Positions 1 to 64,000 of a stretch of 64,000 bases of DNA are shown one piece after another. The notes beneath the pieces are model-generated. The model was not told the origin of the DNA. It saw only the letters and a list, made by a program, of their open reading frames with translations, and did not search any database. This DNA is from Psammoneis japonica (taxonomy: Eukaryota): the NCBI GenBank assembly GCA_008632985.1, contig QPGO01000143.1, positions 124,001 to 188,000 on the forward strand, in the 5' to 3' direction. The position numbers and the translations under genes are program-made. Within the stretch, counting starts at the first letter, position 1, and each line of letters begins with the position of its first letter.

Positions 1-2
1 GG

Positions 3-353
3 CCTTCACTATGTGTGAATCAAAATACCGTCGATCAGATAGCATTTCAATTGATTTCCCAAGAAGTTGATATTCATATACGGACTGATGGACAGACTCA
101 TTATAATTATTTTTGGTACTGTCCTACACAATTTCTACGTGATGACTCTGAGGACCCGAATGATTCCTATTGGAATGGTTTAAAGTCGTGGACGGTTTCT
201 CCACCAGATAGCAGCCGCTGGTCGGTTGGAGTCATTCCCACTGTGGCGTATGAGCATCTCCCCAATGCCACTACGCGACGTCACAACTATGATGATGGTA
301 GCGAACCCAAAGGATACGAAGAACCCAATTCTTACCTCGATTTCGGGTACTAA
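3..353 (+). CDS. 3' part of a hypothetical protein (truncated by window start)
   Basis: Frame open from position 3 to the stop at 353; normal composition with many Tyr/Trp; no recognised motif. Confidence 0.45.
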   Translation, partial: PSLCVNQNTVDQIAFQLISQEVDIHIRTDGQTHYNYFWYCPTQFLRDDSEDPNDSYWNGLKSWTVSPPDSSRWSVGVIPTVAYEHLPNATTRRHNYDDGSEPKGYEEPNSYLDFGY

Positions 354-643
354 TAAAGTTTCAGTCTATATGTCATTTTTCCCACCATAATGTGGACTGA
401 TAGGATTCTAATATATCTGGTAGATGTTGTTGCCTTGCAGAGGAGACGTACACGGTTTGTCATGTTTCGTTTACTCATTCTTAGCAGCGTCTGTCGTGAA
501 CACTACACAGAAGTCGTAGTCGCGAGAAGCCTGTAATTCCTCCCACCTGCAGCGAGTGGTTATACTGCAATAGGTTATGCGAATATAATCCTCGCATTGT
601 TTTCCAGTTTAGAATGTCGTTGAGTTTCTGTTGTGTGGATCGT

Positions 644-2486
644 TCACCACAAAAAGTCAACCAAGGACGGGCCACGAGAAGAATCCCCTCCACCAAGCAA
701 CGTTTTCGCCAGAGAAACGATTTCCTTTCCAAACGCCACATGAGGCTCATCAGCCGACTGTGGAATGATACCTTTGCTCAAAGGACGTCCCATGATTGAA
801 TTGGCAGCTTCCATGCCTGTCACATATGCCTTTTCCTGACTCCATGTATCCCGGCGACGCACAATGTCACCTACAAAGTAGACGTTCTTCACTTGATTGG
901 ATTTCAAGTCCGGCATGTGAGAATACGAGCCTGGATAATACCAGTTTACAGCGTTTGGAAGTCGAACTACCGCGGCATCTACTACAGAGGCGGATTTGCA
1001 TTCGCTTCCCAGCATTGTGTCGAGATCGTCCTTTACTTTGGCCACGATAGATTCGTCGTCCATCACCAAGAGATTTGAAGCATGGTAGAAATCCACCTCC
1101 AATACAGAGCCGGGGGCGTCCGCAACAGTTTCGCCATCAAGTCCATGAATTGTGGAAATGTCAAACATTGTCATTCCAACATCGCTGTCAAATCCCCAAC
1201 ACGCATTGGCCGAGTACGGAACGTCAATGGTACGATCTAGAAAGATTCGAGTCGCCAAGACGCTTGTTCCACGCAGATTGGCAAATCTTCGAAACTCAGA
1301 GTACTTTGACAAGTCAGGACTATAACGAACCATTGCATTCAGAGCTTCACCTCCCACTGCAAACACAACCGTATCTGCCTCCAAGTTCATTTCAGTCCCG
1401 TCGCTTGTTTTACATTTGATTCCAGACATGATATTGTCGTCTCCAATATCGAACCCAACCACACGAGTCGAGGTTTGAAACTTCACTCCATTGTCCTTCA
1501 TGACTTCTACCCACGGATCAAATATGGCAGATCCAATGTTTCCCTTACACCACTGAACGTCAAACGACTGCTGACTCGCCAGCACAAAAAAGTACGCCAT
1601 TCCCAGAGCCGCCGCGGCACTGCATTCCGCGCCGGGAGCAAACAATCCGGTCAAAATCATGGGTTCAAAGGCTTCTTGGTAGCATTTTCTGGAAACACCC
1701 AAGCGAATGCACAAGTCTCGAAAGGAAACGCGGTCGTATTTTTCCCACGCCTCGTGGCTATTGTCAAACTCGGAAAAGGCCAGCACCAAGGGCAAGGCGG
1801 TCGCTCGGTCGAGTAAACTCAGGTTTGTAAATTTCGTGTATACGGCTTGTGCCAATCCTGTCGGCAGCTTGACAGCTTGGTCTTGATACACGGGCCAGAC
1901 TGCTTCCAACCCGTTTGGTGAGTACTGTCCTTGTTCCGCAAAATCCGTCAACACGTCGTCCTTGTTAAGATTGGGCAAATCTTCCATTAATTTATAAATG
2001 TTGTAATAATTGTTCCAAAATCCATGTTGTCCAGCTTCGGCTGGTCGATTCCCCGACATGGATGTAAAGCCATCTCGAACCAAGCCCTAGACAAATGACG
2101 ACGAAGAACAAGAAAAATGAGTCATGTATCAGTTAATCCAATGAAAACAACATATCCAACGAATGTCACACATGATGATTTCGGCTTACCCCGACTCTTG
2201 GGGATGCTTCCACTACCGTCACATCCATGCTTTCATCCTTGGACAAGACATGTGCAGCTGAAAGTCCACCCCAGCCTGCACCAATGACGACAACTCGTTG
2301 TTTCTTTTCCGTGCCTTGTTGTTCCTCTTGGCCACTGGTGGAAAACAGTCTCGTCGTGGTGAAGCTATCCTTTAATCTGTTTTCATTATTACTGGTGTTG
2401 ATAGATCCATGACTTATCAAAAATCCATTAGTGCTTTTTGTAGCGAACACTAGCAGGACTGCGCTGAACCGTCTCAAAACGACCAT
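644..2486 (-). CDS. Flavin-containing amine oxidoreductase / carotenoid desaturase-like protein, probably plastid-targeted; 2 exons (2486-2190, 2086-644)
   Basis: FAD-binding VVVIGAGWGGLSAA...VVEAS; GTAAG...CTAG intron 2189-2087 joins RVG|GLVRDG in frame; GQHGFW and C-terminal YFVGD...SQEKAYVTG motifs; N-terminal signal-like peptide. Confidence 0.85.
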
Positions 2487-3074
2487 GGTCTTTTCGTATT
2501 GTGCACAACCGCAAAAAAGTGAGCAGTGACGTGTTGTTCTTCCCTCCGACGCTGGTACAAATTTCACGTAGAAAACTACGGAGGAATCTGACTCACATAT
2601 TTTGTGTTTAGGCGTTTGTACTCATTCTGCTTCGAAAAAGGGCACGCTGCCTGGTGCCGCAAAAACATTTACCGGATCTATCTGTATCTCGAGAGCTAGA
2701 CTATACAACTAATCTTTTCACCTAGACGTACGAGGAACTGATAGGAGCAACAAATCAAATCTCGCTTGGACTGCTGCAACATAAAATTTGTTATTTAGTA
2801 GGGTCGAAAGATGTGGCAAGGCGCCAGCGACACATGAGCGACACTTCTGTCGGAACAAATCGAAAGAGAGATTTGCGCCTTGCGAAGGTGGGAATAAACG
2901 CCGTTGAGAGATAACAGCAATAGAATGCAACATTGATTTTGATGAGAAAAGCTACTATACATTATATGCTATTGTCAGAGAGAAAGGCTAAATGATTGTT
3001 CCACACAATCAAGGATTCCCTCTCGTCATTTCATTGGAAAACACAACGTGATCCAGGTCTAACCCGAATCATCG

Positions 3075-5564
3075 TTAGTTCTCCTTCTTGCTATTCTTCA
3101 AAGGCGTCAAGGGTGCTACCCACTGCCAAACGTCTTGTTGGCTCCCGTCTTCACCAATTTGCGTGAAAATGTGAATACGATGGTCTCGTTTAGTTTCCAC
3201 CACAACCTGCCTCCAAATCGTATTCATGACGTAGCGGCGCTCCTTCCTGGACCGAGGATACAATTCGTTTGCCACCACGTCACGCAACATCAACACAACT
3301 GTGGGTCTACCTTGTTCTTGTAGCCTGGTGTGGGCCAAGTCACGGACCCTATCGACTTCGTTGCGAAACTTCCCATGGCGGATCCGAGCCATTCCAACGT
3401 GAAGAACCAACATGACAAACGCAACAACTGATACTGCAATGAGTGGATCCTTCACTGCCCAGTCGAAAAGAACTTTCGCCAAACTACAGATGCCGCTCCA
3501 ACCGATCATACCCGAGTCCTTTGCAAAGTGCAAAATTTTGCACGAAAGAGGAACTTTCAAATCCTTGGCTATAGTTCCGCGAGTCAATCCAATCAGTTGG
3601 AGTTCGGTATCGAGTTTAAACAAAGAGTGGTTCAAAGCTAGAAGCGGCGAGTCCAAGTCAATATCAACCCGCTTTTGGATATCTCGCATGGCAAACAACA
3701 GAACCTTGTTTTTATCGACTTTGGCTGGTGAAAGTGGACACTTCTTCATGGGGAGCTGGCACCCCAAGTCACAGGTGTATTGCACGGTGAGATTCATCAA
3801 GGTATCCTTAATGGTAGAGAGTGTGGCGACCGCATCACTGTTCAGGTTGCACTTGGTACCCCAAGGGTCAGGCTCCATGAATTGGCTATCCTGGCAGCGG
3901 AGAAGAAAGCCGTTGCTACAGATTCCGCCCTCTGGACATGGGACTCGTTCCTTGTCGCGACCGGGAACACAAGCATCGATTCCTTTATCCAAAAGCCATG
4001 GTGGCGTTTCAATGCTTGGGTCCTCGTATCCGGGAGTAGGCTCAAAGCATGGAGGTGCATTCTTACTCAAGGAAGCGCGGGTGGAGGACTCGTTGCCTAC
4101 AAGAAGGTCGTATGCTACAAGAAGACAAACAACGGCCATCGTATAAAGCGCCACATTCCAAAACGCCTTAATCCTTCGCTTGAGCGGTAACGCTTTGCCT
4201 TCTTCGAGTTCTTCCTCGTCTTCGCTCACGACCGAGTGCTGGCGATAAGTTGCTTCCACGCTGTTATCGGCTGCTTGTGGGAGCGGGTTCTGGAGACGGT
4301 CTTGCTGAACCTGGTTCTCAAAACGCATCTGAGCCTCACGGGCTTCCCGTTCCTGCTGCTTAATTCGCTCTGCGATGGCTGCTGTGGATACTGCCTGCTG
4401 ATATGTGCATGCGTGATCACCAAACATCATTGCATGAGGAGGTGAGTGTAGTATACCTCCATAGGGAGCCTCTGGATTGTGCAAAAGAGTAGGAGAATTC
4501 ACAGGGGCTTGGTAATATGCAGCAGCTGGATGCTGTACAGGTGGCTGCCAAACATCGGGACGGACAGGCTCTCCAGTAGCGGCGGCTGGAGGATTGAAAA
4601 GGGATTGCCCGTCGGCACCGCGAGCCTCTCTTGTCGTGGCGGCTGGAGGAGATAAGAGGGATGGCCCAGTGGAATTGAAACCCGCAGTGGGAGCAGTTGG
4701 CACTTGAAGCCCAGCAGCCCTTGCCTCTTGGTTGAAACCGGCAACATCGTCGCGGGTCTTTCGCGGTCTCCTCCTCTTGACGGTAGAAGAAGACTTGGCC
4801 TTTTTCGCTACAGGTTGAACAGTGTTCTTAAAGATATTCTGTCCCTCGGCAAGCTCTTGTTGAAAGATACTGTTCTGCCGCTCGCTGTTCTGCTCTGTCG
4901 TACTATCCTCGTCGTCTTCCTCCTCTTCTTCGCTCATGATAACATCCCCATCATTGACTCGTGCAGTGCTCTTTCTCTTCTTTGCCCACTCTTCAGTACG
5001 AGCCTGTGCCTCGGCACGCTGTTCCTTCTTCGATTTCTTCGCCTTGACGAACTCCTCCTCGACTTGCTCTTCTTCAGACACGTCGCTGTTCTGCTGCTCG
5101 GTCATTTCCTCGTCGTCGTCTTCCTCCTCCACTTCGCTCATGATGACATCCTCGTCCTTGCCTTGTGTAGTACTCTGTCGCTTCGCGGCCCACTCCTTAG
5201 CACGAGCCTGTGCCTCGGCAAGCTGTTCCTTCTTCGATTTCTTCACCTTGTTGTTGGACGAGGTGGACGTGGGCGTCTTCGTCGCGGTAGTACTAGCCGG
5301 TAGAGACTTTTGGGTAGAACGTGAAGGAGTACTTCTTGTACTGGCCCGTATCGTCGTCGTCGTAGTCTTTCGAGTGGGCGTGGTACGGCGACGCTTTGTA
5401 GGACGACTCGCTTCAGGCGGAGACGACGTTTTTCCTTTTGCAAAATCAGCAGCGACCCGGTCCTGTATCGCTTTCTTCTGTGCCGCTGTCATTTTCTTTT
5501 TCGTCTTGTCGGCGGTGGTAGACGACGACTCCGTGATAGAGTGACTCTTGCGTTTGGGTGGCAT
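3075..5564 (-). CDS. Man1/Src1 (MSC)-like inner nuclear membrane protein
   Basis: Basic/acidic disordered N-terminus (MPPKRK...), two hydrophobic TM segments flanking a Cys-rich luminal region (CPEGGIC), C-terminal domain ending VWQW. Confidence 0.65.
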   Translation of the reverse strand: MPPKRKSHSITESSSTTADKTKKKMTAAQKKAIQDRVAADFAKGKTSSPPEASRPTKRRRTTPTRKTTTTTIRASTRSTPSRSTQKSLPASTTATKTPTSTSSNNKVKKSKKEQLAEAQARAKEWAAKRQSTTQGKDEDVIMSEVEEEDDDEEMTEQQNSDVSEEEQVEEEFVKAKKSKKEQRAEAQARTEEWAKKRKSTARVNDGDVIMSEEEEEDDEDSTTEQNSERQNSIFQQELAEGQNIFKNTVQPVAKKAKSSSTVKRRRPRKTRDDVAGFNQEARAAGLQVPTAPTAGFNSTGPSLLSPPAATTREARGADGQSLFNPPAAATGEPVRPDVWQPPVQHPAAAYYQAPVNSPTLLHNPEAPYGGILHSPPHAMMFGDHACTYQQAVSTAAIAERIKQQEREAREAQMRFENQVQQDRLQNPLPQAADNSVEATYRQHSVVSEDEEELEEGKALPLKRRIKAFWNVALYTMAVVCLLVAYDLLVGNESSTRASLSKNAPPCFEPTPGYEDPSIETPPWLLDKGIDACVPGRDKERVPCPEGGICSNGFLLRCQDSQFMEPDPWGTKCNLNSDAVATLSTIKDTLMNLTVQYTCDLGCQLPMKKCPLSPAKVDKNKVLLFAMRDIQKRVDIDLDSPLLALNHSLFKLDTELQLIGLTRGTIAKDLKVPLSCKILHFAKDSGMIGWSGICSLAKVLFDWAVKDPLIAVSVVAFVMLVLHVGMARIRHGKFRNEVDRVRDLAHTRLQEQGRPTVVLMLRDVVANELYPRSRKERRYVMNTIWRQVVVETKRDHRIHIFTQIGEDGSQQDVWQWVAPLTPLKNSKKEN
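4885..5244 (-). repeat. Intragenic tandem duplication (two ~52-aa units)
   Basis: KKSKKEQLAEAQARAKEWAAKR...DVIMSEVEEEDD and KKSKKEQRAEAQARTEEWAKKR...DVIMSEEEEEDD. Confidence 0.85.
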
Positions 5565-5949
5565 GGTGGTGAACGTCAATAGCAATAATAGCAACAGCAA
5601 CAACAACAGACTCGAGCGGTGTAACAACAACAACAACAAAAGTCGATTGTGATTGTTGTGATGCGTGCGGGTCTGTCAGATTTTTGCAAAATCCAACGAT
5701 CACTTTCATCTACGGTTTGTGTGGTATCGTTCAAACGTACGTAGCTTTTGTACCAAGTTCTATGTAAATTTTCGAATTGAATCATGTGCACGACTCAACC
5801 GTCACCATTGATTCAATCGACTCAATCCCGAATCCTCTTCCCTGACGGCACACGGACGGTGGACGGTGGGGTCATTTTTTTCATCATTGACCACTCTACT
5901 CATTCAGTGGTGTGAAAAAGTGGGCATTATGTTGTAGTTGCTGTAATGC

Positions 5950-6960
5950 AGTGATGCGAGTAAGGGTGGTTGTCGCGCACAAGTTTCGTCTTCTGCGCTG
6001 CTCACGAAATTTGAACAGCGCTGTGGCCAGCGCACAGGTGGCAGGTTTTCATTGTCTTGTCGGCTTGATGGCGTCAATGTTGTCTCAAGACAGGTGGCAA
6101 ATGTTCAGTCTTGACAGGTGGAGTCTGACTGAGTTGTGTTCCCTCAGTGTCTGTGAGGAGGGGACAACAGACCCAGGCCATCCTCTCCCACTGGGAACAC
6201 CGTGCTGGATGGGGAGAGCTGATCTCTGTGGGGTGCAGTGGAGCGAGATCTCCCAAGGCAATGATGTGTGTTGCCCACACTGTTGTGATGCTCATCCTTA
6301 CATTGACATGACTGAATGCTCCCAAGTGTGGTTTTTGCCACTTGTTGGCTGGTTTCGACAATTTTTTGTGAAGCATCGTCTTGGCTTCTTTGCCAAACAG
6401 CTGCACGACGATTTGCAACGAAAGGAGCAAAATGACGGTGTTGCTCAAGACAGGGCTTGAGATGCTTGCATTTTTCTCATGTTTGTGGTCTGCCAGGACT
6501 TGTGCCGGCATCAGGAACACTGACATCTGACACCATGTCTGGCCTTCCATCCCAAAATCTCAGCAGCATGGGCCAGAAGATCTCCGTGGTCACCTTCCTT
6601 GGACTTGTTGGAGTTTGTGTTGCCTGGGGAACTGTTGGAGTTGCTTGTGCTTCCCAAGATGCAACCAATGGGGTTGATGAGAGGTTTGTCACATGTGCAA
6701 GAAGGCTTGCAAGCATCTCCAATTAGGTTGCCTGGGCCACCACACACTTCATCATGCCGTGAGATGACTGGGCCACCCTTTTTGCACTGAAGGGCGTTGT
6801 CAATGGAGAATTTGCAGCCGCATCCATCGCAGCACTCGTGGAGGTCCAGTGGAGTGCAGCCACACGGCAAAAAGAGCGTGTCACGGAACTCTTGGCATGA
6901 GAGTTCTGTGCCATTCATTGTCAATGGCTGGCTGCAGCACTTGCTGCTTCAGACAGAAAT
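5950..6960 (-). mobile_element. Degenerate 3' fragment of an RLE-type (CRE-like) non-LTR retrotransposon, TpA-depleted
   Basis: Frameshifted ORFs give GTELSCQEFRD...CDGCGCKFSIDNALQCKKGGPVISRHDEV (zinc knuckle region), GDLL...FW...DV (restriction-like endonuclease) and KEAKT...KWQKP...RMSI; very few TA dinucleotides. Confidence 0.75.
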
Positions 6961-7157
6961 GAAAAACTGTGGTTGACAAACAAAGGGGGTGGACAAAGAC
7001 AACAGGATAGATTGCACCATCAATTGCTCACATATCCCTTCATTGAGCTTGTTGGCGACAGTTTGAATTTGAGGTTGCTCGTTGATGATTCGGTTCATTA
7101 GATGCCAACGCTATGGTAAAAAGGAAACATGCAATAATAAAGATACATATGAGCTAT

Positions 7158-8429
7158 CTAGATTCGGATAGTGCTTGGATCGGCAATAATCTCTTCCAAG
7201 TAAAGCTCCAACTCAATGGTGTCATCGTAGTAGTAAGGAATTTCGCTCTGCAAGACTTCAATCGTTCCGTTAAAAACACGAAGCGGGTCCTCGATTTCGT
7301 CGTCACCCAGAATAAGGAACAAGGGATTAAAGTCTTCAGCTGCCTCATCCCAGTCGGCAGGAGGAACGGTCGATTGAAGCTTACGACGACGACGACGATC
7401 GGGAAGGTCGAGGCCTTCCTTGAGCCTTTTGATAACTTCTGCCTTTTGTGCATCGGTGAGTCTGTATCCAGGATTCAATATCCCAGAATTGATGTTTCGA
7501 ATAACTTTTGCAATCTTGTCCGACAGATTCCTGTTAACGGGCCCATCGATCTTGATATTCCATGGAGCGCACATGTACCGGCAAAAGTCATAGCCAAAGT
7601 TCGTTCCTTCGATTTTATTGGCTGCAATGAGTTGAGGCTGAGCTCCTCCACGCTTGTGCGACCACGTGTCATCATCGTTCTTGCGATACCAATGCATGTC
7701 TGGCGTTTTCGCGGCGGTCTTTTTTCGAAAGGCCAAAGCGACAAGACAATACTCTTGGTCGTCGTTGGGACAGTTTTGACCTTTCTTCCCATTTGTCGTA
7801 TCGACAATTTTATCCAACCTTGCCAGCTTTTCTAGCGCGTCGCAGTCAAACTTCATGTCGGTAATAATCTTGAAACTCTCTGCAGGCTTCGCCTTGTACC
7901 CCGGCCACCCGTCTTCGTCGATCGCGTTGTTGACCGCATAGTTGTAGCAGTTGTTGTCGAGTTGCTTGTTGGCTAATCCTGACCAACTGTTGCGACCTTG
8001 CTTGCTGTTGTCATTAATATCATCTGGGCAATCACATTCCTGTTGTTCGGCATTTGAAGTGGGTTCAGCACTCGGAAATGACGAAGGCGCCGAGGGAGCA
8101 GCGGTGCCAGAGACACAACACTCGATGGAAGTGTCAAAGTACGTCCCCTGGCCGCAGCAATCATGTTCACAGCACGGACGTTCCTCACAACCAAACTCAT
8201 AGTCCGGTGGAAAGGTGCCATCCCAACCATCACTACTCGGGTCATAGTCACAGATCTGACCATCCCACCGGGTCCCATTTCCACAACAATCGTACGCGCA
8301 ACAACCAACCTTTGGGCATATTTCTCCAGAAGACGGGTCAAGCCAAACTGGATACGAAGTAACACCTCGCAATAACACCAAAGGTGCTACGCAAAGCAAA
8401 ATGGACAAACCAGCAAAGGATAGCTTCAT
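7158..8429 (-). CDS. Secreted Cys-rich protein with a putative papain-like NNCYNYA / HWYR / WSHK domain
   Basis: Signal peptide, two CC-x3-CCG-x-GT repeats, PS/PT linker, then NNCYNYA...DMHWYRKNDDDTWSHKRG. Confidence 0.7.
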   Translation of the reverse strand: MKLSFAGLSILLCVAPLVLLRGVTSYPVWLDPSSGEICPKVGCCAYDCCGNGTRWDGQICDYDPSSDGWDGTFPPDYEFGCEERPCCEHDCCGQGTYFDTSIECCVSGTAAPSAPSSFPSAEPTSNAEQQECDCPDDINDNSKQGRNSWSGLANKQLDNNCYNYAVNNAIDEDGWPGYKAKPAESFKIITDMKFDCDALEKLARLDKIVDTTNGKKGQNCPNDDQEYCLVALAFRKKTAAKTPDMHWYRKNDDDTWSHKRGGAQPQLIAANKIEGTNFGYDFCRYMCAPWNIKIDGPVNRNLSDKIAKVIRNINSGILNPGYRLTDAQKAEVIKRLKEGLDLPDRRRRRKLQSTVPPADWDEAAEDFNPLFLILGDDEIEDPLRVFNGTIEVLQSEIPYYYDDTIELELYLEEIIADPSTIRI

Positions 8430-8785
8430 TGGCGGTTCAAAACACTTATATCTCCCCCAAATGATGCCTGGTTTGGTGCCGCGCTCCCTTTTGCGATTTG
8501 TTCTTTTGCGTTATTTGGTCATCCGTTCAACGGACGCAACGCATCGGCTTTCGCATTCAAACAAGATTCAAGTTGACTTTGCTGATTGCGGAACACGACT
8601 AAACATTTAGAGTCGGTGGAGCGCGTCTTTGAAGATACTTTTCGCGCGACGACGGTTTCTGCCGCCAACGTTCAACATGACCGAACACCATGACATTCAA
8701 CATGCGACAACAACAGTTGACAACACAGTCATTGGAAACACGCATCACCGCTCTCCCTGCTGCTTCGCTCTGCGACTCAGCAATA

Positions 8786-9870
8786 ATGCCGACGATATCA
8801 TGGTGTCAGCTAAACTCTCTTTTGGGTATCTGCATCCTACAATGGGCGTTGTTTTCATACCTCTTAGTTTCAAGTGGTCATCACGCCGAAACAACAACGC
8901 TGCTTTTTCAAGATGTTCGAGACAGTTTCTTCATGGCGGATCGCAATAAGAATTGTCCTTGTGACGACTCCAACACTGCATTAATGAATACAGAAAATAC
9001 AAACCAACAACAACATAATGATTGGCAGGGCGTCGCGGTGGGACTCATGTTGAAGCGCCCCAAGTGGTTTTATCGTCGCTATCACGTCATGATCAACACG
9101 GTCCTCATGACCATTCCTGATAATTGGGGAGTTCAATTGCTCGTTGCCGACAAGTGGTTTCATGACGATTTTTGGAATTCCATGTCGGATTAAAGCGAAT
9201 GATTGTCAATAACAACAAGAATCATCGCATTCGAGTAACGATTTTGCCCGCAAATTTGGAATCGAAAAAGCCCAAACAGCTGTTGAAGGAAGCGTGGGTA
9301 TGGGAAAACATGGAGGCGGATCGCGTCATTATGTTTCATGGAGGTGGAACCATGTGTGCCAATTCCAAAGTGACGGTGGATGACTTTGGTCATTTGGATT
9401 ACGTGGGTGTGCCCTGGCACATGATGGGTGGTCTCGGTGGAGCAGGAACCGAATACAGCATCCGATCTCGAAAGGCAATGCTGGCAGCCTTGCGACATAC
9501 ACCGCCACCCGAAAACCAAGCCGAAGATGTCTACTTTATCTCGACCTTGCGTCAAATCAACAAGGAAAACGAGTCTACTACTACTTTTGCAATCGCTTCA
9601 CCCAATGAAACACAATTGTTTGCAGGAATTGACGATTTGCACGTCAACAAGGACCTCAAGCCAGACGTGACGGACGATTCGTGGGGTCCACTGCTGGTGG
9701 TGGGGACTCATGGAGACGTTTCCGATGGGGTTCGAACGTGGATTATAGGAAAGTGTCCCGAAATCAAAATGATTTATCCCAGTTTGCACAATCCCCATTG
9801 CTTTGGAGCAAGTCCGAATCAAACGGGGTGTGTAGAGAGTCTCTTTTCCAACATGATGAACGGAGCTTGA
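8786..9870 (+). CDS. DUF5672-like (glycosyltransferase-related) membrane protein, one frameshift near 9170
   Basis: N-terminal TM; DYVGVPW...GG...SIRSRKAML...EDVYF motifs; ORFs 8690-9193 and 9172-9870 join if one T is added to the T-run at 9169-9173. Confidence 0.6.
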
Positions 9871-9973
9871 TAGATTTGAAAACAGATTTATAAATAGCAA
9901 TGTAATTGTATGAATTAACGTAAATGCCCAAGCTTCTTTGCGTGCTTGCGTCTTTATAAAATGTGTCCCGTTG

Positions 9974-11173
9974 TTACAGCTTTTCTTCCTTTTTGCCAAA
10001 ACTTAGCCTCCTCTTTATGAAACGCGCCGCAGTCTCGGCTTTTTCCTCTGCCCGTTGCGTATACAGATTTGTCACGGTTTGTCTACGCTTGTTTCGTGCT
10101 CGATTTGCTTCTCGTACCGCCACGGCCAGGTCTTGGCGAGAGTAGCCCAGCTCGCGCAACAACTCTTCACGATGAAATCTCGAAAGAATGGGAACCGACG
10201 GAAAACGGGTTTCGAGTCGATGGTCTTCAAACTCGTCAATGGTAGTCATCAGGGTGTCTTGGCCGTCATAACGCCAACCAATTCCAATGGACGGTCCACT
10301 CGTGCAGGATGGATTATCCGAAAGAATACGTTCATACTCTCGCACCTCCACTGTACTAAAGGAAACATTGTGCTTTTCCTTCTTTTTCGTTTTGGCCTTT
10401 TTCTTTTTTTGTCGTTTTGATTTTCGTTCCTTGCGTTCCTCTGCCGATTGCATCGATACCGACTGGCCCGGAGAACTCTTGTCGTCGTGAGAGCTTGTTG
10501 TAATAATGGTAACCACCTCCAAAACAGCACTCGTGAGCTGTGCCAACGTTTCGTCGTCAATGTTGGTGGGCAAGTTGTTTCGTATACTGGTAGTGAGAAC
10601 GTCTTGATGGGACGAATCTGATTTTTCTTTTCTTGATGGTTTCTTTTTCTTTTTCTTTTCGTCCGAGGGTCGCTTTTTCTTCTTTTTCTTCTTTGCCTCT
10701 AGTTGCTCCAGTCGATGATAATAGCTTTCGGGTGTCCGTATGGTCTCCGAGTCATCATCTTCCAGAAGAATGGTACTACCCGTGTCTTGGTCTTTTTTGA
10801 ACACTTTCCACGTACCACCATCAAGACTGAGATCGCCAGTCACACTTGCAAGCTCTGCGAGTGACGACTCATCCTCCGTGTTGTAATCGTTGTAAGCTCC
10901 AGAGTTTAGTTCTTGTGAATATTCCTGAAGAGCAATGGCTGCTAACCGTGACTTTTCAGGTCGGAGATTGGGGTACATGGATTGAGACTGATCATGTTGT
11001 AAAGCATCTTGTGCAACAACAGCAGGCCCTTCTTCTGCTACTTTTTCCAGCTTGCGTCGTGATGAGCGATGATGTGACGACACGAGGCTCTTGCTGCTTT
11101 TTTCTTTCTGCAACTCGCTAGAAAAGCTCAAGGCCGACACATCGTCTTCCCAATCGGACAAGTCATCTGGCAA
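9974..11173 (-). CDS. Hypothetical protein with VxF..VEVREY..LSDNP..GPSIGIGW domain (5' end uncertain)
   Basis: 399-aa ORF; C-terminal motif of a family common in diatoms; Lys-rich NLS-like runs. Confidence 0.65.
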   Translation of the reverse strand: MPDDLSDWEDDVSALSFSSELQKEKSSKSLVSSHHRSSRRKLEKVAEEGPAVVAQDALQHDQSQSMYPNLRPEKSRLAAIALQEYSQELNSGAYNDYNTEDESSLAELASVTGDLSLDGGTWKVFKKDQDTGSTILLEDDDSETIRTPESYYHRLEQLEAKKKKKKKRPSDEKKKKKKPSRKEKSDSSHQDVLTTSIRNNLPTNIDDETLAQLTSAVLEVVTIITTSSHDDKSSPGQSVSMQSAEERKERKSKRQKKKKAKTKKKEKHNVSFSTVEVREYERILSDNPSCTSGPSIGIGWRYDGQDTLMTTIDEFEDHRLETRFPSVPILSRFHREELLRELGYSRQDLAVAVREANRARNKRRQTVTNLYTQRAEEKAETAARFIKRRLSFGKKEEKL

Positions 11174-11738
11174 TACGGCGGGTGGTGGAATGACAATCTC
11201 ATGATCTTTAGAGTCTCCTCTTTGGCTGCAAGGCTTAAAATGTTAAAGTTGTTGTTGGGGTGCTTGACAGCCACGCCACGTTTGCCTCCGACACCACCGG
11301 GTCGCAACGTGCTGGAGAAGCCTCTTTTGGTACTTCTGGAGGGATTCAACTTGCCAACGTGATCTTCGCCGTATTTACCCGCTCTATAAGAACCATTGTT
11401 GAACGACATGGTGTCTATGTAAGGTTTCACAACTTGCACCAACCAAAAACCGAAACCACCTGAAACCACCTCAAACCAATCGTTCTTTCTGTTTTCTTGG
11501 TAACTTTTGGCGTCTTGTCTACCCACATTTTTTGATATGCCCTACAAATTACATAAAGACCAAATTTTAATCAATGTTAGTATTTATGAAGGACATATTT
11601 CAAACTCAATTAAGGAAGAGATCGTGTCAATTGTCGATGCGGTCATACAGATATGACTTATGAAAAATTCGAATAGGGTACCTAGTCGTAATGACCTTTC
11701 TCAGTGAAAATGACCGGCAATTATCACGGCGACCACTT

Positions 11739-11903
11739 TGCAGCAGCTCACTCGCACGCTTCTGACATATAGTATTAATTTTGGATATTAGATTAACGTA
11801 GCCGTTTGAGAGAGGCTCGCCAGCGTTCGCCAACGCTTAGGCTCCCCTCTCTTCGGTCTACTCACTTCTTAGTTTTGACATCAGTTTTCAGCTTGAGCTT
11901 GCA
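11739..11903 (+). repeat. 5' LTR
   Basis: Direct repeat of 17008-17172; 9 mismatches, no indels by manual alignment. Confidence 0.95.
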
Positions 11904-12114
11904 CTGTAATTACAGTCGATTGTAAAGAGCTGAATGAGAAACAACGATACAACTAATAGGCTTACGAAACAAGAGAAAAGAACATTGAGAGCGAAGGCAG
12001 CGAACTGGGCTTTGGAACAAAAACGGCAAAAGGAGACACGAAAACAACGCGAACAGGATTTGGCGATTCGGGTTACACAACTCGAGTCGAAGGTAGAGTG
12101 CTTGAAGCAGTTTC

Positions 12115-13341
12115 TTGGAGGACCAACTTGGCCTGATGAGCAATCGCGAGAGTCTTGAAGAACCGTGCATTTTGCATGCTGTGAAATTTGCTCATTCGGA
12201 TTTGGAACTTGCAAAATTGACTCAATCGCATGATGATGGTGGCACGCGTACAAAGAAGTGCCCTTGTTTTGATGGAACTAATGGCATTGAAGCGCTGTTG
12301 TTCGTGGAAGATCATTTTCGTAAACTGGCTGCAAAACTTGAATTCACCACAGGCGAAGAACTGTTTGACAATTTCGAGGAAGTGTTGACAGACACCGCTG
12401 AAGACAAATGGTCCAATCTCACCATGGCGATTCCGAATGCGCAAAAGACGGTGGCTCGTTTTGACCAAGAATTGGCTCGTTTTTATTTGTCGTGTTGTGA
12501 AACTGAAGCGCGTGACACGATGATTGAATGCTTGCTCTCCCTTGAAAAACCATGTGATGTTGAAGCACAGGCACACGCGGATCGAATGGAGACACCAGTG
12601 CGACACACGAACAAGTTGCCGGGAAATAATCCAGTTGTCACTCAGAACCAAAAGAAGAAGATGATCTTCGACAGCTTCCCTTTGTCGTGGCGTGAGATGC
12701 ATGCAAGAGCAGGACGCACGATTGGAAATGATGCGTTGGCGGAAATTGTGGCGTGTGTGAGCACGGAGAAATCATTTGCAGATGGGAACAAGAAGACTTC
12801 GAAGAAGCGCAAAGACGGACAGTCGAAAGGTGGCGGCTCTGCCAAGAAGAAAGGCAATCGCATTGACCCAGAATCTCAATGTCCTTTGCATGCTCACAAT
12901 CACAAATGGAAAGATTGCGTCATGAATCCCGACTCTGACAACTGCCGTCCAAGAACTGATCGCGGAGGTCGTGGATGTGGTGGCCGTGGCGGTCGAGGTG
13001 GAGGTCGTGGTTGTGGCGGAGCGCAAGGTCGTGGTTGGCAAGGCCATGGCTGTCAAGGTCGTGGTGGTGGCCGAGGAAACTGCGGTGGTCGCGGAAACTG
13101 TGACTCTGGCAGCAATGGCGGCGAGCATCATGATGATGGTGGCTCTTGCATGCAATGTCAAAACGACACCCGAACCAATGCAGATGGCGGCGGTCATGGC
13201 AATCCGGCCAGAATGGCTCCTCCCAATGATTGGTCTGCTGAAAGCCATCATCTTGATTTGATGGGAGGGCCTCGAGAGCATCGAGGTGGAACGGGAAGTT
13301 TTCGACCTGGTGGTCGCTTCTCGGGACGCGGTCGATGCTGA
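12115..13341 (+). pseudogene. gag: Gypsy gag (RGG-rich C-terminus), hypermutated
   Basis: CPLH..H.W..C knuckle-like motif, RGG repeats; only 1 Tyr in 408 aa; GRGC repeats probably from GRGY. Confidence 0.75.
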
Positions 13342-16300
13342 CCCAATGAGCTTGAAGAGCTGTCGTCCAAGTGTGTCACTCCTGATTTTTACATGTTTGA
13401 TGATTGTGCTGATTGTGTTGATGATTGTCATGTGCACGCTGCTGATTTATTTGATGATGATGATTTCGGAAATTGTGCTGTGAATGACGAAGACGATGTG
13501 GGACTTGAGTGCACTGCACCAACCCCAAAAACAAAACCAATTGAACCATTGAATGTGGTCCCCACAACCTCATTCGCGGCGCGATTCATTCAAGACAAGG
13601 AAAGCAAACGTGTGATGCGGGCATCACTTGATTCCGGTGGAACCCATTCAATGATTCATGCTCGGGTGTTGCCGGTTGGAGCGGTTCCAGCATTGGAAGA
13701 GACAGGACCGATTTGAGCGAAGTTTAGAACAATGGCAGGAGAGTTCGAATCAACTCGTTATGTTCGATTGCAGGACTTGGTGCTCCCTGAATTTGACAAG
13801 ACCAAACATGTTGATGGCATGCGTGCGCATGTGTTTGACTCACCCTGCCAATGTGACATGATCCTTGGACAGGACTTCTTGGCGAGAGCAGGTGTCACGT
13901 TGGATTTCGAACACGGAATTGTCAAGTGGCTCGGTTCAAGCATTGCAATGAAGCCGAAGAATCAGCGGACCAGCATCCAGCAATGGCTCGATGATTTAAC
14001 TGATGAGCCAGCTGATGATGATGATGTGTGGGACAGTTGCATCCTCCATGCAAAATGTGAGGAGACGTCCCCGTCTGAAGTGGCTTCAGCTCAGAAGCAT
14101 CTTGCTGCCGAACAGCAAGAGAAATTGTGTCTTGTGTTGGAGAAACACACTGCTCTTTTTGATGGCACCCTTGGCAAGCACACTGGCAAAAAAGTTCACC
14201 TTGATGTTGATCCTAACGCCGTTCCGCACCATTCTCGAGCGTGTGCAGTGCCGCACAATGATCTCGAGACTTTTGAGCAAGAATTGGATCACTCAGTGGC
14301 TCTTGGTGTTCTTGAAGAAGCCGGAACTTCGGAATGGGCTGCAGGTGCCTTTGTTCGACCAAAGAAAGATGGACGAGTGCGGTGGCTCAGTGATTTTCGG
14401 GAACTCAACAAAGCCCTCAAGCGCAAGGTTTGTCCCTTGAAGATCATTCAAGATGTGTTACAAAAGAGAGCCGGGTGCAAATTTCTTACAAAGTTGGATC
14501 TCTCAATGATGCACCACACGTTTGAACTGGACGACAATTCCAAAGATCTGACGACAATCGTGACACCCTTTGGAAAGTGTCGACACTGCCGTCCAGCAAT
14601 GGGTTTGAAGCCGGCTCCGGACATTGCGCAATGCTTGATTGAGAAAACTGCACATGACTTGGACGTTGACGCGTGCATTGATGATCTCGCTCAATTTGAT
14701 GACAATTTTGATGTTCACCTTGCTCATCTCGACAAACTCCTGCAACATTTGGAAGAAGCTGGATTTAAAGTGAATCCTTTGAAATGTGAATGGTGTGTGC
14801 AGGAAACGGATTTCCTTGGGCATTGGCTGGCTCCGACTGGAATTCGTCCATGGAAGAAGAAAGTGGAAGCCATTCTGCGAATGCAACCTCCGGAAAATGT
14901 CAAGCAGCTTCGCTCGTTTCTTGGTGCTGTGACATGCTGTCGCAACATGTGGCCTCGGCGTTCTCACTTGTTGAAACCCTTGACAGATCTCACAGGCAAA
15001 GGCTCGTGGACGTGGACAGCAAATTGTCAGGCGGCATTCAAAGAGATGAAAGCAGCACTGGCGGCCGAGACGTTGATGGCGCATCCGAATCACAACAAAC
15101 CCTTCCACATCTGTGCCGATGCCAGTGATTGCCAAATGGGCACAGTGATTGTACAAGACGGAAAACCCATTGCATGCTGGTCTCGAAAGCTGAACGCGGC
15201 GCAACAAAACTGCTCGACAATCGAAAAAGAACTCTTGGCTGTTGTCATGTGCTTCCGCGAATTCCGAACGATGCTCCTTGGCGGCGACTTGCATGCATTC
15301 ACCGACCACAAGAACCTCACCTTTCGCACCTTGAATTCACAACGTGCACTCCGTTGGTGCCTCTTTCTGGAAGACTTTGCCCCTCAATTCCATCACATCG
15401 AAGGCCGCTTGAATTTCTTGGCTGATTGTTTTTCTCGTTTGCCTCGCACGGATCCTCCCTCTGAAGGGAAGAGCTTGGCTCCGGGCAAAAGAACTGTTGC
15501 TGATTTTGCTCCGCTCGATTCGAAGTTGGTGCCGAGTGAGGAACCATCCGAAGTCGAGGATTTCCACGATGAGGACTTGGAGCTCGGCGCATGCCGATTC
15601 AAGTGTTGTCGCAACATTGAAAATGAAGGCCACTCACACTTCTTCTCTTTCTTTGTTGATGAGCCGGAACTGTTCAATTCCTTTTTGAATCACCCTGCAA
15701 TGCAGGAGATGCAAAATCCAATGACGTTACAACGGATTCAAGAGCACCAGTTCGAGGACCAACAATTGAACCAGATGCGCATTGCTCACCCTGATTGTTT
15801 CCTCGTGGAACATGTGAACAATCGACTGCTTGTGTGTTGTCGCACGCGATTGAATGATCCTCCAGGACAGTGGAAAATCTGTTTGCCAACTGCGCTTGTG
15901 CCCGACATCTTACGGTGGTGTCATCTCGTCCTTGGCCATGCCGGAAGCCAGCGCATGCGTGAAACAATCCAGGCTCATTGTTGTCACCCTGGGTTGCGTC
16001 GCATGTGTGATGAACATTCTTGTGCTGATTGCCAACGTAACAAAACTTTGGGTCCTGGCTGTGGAGAGCTGCCCGAACGAGAAGCTCCATTGACCCCCTG
16101 GTCGGAAGTGGCGGTTGACCTCATTGGCCCATGGAAAATCAAAGCACCGAATGGAGAGATTGAGTTTCGCGCGTTGACCTGCATTGATCCTGTCTCTAAT
16201 CTTGTTGAACTGGTGAGAATTGAGAATAAAACTGCTCGACATGTTGCCAACCAATTCGAAAACTGCTGGCTTGCACGCCACCCCAGACCGAATCGATGCA

Positions 16301-16884
16301 TCCACGACAACGGCGGCGAGTTCACCGGGTGTGAGTTTCAGATGCCATTGCAACGAGCCGGAATTGATGATGTGCCGACTGCTTCATACAACCCTCAAGC
16401 CAACGCCATTTGTGAACGAATGCACCAGACTGTCGGCAATGCACCACGCACGCTCATTGCTTCTGATCCACCTCAAAACCTTCAGGATGCAGCCAGCCTC
16501 GTGGACGATGCTTTGGCAACTGCAACGCATGCAACCCATTGTGCTGTTTCCCGTTCCTTGCAGATTTCACCAGGTGCTGTGGTGTTCGGACGTGACATGA
16601 TCTTGGATGTCCCAGTGCTGGCGGATTTGTTGACGATTCAAGGCCATCGCCAGACGCTGATCAACAACAACTTGCGACGAGCCAATGCCAAGAGAAGATC
16701 CTGCGATTGTCAAGTGGGCAATCAAGTTCTAATCAAGCACATTGAGCCATCCAGACTCGAGCCTCGTGCTCATGGTCCTCATCCCATTGTTCAAGTGCAT
16801 GTGAATGGCACACTCTCGGTTCGTCGAGCTCCTCATGTGGTTGAGCGCCTCAACACTCGGCGCCTGATTCCTTTTCGTGGTTGA
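13342..16884 (+). pseudogene. pol: Gypsy pol (protease, RT, RNase H, integrase), one internal TGA at 13714-13716
   Basis: LDSG protease (13627-13638), RT DFRELNK and CIDD for YxDD (14674-14685), RNase H DAS...EKELLAVV...TDHKNL, integrase H..GH...C..C, VDLIGP, DNGGEF, ERMH. Confidence 0.92.
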
Positions 16885-16995
16885 TCAGGGGGTTTTCTTC
16901 CCAACACCTGGGTTTCCTCCTGTCATTGTCTTTGCTTTTGGTTTTGGTCCTTGGTTTTTGGCCCTTTGCATGATCCTCTAGTTCTTTCGGATCAT

Positions 16996-17007
16996 GGAAG
17001 GGAAGAG
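16996..17007 (+). promoter_or_regulatory. Polypurine tract
   Basis: GGAAGGGAAGAG immediately upstream of the 3' LTR. Confidence 0.9.
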
Positions 17008-17172
17008 TGCAGCAGCTCACTCGCACGCTTCTGATGTGTGGCATTGATTTTGGATGTTAGATTAACGCAGCCGTTTGAGAGAGGCTCGCCAGCGTTCGCT
17101 AACGCTTAGGCTCCCCTCTCTTCGGTCTACTCACTTCTTAGTTTTGACATCAGTTTTCAGCTTGAGCTTGCA
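17008..17172 (+). repeat. 3' LTR
   Basis: Direct repeat of 11739-11903, followed by TSD CACTT. Confidence 0.95.
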
Positions 17173-17177
17173 CACTT

Positions 17178-17385
17178 TGGGGGAAGTCTCCAGCCAGCTG
17201 CTGGCTGAAGAATCTTATGTAGAATTTGTACTGAAAGAGTCTGTCAATCTGTGCGTTAGGGGGTTTTGGTGCACGCTGGACAGACTCGCCGTCTTTTGCG
17301 TACATAATAATTGTACTGGCAAAACCCCCAAACGCACTGACGAGCAGACTTTCTTCAGCCAGCAGCTGGCTGGAGACGTCCCCCA
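17178..17385. mobile_element. MITE, ~35-bp TIR (TGGGGGA.GTCTCCAGCCAGCTGCTGGCTGAAGAA), 4-bp TSD ACTT
   Basis: TIRs at 17178-17212 and 17351-17385 with 1 mismatch; ACTT at 17174-17177 and 17386-17389; second copy at 57281-61443. Confidence 0.9.
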
Positions 17386-18171
17386 ACTTTTTATCGCTCA
17401 CGTTTGGGTTTTTTAGGTCGTCTTGCACAATGACAGCGCAATTCGCTTGTTGTTCCAACGCTAGCACGATATTTTGAAAAACATATTGAACAAGGGAGAG
17501 ACAAAAACACAACATGTTTCAAAGAAAATCATGCTAGAGTTTGGTCCTCACATCAGTCGCATAATTTTTGCGTTGTCACTCACGTTGACACCACAAACCA
17601 AAAAGAAGATCCTTGTGCATTACAGTAGCAAGCAAGTGCTGTTCCTTTTCTCAAGTCAAGAGCGTTTTCTGAATCTCTTGCAATAAACTTGCAAAGTAAT
17701 TTGGTTTAATGTCGAGTGACTAAAAAGAGGCAAATATCCTTATTGACTGCTTTTTTTGCCACTTTTTGCTCAAAAAAGGCGCACCGGTATAGCTATTTGT
17801 CCACAGACCAGACTTCTACCCACTCCCATCTCTCTCAAACTCACTACAAAGAGCACTGCAAAGGAAAAACGGCAATTATCGCCTTTGATTCCAAGGCAAA
17901 TGCTAATCAAAATAATGCTCGCATTCTACTTTATAGAGCTGCAGCTGTGCTCACTCGGTAGCACCCACACTCTCTAGCAGAGGGGATAGCCTGACAACGG
18001 AACCGCGCTGCATGCATTGATTACGGATTGCATGCACATGAATATAACTAGCGAGTCTCCTCCTCCTACTAATGCTCCTAGCTAAGATCATAAGTAACGT
18101 ACACTAGTAGTGAGGACAACAATCATCATGTTCCTTTCATAAAAAGAATTTTCTTTACTACTACTAAACTT

Positions 18172-18768
18172 TTAATCCTTTTTCTTTCTGTTTTCGACGG
18201 CAACACGGAATCCCGCCACCCTTGTTTCCTGCCTTGCCTCACGCATGGTGGTAAACGCCTTGAATCCCTTGAGTTCATCCGTCACGGTTTCCATGACGAT
18301 TTCACCAGACGGCTTGGGAATGGGCATGACGGTACCGACCAATTGGTCGGGCGATTCACTAGGCTTGTCCTTGCCCCACACGACGAGTTTGCTCTTGTAT
18401 TCCTTCAATCGCGCCACGTTGGTATTCAAGGATTCCATGGACCGATTGCTTCGACGATGATCAACGGCAATGCCGACCGTCTGCGCATAACCGGCCGAGA
18501 GACCGGCCGCCTTGAGTTCGGCCAGCGTAAAGCCACGTCCCAAACGAACCTTGGCACTGTACCGTTGAGTTTGCGAATGGACAATGGGACGGAGCTTTTG
18601 AACCGGACGGGGTGCCACGGCGGCAGCCTTGGCGGCACGGGCCAAACGACGTGATTTCTTCTTGGTGGCTTGATTTAGGGCAAGCTTGACTTTTAGAGGA
18701 CCACGAGACGACTGCAAATACTTTTTGTGGCAATGGATATTGGGAATGACATTGTTGTGCTTGACCAT
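18172..18768 (-). CDS. RPL13: 60S ribosomal protein L13 (eL13)
   Basis: MVKHNNVIPN.H..K, LRPIVH..T.RY..KVRLGRGFTL.ELK, GIAVDHRR.N.S.ESL..NV.RLK.YKSKL. Confidence 0.96.
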   Translation of the reverse strand: MVKHNNVIPNIHCHKKYLQSSRGPLKVKLALNQATKKKSRRLARAAKAAAVAPRPVQKLRPIVHSQTQRYSAKVRLGRGFTLAELKAAGLSAGYAQTVGIAVDHRRSNRSMESLNTNVARLKEYKSKLVVWGKDKPSESPDQLVGTVMPIPKPSGEIVMETVTDELKGFKAFTTMREARQETRVAGFRVAVENRKKKD

Positions 18769-19340
18769 GGTGGAAACTGAAAAAAAATGAGATGTAGTAG
18801 AGAGATGGAGGTGTGAGATAGTTGCAAGATAAGCATCAAAACATACTGAACAAACAGCAGATGGATTCGTCCGACTACATCACAGGGCCATGGTATTCAC
18901 TATCCGTCGCATCGTTTCATGTCATGTTGATCGACACTGCTGCTCTTTCTCGTTGCTGCTCTTTACAATCATCTTTACAATAATAATTCTCATGCAATCC
19001 ACGACAAAACAACCACCGCAACGAAGCGGCGGCGGCTCTTGCATCATCGTACCTGTTGCGTTGTTGTTGTCTCCAACACACTGTGCGACATGTGCGGTCC
19101 TCCGTAGGTTGTGGTAACAAGTCTACGTTGATTTGTGGAAGTAAGCGGTATCCGGTTGAATGCTGATTGATTGGACTCAAATGAAAAATAAAATTATTCA
19201 GTCGTTAATAATAATTATGCATTGGATTTGTCTGTTTGGCTTCTTCTCATTCAAGTGGTTCCCGTTCCATTCAACTTTTCGTGGCATGGATCGTCTGCTT
19301 GAAGTAGCCTCACTTTTTTTTTGTCTCTTCTCTCAGAACC

Positions 19341-20309
19341 ATGACGACGCCAACACCGACTCCGGACGTTGCGTCCATGTCGGCGGCTCGTGTCGCTTCC
19401 AAAACGGCACCACCTACCAAACATCGTGATGGATTTTCATTGATATCCACAGATCCCATTGTATATGACGATCATCTGGAAGGATCATCATTTGTCGACA
19501 TTACCTATCACGTATCAACACAAGATGCATGTGCAAAAATTGCCTTGAATCGTCCTCACGTGTTGCATGCGTTTCGTCCTAGAACCATTCAAGAGATACA
19601 ATACGCATTGGAATTGGCACGAGAGGATATACGTGTCAATGTTATTTTGTTGACAAGCAACATTTCTCCACAATACACACCCGCCTTTTGTGCCGGTGGT
19701 GATCAAACGGTGCGTAGCAACGACGGTGGTGGTTATACGGATGAAACCGAAGTACAACCCAAATTGCGTGTTTTGGATTTACAAATTCAAATGAGACGGT
19801 GTCCAAAACCAATCATTGCCGTGGTACGGGGTTATGCCATTGGTGGTGGACACATTTTGCACATGGTGGCCGATTTAACACTGTGCAGCACAAACGCCAT
19901 TTTTGGACAAACGGGTCCTCGCATGGGGAGTTTTGATGCCGGATATGGCTCGACGCACATGGCACGACTTGTCGGACAAAAGAGGGCAAGAGAATTTTGG
20001 TTCTTGTGTAAATTTTACAATGCCCAAGAAGCGCTCGATATGGGACTTGTCAATGGCGTCTTTGAACAAGACGAGTTGGACGGAGAAGTGGCACGGTGGG
20101 TACGACGTATCAACATGAATTCACCCACGGCCGTGGCGTGTTGCAAGGCAGCGCTCAATGCCGATGAAGATGGAAGTGCCGGTATTCAAGAGCTCGGTGG
20201 ACACTTGACGAGACTCTTTTACATGTCTCAGGAAGGTCAAGAGGGACGTAATGCCTTTTTGGAACGACGAGCTCCGCAATTTCGAAAATTTCCGTCCAGT
20301 AAATTGTAA
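19341..20309 (+). CDS. menB: 1,4-dihydroxy-2-naphthoyl-CoA synthase (naphthoate synthase), peroxisomal
   Basis: [62 protein letters not shown]-terminal SKL. Confidence 0.95.
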
Positions 20310-21401
20310 ACAAGAGAAAAAGAATTGGGGTCTTGGAGTTGATGGTTCTAGTTGAATAATGCTGGATGTGTTTTATATGGTTGTAAATGGACACCGCGGC
20401 TCTATGAAATGTTAGTATTCCGATATGGCAAGACTCCACAACACCAAAGGTTTTTAGAGCGCTTGAATACGATTGCTTAGTCGTTCTTGGAGACGGTACT
20501 AGACTACTACCTTGACTTGGTCACCGAAATGTACGGTTGGACGCAGTCTTGAGAAAAAAAAACTAGAAAAATTGTACATGTACTTGCCGGTCGATTTAGG
20601 CTTGACAGCGACATTGCAGGACTTTACAGCACATGATGAGGTGTTCTAAGTACTATAGTGGGTTATGTCGTTTCGTGGATTCTGCTTTATCCTACCCTTC
20701 TCTTGGTCGTCATACTAAAGAATGTTTGACGGAGTTTAAAAATGGCTACAGACACTATAGTCTGGCAGTTGTAGATGGTTTGTATGGTGGTGTGCCTGTT
20801 TAGAGCCTTTGTAAAACTATAGCTCCTGACGAGACTAGGACTCGAGTGTGTATAAACCACCGTGTCACGATCCTTCTAGCTAGAGTGGGACTTCTTGACT
20901 TGGTCATGTCTAGGAGAGTTTGACGCAATCTTCAAAGCTAGAGACAACAGGATTCGTAATATTTAAAATAATTTACAAGGACGCTTTCTCTCCCTCTCTA
21001 ATGTTAACCAGTAGGCCTAGCTCTACTCTAGAGCTACACTCTACTCCTAGTAGCTAGTAGAGTAGAGATGGATTCAAAGACGAAGGCTGGTCGTGAACAG
21101 GACTCGCATTTTCAAAATGATTGGTTGAAAAGGATTCCGTGCGTTTTTTGGCGTGGTTCCCGTTCGTACGTCGCATGCAGGATGAATGACCACGTGTGTA
21201 CGTGCATCGTCGTACAAAAATCTACGTGTTGCAATGGTACACGTCGGAAAAATCAGCGCGAAAATTTGCAACCACGAAAAGATTCTACGTAGGATCGTAC
21301 CAAGATTCTACGGAAGAGCCCAACACGGGTCTGACGTATGTTGCAAAATCTGCAACACAGAACAAAAGCCTTCACATTTTTCTTTCTCGGTCTTGTTCAC
21401 C

Positions 21402-22781
21402 ATGAAGCTTGCTATTGCCGCCCTCTGTATTGCGCCCGCTGTGGCATTCGCTCCTTCCAATGCCTTTGCTCCCCGCCGCACTGCTCTTCAGATGAGCACC
21501 GAGACTGAAGCCGAGACCAAGGTACGGAAACGCTTGAATGAGCGATTCGCAGAAAGATGCGAGAAAAGCTGGGGTTTTCGATGTTCTGCGAAAGAACGAA
21601 TCTGCGCCACAGGATGGAGTCGTTTATTATTTGCAAAATGATTATCTCACAAATACTGTGCTTTTATTGTTATCCTAATTTTCATATTCTAGGCTTTTGC
21701 CAAGCTTCCCGCTTCTGTCAAGCCTGGTGTCGTTACTGGAAAGGCCCTCAATGATCTCCTCGACCACGCCAAGGATGTCGGTTTCGCCATGCCCGGAGTT
21801 AACATTGTTGGTTCCAACTCGATCAATGCCTGTATGGAGGCTGCTGCCAAGTACGGTGGTCCCATCATGGTCACTTTCTCCAAGGGTGGTGGACAGTACA
21901 TTGCCGGAAAGGCCGCCGACAACACGGACGATGCCGCCTCGATTGCTGGATGCATTGCCGGAGCCAAGCACGTGCGTGAGGTTGCCAAGCTTTACAATGT
22001 GCCTGTAATTCTCCACACTGACCATTGCCAGAAGGCTTGGCTTCCTTGGTTCGAGGGACTTCTTGAGGCCAACGAGGAGTACTACGAGCAGAACGGTGAG
22101 CCCCTCTTCTCTTCCCACATGCTTGACCTTTCCGAGGAACCCCTCGAAGAGAACATTGCCATCTGCAAGAAGTACATGGAGCGCATGGCCAAGATCGATT
22201 TGTTGCTTGAATTCGAGCTCGGTATCACCGGAGGTGAGGAGGATGGTGTTGATAACACCGATGTTGACTCTTCTCGTCTTTACACCCAGCCCGAGGAGGT
22301 CTGGTACGCCTACGAGCAGCTTTCGGAGATCCCCAACGCTGCCTTCACATGCGCTGCTTCTTTCGGAAATGTCCATGGTGTTTACGCCCCTGGAAATGTT
22401 GAGCTCAAGCCCGTCATCCTCCACAACTCCCAGAAGTACATCCAGGAGAAGCTCGGAAGTGAGGACGCCAAGCCAATGAAGTTTGTGTTCCACGGTGGAT
22501 CGGGATCTTCCACTGAAGACATCCAATACGCCATTGAGGCCGGTGTGATCAAGATGAACATTGACACTGACACCCAGTGGGCCTTCTGGGATGGAATCCG
22601 TGAGTACGAAGCCAAGTACCACGACTACCTCCAGGGACAGATTGGAAACCCCGAGGGAGAAGAGGTCCCCAACAAGAAATACTACGATCCTCGCATGCCC
22701 CTCCGCGCTGGTGAAGAGTCCATGGCCGCCCGCTTGTGCAAAGCTGCCGAGGACTTGAACTGCGTCGATGTCCTCAACTAA
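21402..22781 (+). CDS. FBA: Plastid-targeted class II fructose-1,6-bisphosphate aldolase; 2 exons (21402-21521, 21693-22781)
   Basis: MKLAIAALCIAPAVA-FAP presequence; HTDHC, SSHMLDLSEE, ELGITGGEEDGVDN, FGNVHGVY, FVFHGGSGS, KMNIDTDTQ; GT-AG intron restores frame. Confidence 0.95.
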
Positions 22782-23562
22782 GTTGTTCGAGTTTCTTTGC
22801 ATTCGAAGTTCAAGATCTGTTGGCGGCTGTGTTGTGATTGGGGCTGGATGTTTTCATCTCGCAACTTCAACTGCTGATTGATCTAGTTGGTTTTTGTTGC
22901 AGTCGCAACACTCTTGCCAGCTTGGACTTTCGTCACGTGAAGAAGAAAATTTAATAATGAATAGATCAACCATGTATAAGCACACACTTAGTTTTTCAAC
23001 CAGCTCTGCATCAGTAGGAATAATTGTCTAGTTCTTGCGTCGTCGTCACCATCTAGCTAACCTCGAAAGCTCCTTTGCCATCACTACGAGAGCCGAGAGA
23101 ATTCATGGTTAGACTCTCTAGTCGCTGAAAACAACTTTGGGTCCTGGATCTTGGGCATTTGACTTCCTGATGACGTGGCAGAGGTGTCTACAGCCACACA
23201 AAGCTAGCTAGAAAAGATCCATGCCAATCCCATTGTGATGGGCATGCAATCACGCAACAACACGGCATGCAAACGGTGATGCAAAAACGAATCTTGACGC
23301 ATCAACTACCTTCCTTGCATCTTTTACAACCCGCAGCAGGTTGTGCAGCCATCAGTAGCGACTTCCTACGATAGAACAAGAGTGTACATTGCATATCGTT
23401 CTACTGGATCTTTTACTTTATCTGTATTAACTTAGCTTGCCGATATCTTGCTCTTTTGGTATCACTTGGACGGAATGTTCTGTTCCTAAAGCATGTGCAG
23501 TTTTCGTTCACAACCACAAGAACAGAACTCCTATTCGCATCCAAGGGGGGCCTTCCAACGCC

Positions 23563-24088
23563 TTACATGCTGTTGAGGTAGTTGGTGGAGGATCCAGGGT
23601 GCTGCCTTCCAACCTTGGGGAGGGGCTTGGCACTCTTGGGTCCACCAGCTGGAGCTGCGTATGAAGCAGGGGCAGCGGCCGCTGGAGCTGCGGCGGCCGG
23701 AGCAGCAGCAAAGTTGTCGTGTCCACGGGAAGCCATGTACTCCTCAAAGAGAGATCCACCAGCCGGGGCAGCAGGCTCGGGTGCTGGAGCAGGAGGGGCG
23801 TTTTCGGCAGCACGAGCGTTCATGTAGTCTTCGTAAGCACCGTTCATGGCAATGGACTTGCCGCTAAAGGCAGGTTGGGGGTTGAACGCAGAAGCGCTGG
23901 CAACAAGTGCCGACAAAAGAACGATCTTGGACTGTGATAGGTTTGAGAAAGAAAAGGAGAAACAATTGCGTGAGAAAAAGTGAACAATCAAAGGAGCCAT
24001 CAATAGCTTTCCCTTCTAGCAAACGGTTTCACGTGCATCGAGATCATCGTCACGAGTACCAAAGTGCCAATAAACTTACAGGAGCCAT
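23563..24088 (-). CDS. Small Ala/Pro-rich plastid-targeted protein; 2 exons (24088-24080, 23931-23563)
   Basis: Splicing GTAAG...CAG gives MAPSKIVLLSALVASASA-FNP (ASAF motif); repeats AYEDYMNAR / LFEEYMASR; ends NYLNSM. Confidence 0.75.
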
Positions 24089-24689
24089 TGTAGATATTGA
24101 TAGGAAAGGTTGATGGGTGATTGAAGCAACAGATTATGAGAGATGACAAGTACGTTCGTTGCGTTCACGATATTTTTGATGGGCGAGGAAAAACCCGCGA
24201 AAAGTGTCGATGACGTAGCAAGCGGCGAAAGATATTAACGGACACGGTGACGTATTTTGACATTTCAACTATATTCAATCATTAGGCACAATAAAAGAAT
24301 GCTTATATTCACATTTTTATAATATGATTGAAACACTCTTAGGTGACATCAGAGAAGATCGTCCAATCAGATTCCTTCAACAAAGTTGATGGATGCGAAG
24401 GATTTGACACAAAGAATGTAGTACAAAATCTCAGTGAAATTCTACACAAAGATTCTCTCGCTGAAAAATACGGACACAATGACGTCAACGGTACGTTCGC
24501 TACCACGAAACCACGTGTTATTAATTACTTCGTAACTGCATCTATTTAATGATTTTCTACACGTGGAGCGTCAAAACTCAGAAATGCAACGTCAGTGTCT
24601 CCGCAAAGAAGACACGTTGACGTCACCAATCTTGAGCACGAACGAAATGAACCCGTGTGGCATTAGAGTGTTCTTACTGACCCCGTGCG

Positions 24690-27600
24690 GGTCATGGGTC
24701 TCGGGTTCTGATCCTTTCGTCTTTCAACACTTGACTCAACCATGATTTGCCTGCCTGGTGCCGCAGCCGATCCACTCAAGCAGTGTGGGAGCATGGCTTT
24801 GATGCTTTGATGCGATGATGGGGCCGTGGGGTTCTCGTGTCATCTGCCAAGGTGAGAAACAACTTGGTGTCCAAGGCTTTTTTGCCATGAATGTTGCCAC
24901 AAATTGCCACACTTGTGGCTCACTAACAGAAACATGAGGGGTTGGTGGTCTCTCAACATGCGAGAGGAGCATTTCTTGTGCCAAGGAGAGAAAACAAGAG
25001 CAGCTTTTTCAGCCAGAGATGTGCCCCGGATGTGCGCTCCGCTCAATCAGCTGTTCAATGTTGATCAGAAAAATGGGTGTTTGTTGGATCCAGAGGAGTG
25101 AGTTGGCATTGCCGACATTTGGCTTGGCATTGCTCTCAGCTGCACATGCATTTTTTGAGCCACACCCACACAGTGCAGCTCAGATTTTGGCAGACTCAAG
25201 TGTTCTCATCTGTCAGCAACATGACACATGAGGAAAATCATTGCCCTGCTGACTTTTCTCCAATGTGCTTCCAATGAGTTGATGATTGCTCTGACAACAG
25301 TGCCAAATGAGCAACTTGATTCAACAATGTGGAGGAGCTCTGTTGGCATCACATGTTTTGTTTGAGCCCACCCGACACAGCTCTTGTTGTGCCATGCTTT
25401 GAAGGACATCATTGTCAGTTTGCTGGCAAGGAGTTGTTTTTGTTTTCTTTGACCAAGGCTGCACCACTTGGACTTGACAACACACCACCTGTGTTGGCAA
25501 ATGACTGCTCTGGGAAAGCTGGGACTCAACTCGTTGGTCGCGTGGATGCCAGTGGCTTTTGGCGCATCTTGCTGACACAGACATGCTCCTGTCATTGGAT
25601 GAGAAGCTCTTCACAGAGGTGGGTTGATGGTTTTCCACTGTTCACCAGAGCAACAGAGTGCAAAGCTGAAGCAGTGGGTTGACCCAGACACTGGCCAAAA
25701 GTGCGCAGCATCCCATGGGGCCGGGCGCTTGTCATCAAATGGTTTTGGAAGTGTGAGCTTGAGTTTGGCTTCACCTGGGACATTCACAGCAGCCCTTTCC
25801 TCCTTCCCAGCCATCACTGCTGATCTGGGCTCTTTGTTTTTTTTTACAAAACCTTGCTGCTCCTTCCACATGGCCAGCACAGTGATCTCGAAAGGGTCGC
25901 TGTCTCTGTCCTTGTTCCTTCTGTGAACAGTGCACTCAGCCAACATCTCCACAGCAACCCAGCATTTTTTTAAGGTGCTGCAATGCACAAACTCACCAGT
26001 TGATTTGAGACAGCCATGAGCAGGGCCATCAGGCCCATCACAGAACTCATGTGGAGCTGGCTTTCAGACTGACTTGCTTGACAGTCATGTGTCCATTGAA
26101 ATGTGCTTGAAGCGCCAACTTGCTTTCCACATTTGTGCAACAAACAGCAGGTTGCACAACAAGCTCTCATTCTTGACCTGCAGCAGGTTTGGAATCCTTG
26201 GCTTTTTGGTGACTTCCTTCTGCTTGTTGATGAGGTCAACTTTTTCATCCTCTGTGAGATCAATGTTGACATTCACAACTTCCATGAGAGCCAAGAATCT
26301 TCTCCATTGAGAGCCACAATAAATGGGAACAGCCTGGATGCAGAAAAACAATGATGTGGTGGGCCAAGCTTTGTGATCCATTTGCACACCAGAACCACCA
26401 GATCTGGACCCCTTCTTCAACTCACCCAATGCCCAGCACACAAACTCATGATGCTGTGGGCATCCACTGGACATGATGATGTGGTGCATGGATGCTGTGA
26501 CTTGATTGTGATGCTCATCGTGATGATGAGCTGATGTGATTTTTGTTGCCATGGCACAGCACAACCACATTTCACTTCTTTTCACAGAGCTCTGATTCCA
26601 CCTGAAAGTGTTGAATTTGCACGAGAGGCAGGGAGTCAATCTTCTTGCAGCCTCAATTGTTTGTGATTCACCCCTGAACCTGCAAGACAGTGCTTGATCT
26701 GCAGGTTTGCATGACTTCCCACAGATTGGGTGACATCAGGTGACACTGAAAAATTCTCATGGTGATGCGCAGTGATGTCCAATTTCAGGAAACCTGGAAA
26801 AAATGAGCCTGCACCGGGTCAGAAAGAACAATCTGTTGTGTCTGAGGAAAGGAAGAAGTCTGCAAAAAAAAAAGCAAAAGCAAAGAAAATTAAATGTGGT
26901 TTGTTGGCAGAAGTCTGCTCCACTGGTGAAAATGATGCATGGTTGTGAGATGTGAGGTTGTCCAAGATGCAATTTGAGAACTGCCACTCTCCTCAGTGCC
27001 AGGGCCCCAGTCAGAGTTCAAACACACAGTGGCACACACCTTTTGAGGGGCCTGCAGAGTTGAAAAATTGAACACAAACACCATTTTGAGTGCATGTTCA
27101 TGAGCCTCCTTTCTTCCCCACTCTTTTCACTGTGGTGCCAACAGAGCAGTGGTCTTTTCGACACCAGTGGTTTGACATGACCATGGCTGCTACAGCTGCT
27201 CAGCATTCATTGTCCATGCATTTTTGTTGAGCTGCTTTTGCTGCACTGCTTCAAACAGAAGTCACTTCTGCCTTTTGTGTGGCAAACACAAATGTTTTGG
27301 AATTTTGATTTTGCTCAGGTTTTTGTGTGGGGAATGTGTGTGAGTGAGCAGGTGTGTGCTGCAGACTCTGCTTTAAAAGGTGCAGCAGGCAGTCCAGCAA
27401 GCTGTGATCTTGTGACATTTCATCAACTTGGTTTGTCACAAATGAGCAACATTGTTGGCTCAAGTGAACACCATGATGACACATTTGGGGGCACACTGGG
27501 GAGTGCAACATGCCTCCATGAACCCCCGTTGCTGGGAGCTGATTGCCCAAGCTCCGCGGGCAGCCTCTGTGTGTGATGAACATTTTTGTTGGCTCTCAGC

Positions 27601-29500
27601 CACAATCAACAAGCACAAAATGTGCCTGGCCAGAGCACATTCTGCACATGCACACTTTTTGTTCTTTTCACAATCAACTGCATCACAAAACTTGCAACTT
27701 TGGCATGGCACAAGCTTGCCACAAAAAATCTGTTGTTGTTGACTGCCAAAGACCTTGCACTTTGATCATCAACCAGGCCCTGGAGAGCAAAAAAGGAAAA
27801 CAATGCAGCTGTGCACTCTCATCTCTGAGTCCACTTCAGAGATGTTGCACCTCCGCCCAGCAGCAATGCCAGCAACAGGCTGACCCACACTTTCATGGCA
27901 CTGGCAGCATGGCAAAAAAGCAATCCCCAGGGGCTGGCCTTTTGCACTCCAGTGCTGCCACGTGGTGCCTGCCCAATTGACTTTTTGCAACAATGTGGTG
28001 GGGGTGCCCCACAGTTGAAGCTCTTTCATTTTTAATGCCAGACTTGTGAACCCAGGAGCAATCAGCGTGGATCTCAAACACCCTCCTTGGCAGTTTCCAG
28101 CCATTTTGTCCACACATCTGGACATTTGTTAAAACAGCCGTCAAAAGCACAGCACAAGCTGGAGCCAATTTGTCTTGATGTGGCCCCAGACCCAGCACTC
28201 AAGCTTTTGTTGAGGCACCAGATTGGCTCTGAATTCCAAGCTGAGTGACAGGGATGATCAAACACAACAAACCTTGTTGATTTGAAAAAGAGTGACTCCA
28301 GTGCTGGCAAGAGTCTTGCTGTCATCTCTCTTTTCCTCAGCAGTCACATTTTTGGCTCTTGAAGCAGGGTCAACAACTGCAGAGTTGTTTTTGCCAGAGT
28401 CTTCTTGCTGTTGCAAATGCAAGTGATGCCACAGCAGCCACTCTCCAGCCCATGAGCTGGAGACAACAAAACAGCAGAAAGACACACACACCAAATGACT
28501 TTCCAAATGCTGGACCAGCACAATCTACCAAAAGCACTCTGCTGACAGTGGCCAGGTGTCCAACCAAAAGCACCTTTTGAAAAAATGATGGATCCATTGC
28601 TTGCTGAGTGATGCAGCTGGGTGCAAAAGATTTCTGCCATTTGTTGCACACTGGATGTCATGAAAAAGAGTCAGATTGTCAAATGGGATGGCTTTTGACA
28701 TTGTGAGAGAGCTTGAAGTTTGGTTTCAAAGCAGGCCCACCTCCCCATGTCATTGCACCCAAACAGCCCAACAGAAAGAATGGCCATTTGCCAGCATCAT
28801 TTCAATTGCCTGCATCTCCCACATGCCATCCGGAGCAAGCTCCAAAGACAAAAAATGCATTTGCCAAGCACAGCCACTCACCCCCTGGGCACACCTCCAC
28901 CAGTTGACCCAAACAGAAAGCAACCCTCCTTCTTTGCCAGCACTGGAGGCATTCAACATCAATGGACAACTTTTGAGACAGAGAAAAAACATCCATGTCC
29001 ACCACAGGTGCATGCTGAGAGCTCCAAAGCCACCAACCTCCCCACTGGTGACCTGCTGAAAAAAGTTGCCTCCAAAATGTGGCCACCCCAACAATGCACA
29101 AATGACGGGCACAGAGCTGCCAACTTCATGTCAAAAATGTGACAGTTTGGTGCACTGCACTGTTCTTGTTCCATCTCGTGCAAGAGTCAACAATGCTGAC
29201 TCTGTGTGGCACAACTGATGCACTTGTCAGTTTTCAATTGATTGGATGTGAATCCTTTGCTGGGGCAATCAACCACAGTCAATTTAAGCCTGTCCTGGTG
29301 AAATGATCACACAAGCTGCAAGGAGGTCAGCCTGTGTTTGGTGCTGCTGCAATGCCTCAAACAATGCAAAGAAAATGGAATGATGTGAATGGAGTCTGAA
29401 CGACCTAAATGATCCTTGTGTGGCCACGGTGTCTTGGATGTTGAAGTAAATGGCATGAAACAGCTTTGTCTGGCCACTGCATTGGTGATGTTGGGAAAGC
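24690..29500. repeat. Degenerate TpA- and CpG-depleted tract (unclassified old repeat or TE)
   Basis: Almost no TA and few CG over ~4.8 kb; dense short overlapping Cys/His-rich ORFs; no recognisable intact domain or termini. Confidence 0.7.
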
Positions 29501-29640
29501 ATGACGAGGTCAAACTCAAGCGAGCTTTCGAGAGCGCATGGATTAACCTAGAGTGCGTTTCAAGTTTCATGGGGCTACTATATACCTTTCCAGAGCAGAG
29601 AAATTGGCAAACTGAGGGAACTCATTTATGGTCATCTCTA

Positions 29641-30478
29641 TCACAATGATGTTGGCTCATCAGAAAAGTCCACTACAACCGAACGCATTTCACAATTAGC
29701 AAAATCCTGTCGCATGTAGGTTTCAAATTCGGCATCTGAATACCGAAAGACTGGAACATCCCGTCGTGGCTCATTGCGTGAATCCAGAGCTTGCGGCGGA
29801 GCATTCCGGACACCACCTTTATGGCCAAACCCAAAGATACACCGAAGAAACGCCCGGTGACTGCAAAGCACAACTTCTCTGTAATCTTTCTGCTGTTTGA
29901 GCCACGACAAGAAATTTCGCCCCCGATTGGCCACCACGTGCATTTCTCCGCTCTCTCGATGTGCGGAATACTCCGATCCCAACCGCTTGTCATAGGAATT
30001 CCAAATCTCATCCTGTTCGGGTACCAACGAAAAATCAACTTTGGAAAATCCTTGGCAACTTGAGAAGGACAACGACGCCTGTCGCAGCTATAATTGACAG
30101 TCTCGCGTATCAATTCATGTGCAACAATGCTCACAGAGCTGTCCGCCATTAATTGCGGGAAACAGTATTGTACCGTTTGCACACAACGCGTCAGTGGGCT
30201 CGTAACGACGAGCTGTGGCTTGTTGTGGTAGCCATCAACAGTACTAGTCTTTTCGCAAAAGTCGGCACACTGCTTCTTTCCTCTTGATGTAAGCTGAGCA
30301 TCAATGTTTGATACATCACGTAAATCGCTGCTGACGTTGTGGGAACCCTCAGCGTGGCGAATCACGTGCAACGTCACAAGGTGTCGCTTTTCTCTTGCTC
30401 GATTTTCTGTAAAATTGTGGCATCCGACAGTGGATACAAATCAAATGTAGGAAGAGTTTCGGTTGAAGAGTCACCCAT
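29641..30478 (-). CDS. Histidine phosphatase / phosphoglycerate mutase-family protein (frameshifted as assembled)
   Basis: IRHAEGSHN, SPLTRCVQT, CDRRR, VLCSH motifs over two or three frames (shifts near 30380 and 30070). Confidence 0.7.
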
Positions 30479-30877
30479 GAAAAACTCAGCCGCGCAAAGA
30501 GCGTGGCACTTTCAACAATAGAACGATCGTTGGATGACTGCAAACAACGAGGTGTATCATACCGGTAGGTAATGTGCACCAACAACTCAACATGCTTCGC
30601 CTTATCCCTCATCGTCGCTCATCGCTCATCGCTCATCGGCGTTTGTTGGATTGATCGTTGATAGACTATTGTACTGTACTGACACAAGAAAGGGCAATAG
30701 ACATTTGAGGTGTCATTCCCGCCACTGCTCCCGCCATCGTCCACGCGGGAACGAACCGAACCGATAAGAAAACGAGTTTGGATTTTCAAATGGGCGCGAC
30801 CATCATCAGCACATTATTTGCGATAGCCATAGGCCGGAGCTACAGAGTCATCAAGAATACACCACCACTATTATATC

Positions 30878-33163
30878 ATGATTTCTTCGAGCGTATCCAA
30901 TGGTAGACAAAGGAGTCGTTTCGGCAACTCACAAATTATTTCGGACGGTTGGGAACTCACGGACGCTCACAAGAAAAATCGTCGATCAGGTTTCAGCGAC
31001 GTTGCGAGTGGAAAAAATGCTCTCGTCGTTAGAGTACACAACAACAACAACGAATCCTTGTATGCTCCACAAAAACAAAAGACAAAGAGAAAGCAATGGA
31101 GAATGCCAGTATTGAAAAATCTCGACGAAGTTTCAAGTGTGCTGGACGTATGCGAGGCGCACGGAGCAAGAATGAGCCCCAAAGACATTTCACTTTGCTT
31201 GAACCGTATCGCAACAATCACATCTCGCAACAAGCAAGAAAGAAAAAGGATTACAGCCAAAGCTCAAGTGCCACTGACACGCCTGATTTCCGTTTTGTTC
31301 AGAACATCAAACGCGTGGATGCCAGATCGCTTGCAATGGCTATTCACGCTCTCGCTAAACTGTCGAGTGTCTGCAGGTACAATATCGATCGAGAAGTATG
31401 GAAGAACTTGGAAGAGAGAACGATTGTTGTTCTGGACTCATTGTCCACAAGAGATATTTCCAATATTGTTTGGGCGTTTGCAAAAGTTCGGCATTCGTCG
31501 GCGGTATTATTTGACAAGGCTGCTCAAGCATCATTGTCAATTATTTGTGACTTCAACCCACAAGACCTTGCCAATGTGGCGTGGGCGTATGCAACTGTTG
31601 GACAATCTGCACCATTGCTTTTTGATGTCATAGCTGAATCATCAGCTTCAAAACTGGAGCGGTTTACTCCACAAGCAATATCCAACACGGCGTGGGCATT
31701 TGCGACTGTATCGCACTCTTCTCCACAACTCTTTGACGCAATCGCCAACGCATCTCAAAACCGATTGAGTGAATTCAAGCCACAAAATCTTTCAAACATG
31801 ATATGGGCGTTTGCCTCCATCGGTCATACGGAGCCAGCAACTTTTGATGCAGTCGCAAAAGCAGCTCTTCCAAGCATTAACAGCTTCAACCCACAAAACC
31901 TCGCAAACACGGCATGGGCATACGCAACCGCCAAGCACCCAGCTCCGTCACTTTTTGATGCTATCGCAAAGGCAGTACCCGCAAGGATAGACAGCTTTAG
32001 CGCACAAAATCTTGCAAATACGGCATGGGCATTTGCAAGTGCTGGACACTCGGCGAGATCACTTTTTGATGCCATGGCTACGGCAGCAGTACAAAGGATG
32101 AACACATTCTACCCGCAAGCAATTTCAAACATGGCATGGGCTTATGCTACCGCTGGACGCTCAACGCCGTTTCTTTTCAACTCTATTGCAAAAGCTGCAT
32201 TGCCGCAATTGGAACGATTCAATCCCCAAAGCCTGGCAAACACGGCATGGGCTTTTGCCACCATTGGACACCCACTACCGTTTCTTTTTGATGCCATGCA
32301 GAGGCAGCAATACCAAGATTGGAGAGTTTTACGGCTCAAAACTTGGAAAATACGGCGTGGGCTTTTGCTTCTGTTGGACACTCGGTGCCGTCACTCTTTG
32401 ATGTCATTGCTGAGGTAGCAATGTCACGATTGGACAGTTTTACTCCCAAAAGCCTTGCAATCACGGCATGGGCATATGCTACCATTGGACATCCAGCCCC
32501 GTTACTTTTTGACGAGATCATCAATGTGTCATTGTCGAGTTTGGGCGGCTTTGATTCTCAAAACCTCTCCAATATCCTCTGGGCGTACGCAGTCTCGGAT
32601 CAACTCTCTAAAAGTCTGCAAACGAGGTTGGTTCGAGCTTTATCAAAGCGTGCAATTCAAATGTTGACTCGTTCTCTACAGAACAATTGAGCCAACTCCA
32701 TCAGGTTTACTTGAATTGTCTCGAGCATGGTGAGAGTTCGTTGCAGCTTGATTGTGACCTGCAAAGGAGGTGTCGAGAATCATTTGTACAAATACAAGGA
32801 AATCCATCCCAGCTTCAAAAGGATGTCGCACAGACGCTTAAAGCTATTGGACTCGATCCAAAGCAAGAGGTTCGAACCAGCATTGGCTACAGCTTGGATG
32901 CAGTTGTTCGGTATCGCAATCAAGACATTGCCATTGAAGTGGATGGACCCAGCCACTTTCTTTCTAACCAATCACCGAATGGATCCACAATTATAAAACG
33001 TCGTCAGCTGTCGAGACTGGAAAGCTATCGTCTCCTCTCGGTGCCATACTGGGAATGGAAGACAGTTACACAAAAGGACTCGAAGCAAAAGTCGGGACGG
33101 GATTGGCGAAAACGATACCTCTTGGAGCGCCTAGATGGAGTAGTCAGTAATAGCTTGGCATAA
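30878..33163 (+). CDS. Helical-repeat (37-aa, HPR/OPR-like) protein with C-terminal RAP domain; three frameshifts as assembled
   Basis: About 10 repeats F.PQ.LAN.AWA.AT.....P.LFD.IA; RAP motif IAIEVDGPSHF...KRRQL...SVPYWEW. Confidence 0.8.
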
Positions 33164-33636
33164 GCTTAGGGAATTGATCATCTCAAGACCGAGTCCGCTT
33201 TGAAACATGTACGGTAGAGTCCTAAGAGACCGTTTCCCAGCATGCGCATAGCCATTTTTGGTCCATTTCAACAGTGCTTTTTCCACATGTACATGTTTTC
33301 GGGTAACGTGTTGCCTGGATGATGAACTAGCATTCCTATACCACACTCTAGTAGTAGTAGCATTGAGTTCATCTGTAGTAGCACATGGAGCTGCTTCCAA
33401 ATCAGCGCCACTGCTCATGTTGCTGCTTTTACTCACGTCATCGTCACTGTTTCGATGTTTTCGTCCCAATCTCTTATGTTCTGAATTGCGGCTTTCTTTG
33501 GTACACTAGGGTACCATTAAGGCGAAAGAAGTGGTAGACCAGCCACAAGAATAATCACCCAGCTATGAACTCTCTATTTTAAAGTAACTTGAAAAAATCA
33601 CAGTCTTGTGGATATTCTATCTCAATGCCACACCAC

Positions 33637-35436
33637 TCAAAAGATGTACAAGAGAATGGCAATTGGAAGAAGAGCGTAGCACGACCATTGTGTAAAATAC
33701 CTGAAACCGGTTGATGTAGGCGAGCTAGTGGGTAAAAAGGTTGGTTCCATTGTTGGTATGGAAGATGGTGAAACAGAAGGAGAAAAGCTCAGTGAGATGG
33801 TTGGATTGTTAGAAGGACGAATGGTTGGATTGTTAGAAGGACGAATGGTTGGATCGTGCGAAGGACGAGCACTTGGAAAGGTTGTCGGGACAATAGAAGG
33901 ACGAGCACTTGGCGAAACCGTCGGCACAAAGGACGGGCTTGTGCTCGGCAAATTGCTTGTGGGAAACGATGTGTTTGAAAAGACAAACATGGAAGGGCTC
34001 ATGGTGGTGTTTGATGATACGTACATGGAAGGGCTTAAACTCGGTGACGGCGTGGGAGCCGGAGTGGCGAGCACTGTCGGAATTTCATAGGTTTGCACCG
34101 GTTCCATAGGATCAAAAGGCAGCGGGCTTTGGCCTTCAAACGCATGATTTTGTGGTATAGTAACCTTGTATTGATCAATCAGATCCGTCATGGCAGCCAC
34201 AATCTCGGGATAGTCGTTGTACACGTTGGAAGTCTCTTGGCGATCCACGTCGATTTCATAGAGTTCGTTCTTCCACTGAAGCATTTTCCATTTGTCGTAC
34301 CGAACCGCAACTTTGTCAGAGAAGGGATCTTGATAAAAGGTTGGATTCTTTCTTGACCGATTGGATCCCAGCCATATATCACTAACATCTTCTCCTTCGA
34401 CAAGATCTTGCGAATAGTTTGCTCCGGCGAGTGAGCAAATGGTTGGGAGCCAGTCGAGTGACGAGAAAAAGGATTCTGTATTGACCTTGCCGGCAGGCAC
34501 TCGTCCCGGCCACCTTACGATAAATGGCACGGACGGTCCACCCTCGTACCAATTGTGCTTTCCACCACGAAGACCACCGGACCATCCGGCAGCATAGTCG
34601 TCGGGTTGATCATTGACCGCCGGGCCATTGTCACTGGAAAAGACCAATAGGGTGGTGTTTGCCAAGCCCAGCTCATCGAGCCGCGTCAATAACCTACCAA
34701 TGTGAATGTCCATACCATAAACCTCGGCTAGATAGTTTTGCATGGAAACGTCAATGTTTCCTCCCAGTCTCTCGATTGTATCAAAATTTTGTTGCATGTA
34801 GGGACCAAACAGACTGCGGTTGACGACGAGGCCGTTAAATTTTTCCTTCAAAATGGCTGCCGGTAAAATGGGCGAGTGTGGAACGTATTGCCATACATTG
34901 AGATAGAATGGTACATTTTGATTTTGTTCCACAAAATCAATCGCCAAGTCGTACCGATGCGCTTCCTTTCCTCGTGGGTCGTTTCGTCCATCGTGGGTAA
35001 TTCTCACATCCGTCATTCCATATTCCGGAAACGCAAAGCCGGTATCACTCCTGGCGGGTGTAGGATCCCCGATATTCCACTTGCCGATATGTCCGACTTG
35101 GTATCCCGCGTCTTGTAACAGCTGTGTGACCGTCATGGTACCCCGAAATCCAAAGTCGGGAGTGTAATTGGGAAACCACGAGGGATTGCGGCTCGTCATG
35201 AAACCCGCTCGGCTCGTGGGACAGATATTGCCTGTATTGTGAAATCCGTAAAACGCTGTTCCCTCTCTGGCCAGTCGATCGACATTGTCTGTAATGGCAT
35301 AGGGGTGACCGTACGACTTTAAATCACCAAACCCCAAGTCGTCGGCGTACATGAATATAAAATTTGGGCGGGCATGGACGACTGTAACGGAGAAAAGGCT
35401 TACAAGCAGGAGAGCAGCTGCAGCAATTGCATTCAT
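33637..35436 (-). CDS. Secreted or GPI-anchored arylsulfatase with PT-rich stalk
   Basis: Signal peptide, PNFIFMYADDLG, CPTSR active site, GKWN, SDNG, LRGGK..YEGG; C-terminal PS/PT repeats and hydrophobic tail. Confidence 0.9.
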   Translation of the reverse strand: MNAIAAAALLLVSLFSVTVVHARPNFIFMYADDLGFGDLKSYGHPYAITDNVDRLAREGTAFYGFHNTGNICPTSRAGFMTSRNPSWFPNYTPDFGFRGTMTVTQLLQDAGYQVGHIGKWNIGDPTPARSDTGFAFPEYGMTDVRITHDGRNDPRGKEAHRYDLAIDFVEQNQNVPFYLNVWQYVPHSPILPAAILKEKFNGLVVNRSLFGPYMQQNFDTIERLGGNIDVSMQNYLAEVYGMDIHIGRLLTRLDELGLANTTLLVFSSDNGPAVNDQPDDYAAGWSGGLRGGKHNWYEGGPSVPFIVRWPGRVPAGKVNTESFFSSLDWLPTICSLAGANYSQDLVEGEDVSDIWLGSNRSRKNPTFYQDPFSDKVAVRYDKWKMLQWKNELYEIDVDRQETSNVYNDYPEIVAAMTDLIDQYKVTIPQNHAFEGQSPLPFDPMEPVQTYEIPTVLATPAPTPSPSLSPSMYVSSNTTMSPSMFVFSNTSFPTSNLPSTSPSFVPTVSPSARPSIVPTTFPSARPSHDPTIRPSNNPTIRPSNNPTISLSFSPSVSPSSIPTMEPTFLPTSSPTSTGFRYFTQWSCYALLPIAILLYIF

Positions 35437-36718
35437 GCCGTTTCCACTAGTTGATGTGATGCGTCTCTAATTTAAGAAGAAGAAAAAAACAGCATGAATG
35501 TGAGGTCACATTATGCACGATCGATGAGAACACCGTGATACACCCGTGATCAAAAACATGCGGGTGCAATTTCGAAACATGGGGACTTGTTCCCCCTTTT
35601 ATACGCTCCATGTCTGTGGCAAGGCACAGTAAAAACACACACAAGTCGACACCTTGTCGCGTACATACCATGGTTGTTGCCGCCATGCTGACCCCAAACC
35701 CATCAAAGAGATGCGCAATCTGCCCCTTTTTCTGTTTTCGTTTCAGAATTCAAGAATGCCGCTTGCATGATTGAAAATATCCATAGTTTTATTCAATGTT
35801 GAATATTTTTTATTTCATGTTATAATAATGAATCGAATAAGTTGAACATTCAAATGAAACATACATGTTTATATAGAAAAAACGAAAAATGTTGTTTCCC
35901 GCCAAATTTTTTTGGCATGAAACCAAAACGCGGCGCCTCGGCCGAAGTTAGTTTTTGACACGAGGAGGAGTTTCAACACACCGCTTGTTGCTGTGTGCTC
36001 TGCTTCAACATGTCTCTTGTGTCATTGTCACATGTCTTGTGGAAATGCCACAAAGGAATTGCACAGATTGAGCCAGGCTGCAAAACAAAAGTTGGGCGTT
36101 GTGTGAAGAAGACAGCCTGGCTGATGAAGCACAAGAGATGCGAGCAAAGACACAGCAAGAAAGTCAGAGACAAAGGGATCAAGCCCTTGTGCCAAGCCCT
36201 TGCATGCTTTTGAAAAATGACAAAACTCAATTTCCATGGGAACATGGAGAGTCTTGGTCTGAAGGGCAGGCAGCATTTGGTTTGATGAGAGCGCTGACAT
36301 GTTGCCTGCTCTCCTGCTCTCTGCTGTCCAACAAGAGCATTGACCTTGTCTTGTGTGTGTGTGTCTCCAGCACTTGAGCAACACAAGACAAAGTCAGAGA
36401 GAGGGCGCCAATTTTCTGTGTCAAACAATTGTGCTGCTTTTTGTCAGCTGCGCCACATTTTTTTCTTTGCAAGATTGCTGTGGGCCCCAAAGGCATCAAG
36501 GTTTTGTGCAGAGAATTGTGAGAGCAAGCCCAGAGGCATCAGAGAAAAAACTCATCTTCTCTTTCTCATGTCTGACTCTGTCAGAAATTAAGGTGCAGAG
36601 AGCAGTGCTGGAGGGCCGCTGCACACAACTCAACCAACTGGTTTGTTTTGACCCAAGTTGCCACCCTCTGCCAGAGCTGAGGGGAAGCCAAGCTCTGGGC
36701 ACTGCTGAGTCTTGAAAA

Positions 36719-36740
36719 CACACACACACACACACACACA
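36719..36740. repeat. (CA)11 microsatellite
   Basis: Directly visible. Confidence 0.9.
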
Positions 36741-39700
36741 CCTGTCACCAAGCAACACCTTTGATTTTGTGCATGTTGGGAGCAAGAAAACAGCACACAC
36801 CCTCCTGTTCTTGGAAAGATGCTTGTGAGAGAAATGAAACAAAACACACTCCGGCAAGCAACTCTGGCTGGCAACTCTTTTTTTCTTTTTTCAAGGCTCT
36901 GTGGGTGGAGAGTTTGAAAAACTGCTGGTGGCATTGGATGTTGCCACCTCACTTTTGTGGCACACAATGGAAGACAAAATGCTGGGAGTGACTTTCCTCC
37001 TGGAAAATCAAAGGGAATTTTCCTGCTGCAAACTTTGTTGCTTTTGCAGACTCAGTTTCTGGGGGTGTTCTTCTTGTGCATGTTGTGTCTTTGCTGCAGC
37101 AAGAAAAAAGCAGGCAAGTGGTGCCAGAGATGACAGTCAGAATCAGCTCTGCAAATTGTTGTGTCGGTCATCTTTCTGCCACTGCGCCATTGCAAACATC
37201 TTCATGAGGCAGCCCCTTTCTTGACAGACAGCTGCTTGAAGACCGGCTGTCTCTTGAGATTGAGTTGCCATCAATGGTGGTCAACGTCATGCAGGGAAGA
37301 CATGGGCCAACAAGCTGGCAGCAGAGTCTGGTGCCTTCATGTCTTCCACCAATTTTTGCTTGCAGCTTTCATCTCAACTGGCAAGATGTTGCCATGACAC
37401 CAATGGGCCACTCAGGATTTGGCGTTCCATGGGACACTGCAACTCTTTGCCAACCAAACATGACAAACTCTTGATTGGAGTCTGAATGCTCAGGAAACAA
37501 AAAGCCATGGATGGCCAACCTGCAATCTTCATTGTTCAACTCATCCCTGACTTCAGGACCACACCATGTGAAACAAGCCTGGACTCCTTTGGAGGAGTGC
37601 ACCACTGAACTTCAGAAAAACTGTCATTTGCTGGCACTGCCCAACTTTCCACAAAGAATTTCTGCAAACCAACATGCCATCCATCAACTGATCCTTTTAG
37701 TCTGCTTTCTTCAAACACTCTGCAGACTTGAGAAACAGTGTCATCAATGGACCACTTTGTGACATCATTGTGAAAATCATTGCGCGATGGTTGCTCATGC
37801 ATCCTCATCATCCTCTTCTGCCATCAAATCCTTGAGCTTTGCCACAGTCTCTGCAATTTGTTGCCACATCATGGAAGTGCAGGGAGTTGCAACATCAACA
37901 ATCACAAGTTGTTGCATCTTGGAGGTTCCAAAGGAGCTCCTCAAGCTGCTGGTGAATGCATCAGCACCACTTTGCTTGTGCACCTGCATTCACTGTGCAG
38001 CAGAGGTTGATGAACAGCAACCACCCAGACTGCAAGACACACATCCACCTGCAGTGAATTGTGCCAAGAACAAGGCACTGCAACACACAATGGGGACAAT
38101 CATTGTGAAAAAATCGGAGTCACCGACAAGCAACTCCAAGAAGCCTTCCTGGAGAACTGTGCAAATGACGAGGCCCAAGACAACTGGTGCTGAGAGCACT
38201 TTCTTGAAGATTTCAATGGCTGCCATTTCAGGGATCTCATGCCAGATTTTTTCTCTTGGGATCTGTTCTCCCAACACACCAGCGATGTGCTCATGCAGGT
38301 TGCAGTGATGATTTGTGTGGCACTGCTGCTGCCACCATCACCTTTTGCCTGTGTGTTCACAGGGCAGCTTTTCTGTGCAACACCAAATGTGGGACAGTTT
38401 GCTTTTGATCAACCAACTCAGCAGCATCTGTGATTGTCTTTTTTTTCAGAGCCACAAAGACATGCACACAGCGCAGATTGTTGTGCATTCAGCCACCCAG
38501 CTCATTGGCAAAGGCACAGCCCAAAACATTTGCACCAGCCACAAGGCTTTTTCTGGTCTCACTTCTTTCTTTTGCATCCGCCACAGCCAAGAGGCCACGT
38601 GTGCCTGACCTGTTGGCAGTGGTTCAGGCTGCACCAGCCCCGGTCACCCCATCTTTTGATGGTGTGCAGGCGCCAACTGGAGTTTCTGTTGTTTTTGGCA
38701 CTGCAGCAGCTCTGCATTGTCTGTGGACATGCAGGGGCAATGCAGTCAGGTCAGGTGGTGATGATGTCATTCAGCTGTCATTGATCATGGGGTTGACCAA
38801 TGCTGGGGCATGTTCTGGATTCACGGGCAAAGGAGGGGGCAAAGGCTCGGTGCCAAACGCCAAGGTGGTGGCCCACACTGTTTGAAAGATTTCTTCATTT
38901 TCCATGGTGATCTGTGATGCAATGTCAAAGAGCACCACTTTTGACTGCTGAAACTCTTGACTTGTTGCACGGCACTGTTGTTCTGCCAAAACACTTTGTT
39001 CCACCTCAATTGCTGGCCGGAGCTGGCAGGACTGCAAATTCAGATTCTTGGCCCAGACCTGCAGTGCATCGCTGGTGTGAGCCAGTGATGTGCTGCAGCC
39101 ACTGCCACCAATCATGGCAACAATGATGGAAGGTGCACTTGAACAAATGGTGACAAGAACAGGGAGGAACAAGAAAAGACTTCTCACTCCAGCAGCAGAG
39201 AACAGTGCCTTGCAGGCTTCCATCAAAGCAGCGACCTTGTTGATGCCGCTGCTGTTGTGGAACTCCTTGCTAGAATTGCTGATGCAGCGGCTGGTGATGC
39301 TGTGGTTGAGGCTGCTGCTGTTGATGCTGACGATGATCACCACGGCACTGTTGTTGCTGCTGCCAAGAAGAACCTCAACGAGGAGGTGCAGAGTCTTGTT
39401 GTTGGTGGCACCCTTCACCTCCTCCTCCTCCTCCTGAGGGTCGTCCATGATGACCACAATGACCACCACCAGATTGCTGTTGCTGATGCTGACCACGATC
39501 TCCTCTTCCACTGCACCGTTGTTCTTGAGGATGACGCTGAGGAGGAGGAGGAGGACGATGATCTTGCCGCTGCTGGTGTTGACAACAATGATCGTCGTCA
39601 CGTTGGTGCGGTTGTTGTTGTTGTTGTTGTTGTTCGTTTTGATGTCCTCGATCTTGATGCTGTGGTTGTGGTTGCGATGGTTGATGGTGCTCATGATCTT

Positions 39701-40676
39701 GCCAAGGAGTGGGTCCATGACAACCATCCTGGTCAATTTGATTTCCTCCTGGATGGTGTGGATCACCATCTGTTCTTCCTCCTTGGCTTTCGTCTGCTCT
39801 TCCTCCTCAGCGAGGAACGTCCTGATGAGAACCAGAAGAAGCAGCAGCACCACTTCTGGAGGAGGAAATGTCCTCGCAGCCGCTCCGGCGTGGCTTTTTG
39901 TTGTTGTGGCGATCGTCACCATCATCACCTCGCCAGCAGTCATCGTCCATTGTTTCATTTCTCGTTCACACTTTTCTCGTGTGGTTGCTTTTCACACAGT
40001 TGGTTCTTGTGTTGTTTCGCTTTTCCCCCAGGCGACAGTTTTGTTCTTTGATGCGAGAGAGAACTTGATGGACTGGCTGCGCTCTCATGGTGCGGCCGGT
40101 TGAGTGTTTCGCCTCACGGGGAGGGACCCGGAGAGGCGTCTTGCAGTCAGGTGGATGTCAACCAAGTGTTGTGCACCCATCAGGGCCTGGAATTTCAACT
40201 CGTTTTTCGGAATTTTGAAAAAATGGGACCTCGTTGGTTGGCGAAAGGAGGAGCAAACGGAGCGAGATTTTTCAAACCGGGTGGATGGGTCTGACTTTTA
40301 TGGACCAAGTGCAACACATGAAGGTGGATGAGGAAACGATGGTTTCAGGGTTCTGTCTGTGTTGCCATGCATGGAACACCGATCGTGAAGTTGAGACCAA
40401 AATTCAGAAAAAGAGCTCGCGACATGCTGCACGATTGCACAAAAGCAAAAATGTCTCCAAAATGGTTCTACAGATTTTTTTATGATTCACTCATGTTGTG
40501 CAGCTGAGTAAAAGAGATGTTTTGGAAATGAGAAAAGTGGGGGGATTCTGACTCGTTTTCGAGATAGAAGGCATTGAAGTTGTTAAAAAAAAAACAGCAC
40601 AAATGATGTCACTTCCTGAAAAAGCATTCTTTGATGAGAGCACATGTGAGGAGTTGTAAAAATTGTTCGTGAATGT

Positions 40677-41029
40677 CCCTGCTTGTGCACATGAACCACC
40701 TGGTGGTCCGTGTGCATTTTTGGGTGCACACGAACCACCTGGTGGTTCGTGTGCACCCCACGCAAAATGCTGCGTAGATTTGCACCGAATTAAATCTGAA
40801 TGCCCACATCTGCAGCAGGCTCTACGTGAAAACGCACTCGAAACAGTGTCCACCGAGCCGGCAGTCATGTGCCGGAACGTCGTGAAAAGTGTTTCGTGTC
40901 TGAGAAAGAGTTCGTCAGGGCCGGCGAACAACACCCCTCTACGATGCGACTGGTGTAAAATGCACGCAAATGCACAGGAACCAGCATGTGGTTCGTGTGC
41001 AAATTAGAGCTCGTGAAAAACAAGCAGGG
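40677..41029. mobile_element. MITE with CCCT...AGGG termini, 4-bp TSD ATGT, internal palindromes (piggyBac-like)
   Basis: TIR CCCTGCTTGT/ACAAGCAGGG; ATGT at 40673-40676 and 41030-41033; 37-bp palindrome at 40722-40758. Confidence 0.7.
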
Positions 41030-41198
41030 ATGTGGAAGTGTGATTGTGCGACGCTAAGTTCGCCAATCGTGTTTTTGAAGGGCCACACGACAGTGTTGTG
41101 ATGATCATGACCCAGTCATAGAATGGGGCCCTGCTGCAAATGTGATCACATCATGTCATGACACATGGGACATTCATGAATTGCCTTTGTTTCGATGT

Positions 41199-41484
41199 CC
41201 CTGCTCATGCACAGATGGTCTCTGTCATCTGTGCACTGTCGCCTGCACAGATGGTCTCTGGAGACCATCTGTGCAGCTGCGTTAAATTCTGCATGTTTGC
41301 ACCAGGAAAATGTACCTCCAACCTGTCCGGCAGGCATGAGTGACATTTTGTGCACGAGAAAGAGTTCGTTGGGGCAGGCGAACAACATCACTCTACGATG
41401 CGACTGGTGCAAAATCTACGTAAATGCACAGATGCACTCTGGAGCATGTCTGTGCAAATTCGAGCTCGCAAATGATGAGCAGGG
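41199..41484. mobile_element. Related MITE with CCCT...AGGG termini, TSD ATGT
   Basis: TIR CCCTGCTCAT/ATGAGCAGGG; ATGT at 41195-41198 and 41485-41488; shares ~130-bp 3' part with 40677-41029; palindrome at 41243-41276. Confidence 0.7.
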
Positions 41485-43575
41485 ATGTGGCCAATTGCAA
41501 TTTGTCATTGCGACAAAAGACAGAGCATTTCATTTGTTCTTTTCCTTTGACGAAAATGTCGCAAATCTTAGGAAGAGTTTTCTGATTGGCCAAAACACAT
41601 GAATGCAATGCCCACTGACAAAACATCACATGAGACCAACAAAACAACACTTGGGCCCCTTAAAATGACACAACACCCATCTGGCCATGTGCGTGTTGTG
41701 TTGTGCCACTGTGTTCGCACCAGCGAAAGACAAAACAATGACAGGCGACGGGATGCCTGCAGCCAATGGCACAAACATTGGAATCCTCATCACTTTGTCA
41801 GAAGCAAAGCCTGAGAGATGTCAAGATTGAAGCAGTCCTTCGGCCAGTGCATCAAAAATGCAGAACACAGAAAAAGAGTTTTGTGCTTGCACACCACAAC
41901 CATGCTTTGCAGTTTGTTCCCTTCTTGCCAGTTTGCTCTGCCACACTTTTCAGTGCCTCACCATGACTCATCTGTGTGTGGTTTTAAATTGCACAGCAGG
42001 TTCTCTGCTGCTCTGCACTGCCAGAAACTCCTTCACAAAATGCGGCCCACTTCCATGCGTGCACACTCCATGTTTGTGTGTTGCTTCAGCACCTTGTTCA
42101 AATCATCAGCTTGTCCAGTGCATGCAAAACTTTGATGACAAGAACAAGACAGAAACACAGCAATGACAAAACTCTTTTGCAGGGGAGCAGCTGGTGCATC
42201 TGGGGAGCAAAGCCAATTGGCGTGCTTTTTGCTGCCTCAGCAGGGTGCTGCCCTTGCCTGTGCAGCACTTTTTTTCTCTTCTTTTGATCCAGTGCTCCTG
42301 TTTCCTTTTTTCAAGATCATGCACATGACCCCAGTTTGAGTTGTCTCCAGTGACTTTGCTCACCCCAGCTTGCAGCACGACCCCTGCTCTCACGTGCAAA
42401 CCCAGCAGCCCCGCTGGCACAGCTGGAAATGAGCTTTCTTGTTGTTTTTCTTCATGTGCAAAAACAACTCAGCAGCAGCTTCACTTCAAGCAAGAGATCT
42501 GCTTCTGGCAACTGCCATCTGGGTTTGTCAAGTTGTGGCTGCAGCTCTTTTGAAGAGCAAGCTGATGCACCTGGGTTGCCACCTGGCGCTGCCCCTCCCG
42601 AGCTGCAGCTGCTGTCCACACACAGCACTCGCACCACAGCACAAACTGGGTGAAGGAAAATCCTTGAGAAACTGGTCATTTCATGTCAAAACTGCATCTG
42701 GAGTTTGCTCTCAACTGCTTTGATGTCAAAATTGAGCCCACTGCAAAACAAACAACCAGCTCGTCCCGGCGAGTGGACCGAGCCGGGACTTCTCTTCCGC
42801 CCCAGCAAGGCCCCCCTCTTTGCTTTTCATTTCACATTGCTTTGAGCACAAGAAGAGTCTTTGTGGCTTGACTTTGCCTTTCAACAAAGTGCAACTTGCG
42901 CGGCACTTAAACTTCCTTCCATGCAACTTGCAATTCATGACAACCATGGAGCTGTCTAAGAACGCAAATTTTTTGTTTTTCCAACAGCAAAACCTGTGTT
43001 TGCTGCAGCGGGTGCCTTGCTGCTGTGTCTTTTGTGCACCAGTGCACCATTTCTTGCCCCACCTGCTCTCTTCCCCCCCCCCCCCCCCCTTGACTTCAAG
43101 CTGCACACCACAACTCAGGTTGTGCCAAATGTCCTGGATCTCCAGGAGGCATGATGGCGCTGCAGCTGGCACTCGCCTGTTGGGCCCTTGTTCTTTCTGA
43201 TTTTGTCAACAGACAACCAGAGTGCCAACACTCAACATTTGCCACACCACAGCAACAAGCCTGTCACCTTGCTCTGCTGCCCCCCTCCTTGCCCACATTG
43301 GCCCATCACCTTTTTCCATCAATCGCCCACCTTTCCTCCTTCTGTGGCCGCCAAAGTCTGCACGCAACTTGACAAAAAGTGCGTTCAATTCTAAAGCAAA
43401 AGATCGCAGAAAACGCGGCAGCCACACACTGCATGTCACGTAGAGTCCACGTGACACGATCGATGGAAAAAATTGACAGAGCTCGAAGCAAGTGCGCAGT
43501 GCGCAACTAACTGAACGCCAACAGGCAGCAGTGCACAGCAGTGCTGGTGAACGACAGTGCGATGGATGGATGCGA

Positions 43576-43756
43576 AGAAGAAAGAGGTTGCGGACACCGT
43601 GAAGGTCTTCGTGGCAGCCTGCCTCCAGGAGCATGAAGAAAGTGTGTCAGTGTCAATGGACCGCAGCTGGAAGCTTTTGAGCCCCTTCAAGACGCCTTGT
43701 TGTGGCATGTTGCTGTGGAAGCCCCAGCGGGAGAATGTCCCACATTGCGGCACTCC
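43576..43756 (+). repeat. Partial duplicate of the Crinkler-like gene 5' region (46968-47140)
   Basis: Colinear alignment with four 2-bp insertions. Confidence 0.85.
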
Positions 43757-46700
43757 ATGGGGCAACCCCGCATCCACAGCTTCTTCTGCATGAAGTGCAT
43801 CAATGTTCCTGAATGAGGCAGACAAGGGAGACACCAGCAATGGCATTGTGCAGCTCCTGGAAGGTCGGCCACCCAGTCGCACAGATGCTTGAGCTCCATG
43901 GCGGCACTGGCGTCATTGTCCAAGTCTGCCAACTTGAGTTGCTCCAATTCCATGAGGTGCTCTGTCCACACTTGGCAACAATGCAACCACCAAAAGTGGC
44001 TGGTGGCATGGGTTCTTGGTTTCGGGCTCTCCTGTGATCAGCCCATGCACGCAGAGCCTTGAGCTTGTGACTCACCATGTGGGGGGAGCACACTTGGGGA
44101 TTGACAGTGGGGTCAGCTGCTTTCATGATGCCCTTGAGCATGTCACTGACTTTGGTCAATGGGGCCTGTTCCAGGTTTTCAACAGTGGTGAAACCTTGGT
44201 GGGCGACACAGCACGCAAGAGCAGCTGCAAAGGCTGCAGCAGTGGCCATGGTGCATCAGAGTGCTGTTTTGCATTTTGGTGTGCAAACAAACAGTTTTGT
44301 GAGGGAAAATGTGTGGTGTGCAGTTTGCTTCAGCAAATGCCACTGGCTGATGAACCTGCGAGCATGCCAGGTCACCGTTCAGTGTCATTGTTTGCGCCAA
44401 TTGATGCAAAACTGTCGATTGACACATTCAGACATTCGTCTCTCAGCGAAGCATCATGCATCCAACAGTGCCTGCCACCACACCATCACCTGAATGTTTG
44501 TGCACTCAGCCAACACATTGCATTCCTGTGATCAAACATGTTGCATCCAAACAATGCATCATCTTAACGGATCACTGCTCTGGTCCACAAGAGCACTCAG
44601 TTCATGCTCGTAAATGCGCACATGCACACAAAGAACTCAGTGATTGCGTGAGCAACCACAAGACCAACATGGTGCTTGCCACAAAAATTGATCAATCGCA
44701 ATGACTGCACCACACCATTCATGATGCCCATTCCAGGTGTCTGAGCATCACAGCGCATTGGCTCTGACAAAGTGAACAAACACTGCCACGACCACCAAGA
44801 GTTGGGGGGCTGTTCCAGCTCCAGGTGATGTGCACAGGTTCGATTCCCATTGCTGGCCCATTCACGTGGTCCACATTTGAAAAAATTAGCATGAATGACT
44901 CAAATCCACCCACGTGAAATTGTGCGTGCTGGTGTGTTTTAACGGCAGAATCCTTGTGTGGGCCACAGAGATGGCAGTGCAATTCCACTTGCAGACCTTC
45001 TGCACATTTTTGTGCTGATGCACTTTTTGTGTGCAATTTGCATTGCCAACAGAATTTGTGTGACTCCGAGCTGTGCGTGTTCAAGTTGATGGCTCACAAT
45101 TTTTCTGAGCAGCCGATCGACAACTGCCACTCCCTCCGACAATGGCGCTCATGGCCAATTTGACCGGGACAACACCGCCTCCCAACCCCCACCTTGCTTG
45201 ACAGTGTCACATGCTCCATTGGGTTGTGCTGTGTGAGTGAGCCCTGGCTCTAGAATGAGTCAGAATGAACAAAAACATGGTGAGTTCTGATTCTCATGGG
45301 AATGGTCTTGCGTCTTTTTCCTGTTCTTGTTTGCAACGGCACTCACCTTGAATGTCCTTGCCCTGTGTGTGTTGATGCACAGGACTCGAAGATGGGGACA
45401 TTGATGTCCATGGGTCTGCACCGACACCATCACTGTTTTTGGCTCCGTCCCCATTCCACGCCGTTCTGCTGCAACACCTCTTCTCTCCCCAGCCCATGCC
45501 ATCCCACCACGGCACTGCCTCCATTCTCCAAGCTGCTGCCATGATTTGTGTGCACTGGACAAGTCACTCGAGCCCAAGCACCCACTTTCTGCCAAAGCTC
45601 ATGCCAATCTGCCGCGTGCTTTTGTCATCATGCTCCGTGGAACCAGCAGACTTCTTTCCTCCCTGCCCGCCATTGGCAATCCAGACAGCCCAAGTTTTGC
45701 TCCCACTGGTGAGTTTCCATTGCCCATTTGCTCGTTGTTGCATTGCGCTGGTAGAAAAGTGTGTTCTCACCTCCTTGTGCTGTTGCATCTCACCGCAGAT
45801 GTGGTCATTTTTCTGGCACTGGTGTGGTGCTTCTCTGTGTGAGTTTTTGTGCATGCCAATGTTGTCTTGCGTTGTTCTTTTTTTGTTGAAGACATGGCAC
45901 TAACTCAAATGGATCTGTTCTCTCTTTTGCGCCCTTGCAATGTCATTGGATTGCTGTCCTTGCATCTCTCTCCGGCACTTGCATCAGTGTCGGTCTCTTT
46001 GCTTGCGTCGTCTCTTCACCATGCTCGTTTCCCCTGTCTGTTGTGCTTCCTCCGGCAACCGACAATTGTCCACGACGGAATGCCGTGTCATTCTTTTTGG
46101 GCCGCACATTGTGGCACTGCTTCCACGCATTTTTTGTTCGCGCGCCACCGCTAAAACTTTCTAGACTGAGCTGTTGAATCGCTTCTTTTGGCCCGACTGT
46201 GGCACAAAATGCCAATTTGATGCACCAGTGGGATGACACAGACACCACAGCACCGATTCTAAGTGCATGCTGTCAATTCTCTAGAGACAGCACCTGCCAA
46301 AACAGCGCTGCTCCAGGTGCACCTCGGCATCGAACAGCTCCTGATTCTGTTCTAGCTCCACCGTGAGATGCACTTCAGCATCCTCACATGAGTGGTCCAT
46401 GTTGTTGACCAACATTGAAAGCTTGTTCTCACTCAGAAAATCTGCCGGATTGCACCCGTCCCCAATGACATCCAGCGTTGGGTGCCGCAGATTCTGTTCC
46501 ACAGGATCAAGGTGCTCAATCACCTCCACTTCGGTGGGATTCTGCGTCTCTTCTGAGTCGCAAACATGCTGAAAAAACTTCTGAATTCCACAGTGAAGCA
46601 ATCACGAATGCTTTGCGAAATCACCCCTTCCATCACACTGAAAAGTGGCGTTCACCACTTGACTGTGGTGCACAAACGACCGTGCGATGGTTCCCTCGGG

Positions 46701-46957
46701 CGGGATTGCGATCACAAACGCGACGAACAGATGCCCACAGTTGATCGCTGATTCGATTTTGACACATGTCTGTGCTTGAATGTTGCATTGCTCGATTTTG
46801 GAGAAGTGGGAAAACCTGGGGAAAGCAAGAAACAAGAAAGAACAACAGAATGACCCAGTGAACGTTGACAAAGCAACGCCACTTGCTCCAACGCAACAGC
46901 AATCCACTTTCTTCTGCTGAACCGACAGCACCCAACCGCTCAAACGAGGATCTTAAG

Positions 46958-49688
46958 ATGGGTGTGGAGAAGAAAGAGGTTGCGGACACAGTGAAGGTCT
47001 TCGTGGCAGCCTGCCTCCAGGAGCATGAAGAAAGCATCAGTGTCAATGGACCGCAGCTGGAATTTTTTGAGCCCCAACGAGATGCCTTGTTGGCATCACT
47101 GTGGAAGCCCCAGCACGAGAATGTTCCATTGCGGCACTCCCTTGGACAGCAGGAAGGCTTCATGTCAACGTCGCGTCCATGCCTTCTCTTCTGCAGGGTC
47201 TGGCAGATGACAGTGGACACAACACAGCGCACCATTCTCAACCCGAGGGCCACCAACACATTTGCAGAGCACAAGAAGAAGGACCGACATTTCTCTGTGG
47301 CACATCCGGTGCTGGAAAGACCCGCACCATCTTTGAATGTCTGAGCCGTGAGAAGGGGTTCTACTTTTTGGCGGACGACTTTTGCAGAAACCCAGGTTCA
47401 CGGGATCTCCTGCGTGTTTTGGACTGCGATTTGCCAGAGGCGAATGACACCCGCACGAAGCACGAACGACAAGAATCGCATCACAATTCAAGAGCGACTG
47501 TCGGTGCTCCTTTTTGTCCGGCATGTTGTCCATGAGGAACTGAACAAAATTTTGAAGAGGGACATGACTCCGTGCGAGTGGTTGCTGCATCAAACATTTC
47601 CAGAAAGACTGCTTGGCGGGGACACATTTTACGACGCCATGGAGAAGTGTGATGAAGACCGCGTCAATGGAACTGTTCGCTTCGATCATTGTGCCTCCAC
47701 AAAGAAAGTTTGGTCCATCTTTGTTGACGAAGCACAAGCACTCTTGGAGCTCAACAAGACAAAATTTCTGAGCGGAAATGGCACGCGGGCCAGGTCAGCT
47801 TTCTCTGCCTTTGTGGGGGGGTTCGGTTGTTTGTCCAAGATGCGAAAGGATTTGCACTTTCCAGTGTTCTCGGGCACAGGTCTGGTGTTAGACCAACTTT
47901 CTGAACAGATGCTGTCCATTGTGGGAAAAGCGCTCGGTGACAGTGCAAGCCTCTTCTTCGCGGGTTTCAGGTTGCTCGGTGTAGAAGAGGTTAAAGAATG
48001 CCTGCGCCAAATGCTTGGTCTGTCCGGCGTGCGCGATGATGTCACAACGCATGTCGCCAACTGGCTTCGTGGACGACCAAGATGGGCTGCTGGCTTTTTG
48101 GAAGTGCACTCCAGTCGACGGGAGAACAAAAGTTGCTCGAATCAAGTGTGGAGAACTCAAGGTAGTTTCGAGGACATGGATGCCAAACTGATTGAAGCCT
48201 TGGATCCACATTTGAACGTCATGACGCGTGCAGATCAAGAAAACAACCGACGAGAGTCATGGACTGCCGGCGAAGCTTCGGCGCATGACGCGTTCCAGCC
48301 CTAGGTGGGACTCCTTGTGACATTGGGCCCGTAGAATTCTACGTGCGAGCTCCGTAGTACGAGAATTTAATTAATGGATATGTTTATCTTCAACATCAAA
48401 TAAACGGCCAAGTTTGTGGTACAATTATGCCTCTTACCACTCGACGTTTTTGCAACTTCGCCTGCCCTACGCGATTCTTAAGACATTGTAGAATCGCGCT
48501 GTAACAAAAAATGTCAAAAGTTGTTGGACGGATCGCTCAATAAGTGTACCGTAAAATGACACAAAATATCGAAAAAATCACGTAGAAATCTACGTGCGCG
48601 ACATACGACGAGACTCAAAAAACTATCGATGTCACAGTTCAGTAGTACGAGGTCCCACCTAGACCTGGAACGCGTCGCATGCTTGCTTTGCAAGGGTGGA
48701 TCGCAAATGTTCCGGCACTGAATCGAGCATGAACCAGTTGCTTAGGCGGGTAGTGGACGACCTAGAGTATGCGGTGTGCCGTTTTGCCGTTGGCCAGAAA
48801 CCGCATCCGTTTGCTGATGCTTCTGCAAAAGCGCTGATCGAAAATGGCGTGGCTGCAGTTTGCGAAACTGATCGACAAGGGACCAGCATAAAAGGGCATC
48901 TCGACGAACCTGTCGTCGTTCAAGCTGGGATCAATTTTTTCGACCTCGACCACCACCTCCGAGAAAATTTGAAGAAACAGGAAGAAGGTGGCCTCGGCGA
49001 AGGGTTTGAGAGGTTGCTGTTGCCTGGTCTGTTGATGGAGAAGGACAGACTGCACAATTTCCTGAATTCACATTTGGAGGAAGGCGGTTCGGCTTTGGAG
49101 GCCTACGACATTTCAAGGAGGTCGGCGTATGGCGTGCTCTGTGTTGACACCAGTGAGAGTATTAGAAAAACGATCGATTGGGTTGCAAAGTCAGTCAGTT
49201 CCAAGTTCGAGGGTCAAGTTGCTCCTTTCTGCTATCCAGATGATAACATTGGCCCCGATTTGATCTTCTTGTTGCGAAACCGCCTAGACTATGGCGACTT
49301 TCGCACCTGTATAGTGCAGTCCAAGTACGTTTCTGCCGTGAGTAATCAACAAGATGCGCTTCGAACCCTTGTTCCATCGAAACTTTATCATGAGAGCCGG
49401 GGAAAGCCAAAGAAGGAAAAAGTATCTCAGAAGCTGTCGGAAGAACTTCACACCGAATGGAAGACACTACAGGACACACTCGTTTCCGATTATCGACCTT
49501 GTCTGCGACTACTTGTTCAGATGCCCGCGGATTCTGCTGCCTCTGCGACTTCAGGAATGGTCGCCGCGGACGCAACAAGTCCCACGTCAGGCAGCAAAAG
49601 AAAAAAGCGCGACTGGCTTGTTGTTGTCGATGACAAGAAGGCCGGGGAGCTCTTCGGTGACAAGAGTGCCGAAGTGGTTCAACTATGA
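46958..49688 (+). pseudogene. Crinkler/RHS (CR)-type P-loop NTPase + PD-(D/E)xK nuclease gene, disrupted
   Basis: Walker A GTSGAGKT (47299-47322), Walker B IFVDEAQ, FSGTG, LRGRPRW, DEPVV, GEGFE, PDDNIGPDLIF...VQSK; frameshifts in the 5' part and a 390-bp MITE insertion. Confidence 0.7.
48287..48676. mobile_element. 390-bp MITE, 25-bp TIR (GACGCGTTCCAG..CTAGGTGGGAC), 4-bp TSD GCAT
   Basis: TIRs with 2 mismatches; GCAT at 48283-48286 and 48677-48680; removal rejoins ORFs 47348 and 48696 in frame (ASAHACFARV). Confidence 0.88.
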
Positions 49689-50010
49689 AAGAGAAAGAAA
49701 TAGAGTTGATACATTAAGTTTTTCACCTTCCTTACCACGGGAACTCAGAAGCAAAGCGATTGAAGTACAAAGAAGAGAGGACAGCGTGCTCCGGAAAAAA
49801 TATTTAGCTAAGTTAGTCGTAAATTACTAAAAGGACAGGTACAAACCCCCTAATTTTCTTTTTAAAGGTGATTTGATTTGGCCTGGCACGAGAGCTGCAC
49901 GAATCCATGGGAAGTACTTAGTCCCGACGTGTTTTTGCGAGCACTATCCTTGACACACCAGCATTCACAAATGCAGCGCCCACTGTACTTTATTTTGGAT
50001 CCATCTTTGC

Positions 50011-51595
50011 TCAAATTCCCCACATGGCACGGTATTCGTGCTCCAGCGTCGATTTGAGAAAAGCGTCCTTGGCCTTTTTGAATCGTTTCATCATTTCTTC
50101 AGGGGAATGATTCTTCAAGGCTTGTGGTAACGCTTTAACGCTTTTCACGACCCCTTGACCAGATTGCTGCCATGAGCGTTTGACAGGATAATCCACAATG
50201 GGAGGCTCATCCTTTCGAAGTCGTACCTCCATACCAACATGTTTGTAAAGCCCAGCCAACCAGGGTAGTTGAGGGACTGCAAATAAGAAAATTAAGAATG
50301 AGACATGAGATTGTCCTACATGAAAACGCTCCAAAGCCTGATCCAGTATAAAAAAAAACGCACCTTTATCCAGTTGGTTGTGGAAACGAGCATGACGAAG
50401 TTTCCCTTGTCTCTCGAGATGACCACAGGCTTCTCGAAAGGTAGCATCACCGACGCGAGGCGCTGCATATGTGTAAATCGTGACGGGCCCGTCTTGGGTA
50501 AGGTCCGGATCCGCGGCCGCGTAGAAACCAAAAAGTGTCGCAATCGCACCTCCCAACGAATGACCAGACACGTACAATCTGCAACCATGGTTAGAAACAG
50601 ACAACGACTTCTTCTTCTTCTTCTTCTTTTCTCAACGCTGTATTACTTACCGGTAACCCGGTTGCATAAGCGGCTTGATGTCTTCCTGTAGAATCTTGTC
50701 AATGGGCCTCATCTTGCTCTTTCGGGAGCCAAGAAGGACTTTGGAAAAGCCCCGGTGTACCAAGATACTGTTGACGACATCATCCTTTTCTGCATCAGTA
50801 TCAGGATTAGATTCCTTTCTCTTTTGTCACAACAAGAAGAAATTGGACTCTGTAAGATTATTATATCGACCAGATGACATCTTCCTGCTTTGGAGACTAT
50901 TCCTACTTACCCTCCATACCGCTTTCAAGTTGGTGGACCAATCCCACCAGGCATTCTTGAGTGATACATTGGCCGTTCCGCGAAACACAATCTCGACTCG
51001 CTTCTTGTTCTTATTCACGGCAATGCCGTGAACACGAGATGACCTGGCATCGTCCTTTTTGTCGGCAAACACGTGCAAATCATGATTGTGCTTGGTTCCA
51101 TGTACAAGCTCTTGGTCGTGTTTGTCTTCACTGCTCAAGAAGGCAGCGACAGCATCAATGGCCTCTTGTTCCCCGCCCTTGCCGCCACTGTACACAACAT
51201 TCGAGAAAGCATAATGTGAGACTCGAAACACAAGACTTGCTATAGACAGTCACACTCGTAGACTCTTACATGTGATGAAGATTCGCCTTGAGCACCTGAT
51301 TGAGCTCGGCAAGATCCTTGGGATGTTCTTTACTAACGTCAAGGCTCTTCAACAAGTCGGTTTCGTTCTTTTTCTTTGCATGCTTTCGAAGAGCCGCCAA
51401 CTCGTAAATGTATTGCGAAAGTATCAACATGTCGACACCTTCACTGTACAAATCACCACTGTGTTCCACCGGAATAATCGTGTCCGTAAGACTGCGAGGT
51501 TTCTGGTGAGGAGGGTATCGATGTTCGAGCTCGGAAAACTGCGAGGAGAATGCAACACCAATGCCGAGGAAGGAACACAACAAAAGAAGTTTCAT
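50011..51595 (-). CDS. Secreted class 3 lipase, multi-exon
   Basis: Signal peptide, IVFRGT, VHRGF, YVSGHSLGG, TYAAPRVGD, YKHVG; several GT-AG introns. Confidence 0.85.
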
Positions 51596-52282
51596 CTTTG
51601 TAGAATTCGCCAGCTAGACGAATTTGGGCTGGAAAAGATGTTTTCAACAAAGAGACGACAAAACAATAAGCTGCCAGATGCTGCTTATTGTGATGATGGG
51701 TTTATGTATGAGAGGCAGAATGTGTTCGCTTCGATCTGCGATCCAGATCTTCTTGTTAGTTAGCGATCGATCTTGTGTTGAAGTTTCAAGCTGTGTTGAA
51801 GCAAGATCGCGTTGGCACGTTGTTTACCAATTGATGAGCGGGGGAATGTTTGACGAAGGAACGCTCCCCCAAAGAACGGTCAGGGGTTGAATGCGTCATT
51901 AGAATGTACTTAAAAATTGTAGGGAGGTGCCCCCCACACCCCGCTGAATCCAAAATGGCATACTGTACACTGTACGTTGTGTGTCTGGCACGAGGTTCAC
52001 TCGTATCAAAAATTCATTCCCGTATTCAAGTACGTATGTTTCTCTAAATCTTTCTTATTTAAAAAAAAATTTGACATCAAACTAATTTCTTCGAAATCGA
52101 ATATAGATACGAACGTGGGACATTGTGCCAACGGACTCTGCGAGGACGGACACCGCATTTCATGCTCTGCCTGTTATGTTGGTTGTTGGCTGTTGTTGTT
52201 GATGGACCTGGTACTGTTTTATAAAGTTTTCAAAGGACTTTTGGGATATTAGATTGTAATAGATACAGTATACAGCGATAAG

Positions 52283-54301
52283 ATGGCTAGCAAGTTATCA
52301 AGTCCACCGTTACAAAATTCTTGGACTCCGTCACCTTCGCAGGATCACGTGAAGGACCATGAGGTATGTTTTGTCGAAAAGCATGTTTGGAACAATTGAA
52401 TTCGACATGTCTCTCACGTATAAGCTCTCGATTATTGCCCATTATAGCATCGACTCGAGCAAGAACTGAAGCAGTTGCAGTTGGATATTGTTCGTATTGG
52501 TGACCCTCAGGAGCCGTACTGTCTCTTTGGAGAGTTGTTTGAAGACGAAGAAGCGCAACAATATTATGAAGCACTCGTGGGGACGTTGAAAAGTGCCAAG
52601 AAACGAAAGCTGATCAATTTCAAGGGTCAAATGCTCCTCAAGGGCATGCACGATGACGTAAGGATATCTCTAGTACAGGAACAGCAACAAGTTCCGTCAC
52701 TGACACAGTCACAGTCGCTATCCTCCGAGTCAGAATTACCGGTGCCTCCTCCTGTTGTTCCGTCTCCGAAACCTACTCCTCCACCTCCACGACGTATGAA
52801 AAAGGACTTGAGCTCGGATGAGAATGATACTACCCCTGTGCCATCTTCCTACAATATGGAGGATGTGAATGCGGCTCTGCCACCTGCGCTACCGTCGTTA
52901 GAACAACAAGCGCAACAGAAGCAGGGAGCTTCACTCAAGGTTAGCAAACGGACTCCCCCACGATGGACGAAAAGGACCACATCAACAAAGCCGACCCAGT
53001 CTACGACGACTACAAGAGAATCATCGCCCATACCATCGTCGCCCGTCGTGACGACACAGAGAACATCGACACCACCACCTCCTCTCGGTACAGAGAAGAA
53101 ACCTCCTCTTGGAACGCCACCACGAAAGCCTCTACGTACCGCTCAATTGCCAGTCGCTCATCATCAAACCCCGCCTCGGCCTCCTACAAGAACGTCTGTA
53201 TCGTCGTCGAGCTTCAAAACTCCGCCCCGTCCGCCAAGCACAAGTAGTGTCATTCCAAAGGCTCAGTCACCAAACTCATCTGTAGAAGGCTCCCCGGGAC
53301 GTTTGAAAATACCGACTGCCTTTTTGTCCAGTGATGACTCGGATGGAGAATGCAATTCTGCGGCAAGTCCCCGCCGACGTGCAGGGAGGCTTTATCCCTG
53401 TGGCGCTTGGAGTGATTCCGAAATGGTGGTGACGCGCAAACAGCGTCAAGAAGAAGAAAACAATAATTCCTCTTTGGTGAAGGCCACGTCGGAACACCGA
53501 AGAATCAAGAGCAATGTCTCGGAGCGATGGACCAAACTCTTTCAAGAACATTCTCCAACAAGAAAGAACAAGAAGGAAATAATGGAAAAGCCTACTAGGA
53601 GATTAAGGAAACAGAGTAGTAGTAGTGGATCGTGTGAAAAGAAGACAAAGAGCGGCTCATCATCGCCTCGCAAATCAAGAGACAAGAGCCGAGTATTATC
53701 GCCCGCTGCACAAAACGGTAATGCGCGCAAAGCAAAAAAAGAGGCCATCCGAATTAACATTGATAGCTCACCTGGTGGAAAGAGCAAAGCGGCTACTGCA
53801 CCTGTTCAATCACAGCCGGATGTGTCAATGACTATTAAATCAACTCCCTCCCAAAAAAGTTACAGACGCGAGACAGAATCACAACCAAAGGAGCAAGGCG
53901 GGGGGCGAACGGACCAAGCAGTGGCACCGAAACCACGCCCCAAGCCGAAATTTCGAGCGTCCATGATGGAAGGTCGAGTTGGGAAACTGGATTCGTCTGA
54001 TGCGCCTCTTTCGAGGACAAAGTCGGACAAGGCTCTCATTCACTCTAACAAAAACTCGTTTGTTCGTGTCGACGAGGAAGTGCAGCAATTGCTCAAAGAT
54101 ATTGCTCGCTTGTCGATTGCAGACGACAAAGGGCCACCCTGTGTCCCGTTTGGTGTATTGTTTACCGACGAGGTGGTTCAAAACACCTACGAAGCGCTAG
54201 TGGGGACCTTGAGAAGTGCAAAGAAAAAGGGACTCATCAAGTATGATGGGCAGCTCTTGTTGAAGGGGGTGCATGATAATGTCATGATTGAAGTTGTATA
54301 A
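52283..54301 (+). CDS. Protein with two Costars (ABRACL-like) domains and a Pro/Ser-rich linker; 2 exons (52283-52363, 52448-54301)
   Basis: FGELFEDE....YEALVGTLKSAKKRKLI.F.GQMLLKGMHDDV.I at both ends; GT-AG intron in frame. Confidence 0.8.
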
Positions 54302-54764
54302 TAGGAAGCGCGGAATTTTATAATGTGTGTCACTACTGGGGTCTCTCACTGTCGGCACTGGAACGCGATTTTTCAATTACGGTACCATGATTTTACTCTT
54401 GCGAGTCGGCGGACTGGATGCTTTCGCGGTGATTGTCTTGGAAATGTTGCGATCGACTCTTTGCGAGCTCGTCGCAATTCCAGTAAATCAGTTTAAGGAT
54501 AGTAAGGAAGAGAAACCTTTCACAAGGTCACTTTCAAAGAGTTACACGTGCCTTTTGTTTCCGCTATATCGGCGCAAACGAACGATTTGATTCCAGATTA
54601 GAAATTTGAATCGCGTTCGCTCGGTTTCGCGCGCGGCGTGCGTCCCTCGAGTCACGACTCAAAATTCCGCCGTCACGACTCACAAGTCGCAGAAGTTCGA
54701 CCCGAACTCCTTTCTCACAAAAAAAAAGACATCAACGACAACAACAAAACAAGTGTCAACATAG

Positions 54765-55435
<671 letters not shown>

Positions 55436-55497
55436 AAACATGGATAGAGCAAAGGGAAAACGATTGCATTATTAGACAAGCTAAACAAAATATATTC

Positions 55498-57168
55498 TCA
55501 TTGAGCATGTTCAAATCCAGCAGGAACCGTCAGTGATGATTCATCTTTGCCGCCACATACAATCGATAGGACCTTGTATCGTTCCCCCATTTGCTCGGGC
55601 AGCACTAATCGTTCCAACGCCGTGTACAAATCGTGTGCTTGCTGATCGGTCGTTTCTTCCAAATCAATCAATTGACTAACCCGTTCCACAATACCCATGG
55701 ATGCTAGAAATTGTCCCTGTGTCATGGGACCAAAGGCTCTGGCGGTTGCGGTGGTAGATTGCTTCTTCTTGTCGTTATGATTCACAGCATGCTTGAGTGC
55801 AGCAAAATCGACATCGGCCGTGACATCCACTTGACCGGGACGACTCAGCACGTGAACCTGCTTGTGTTGCGAAAAGCCCCGCAAGGAATCACTCGATCCC
55901 TCTTGTCCATAATCCACCACCAAACAGGCGCCAACACCGCCGCACTGTCGTTCCAAATAGGCTGCAATGTCTTGGACCAACAAGATTCCTTCAGGACAAA
56001 CCTCCACGACTTGATTATCTTGTACCATTCCATCCAATTGATCCACGTTTAATAACGTACGCAGTGCCGGTGTCGTGTCGGGTGATGTCACAAATCGTAA
56101 CCGTGTCTTTTTCGTTTCGTCGTTTGCTTTCTCGTTTTCAGTAGATTTTGTGTCGGCAATATCTACCAAGCGTTCTCTCCATCCCTCTTGCGTGTGTTCA
56201 AACACGTGAATCGGCAAGGCATCCATGAATTCTTGACAAATGATAAAGGTTGGTATTTGTTTGGAATTTTTCTTTTGATTGTTTGCCACGAGATCCAAAA
56301 AGGAATCGTGCCAATAAATGATGGATTCGGAATCGATTTTGCCACTCAGTGCCTCTTTTTGTTCCTTGCGCATGGCTGGACTCTGTTCGATTAGATGAAT
56401 TTCCTCAATGTCATATTGTGAAAAACTCGATTGAAGGGTCCGTACCACGTCGGCCATGAGAGTTCCCTTGCCGGGTCCAATTTCCACCAATCGAATCTTG
56501 TTGTTGTTGTTTTTGGTATTTGCAGGCATTGTCTCTAGATAGTGCACAAACCACAGAGCCAAGCATTCTCCAAAGACTTGAGAGATTTCCGGTGCCGTGA
56601 CAAAATCACCACGTTTACCGATCACGTCATGAGCGGATCCATTCTCCGTATCCCAGTCGTCATTATCCCAATCATCATCATCTTGCTCGTTTTTGTCTAG
56701 ATTTGAAGTTGGATTGGTATAATAACCATGCACGGGATGCGTCAATGCTTGTCTCATGTACTCGGCTACCGTCATGGGACGATTCGTTACGGCCAATACT
56801 TGAATCAATTCTTGTGAAAGAGGAGTCGATGACTCAAATGTTTGAGAATCAAATTTGGGTGCATAATGCAAACGTTCATCGTAAATATCTGTCAAATCAA
56901 TCAAGGCCGGCGTCACGTCGGGTTTGACAATGCCCTTTTCAAAGGTTTCTACTTTTTCTTGTGGTAGTGTGGCAATGCCTTCAATTTGATTAGCTTTATA
57001 ATCGACAAGGTCTGTTTTGATCAGAGATGCTTCTTGTTGTTGCTTTTTCCTCTTTTTGGATTCGCGCAATTGGCGTTTGGTAGCAAACCAACAGCATGAT
57101 GGCTGAAAAAATCGGCTTTTCACATGTTGTTTCAAAAGAAAATTGCTTTTTCTCGCAAGTCTATACAT
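55498..57168 (-). CDS. NDUFAF7: Mitochondrial protein arginine methyltransferase NDUFAF7 (MidA)
   Basis: AEYMRQAL.HP..GYY, GDFVTAPEISQVFGE, VEIGPGKGTL, EFMDALP, DYG, DVTADVDF, MGERYK; mitochondrial-type presequence. Confidence 0.92.
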   Translation of the reverse strand: MYRLARKSNFLLKQHVKSRFFQPSCCWFATKRQLRESKKRKKQQQEASLIKTDLVDYKANQIEGIATLPQEKVETFEKGIVKPDVTPALIDLTDIYDERLHYAPKFDSQTFESSTPLSQELIQVLAVTNRPMTVAEYMRQALTHPVHGYYTNPTSNLDKNEQDDDDWDNDDWDTENGSAHDVIGKRGDFVTAPEISQVFGECLALWFVHYLETMPANTKNNNNKIRLVEIGPGKGTLMADVVRTLQSSFSQYDIEEIHLIEQSPAMRKEQKEALSGKIDSESIIYWHDSFLDLVANNQKKNSKQIPTFIICQEFMDALPIHVFEHTQEGWRERLVDIADTKSTENEKANDETKKTRLRFVTSPDTTPALRTLLNVDQLDGMVQDNQVVEVCPEGILLVQDIAAYLERQCGGVGACLVVDYGQEGSSDSLRGFSQHKQVHVLSRPGQVDVTADVDFAALKHAVNHNDKKKQSTTATARAFGPMTQGQFLASMGIVERVSQLIDLEETTDQQAHDLYTALERLVLPEQMGERYKVLSIVCGGKDESSLTVPAGFEHAQ

Positions 57169-57637
57169 TGTATTGAGGATTTTTTGTTTCTATATTGAAA
57201 CAAAAGATGGAAAACGACTACACTGCTGTTATTCAATACAAAAGAAGCCCTGCATCGCAATCAGAGAGAGATGAAAGAATTGGGGGAAGACTCCAGCCGC
57301 AGCAAAATTGTGCTCTCACCACAAAAGAAATTTGTGCTCTCACCACAACGTAGAAATGTACTAGGCGCCACGTAGAAGAAAAAGCACTCTTAACGGATGA
57401 GGAATCTCGACCGAGCGCCTCCGATGACACAACACTCTCGAGGTCTTTGCTTGCCGTTAGCCGTCACCTTTGGGATTGTGTGCTTTATTTTGGGAGAGAC
57501 TCTCAATCAATGCACTGCATGCATCACTCCTAGCCATGTGATTCTTGGAGTTTGTAAAGTGGAGTTGCTTTGTGCGTGGATTGAAGCCCGGAGTCGTCGA
57601 CAGGTGGAGCATTTCCTGACATGAGCTCGTTCCATTT

Positions 57638-58912
57638 ATGGTTCTTGTCACATTTCTGCGGCGACTGTTCTATCAACAAAGAAGGCAACGGAGGAATCTG
57701 ACCATGTCTTATGAATTTTCTCTGCAGGGAAGAGACAGCGACGGCGATGGTGATGATTGGTTCAACACCATGCTTCGCGATCTCGATGATGCTGATGGCA
57801 GACACGAGGCGGCTCACAGCAACAACGAAACCGCTGTCGACCTTGCCGCATCAGAAAGTGACGATGACGTCGCCTCGGCAGCTGTGGGGCGAGTCAAGGA
57901 CCCTCGTGACTACGCGCACGACTCTGGCATGGCTGTCGACCTTACCACCACCAGCTCATCAGAAAGTGACGGAGACAATGGACGGTCCATGAACGATGAC
58001 GTCGCCTCGGCAGATGCGGGTCGAGTCAAGGACCTTCGTGACCATGCGCACGACTCTGGCTTGGTATCCGCAGCACGCAAGTGTGATTGCATGTCTACGG
58101 AATCAGAAACGTTGGTTACTCATGGTCGTTTCTGTTTCTCTTTTTCCAATTTTTTTCCAGCAGCTTCGGTTGTATTACCAGCAGGCAACATTGCATCCAG
58201 CTCACCGGTTCCTTTGTTAATGCCACCTGCTCCTGTGTCTCAATCGCCACCTAAAAGCCGCAAGAAGAAAGCTCCAGAATGCCGTTCCAATGGCAGGGAA
58301 GGCAGTAGAGACTGGTTTCCGTTGTGGTCTGCTCCGTCATCAGACTCGGCGACGCAGCATTCGAAAACACCTTCCGCGGCTGAAAAGCATGTCATCGAAT
58401 TGTGGAATGCTCCGGACGGATTTAAGTTCCTTGTTAACTCGTCAGTGTCGAATGTAGTCATAAAACGCTGGGACTGCGCCGACCATGGATGCTCGGTGCA
58501 GGTAAAGATTAAGCGTTCCGGCTCGACACTTGTCAAAGAGCAACGAGGAGCACACAACCACCCCCCGCCCGCAGGAGGAATGCATGCGAACGCAACAAAC
58601 CGGCCATTGCCGCGGCCTGCACCAGCACGCAAGTGGCCAGTAAATGTGGAGCTCTCGGAATACCTTTTACAGCACGCGGCAAACATGGAACGAAATATAC
58701 TCGAACAGCATGGCTTGGAGGATGAAGCCACTCTGGATCAAAAGATGCGTCCTGTGAAAGCCTTACGCGCCGCCGCCCCTAATGTTAGGAATGTAAGTGT
58801 GCTGCCAACTTTCAATTTGCCCGTATGCTCCAAAGAGAATCTAACGATTGTTTCCTTTCTTCTTGCAACAGGCAAATTATCAAATTTCGAGGAGTCACGC
58901 TCCATTCTCTGA
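57638..58912 (+). pseudogene. MULE-borne ORF with WRKY/GCM1-like zinc finger (probably intron-containing)
   Basis: WDCADHGC...HNH motif; internal duplicated DDVASA..GRVKD.RD.AHDSG. Confidence 0.45.
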
Positions 58913-59604
58913 AAATGTTTGCCACTGCACGATGATGAAAGCCGGCCTGGGAGAATGTGATTACAGCAGCAGCCGTGCTTCTAGGCCGTGTGGCATTGGA
59001 CGCTATAACATTAAAGGTGTTGGTAAATGGATTGCCAAGCTCATGGTGGAGTACAAGCGTTAGCAATCTCTCCGTAGCACGTGGTAGCTTTCTCAGTCAT
59101 GCTGTAGTCGTAAGGAATAACATACTTTAATTATTACTACTAGACAGTATATTGGAATAGCCGTACAATCAACCTCAACATTGTTACTGTTACGCCGGTT
59201 ATTTGCATCGGCGTTACCAGCACAACGGTGGATTACTAGCATCACAGGTGTATGTACCTGTTGTTCGCATCGGCGCTACCTGCACATCGACTCTAGTAGA
59301 GTATAATCTAGAAACTAATTTATACTTGTTAATCGGATCATGGCATGTGGCAATAGTATCGAGCGCAACTACAACATATCGAAAAAATCATCGTTGCCGA
59401 TGTCGATCACGCTCCGTGTGTGTAGAAGAGTATGATTGTGGCGTGGATCACCAACCGTGATGTGTCACGATTCCGTGGCGTTTATCACGATCCGTGGCAT
59501 ATCACGATCCGTGTGCATGCCGCCCTGTATGGTAATGACTGCTGCAGTCTACAAATGAAATAGCAAGTTACTTCTTTCCTCTGGTTCTTAGACTATTTGT
59601 ATCC

Positions 59605-60987
59605 ATGATGATTCAAGACAATGATGACGCAGACTCGCCGCCACCTAATCTGGAGGGTTGGCGCTTAGCGCGTTTTCTTCCTTCACCCACTTCTGGTTCA
59701 TGTGGCGCCATCACAGACGACGAGAAACGCATTGTTGAGACACTGCAGCGGATCGAGAATGATGGACTGTACGGCATCCATCGGGGTCAACAGAACAACA
59801 GGCTGTGCTCGTTGATTTGCCAATCTCCCAAATGTCGTGTTAATGCCAGGATCCAGCGCTTTCCAGGGAAGCTCGGCACACATTTGCCGGAGGGACAGCA
59901 TCACAAGCGACATGATGAAACACCGGCCAAGGGCCTCAAGAAACCAGCAGTGTGACAGGTGCAAGAAAACCCGCACATGAAACGGACGCAGCTGTGTAAT
60001 CACCTGAAAGGCTTGGGATTGCACAACAAGTCAAAGTCAAAAAAAAACAACCTCAAATCCATTACAAATGCAATGAGAGCAAAGGGAGCAACAAAGCAAT
60101 TTGTCGATGGTGGCACATTTGACAACCTGGAGGAGCTGAAACTGTCCCTCGATTCACGTGGCCAATCCATTGATGAGTTTCCAGCCGGAAGAAATGAAAC
60201 GGAGCCTTCTGTTGCAAGACCACCCACAATGAAGGCGGAAGACCCACTGCGGAATGTTGCAGTTCTTGATCATGACATTGATCTTGGCTCTGACGGGCTG
60301 CATCAAGATTGGTCTCATGTCATTTTTACGTTTCCAAGTGCTCGAACAGCGCTCGAAAATGTGCAACAGCTTTGGAAGACCGGGAAGGTGCAACTTGAGA
60401 TGGACCATGCAAAAGGTTTTTGGGACGGTGATCTTCGTCAACTTGGCATGGTGGGAATCAGTGACGCGAACAGAATGTTTTTTCCGCTCGTCGTCAAGGC
60501 GGAAGACGGCGATGGCAGCGCTGCCATTCTGCTTCGTTCGACAGAAATGACATTGAAGAGTCGAGGAATGCCATGCACGTGCCTGAAAGATGGTTCCATG
60601 GCACTGGCCAATGGCGCTAGTCAGGTGCAGCTGATTGACATGGATTGCTGGGCTCACTTTGTCCGGATGCCACCCACACGGGGCAGAGGTTGTCGCGGCT
60701 GCAAAGGATCCTTCTCCCGGCACATGCTTGAGCAGAAGTTCCCAGTGGAGTTCGTGTTCGGTGTTCTTTCTCACTTTTTCGCTTTCTCACACCTGACGAC
60801 AGCACACGACTGGGCGACGGCGAGAAGACTGTACAAGGATGAAAACCCCAAGCTTCCGGACCACTTCTACACACAGCAAAGCACCAACACAGTGCCACAC
60901 CACGCCAAGGCAACAACAGAGGCGGTTCATTGGGTGGTGCGCATCGGCACAGCAACGGAAATTAATGATTGTCTTCGAGCACACTAG
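59605..60987 (+). pseudogene. MULE transposase remnant, TpA-depleted
   Basis: Zn-finger-like CQSPKC...H..H, then LEMD, KDG..AL.N and CWAH (CxxH) motifs; in-frame TGA at 59953-59955; 2 Tyr in the 342-aa ORF. Confidence 0.7.
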
Positions 60988-61449
60988 AGCAGGTTGAATG
61001 TTGGCAGTTTGTGGCTGATGGTTGATTGGTGGTGCGATGTCTTTGTTGTTGGCAGGATGCAACTCAATGCGACGCTGACTGTGTTTTAACGACGGTGCGA
61101 CCTCGTTTCGTCCTCTGGTTCTCTAAAACCTTGACAGTGAGATTCCGCATCCGTCAAGAGTGGCTTTTCCTCTATGTGGTGTCTGGCACATTTCTACGTT
61201 GTGGTGAGAGCACAATTTTCCTTGTGGTGAGAGCACAATTTTGCCCAGCCGCAGCTGCTGGCTGAAAAAAGTCTGATCGTCAGTGCGTTTGGGGGTTTTG
61301 CAAGTGCAATTTTCACATGCGCAAAAGAAGACGAGTCTGTCCAGCATTCACCAAAACCCCCCAACGCACAGATTGACAGACTCTTTCAGTTCAATTTCTA
61401 CACAAAATTCTTCAGCCAGCAGCTGGCTGGAGACCTTCCCCCAGAATGA

Positions 61450-62980
61450 GCTGTCGATGCGATGATTGCGATGATGATGATGATGTTGTGACGCGAGGAT
61501 GATGTTGTGTGAGTCACGAGGGCGGGAGGACAGACCAGTCACGCAAAACTCGTGCGTGCGTGCGTGCGCACGAGGTTGACAAAAAAGTGCGACGACCGAC
61601 GACGACTCATCTTTTGTGCAATGGCTCAATCACTTGGCCAGCGGTGGGGAGTCGGCACAGACAAAATGATGCTGATGTCAAATTTCACTGGCTTGAAGTG
61701 GCCGGGCGGGTGGCAAAACAAACACCCACTTTCGCTGGAGCTGGTTGAGGACAAGAACTTCAGCAGTGCAGCGTCATCCACCACCCACCACAACTTCAAC
61801 CACCATGTTGAGGTGCACCCCTGTTTTGTGAACAGGTGAGGAACTTTGGCCCCATCCATGGTTGTGGATTGAAAGGACACCCAGGCATGTGACTGAGTTT
61901 GTCCCAGGCAGCAGCTGGAAAGAGCTCAGTGATTTTTGCAGTTGATCTAAGTTGGGGTGTGTCACAGAAATTCAGCTCAGGCAGTGGGTGCAAATCTGAT
62001 GTCACAGAAACTTCTGCAAAGCTGCAAAATCTCATTGCACACAGTTGTGGCTCAGAGCAGCACTGTGCAGGCATTTTGCTCAAAGTGCATGACTTTGTGT
62101 GACAACAATTTGAAAAAGCATGTGCCACCATCACAGCCACTGCGGTGCACCGCTTGAGTCATGTTTTGTCCAGCACCGTTTGCTCAAACACACGATGTGT
62201 TTGAGCAAGAAATGGGCTGAATGTGTTTGAACAATTGCTCAAATTTGTTGAGCAATTGTTGCTCAAACATGTGCTGCAAGTGCAAAGTGGAGGCTGCCTG
62301 CACAGAGCTGGCCCACTGCACAGTGCTTGCAGTGCACACTGCAATTGCTGCTTTTGTCAACTGGTGCATGCAGGGGTGTCAGTGCAAAAAACAAAAGCAT
62401 CAGAAACAAAGTGGTGTTTGCAGCCATTGGCGACCAACAAAGAGCGCAGTTTCTCTGTGACAACACCTTCAAGAAACCCAGCAATCCAATGAAAAACATG
62501 TGGCACAAACTTGTGCATGAAAATGTTGAAAGTTCTGGCAGAACAGGCTTGATGGGGGGTGGGGTGCAACAAGAAGAAGAGAAAGTGTTGCACAACATTT
62601 TTGCCTCTTGTTTCGATCGAAAACATTTTTCAAAGTGTGCTGAGGAATTGACATGTGCCACAACATTGAGGTTTGTTGTTCCAAGTCAAAAACATGTGGC
62701 AAATGGATCATCAGTGTGCCGACACTGTCTTCATGTCATCAGAGCGCCATGATGCAACGTCCTCGGCCGTGTGCCAACATGGTGGATTTTTTTCACACAG
62801 GGCTCTGTTGCACCAAGCTGGCAAATGTTTTTGACCAATTGCTCAATCTTGCGCAAGTTTGAGCAATCTCGGAAGTTTGAGCATTTTGCTCAAACTTGCC
62901 AAGTTTGAGCAAATGGGGACGCAAATTTGAGCTGTTGCTCCTTTCAGTCGCGAAAGCAAGACTGGAACTCTCAGTCATGA
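61450..62980. repeat. Degenerate TpA-depleted tract (unclassified)
   Basis: TA nearly absent; CG also scarce in 61800-62700. Confidence 0.6.
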
Positions 62981-63150
62981 CCGTTAACTTTTACTTAGCA
63001 TGCGCCCTGACTCTGCAAGACTCTCACAAAATCGCATCTCTGCAAACGAAAGCCGAAAGCTGCAAATTCACCCTCTCCCCTCTTAGTGTAGAGAACTAAC
63101 TGGCATGATTGATCGATCTACTAAAAGTGATTGTCCAGAAACTCATCAAC

Positions 63151-64000
63151 ATGAAATCCCCGTTTCGCTACACAGCACTGATGATGTTAAATTTCATCCC
63201 GTTGTTGAGATTGATGTGGCTTCATCCGATTCATGAGAAGTCGGAAGAAATGTTCGTAACGGATCCTGATAAACCCGTTACCGACTTGCCTAACTTGCAA
63301 GAGGAGCATTCCTTATGCGCATCTTGGGACAAGAACATGGATGACTGGTGGACAAGCCATCCCGATTGGAGTCTCTCATCTGAGAATGACACGCACTACT
63401 GCTTTTCGCCGATGGAAGACAAAGCCAAAGCTAAGTTCTTCCGGAGACTACACGACATTCAACATAACGGAGACTGCTCAAATATGGTAGTTAAGGAGCT
63501 TTGGTCATCAGGTTGGGGAGCTGACTTTCTTAACATTAATGATGGTCTCATTCACGCCCTCGATGCGAAACAACCGGTGCAAATGCACACACATAGCCAT
63601 TGGCACTACGCGGCCAACAAGGAGAATGGGAGTCATGCTGCGTGCCCGAAAAAGGATCTGTCTTGCTTCTTTCTGAATATGTCATCTTGTGAGGTACCGG
63701 ATGACCTTCCCAGAGAGAAAGTGGTCAATGCTCTTCTTGCAACGAAATATTCTCTCCATATTCATGAACTCATGTCGAGCTGGGCATACGAATACGCGAC
63801 CCGCCCACAAAGCTGGCTGAGGCGTGCCGTGTATGAGTACTCAACCAAATCGGCTAATCTATCTACGCCGTGTGCGGCCATGCACGTCCGTAGAGGTGAT
63901 GTTGTACTGCATGGCAATTGGTCACGAAAGTACCACGAGATTCACGAGTACATCGACGCAGCAACGGAACGAAATCGTTCTCTACACAAAGATGAACGAA
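63151..64000 (+). CDS. Alpha-1,6-fucosyltransferase-like (GT23) protein, truncated by window end
   Basis: My translation: MKSPFRY...TM...DDWWTSHPDW...SSGWGAD...CAAMHVRRGDVVLH; open to the end. Confidence 0.7.
   Translation, partial: MKSPFRYTALMMLNFIPLLRLMWLHPIHEKSEEMFVTDPDKPVTDLPNLQEEHSLCASWDKNMDDWWTSHPDWSLSSENDTHYCFSPMEDKAKAKFFRRLHDIQHNGDCSNMVVKELWSSGWGADFLNINDGLIHALDAKQPVQMHTHSHWHYAANKENGSHAACPKKDLSCFFLNMSSCEVPDDLPREKVVNALLATKYSLHIHELMSSWAYEYATRPQSWLRRAVYEYSTKSANLSTPCAAMHVRRGDVVLHGNWSRKYHEIHEYIDAATERNRSLHKDER

Follow-up and report, generated by a model that had tools for sequence, protein, structure and literature searches.

Surviving TpA sites in hypermutated DNA of the diatom Psammoneis japonica show a graded flank preference

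Introduction

TpA dinucleotides that outlast hypermutation in a diatom genome are biased in their flanking bases, and the bias reflects a real yet partial sequence preference of the mutator. We analysed a window of 64,000 nucleotides from Psammoneis japonica (contig QPGO01000143.1, positions 124,001 to 188,000, forward strand), in which a Ty3/gypsy retrotransposon and seven further islands are depleted of TpA. Our preferred account, to which we give a probability of roughly 0.78 as the whole explanation, is a regional mutator that acts on TpA after integration and reads the adjacent bases, the survivors being ancestral sites that mutate more slowly.

The only published case of TpA-directed hypermutation is the rhizarian alga Bigelowiella natans, described in a 2026 preprint, and the same signature is present here in a diatom; a literature search returned no report of TpA hypermutation in diatoms. 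In this window it has been carried nearly to completion. Diatoms are ecologically dominant and belong to a different supergroup lineage from rhizarian algae. What is new here is a quantitative flank rule together with the anatomy of the tract: changes that follow integration, a start inside the element, spared LTRs and a short repeat mutated only inside a tract. Flank rules have matched mutational signatures to enzymes for APOBEC, AID and RIP; the present one can be used to test candidate deaminases directly and to screen other genomes for the process.

Results

TpA has been almost erased from the coding body of the element. Its degenerate pol frame (13732..16884, plus strand, 3,153 bp; reverse transcriptase, RNase H and integrase) holds 14 surviving TAs, an observed/expected ratio of 0.07, alongside 332 TG (1.65) and 255 CA (1.32). 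AA is still abundant, as the original prediction had it (244; 1.29). Tyrosine makes up 0.2% of the encoded residues, cysteine 4.4% and histidine 4.9%. Upstream on the same strand lie an open frame in the gag position (12106..13341), which has no Pfam match, and a frame in phase with pol (13393..13716), to which homologs align from 13519 and which ends at an in-frame TGA (13714-13716); position 13716 is T instead of A in all eight contigs that cover it. The family is multi-copy, with a summed depth of about 2000–3000 against about 60, or about 40 copies by depth, and its contigs differ from the element mostly by transitions. Within the window the element stands alone: self-BLAST returned the LTR pair and short repeats but no second pol copy, tblastn with eight homologs matched pol only at 13732-16884, and self-BLAST of the plus strand in purine/pyrimidine coding revealed no additional repeats.

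The LTRs place the mutations after integration. The hypermutated tract (12094..17060; TA observed/expected about 0.05–0.11) starts about 190 bp inside the inner edge of the 5' LTR and runs into the 3' LTR by about 50 bp. The 5' LTR (11739..11906, plus strand) keeps most of its TAs, with 2 of 13 ancestral ones changed. The 3' LTR (17011..17176, plus strand) follows a purine-rich tract, and hypermutation covers its first ~50 bp, where 7 of 9 ancestral TAs have changed and TTAG and TTAA survive. As a direct repeat, 11739-11906 and 17008-17173 are 94.6% identical, and 100% identical in purine/pyrimidine coding. Every one of the nine differences falls within a TA (chance about 6e-8), which shows that the process works on DNA already integrated; one site reads CA in the 5' LTR and TG in the 3' LTR.

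Depletion is confined to discrete tracts. Eight islands have TA observed/expected of 0.0–0.18, against 0.33–0.86 elsewhere in the window. Besides the element's tract they comprise an island at 5765..7008 (7 TA, 5 of them in TTA/TAA), two that are also CpG-depleted at 24675..29406 (11 TA, 9) and 35949..40469 (4 TA, 3), an adjoining pair within 41119..48302 (41119-46152 and 46353-48302; 27 TA, 18) and another pair within 59841..62985 (59841-60832 and 61195-62985; 6 TA, 4). This last pair carries mutated copies of short repeats whose copies outside islands are unmutated. The host open reading frames for MenB, NDUFAF7 and a sulfatase all lie outside the islands; as in B. natans, host genes are unaffected.

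An identified mobile-element protein occurs in one island only. In the other islands 58 open frames reach 110 aa or more, and Pfam matched none of them; the ESM Atlas gave no usable match to the 406-aa frame at 38774-39991. Inference from tyrosine codons is therefore possible in pol only, and for islands lacking coding matches the ancestral NTAN composition is an assumption. Long open frames in these tracts are no evidence on gene integrity, since erasure of TAA and TAG stops opens them on both strands.

Surviving TAs favour TTA and TAA well beyond chance. In pol, exactly as originally predicted, 12 of the 14 lie in one of these contexts. The survivors stand at 13759, 13997, 14214, 14459, 14487, 14766, 15152, 15728, 15911, 16038, 16197, 16227, 16387 and 16730, and the two exceptions are the GTAC at 15152 and the ATAC at 16387. 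By tetramer they are four TTAC, three CTAA, two TTAA and one each of TTAT, GTAC, GTAA, ATAA and ATAC. The predicted chance share of under half held under three nulls: 0.387 in the window's non-depleted DNA (520/1343; binomial p = 4e-4 for pol), 0.425 in 19 intact metagenomic relatives (p = 1.2e-3), and about 0.45 pooled (range 0.34–0.58) for the TAs that any one base change would newly make within islands.

The bias is replicated beyond pol. Outside its ORF 46 of 63 survivors are in TTA/TAA (p = 3.5e-8), and over all eight islands the share is 58/77 against 520/1343 in the background (Fisher p = 2.8e-10), with p = 5e-9 against intact relatives and 1e-7 against the new-mutation null (0.456). 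The related metagenomic loci, 79 in all with TTA/TAA shares of 0.27–0.59, serve as a compositional null only, none exceeding 58% protein identity; hypermutation was found in none of the 79, the lowest TA observed/expected being 0.39. The enzyme-like fingerprint first proposed from pol thus survives three nulls and recurs in seven further islands, although its wording, that TTA/TAA are resistant and that the target is V-TA-B, needed revision.

TTA and TAA are slower to mutate, not resistant: at directly inferred ancestral TAs, 10 of 14 TTA/TAA sites had mutated, compared with 30 of 33 V-TA-B sites, a difference in the same direction as the survivor bias but not significant by itself (Fisher p = 0.17). 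Survivor counts give a TTA/TAA rate ratio of about 0.54, and rates differ about 2- to 6-fold among TA contexts. V-TA-B was too coarse, for the members of V and of B are not equivalent. When retention is expressed as island survivors over background count in the window, it is 0/94 for ATAT, 0/130 for ATAG and CTAT, and 1/208 for ATAC and GTAT; it is intermediate for CTAC and GTAG (12/198), CTAG (3/68) and GTAC (3/125), and highest for TTAA (17/67). Within V-TA-B, sites containing ATA or TAT (1/432) separate from STAS (18/391; p = 2e-5). The preference is therefore graded, with ATAT and ATAS/STAT fastest, STAS intermediate and TTAA slowest.

A half-site model fits the survivor counts. It lets a single flanking base set the editing rate of each strand and adds the two, with cumulative hazards of 0.44 for A, 1.20 for G, 1.52 for C and 2.88 for T. 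The model improves on a uniform rate by a likelihood-ratio statistic of 81.4 (p = 1.5e-17), with a goodness-of-fit chi-square of 10.7 over 16 tetramers and four parameters. The immediate neighbour has the strongest effect, T standing there at 0.06 against 0.27. More distant bases also count: A at the second flanking base stands at 0.45 against 0.28, and flanking A/T runs of at least 3 occur at 15 of 77 survivors against 56 of 1342. All five surviving TTATs follow a T, despite the favoured 3' T of the top-strand A, so one flanking base is not the whole story. Against the order found, three GTAG sites survive in islands where neighbouring TTAT, TTAG and TTAA have mutated.

Mutation is specific to TpA, and the survivors are probably ancestral sites. 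All 23 conserved tyrosine columns of pol, defined over 60 homologs, have changed (15 to TGY, 7 to CAY and 1 to CGT). Conserved codons that begin with A show an A-to-G change in 8 of 11 cases after T but in only 2 of 101 after other bases (p = 1.5e-8), and in none of the 27 after A. Mutations are thus almost exclusively TpA to TpG or CpA, as in B. natans. Most survivors encode the residue seen in homologs at that place; at Tyr886 (TAC, 16387) the 60 homologs have R in 35, K in 15 and Y in 8. Among the 40 listed of 682 differing places, all other family contigs read G, G and C at 12075, 14460 and 16979.

The deciding flank is probably the base 3' of the edited A. Per 1000 codons, in excess over intact relatives, loss of TAT yields TGT +15.3 and CAT +4.1, loss of TAC yields TGC +11.6 and CAC +14.8, and loss of TTA yields TTG +9.8 and TCA 0. 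Letting the 3' base decide gives a log-likelihood of -25.8 over the 39 events inferred directly, and letting the base two positions to the 5' side decide gives -30.1; a model with no flank term, at -25.5, accounts for the choice between TG and CA no worse than the 3'-base version. TG:CA outcomes are 9:1 for TAT and 6:6 for TAC (p = 0.07), and changed codons number 4/4 at T|A-T, 3/4 at T|A-C and 1/3 at T|A-A. Trinucleotide excess over the window background was rejected as a means of splitting TG from CA. With a 3' T its TG:CA split is 0.29 in CpG-normal islands and 0.65 in CpG-poor ones, and it is unreliable because the elements' ancestral composition differs from the background. A sense-strand A-to-G bias (15 Tyr to Cys against 7 to His; codon excess about 59:41) is not significant, and since TG already exceeds CA in intact relatives we make no claim of strand bias.

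Discussion

A mutator that reads the bases next to TA probably produced this pattern of survival. It acted regionally on genomic DNA after integration and turned about 90–97% of TpA in the eight tracts into TpG or CpA through an A:T to G:C change on either strand. The A of 5'-TA-3' would be edited fastest before T, at an intermediate rate before C or G and slowest before A, with further As beyond the edited one (Ts before TA on the other strand) slowing it again. TTA and TAA would be a single poor half-site viewed from two strands, and a TA would be lost once either strand is hit. Because the mutator would read the bases adjoining TA, some ancestral TAs would mutate more slowly and survive; because a hit on either strand suffices, ATAT would go first and TTAA, with two poor half-sites, would last longest.

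The chemistry we infer is adenine deamination to hypoxanthine by a candidate ADAT2/TadA-like enzyme; no HxE...PCxxC-type deaminase gene was found within the window. A tentative extension, which we would sooner bet against than for, is a dedicated genome-defence editor common to diatoms and chlorarachniophytes that rewrites TpA in chromatin domains over mobile and viral DNA, with the graded flank rule as its biochemical signature. If such an editor is shared, this rule could lead to its enzyme and bring to light the defence in further SAR or algal genomes.

Two readings keep the survivors as slow sites and dispute what makes them slow. Local DNA structure or chromatin might protect TAs at T-tract/A-tract junctions, where rigid tracts, poor base flipping and nucleosome effects would limit access. 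Enrichment that extends to the second and third flanking base and rises with run length (runs of at least 3, as above), and the Ts before every surviving TTAT, fit this. We nonetheless consider it unlikely, as the immediate neighbour has the strongest effect, that effect also sets T apart (0.06 against 0.27) from the non-tract-forming C and G, and ATA/TAT sites part from STAS within V-TA-B. About equally doubtful is a reaction at thymine, in which the T of TpA is modified, for example hydroxylated, and read or repaired as C, the T of 5'-ATA-3' being favoured and that of 5'-TTA-3' poor. A change of A on one strand is a change of T on the other, so all the sequence results are symmetric between the two chemistries, and in dinoflagellate DNA 5-hydroxymethyluracil occurs preferentially at TpA. 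Against it, ADAT2/TadA-type enzymes naturally meet a TA context at U33-A34 of tRNA. Adenine deamination by a homolog of ADAT2, moreover, is the one explanation published for the signature (bioRxiv 10.64898/2026.01.13.699255).

Slow ancestral sites are also preferred over two readings that need no flank preference or no action on the chromosome. Survivors might be TAs made after saturation, or echo ancestral composition: the islands are very rich in TG and CA, either of which can mutate back to TA, and Tyr886 aligns with Arg in most homologs (35 of 60). Yet new TAs would fall in TTA/TAA only about 0.45 of the time pooled, and intact relatives reach 0.27–0.59, against the observed 0.75; three survivors, moreover, read TG or CA in all other family contigs. 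This makes the absence of any preference very improbable. Least credible of all is that RNA or cDNA was altered before integration, by ADAR-like editing or reverse-transcription errors, and that this copy only inherited the changes. The element does replicate via RNA, and ADAR favours a 5' U (bioRxiv 10.64898/2026.01.13.699255). But LTRs that were identical at integration now differ at nine places, all TA, the tract stops inside the 3' LTR with the 5' LTR spared, an unrelated short repeat carries the mutations within an island but not outside one, and AA is not depleted.

The closest known system is B. natans, in whose integrated viral DNA the preprint's main text describes TpA-to-TpG/CpA hypermutation (Mettrop et al., bioRxiv 10.64898/2026.01.13.699255). 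There the changes are solely A:T to G:C at TpA on both strands, at about 1000 times the genome's rate; they act on chromosomal DNA, with 231 de novo TpA mutations in the cultured lines, TpA-poor CDS include reverse-transcriptase and DDE domains, and the candidate enzyme is an ADAT2 homolog (10.64898/2026.01.13.699255). Both systems lose TpA and gain CpA and TpG in regions limited to foreign or mobile DNA. They differ in host (a stramenopile diatom here, a chlorarachniophyte there), in target (an LTR retrotransposon and unidentified repeats, rather than integrated viral DNA) and in extent (near-complete depletion to 0.0–0.1, against 0.45 in the B. natans giant-virus region). The preprint's main text contains no flank analysis (10.64898/2026.01.13.699255).

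Fungal RIP, too, works regionally on genomic DNA, where its permanent transitions show a dinucleotide preference and kill mobile elements. In published accounts it changes C:G to T:A, chiefly at CpA, and so makes new TpA; here TpA is destroyed (TA 0.07, TG 1.65, CA 1.32), and the RIP signature of TpA raised at the cost of CpA and TpG is absent. RIP targets duplications; here the family is multi-copy, and the 168-bp LTRs and the short repeat outside islands are spared although they too are repeated. RIP is also tied to the sexual cycle and to RID/DIM-2.

The comparison with enzyme signatures that had been proposed comes out against ADAR and polymerase eta, given AA at 1.29, and agrees with TadA in the TA context only. 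Hyperediting of double-stranded RNA by ADAR likewise leaves A-to-G changes in clusters and favours a 5' U, but ADAR prefers a 3' G and is not known outside animals. Here the changes arose in DNA after integration, the LTRs having diverged since insertion and at TA alone; the 3' order is T > C, G > A, AA is undepleted and a non-retroelement repeat is mutated inside an island; RNA hyperediting of the ADAR type is thus not what we see. Errors of DNA polymerase eta in the second phase of antibody hypermutation are also A:T to G:C at TA. Its WA motif includes AA, however, and the WA signature is absent here, with 0 of 27 A-to-G changes after A. TadA, ADAT2-ADAT3 and TadA-derived editors convert A to I, which is read as G, and would agree with the mutator in TA context alone; their activity on duplex chromosomal DNA is putative in this parallel. 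The natural TadA/ADAT substrate, A34, follows U33. A review gives 'YAC' as the context edited by a TadA-8e variant. Here the 5' base is strictly T, since CA accumulates, and among 3' bases T ranks above C and G, and A ranks last.

A degenerate retrotransposon rewritten at TpA

Frame 13732–16884 (+) belongs to a Ty3/gypsy-type element and encodes its reverse transcriptase, RNase H and integrase domains. This pol frame, the ~168 bp direct repeats flanking it (about 11739–11906 and 17011–17176) and a purine-rich tract just upstream of the 3′ repeat together identify a single LTR retrotransposon. Its pol frame is degenerate. When aligned with 60 of at least 120 homologs (best identity 62%), it is identical in 419 of the 495 columns conserved at 70% or more. 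Each of the 23 conserved Tyr columns is altered, to TGY in 15 cases, CAY in 7 and CGT in 1. The change to CGT, at 15958–15960, records a hit on each strand of a single TA. Tyr makes up 0.2% of residues, Cys 4.4% and His 4.9%, against 3.1–4.3%, 1.9–2.5% and 2.1–3.3% in homologs (the first 20 among the matches listed). Observed/expected ratios in the pol ORF are 0.07 for TA, 1.65 for TG and 1.32 for CA.

The element is multi-copy, with a summed depth of ~2000–3000 against ~60 in flanking single-copy DNA in contigs from a public sequencing run, and differences between copies are mostly transitions in both directions. An in-frame TGA at 13714–13716 splits the upstream protease-side portion of the frame from 13717–16884; position 13716 is T, not A, in 8 of 8 covering contigs from other copies.

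Both LTR divergence and codon changes define a TpA-specific process acting after integration. The LTRs of a single insertion are identical upon integration. This pair has come to differ at 9 places, each a transition within a TA dinucleotide (chance ~6 × 10⁻⁸), one site reading CA in the 5′ LTR and TG in the 3′ LTR. The substrate of the changes was therefore integrated chromosomal DNA rather than RNA or cDNA. Among conserved A-initial codons, A became G in 8 of 11 after T versus 2 of 101 otherwise (p = 1.5 × 10⁻⁸; 0/36 after C, 0/27 after A, 2/38 after G), a near-confinement that indicates strict TpA specificity and speaks against a WA-type signature.

Targeting is regional. The hypermutated tract runs from ~12100 to ~17060, ending ~50 bp within the 3′ LTR, and the 5′ LTR plus ~190 bp interior to it are almost unmutated. 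Position 12075 is mutated in the family's other copies and kept in the window copy, so tract borders vary from copy to copy. A short unrelated repeat fares differently by location: it is unmutated at about 17170–17373 and at 57302–57408, and mutated at TA in the corresponding copies at 61245–61451 (minus strand) and 61139–61244, which lie inside an island, as we call the window's TA-depleted tracts. Because one repeat is mutated only inside an island, targeting does not follow sequence family. The copy at 17177–17373 has inverted ends, immediately follows the 3′ LTR and retains its TAs; that at 61245–61451 is missing most of them, and has lost CpGs too.

Surviving TAs are biased toward TTA and TAA

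The TTA/TAA bias among surviving TAs is real and generalizes beyond pol. We recovered the same 14 TAs in the pol ORF as the original prediction, 12 of them in TTA or TAA, with the same exceptions, GTAC at 15152 and ATAC at 16387; AA is still abundant there, as it had noted (observed/expected 1.29). Its estimate of a chance share under half agrees with three nulls. The share is 0.387 (520/1343 TAs) in DNA of the window lying 300 bp or more from every depleted tract, and 0.425 in 19 intact relatives (58,614 bp), obtained from 79 related metagenomic loci by keeping 28 with long matches and removing 9 with in-frame stops. It is 0.45 among TAs creatable by any single substitution in islands (0.34–0.58 by source dinucleotide), and ranges from 0.27 to 0.59 across the 79 loci. 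The pol ORF departs from the first null at p = 4 × 10⁻⁴ and from the second at p = 1.2 × 10⁻³. Depleted DNA outside the pol ORF replicates the bias (46/63 survivors, p = 3.5 × 10⁻⁸). Pooling all eight islands, 25.1 kb in total, gives 58 of 77 (Fisher p = 2.8 × 10⁻¹⁰), with a share of at least 50% in each island and with varied flanks rather than repeats of a single unit.

Survivors look ancestral. Most code for the residue that homologs carry at the same position. Among 40 listed of 682 places where contig bases differ, 12075, 14460 and 16979 keep TA here, and all other covering contigs read G, G and C, respectively.

The preference is graded. With reverse complements pooled, survivors in islands over window background number 0/94 for ATAT, 0/130 for ATAG+CTAT, 1/208 for ATAC+GTAT, 8/197 for ATAA+TTAT, 3/125 for GTAC, 3/68 for CTAG, 12/198 for CTAC+GTAG, 17/156 for GTAA+TTAC, 16/100 for CTAA+TTAG and 17/67 for TTAA. 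These counts show that V (A, C or G) and B (C, G or T) are not classes of equivalent bases: inside V-TA-B, 1 of 432 sites containing ATA or TAT survives versus 18 of 391 with C or G on both sides (p = 2 × 10⁻⁵). The predicted V-TA-B target thus holds as a flank dependence and fails as a pair of uniform classes; the favoured flanks are a left-hand A and a right-hand T. Calling it an enzyme-like fingerprint was right in kind, as a sequence-dependent preference, since the survivor bias beats all three nulls.

A half-site model, in which one flanking base sets the loss rate of each strand's A and a site is lost if either strand is hit, fits the 16 tetramers with four parameters (chi-square 10.7) and improves on a uniform rate (likelihood-ratio statistic 81.4, p = 1.5 × 10⁻¹⁷). 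Cumulative hazards are 0.44 for A, 1.20 for G, 1.52 for C and 2.88 for T. The flank effect extends beyond one base, as the second flanking base is A at 0.45 among survivors versus 0.28, and A/T runs of at least 3 flank 15/77 survivors versus 56/1342.

TTA and TAA are slow targets rather than resistant ones. Scaling survivor counts to background TA density gives ~15% survival for TTA/TAA versus 3% for V-TA-B, a rate ratio of ~0.54. We also tallied by hand the directly inferable ancestral TAs in conserved Tyr codons, conserved T|AAN codons, the mutated part of the 3′ LTR and two repeat pairs, leaving aside the 5′ LTR (outside the tract), one GTAC-to-GAAC transversion and eight A-initial codons of undetermined left flank, with TATATA flank ambiguity uncorrected. 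Mutated sites number 10/14 for TTA/TAA versus 30/33 for V-TA-B (p = 0.17), in the same direction as the survivor counts. The predicted resistance amounts to a ~2- to 6-fold slowing.

Mutational outcomes bear on which flank decides, a question on which survivor counts are uninformative because the TA site is palindromic. In a comparison with the intact relatives, counted per 1000 codons, TAT was lost mainly to TGT (+15.3) and much less to CAT (+4.1), TAC was lost evenly to TGC (+11.6) and CAC (+14.8), and TTA was lost to TTG (+9.8), with TCA at 0. In conserved Tyr columns, TG- and CA-type outcomes stand at 9:1 for TAT and 6:6 for TAC (p = 0.07). Tentatively, we assign an effect to the base that follows the changed A on its 3′ side, with T good and A bad; a deciding base two positions 5′ is disfavoured. 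Over 39 direct events these models have log-likelihoods of −25.8 and −30.1, and a flank-free model −25.5; outcome data alone do not amount to proof of a flank effect. A trinucleotide-excess estimate of outcomes was cruder and inconsistent in its answers, and we discarded it.

Relation to known hypermutation systems

What the window shows is the TpA hypermutation described recently, nearly saturated and in a new host lineage. Mutation-accumulation lines of Bigelowiella natans acquired 231 mutations in two integrated viral regions; 230 were A:T to G:C, each of them at TpA and at ~1000x the genomic rate. TpA-poor coding sequences there are enriched in reverse-transcriptase and DDE domains, and an ADAT2 homolog was put forward as the enzyme (Mettrop et al., bioRxiv 10.64898/2026.01.13.699255). 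We found no flank-context analysis in that preprint's main text, and its supplementary tables may hold suitable data. It is the sole description we found, and our literature searches turned up none from diatoms; the diatom window adds informative tract anatomy. Fungal RIP has a similar mode of action but the opposite chemical direction.

Two of the signatures named for comparison in the original prediction are excluded, ADAR-type RNA editing by LTR differences that arose after integration and the polymerase-eta WA signature by untouched AA. A TadA/ADAT-type deaminase remains the most natural candidate enzyme, because its tRNA substrate is U33-A34. The 'YAC' context that a review mentions for a TadA variant differs from the window's 3′ order of T > C, G > A. 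Thymine-directed chemistry would leave an identical sequence record.

Other features of the window

CpG is also strongly depleted (CG observed/expected 0.15–0.49) in the islands at 5765–7008, 24675–29406, 35949–40469, 41119–46152 and 61195–62985, and stands at 0.77–0.85 in the pol element and two other islands. This suggests that older tracts have undergone a second, slower decay of CpG to TpG/CpA. A second direct-repeat pair inside islands (43564–43766 and 46956–47150, ~3.4 kb apart) is 86% identical, or 92.6% in purine/pyrimidine coding, and may represent the LTRs of another dead element.

Because TAA and TAG have been erased, islands hold many long open frames on both strands (for example, 14503–15309 on the minus strand). 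In the islands apart from that of the pol element, Pfam matched 0 of 58 such frames of 110 aa or longer, and open-frame length inside islands is no evidence of a gene.

Judged by homology, the host is a diatom. Long uninterrupted frames of normal TA content at 644–2086, 19308–20309, 33637–35466, 52448–54301 and 55498–57189 are host genes, whose products are an amine oxidase, a MenB-type naphthoate synthase, a sulfatase, a Costars-domain protein and NDUFAF7. For the two searched, named homologs are diatoms without exception: Fragilaria, Seminavis, Nitzschia, Cylindrotheca, Amphora and Stephanocyclus for NDUFAF7 (36–45% identity), and Asterionellopsis, Seminavis, Coscinodiscus, Skeletonema and Chaetoceros for MenB (68–79%). 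Outside the islands, tandem repeats of ~111 bp and multiples occupy 31500–32600, within a long frame with FAST kinase-like domains.

Follow-up and report, generated by a model that had tools for sequence, protein, structure and literature searches.

Transition-only loss of TA dinucleotides in a Ty3/gypsy-type retrotransposon of the diatom Psammoneis japonica, followed through its LTR pair

A 64-kb stretch of Psammoneis japonica DNA, referred to below as the window, was analysed, and all coordinates are positions within it. At 11739-17172 the window carries a complete LTR retrotransposon of Ty3/gypsy type, 5.4 kb in length, in a neighbourhood of ordinary genes, most of them without introns (among them L13e, class II aldolase, enoyl-CoA hydratase, sulfatase and Arf). 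The repeat search pairs 17008-17172 with 11739-11904 (166 nt, 95% identity). The parts of the element are listed below; good-context TA sites are those whose neighbouring bases favour loss, as described further on.

11734..11738, + strand: left copy of the target-site duplication (TSD), CACTT, read directly and repeated after the 3' LTR
11739..11903, + strand: 5' LTR, 165 bp, TG...CA, largely unedited, 11 TA
11904..11963, + strand: leader behind the 5' LTR, TA-rich (7 TA in 60 bp; good-context sites at 11948 and 11957)
11964..17068, strand not applicable: TA-free tract (26 TA between 11964 and 17057)
12106..13341, + strand: gag-like open frame, 411 aa, without a Pfam match, with an in-frame TGA at its end
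13342..13716, + strand: protease region in the same frame, D-S-G motif near 13630, with a second in-frame TGA at its end
13717..16884, + strand: pol frame, 1055 aa, RT, RNase H and integrase
16996..17007, + strand: polypurine tract, 12 purines, abutting the 3' LTR, read directly
17008..17172, + strand: 3' LTR, 165 bp, TG...CA, 6 TA
17173..17177, + strand: right copy of the TSD, CACTT

The gag, protease and pol regions share one reading frame, in which the two TGA codons act as separators. The D-S-G motif presumably belongs to a retroviral-type aspartic protease. Pfam domains follow one another in pol as RVT_1 (215-370), RT_RNaseH (433-554), Integrase_H2C2 (724-777) and rve (807-893), and this order of RT, RNase H and integrase assigns the element to the Ty3/gypsy type. 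Reading by eye only, no recognisable tRNA-complementary primer site was found 3' of 11903. The TSD, the polypurine tract and the gag-protease-pol interior support the identification of 11739-11903 and 17008-17172 as true LTRs. The element is probably a recent insertion and looks otherwise intact.

The distribution of TA along this region is strongly discontinuous. TA is dense up to 11963, sparse from 11964 to 17057, and dense again in a MITE-like element after 17216. The left edge of the tract consequently lies between 11963 and 12074 and its right edge between 17068 and 17216, where it may coincide with the end of the element at 17172; the first 225 bp or so, comprising the 5' LTR and the leader, are outside. 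The TA odds ratio is 0.05-0.11 per kb in the interior and 0.08 for the tract overall, against 0.57 for the non-tract background, and 82-92% of the interior TA has been lost. Altogether the window contains six TA-free tracts with fairly sharp edges and TA odds of 0.03-0.09, which cover about 26.6 kb of the 64 kb (about 42%) and are interspersed with normal diatom genes. The other tracts and two copies of the MITE-like repeat are as follows.

5951..7100: further TA-free tract, TA odds 0.09, CpG odds 0.42
24551..29500: further TA-free tract, TA 0.05, CpG 0.18
35901..40650 and 40951..48300: two adjoining TA-free tracts, TA 0.03 and 0.08, CpG 0.33 and 0.53
59651..63050: further TA-free tract, holding the ORF 59956-60984, TA 0.09, CpG 0.64
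17177..17386: MITE-like element, 210 bp, with terminal inverted repeats of about 35 bp, outside the tract
61245..61451, - strand: second MITE-like copy, inside a TA-free tract, 1 TA

Searches for Pfam domains, tblastn matches and terminal repeats established a transposon identity for none of these other five tracts. Their 69 ORFs gave no relevant Pfam match, the only two matches being to a His_Phos_1 host gene located at the edge of a tract; six pol homologues used as tblastn queries matched nothing in the window outside the element; and no terminal direct or inverted repeats were detected at the tract edges. The ORF 59956-60984 has 71 relatives among 1.84 billion representatives. It carries His at two of three conserved Tyr columns and keeps the conserved Ile at two of nine, with Val at five. 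Seventeen of its relatives were scanned for Pfam, of which 16 had no family and one was an unrelated bacterial surface protein; the MULE label attached to this ORF derives from ESM-atlas scores of 0.86-0.92 and is a lead only.

A gap-free alignment of the two LTRs shows differences at LTR positions 28, 29, 31, 33, 35, 39, 49, 61 and 93, eight of the nine differences falling within positions 28-61. All nine are transitions, located in eight dinucleotides of the TA/TG/CA kind, with no other substitution and no indel. A preliminary description of this DNA had reported exactly these nine differences in eight dinucleotides and no other change, and every string that it quoted is present. Positions 28 and 29 form a single doublet, CA in the 5' LTR and TG in the 3' LTR. 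At positions 31, 33, 35, 39, 49 and 61 a TA of the 5' LTR stands against TG or CA in the 3' LTR, and at position 93 the 5' LTR has CA and the 3' LTR TA. As a result, 11 TA are found in the 5' LTR and six in the 3' LTR, and neither copy has lost any of the nine CpG. We simulated 200,000 sets of nine random substitutions on the LTR with a transition to transversion ratio of 2:1. The per-substitution probability of a TA<->TG/CA change was 0.166, no set contained more than seven such changes, and the probability of nine out of nine is about 1e-7, so that chance was rejected as the cause of the pattern. The repeat search found no third LTR copy in the window, and a 21-base LTR word was absent from metagenome contigs.

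Taken alone, the LTR pair is unpolarised, since changes from TA to TG/CA and changes in the reverse direction equally need nine steps. The coding interior is more informative. Tyr accounts for two of the 1055 residues of the window pol (0.19%) and for 2.56-4.82% in all 120 homologues listed (43-62% identity), which are the best 120 of 532 at E<=1e-30; Cys and His are raised in the window pol relative to these homologues, matching the Tyr deficit. In an alignment of the window pol with its 40 best homologues, none of 23 conserved Tyr columns (Tyr in at least 70%) is kept. Fifteen have become Cys (TGY), seven His (CAY) and one Arg (CGT, a double hit), and CIDD stands in place of the catalytic YxDD box. 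At other conserved columns the residue is almost always retained, for Asn at 23/23 columns, Trp at 15/15, His at 13/13 and Leu at 60/66; for conserved non-Tyr columns as a whole the figure is 451/512 (0.881), the homologues ranging from 0.824 to 0.958 with a median of 90.9%. The same deficit is visible in the DNA: in five metagenomic relatives of pol the TA odds are 0.40-0.77 and the GC content 42-45%, compared with 0.08 and 50% in the window pol. The 4-mer balance against these five relatives (TA -35, TG +25 and CA +3 per 1000) is too noisy to reveal a strand bias at 50% protein identity. The ratio of Cys to His, 15:7, does not depart significantly from 1:1 (p=0.13), and the choice of strand shows no pattern with respect to the base before the Tyr codon.

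These 23 replaced Tyr codons, together with the flank rule described below, support the earlier proposal that TA is the ancestral state; the polarity at the nine LTR sites, which is taken from the interior and from that rule, would accordingly run from TA to TG or CA. As this change cannot make stop codons, the open frames of the element do not indicate function. A selective origin, in which the element became poor in TA but stayed functional, was also considered and rejected: all 23 conserved Tyr, including that of the catalytic YxDD box, have been replaced, and the choice among Cys, His and Arg is patternless.

The 113 TA that survive across all tracts occupy contexts that are non-random when compared with background TA. 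Over-represented among them are TTAA (3.8-fold), CTAA/TTAG (3.1-fold) and GTAA/TTAC (1.6-fold), and depleted are ATAC/GTAT (0.06), ATAT (0.13) and ATAG/CTAT (0.36). An A directly 5' of the TA (equivalent to a T directly 3') thus favours loss, and a T directly 5' (equivalent to an A directly 3') protects. No LTR site contributed to the derivation of this rule, and the 3' LTR obeys it: good-context TA changed there in 5/5 cases and poor-context TA in 2/8 (Fisher p=0.016). The changes in the 3' LTR can therefore be assigned to the same process as those of the interior, with the same polarity. Good-context TA were spared at 4/5 sites in the 5' LTR and at 0/5 in the 3' LTR. All six TA left in the 3' LTR are poor-context, and the tract may consequently cover the whole of this LTR. 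In the 5' LTR and leader together 6/7 good-context TA are intact, which indicates that the 5' end has really been spared.

The adjoining MITE-like element at 17177-17386 marks the right limit of editing. It has eight TA, of which six are good-context and intact, so the tract ends less than 150 bp from the end of the element. In the related copy at 61245-61451, which lies within a tract, 6/8 of the TA sites of the first copy are TG or CA. This difference between two copies of one repeat, eight TA outside a tract and one inside, argues that the loss depends on position and not on family. Several TG/CA doublets are also found in tract-internal repeat pairs, three of them in the 200-bp direct repeat 43565-43764/46957-47148. 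Independent hits on the two strands of one ancestral TA would be expected to leave such doublets, but CpG decay is another possible source.

With this polarity, the two LTRs have had very different histories. The 3' LTR has changed at seven of the nine inferred ancestral TA in its first 61 bp (five to TG, two to CA), a strand split of five A>G and two T>C, and the 5' LTR at only two of 13, positions 28 and 93, both to CA. Eight of the nine LTR sites show a change in a single copy; at site 28/29 each LTR underwent its own change, on opposite strands. Both LTRs descend from one template in reverse transcription, and RNA edits would appear in both of them and on one strand. Changes that are specific to one LTR and affect both strands must have been made in DNA once the LTRs existed. 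The view of the preliminary description that editing acted on DNA and not on RNA is thus borne out by the one-LTR changes and by the use of both strands (five A>G to two T>C in the LTR, 15 Cys to seven His in pol). Its further statement that the changes are post-insertion holds in so far as they followed LTR duplication; editing of finished double-stranded cDNA before integration, or gene conversion from an edited copy, would also fit.

The process was fast when compared with other decay. Non-TA differences between the LTRs number 0 in 165 bp (95% upper bound 1.8%), with 82-92% of the interior TA gone, and near-saturation of TA loss therefore preceded other decay, in line with the preliminary description, which had placed the near-saturation of the interior ahead of any neutral divergence of the LTRs. 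The retention of non-Tyr conserved residues in pol, at a level within the range of intact homologues, points the same way. The description of the mutations as very fast stands in this relative sense. CpG in the element is nearly untouched (odds 0.87), so that TA loss is separate from CpG decay and much faster. Since CpG odds have fallen to 0.18-0.64 in the older tracts, TA loss appears to come first and rapidly, with CpG decay later. Some of the interior edits may have been inherited from edited source copies and not acquired in place.

Variants of the family were examined in the Logan contigs of one DNA run, X1, which may be the assembly's own sample and so is not independent proof against a base-calling artefact. 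This run contains 42% of the sampled 31-mers of 11500-17400, and 2376 of its contigs aligned to the 5.9 kb, 481 of them at >=99% identity; this abundance of shared words makes it less likely that the edits arose in assembly. No RNA run containing the stretch was listed, which has no bearing on whether it is expressed. Summed depth, which is not a copy number, was 1527-3519 in 25 of 26 bins between 11697 and 17015, 110 in the remaining bin and 54 in the left flank. Transitions make up 362 of 412 variable places (A>G 99, T>C 94, C>T 91, G>A 78). Among the 40 of these 412 places that are listed, none of which falls in the LTRs, TG/CA doublets occur at 12493/4, 13336/7, 13622/3, 13971/2 and 16445/6. 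At 11949, 11964 and 12075 the window copy has TA and nearly all of the X1 depth TG, so that the limits of the tract vary between copies. At several listed sites nearly 100% of the depth is in one alternative state; this could reflect a site-determined choice of strand or the descent of much of the family from already edited copies.

Other explanations of the LTR pair deserve attention. The element might have arrived already edited, an A>G enzyme having acted before integration, in the cytoplasm or the particle, on the product of reverse transcription by an APOBEC-like logic. Retroviral minus-strand DNA shows a gradient of single-strand exposure along the genome, and the spared 5' LTR and leader, followed by an edited interior and 3' LTR, match such a gradient; moreover, the tract stays within the element, stopping at its right end or earlier, and does not spill into the MITE-like neighbour. 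We nevertheless consider this scenario unlikely. A single-strand intermediate predicts one direction of change, whereas both strands were hit, and tracts of 7-12 kb exist without any pol remnant. The MITE-like element, which needs no reverse transcription, is yet TA-poor within a tract and TA-normal outside. Another scenario is gene conversion, with an edited copy replacing the interior together with the first part of the 3' LTR, in which case the pair would be silent on timing in place. It would account for the contiguity of the changed block and draws on the many family variants in X1, some of whose states are common to nearly all the depth. However, it needs a conversion tract of about 5 kb ending inside a 165-bp LTR, and the intact TSD rules out reciprocal exchange. 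The 5' LTR also has two TA>CA changes of its own, site 28/29 having changed separately in the two LTRs, and TA editing would still be required somewhere for the other differences. For these reasons gene conversion seems to us very unlikely.

Hardly more probable, and perhaps slightly less so, is an artefact of base calling or assembly, in which heavy modification at TA (and CpG) is misread on each strand as CA or TG. One hit per TA on either strand and confinement to domains are what such misreading would give. The modified base 5hmU is reported to lie preferentially at TA and TC and to mark dinoflagellate repeats (PMC11572971), and X1, the only run found to contain the stretch, may come from the assembled sample itself. 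On the other hand, the shared 31-mers and the 481 near-identical contigs would hardly be expected, at about one edit per 30 bp, were the edits absent from X1. The doublet sites listed there are about 98-100% in one state and not a 50/50 mixture of strands, and misreading would not explain why the older tracts have no recognisable coding capacity. Two further possibilities we regard as extremely improbable. In a RIP-like C>T process TG/CA would be ancestral and the 5' LTR would have gained TA; the nine differences are equally parsimonious in this direction, and the 5' LTR is indeed TA-rich (11 TA in 165 bp). Yet the interior shows the reverse direction, with 0/23 conserved Tyr kept, C>T at CpA would make stops where the frames are open, and the LTR sites follow the interior flank rule for TA loss. 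A-to-I editing of the element RNA by an ADAR/ADAT-type enzyme, fixed by reverse transcription, has just as little to recommend it: it predicts changes shared by the two LTRs and confined to the sense strand, whereas they are LTR-specific and on both strands. The preference of A>G change for a 5' U/T does resemble that of fungal ADAT-type mRNA editing, with U at -1 (PMC11156358).

The element was thus probably altered by a chromosomal, DNA-level process that converts A:T to G:C at 5'-TA-3' in one contiguous tract made up of interior and 3' LTR, with the 5' end spared. The data establish the direction of the changes (loss of TA), their dinucleotide specificity and flank preference, the use of both strands, their occurrence after LTR duplication and their near-saturation ahead of other decay. 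Either base pair of the TA step would be hit, giving TG or CA. Second hits are rare, only one of the 23 Tyr codons having gone to CG; this pattern of one hit per TA would follow if an intact TA step were needed and the product, TG or CA, were no longer a substrate. The host would be acting on transposable element (TE) DNA in the chromosome, either as a mutagenic genome defence or because a TE-specific mark at TA carries a mutational cost. Plausible lesions include an adenine deaminated to hypoxanthine and an oxidised or otherwise modified thymine that pairs with G. As A>G after a 5' T on one strand is T>C before a 3' A on the other, the sequence cannot separate the two. The same process might have made the five other TA-free tracts, with slower CpG decay following in the older ones.

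Two identical LTRs with different fates argue against recognition by homology and favour a directional or domain-based targeting. Somatic hypermutation of antibody genes is transcription-coupled and begins some distance behind the start site. By analogy, and speculatively, coupling to transcription with an onset some distance downstream of the start site of the element would spare the 5' U3 and the leader and hit the 3' U3. We can offer only tentatively, as a possibility short of an even chance, that the agent is a natural mutator of double-stranded chromosomal DNA specific for TpA in TEs and causing A:T>G:C changes, either a DNA adenine deaminase or a thymine oxidiser of TET/JBP type, possibly guided by transcription. 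No candidate for the enzyme was found among the genes of the window.

Several known systems resemble this process in part. RIP has a CpA preference and is a premeiotic, RID/DIM-2-dependent process of fungal hosts. It acts as a genome defence through C-to-T transitions (PMC6963459). The tracts of P. japonica share with RIP in ascomycete fungi a permanent, dense and transition-only hypermutation of TEs with a dinucleotide preference, in tracts lying between normal genes, and an inactivation that outpaces ordinary decay. The chemistry is the opposite: A:T>G:C changes destroy TA and raise GC, whereas the C:G>T:A changes of RIP create TA and lower GC. In addition, no stops are created and the frames stay open, the host is a diatom and not a fungus, and, unlike what the homology targeting of RIP would give, the LTRs of one element were treated differently (two hits and seven).

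APOBEC produces only G>A on the plus strand, from C>U on the minus-strand cDNA. The heavier editing of the 3' part than of the 5' part, resembling an exposure gradient, is a point of likeness with APOBEC3, for which hypermutation of retroelement DNA, which can fossilise in the genome, has been described (PMC4866542 and PMC12548423). The changes described here, in contrast, are A>G and T>C on both strands and at TA, and a non-retro repeat is also affected.

With regard to adenine deamination, TadA base editors prefer a T before the target A, and to our knowledge ADAT/TadA is the only enzyme class with a taste for the TA dinucleotide. All the inferred changes lie at TA and fit adenine deamination with a 5' U/T preference. 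The enzymes of this class, however, edit RNA, and DNA only after laboratory evolution, and their edits are neither heritable nor targeted to TEs. In ADAT (Tad2/Tad3)-type editing of fungi, U is preferred directly 5' of the edited A (PMC11156358). A route from the thymine side to a TA-specific and TE-specific outcome is suggested by dinoflagellates, another group of SAR algae, in which 5hmU deposited by TET/JBP prefers TA and TC, is enriched on repeats and silences transposons; this is an epigenetic mark, which the accessible parts of the same source do not report as a source of T>C hypermutation (PMC11572971). Methyl-CpG deamination also yields TG and CA, in that case from the other self-complementary pyrimidine-purine step. 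It differs in that the element has lost most of its TA with its CpG nearly untouched, CpG loss being present in the older tracts.

Heritable hypermutation against TEs is known as C>T change, by RIP in fungi and by APOBEC on retroviral cDNA. A search of open-licence papers and preprints, with subscription journals outside its scope, brought up no description of transposons hypermutated from TA to TG/CA, whether in diatoms or in other organisms, and the accessible parts of two papers on diatom transposons (PMC2806351; bioRxiv 10.1101/2025.10.24.684338) do not mention dinucleotides, deamination, point mutation or hypermutation. TE-directed hypermutation of a chemistry opposite to that of RIP and APOBEC therefore appears to be undescribed in the literature covered. 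If this interpretation is correct, a TpA-specific, A:T>G:C counterpart in a major algal lineage would mean that the strategy has evolved more than once, by different chemical routes. It would mirror RIP, disabling coding capacity through every Tyr codon, as well as TATA-like promoter motifs, without creating stops, and it would be self-limiting. It would also point to a natural enzyme making A>G changes in DNA, an activity that we know so far only from laboratory-evolved TadA.

There are practical consequences for annotation. TA-free tracts keep only TGA as a stop and have six open frames, and gene callers can be expected to predict spurious proteins in them, as well as 'intact' TE genes lacking Tyr. 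Dating by LTR divergence will be wrong unless TA sites are masked. For the element described here, the LTR pair shows that the process followed LTR duplication and preceded ordinary decay. Among the coding sequences of the window, the NDUFAF7-like ORF at 55498-57189 marks the host as a diatom and, with identities of only 39-50%, shows that the database contains no close relative; the named sequences that match it best come from Fragilaria, Seminavis, Nitzschia, Cylindrotheca and Amphora.

Long open frames occur in all six reading frames of the TA-free tracts, segments almost devoid of TA dinucleotides, because TGA is the only stop codon possible there. The tracts listed below, together with their margins, are overlapped by 69 ORFs of at least 110 amino acids, and none of the ORFs of this size located inside the TA-free tracts belongs to a Pfam family. 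Mis-calling of such frames as genes is therefore likely. These tracts, and the other features considered here, are:

5951–7100, TA-free tract with long open frames
24551–29500, TA-free tract with long open frames
35901–48300, two adjoining TA-free tracts with long open frames
59651–63050, TA-free tract with long open frames
59956–60984 (+), ORF whose protein family carries no Pfam name
43565–43764 and 46957–47148, direct repeat pair, 200 bp, 3.4 kb apart, 86% identity
17177–17386, MITE-like element, 210 bp, terminal inverted repeats of about 35 bp
61245–61451 (−), second copy of the MITE-like element, inside another TA-free tract
4882–5046 and 5083–5250, tandem duplication, 82–83% identity, within ORF 3075–5675 (−)
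31033–33160, FAST kinase-like/RAP domain gene

The ORF at 59956–60984 has 71 relatives at E ≤ 0.001 among 1.84 billion representatives, the best of them sharing 47–48% identity with it. Its placement near MULE transposases (ESM atlas score 0.92) is to be taken as a lead only.

Neither copy of the direct repeat in 35901–48300 contains a single TA, and the pair has three TG/CA doublets, aligned sites that read TG in one copy and CA in the other. The repeats may represent LTRs from an older element that has been edited throughout and in which no pol can be recognised.

In the Ty3/gypsy-type retrotransposon (11739–17172), gag, protease and pol share one common frame, which is broken by in-frame TGA codons at 13339–13341 and 13714–13716. 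These codons may be read-through stops or products of mutation; a stop codon survives the change of TAA to TGA. In the pol protein P0001, no Pfam domain covers the roughly 170 residues that separate RNase H from integrase (residues ~555–723, window ~15379–15885).

The left flank of the retrotransposon (11508–11712) is present as two versions in the DNA sequencing run X1, one the same as the window (depth 22) and the other with 18 differences and two gaps over 205 bases (depth 31). This second version comes from either a diverged allele or a paralogous site. The X1 contigs of both versions end 26 bases short of the LTR. On the other side, the retrotransposon insertion point adjoins the left end of the first MITE-like element, the two copies of which are 88% identical.

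Repeats are also found within a long ORF and a gene of the window. The long ORF carrying the tandem duplication has no Pfam family, and the internal repeats of the FAST kinase-like/RAP gene (31551–32512) show 65–72% identity.
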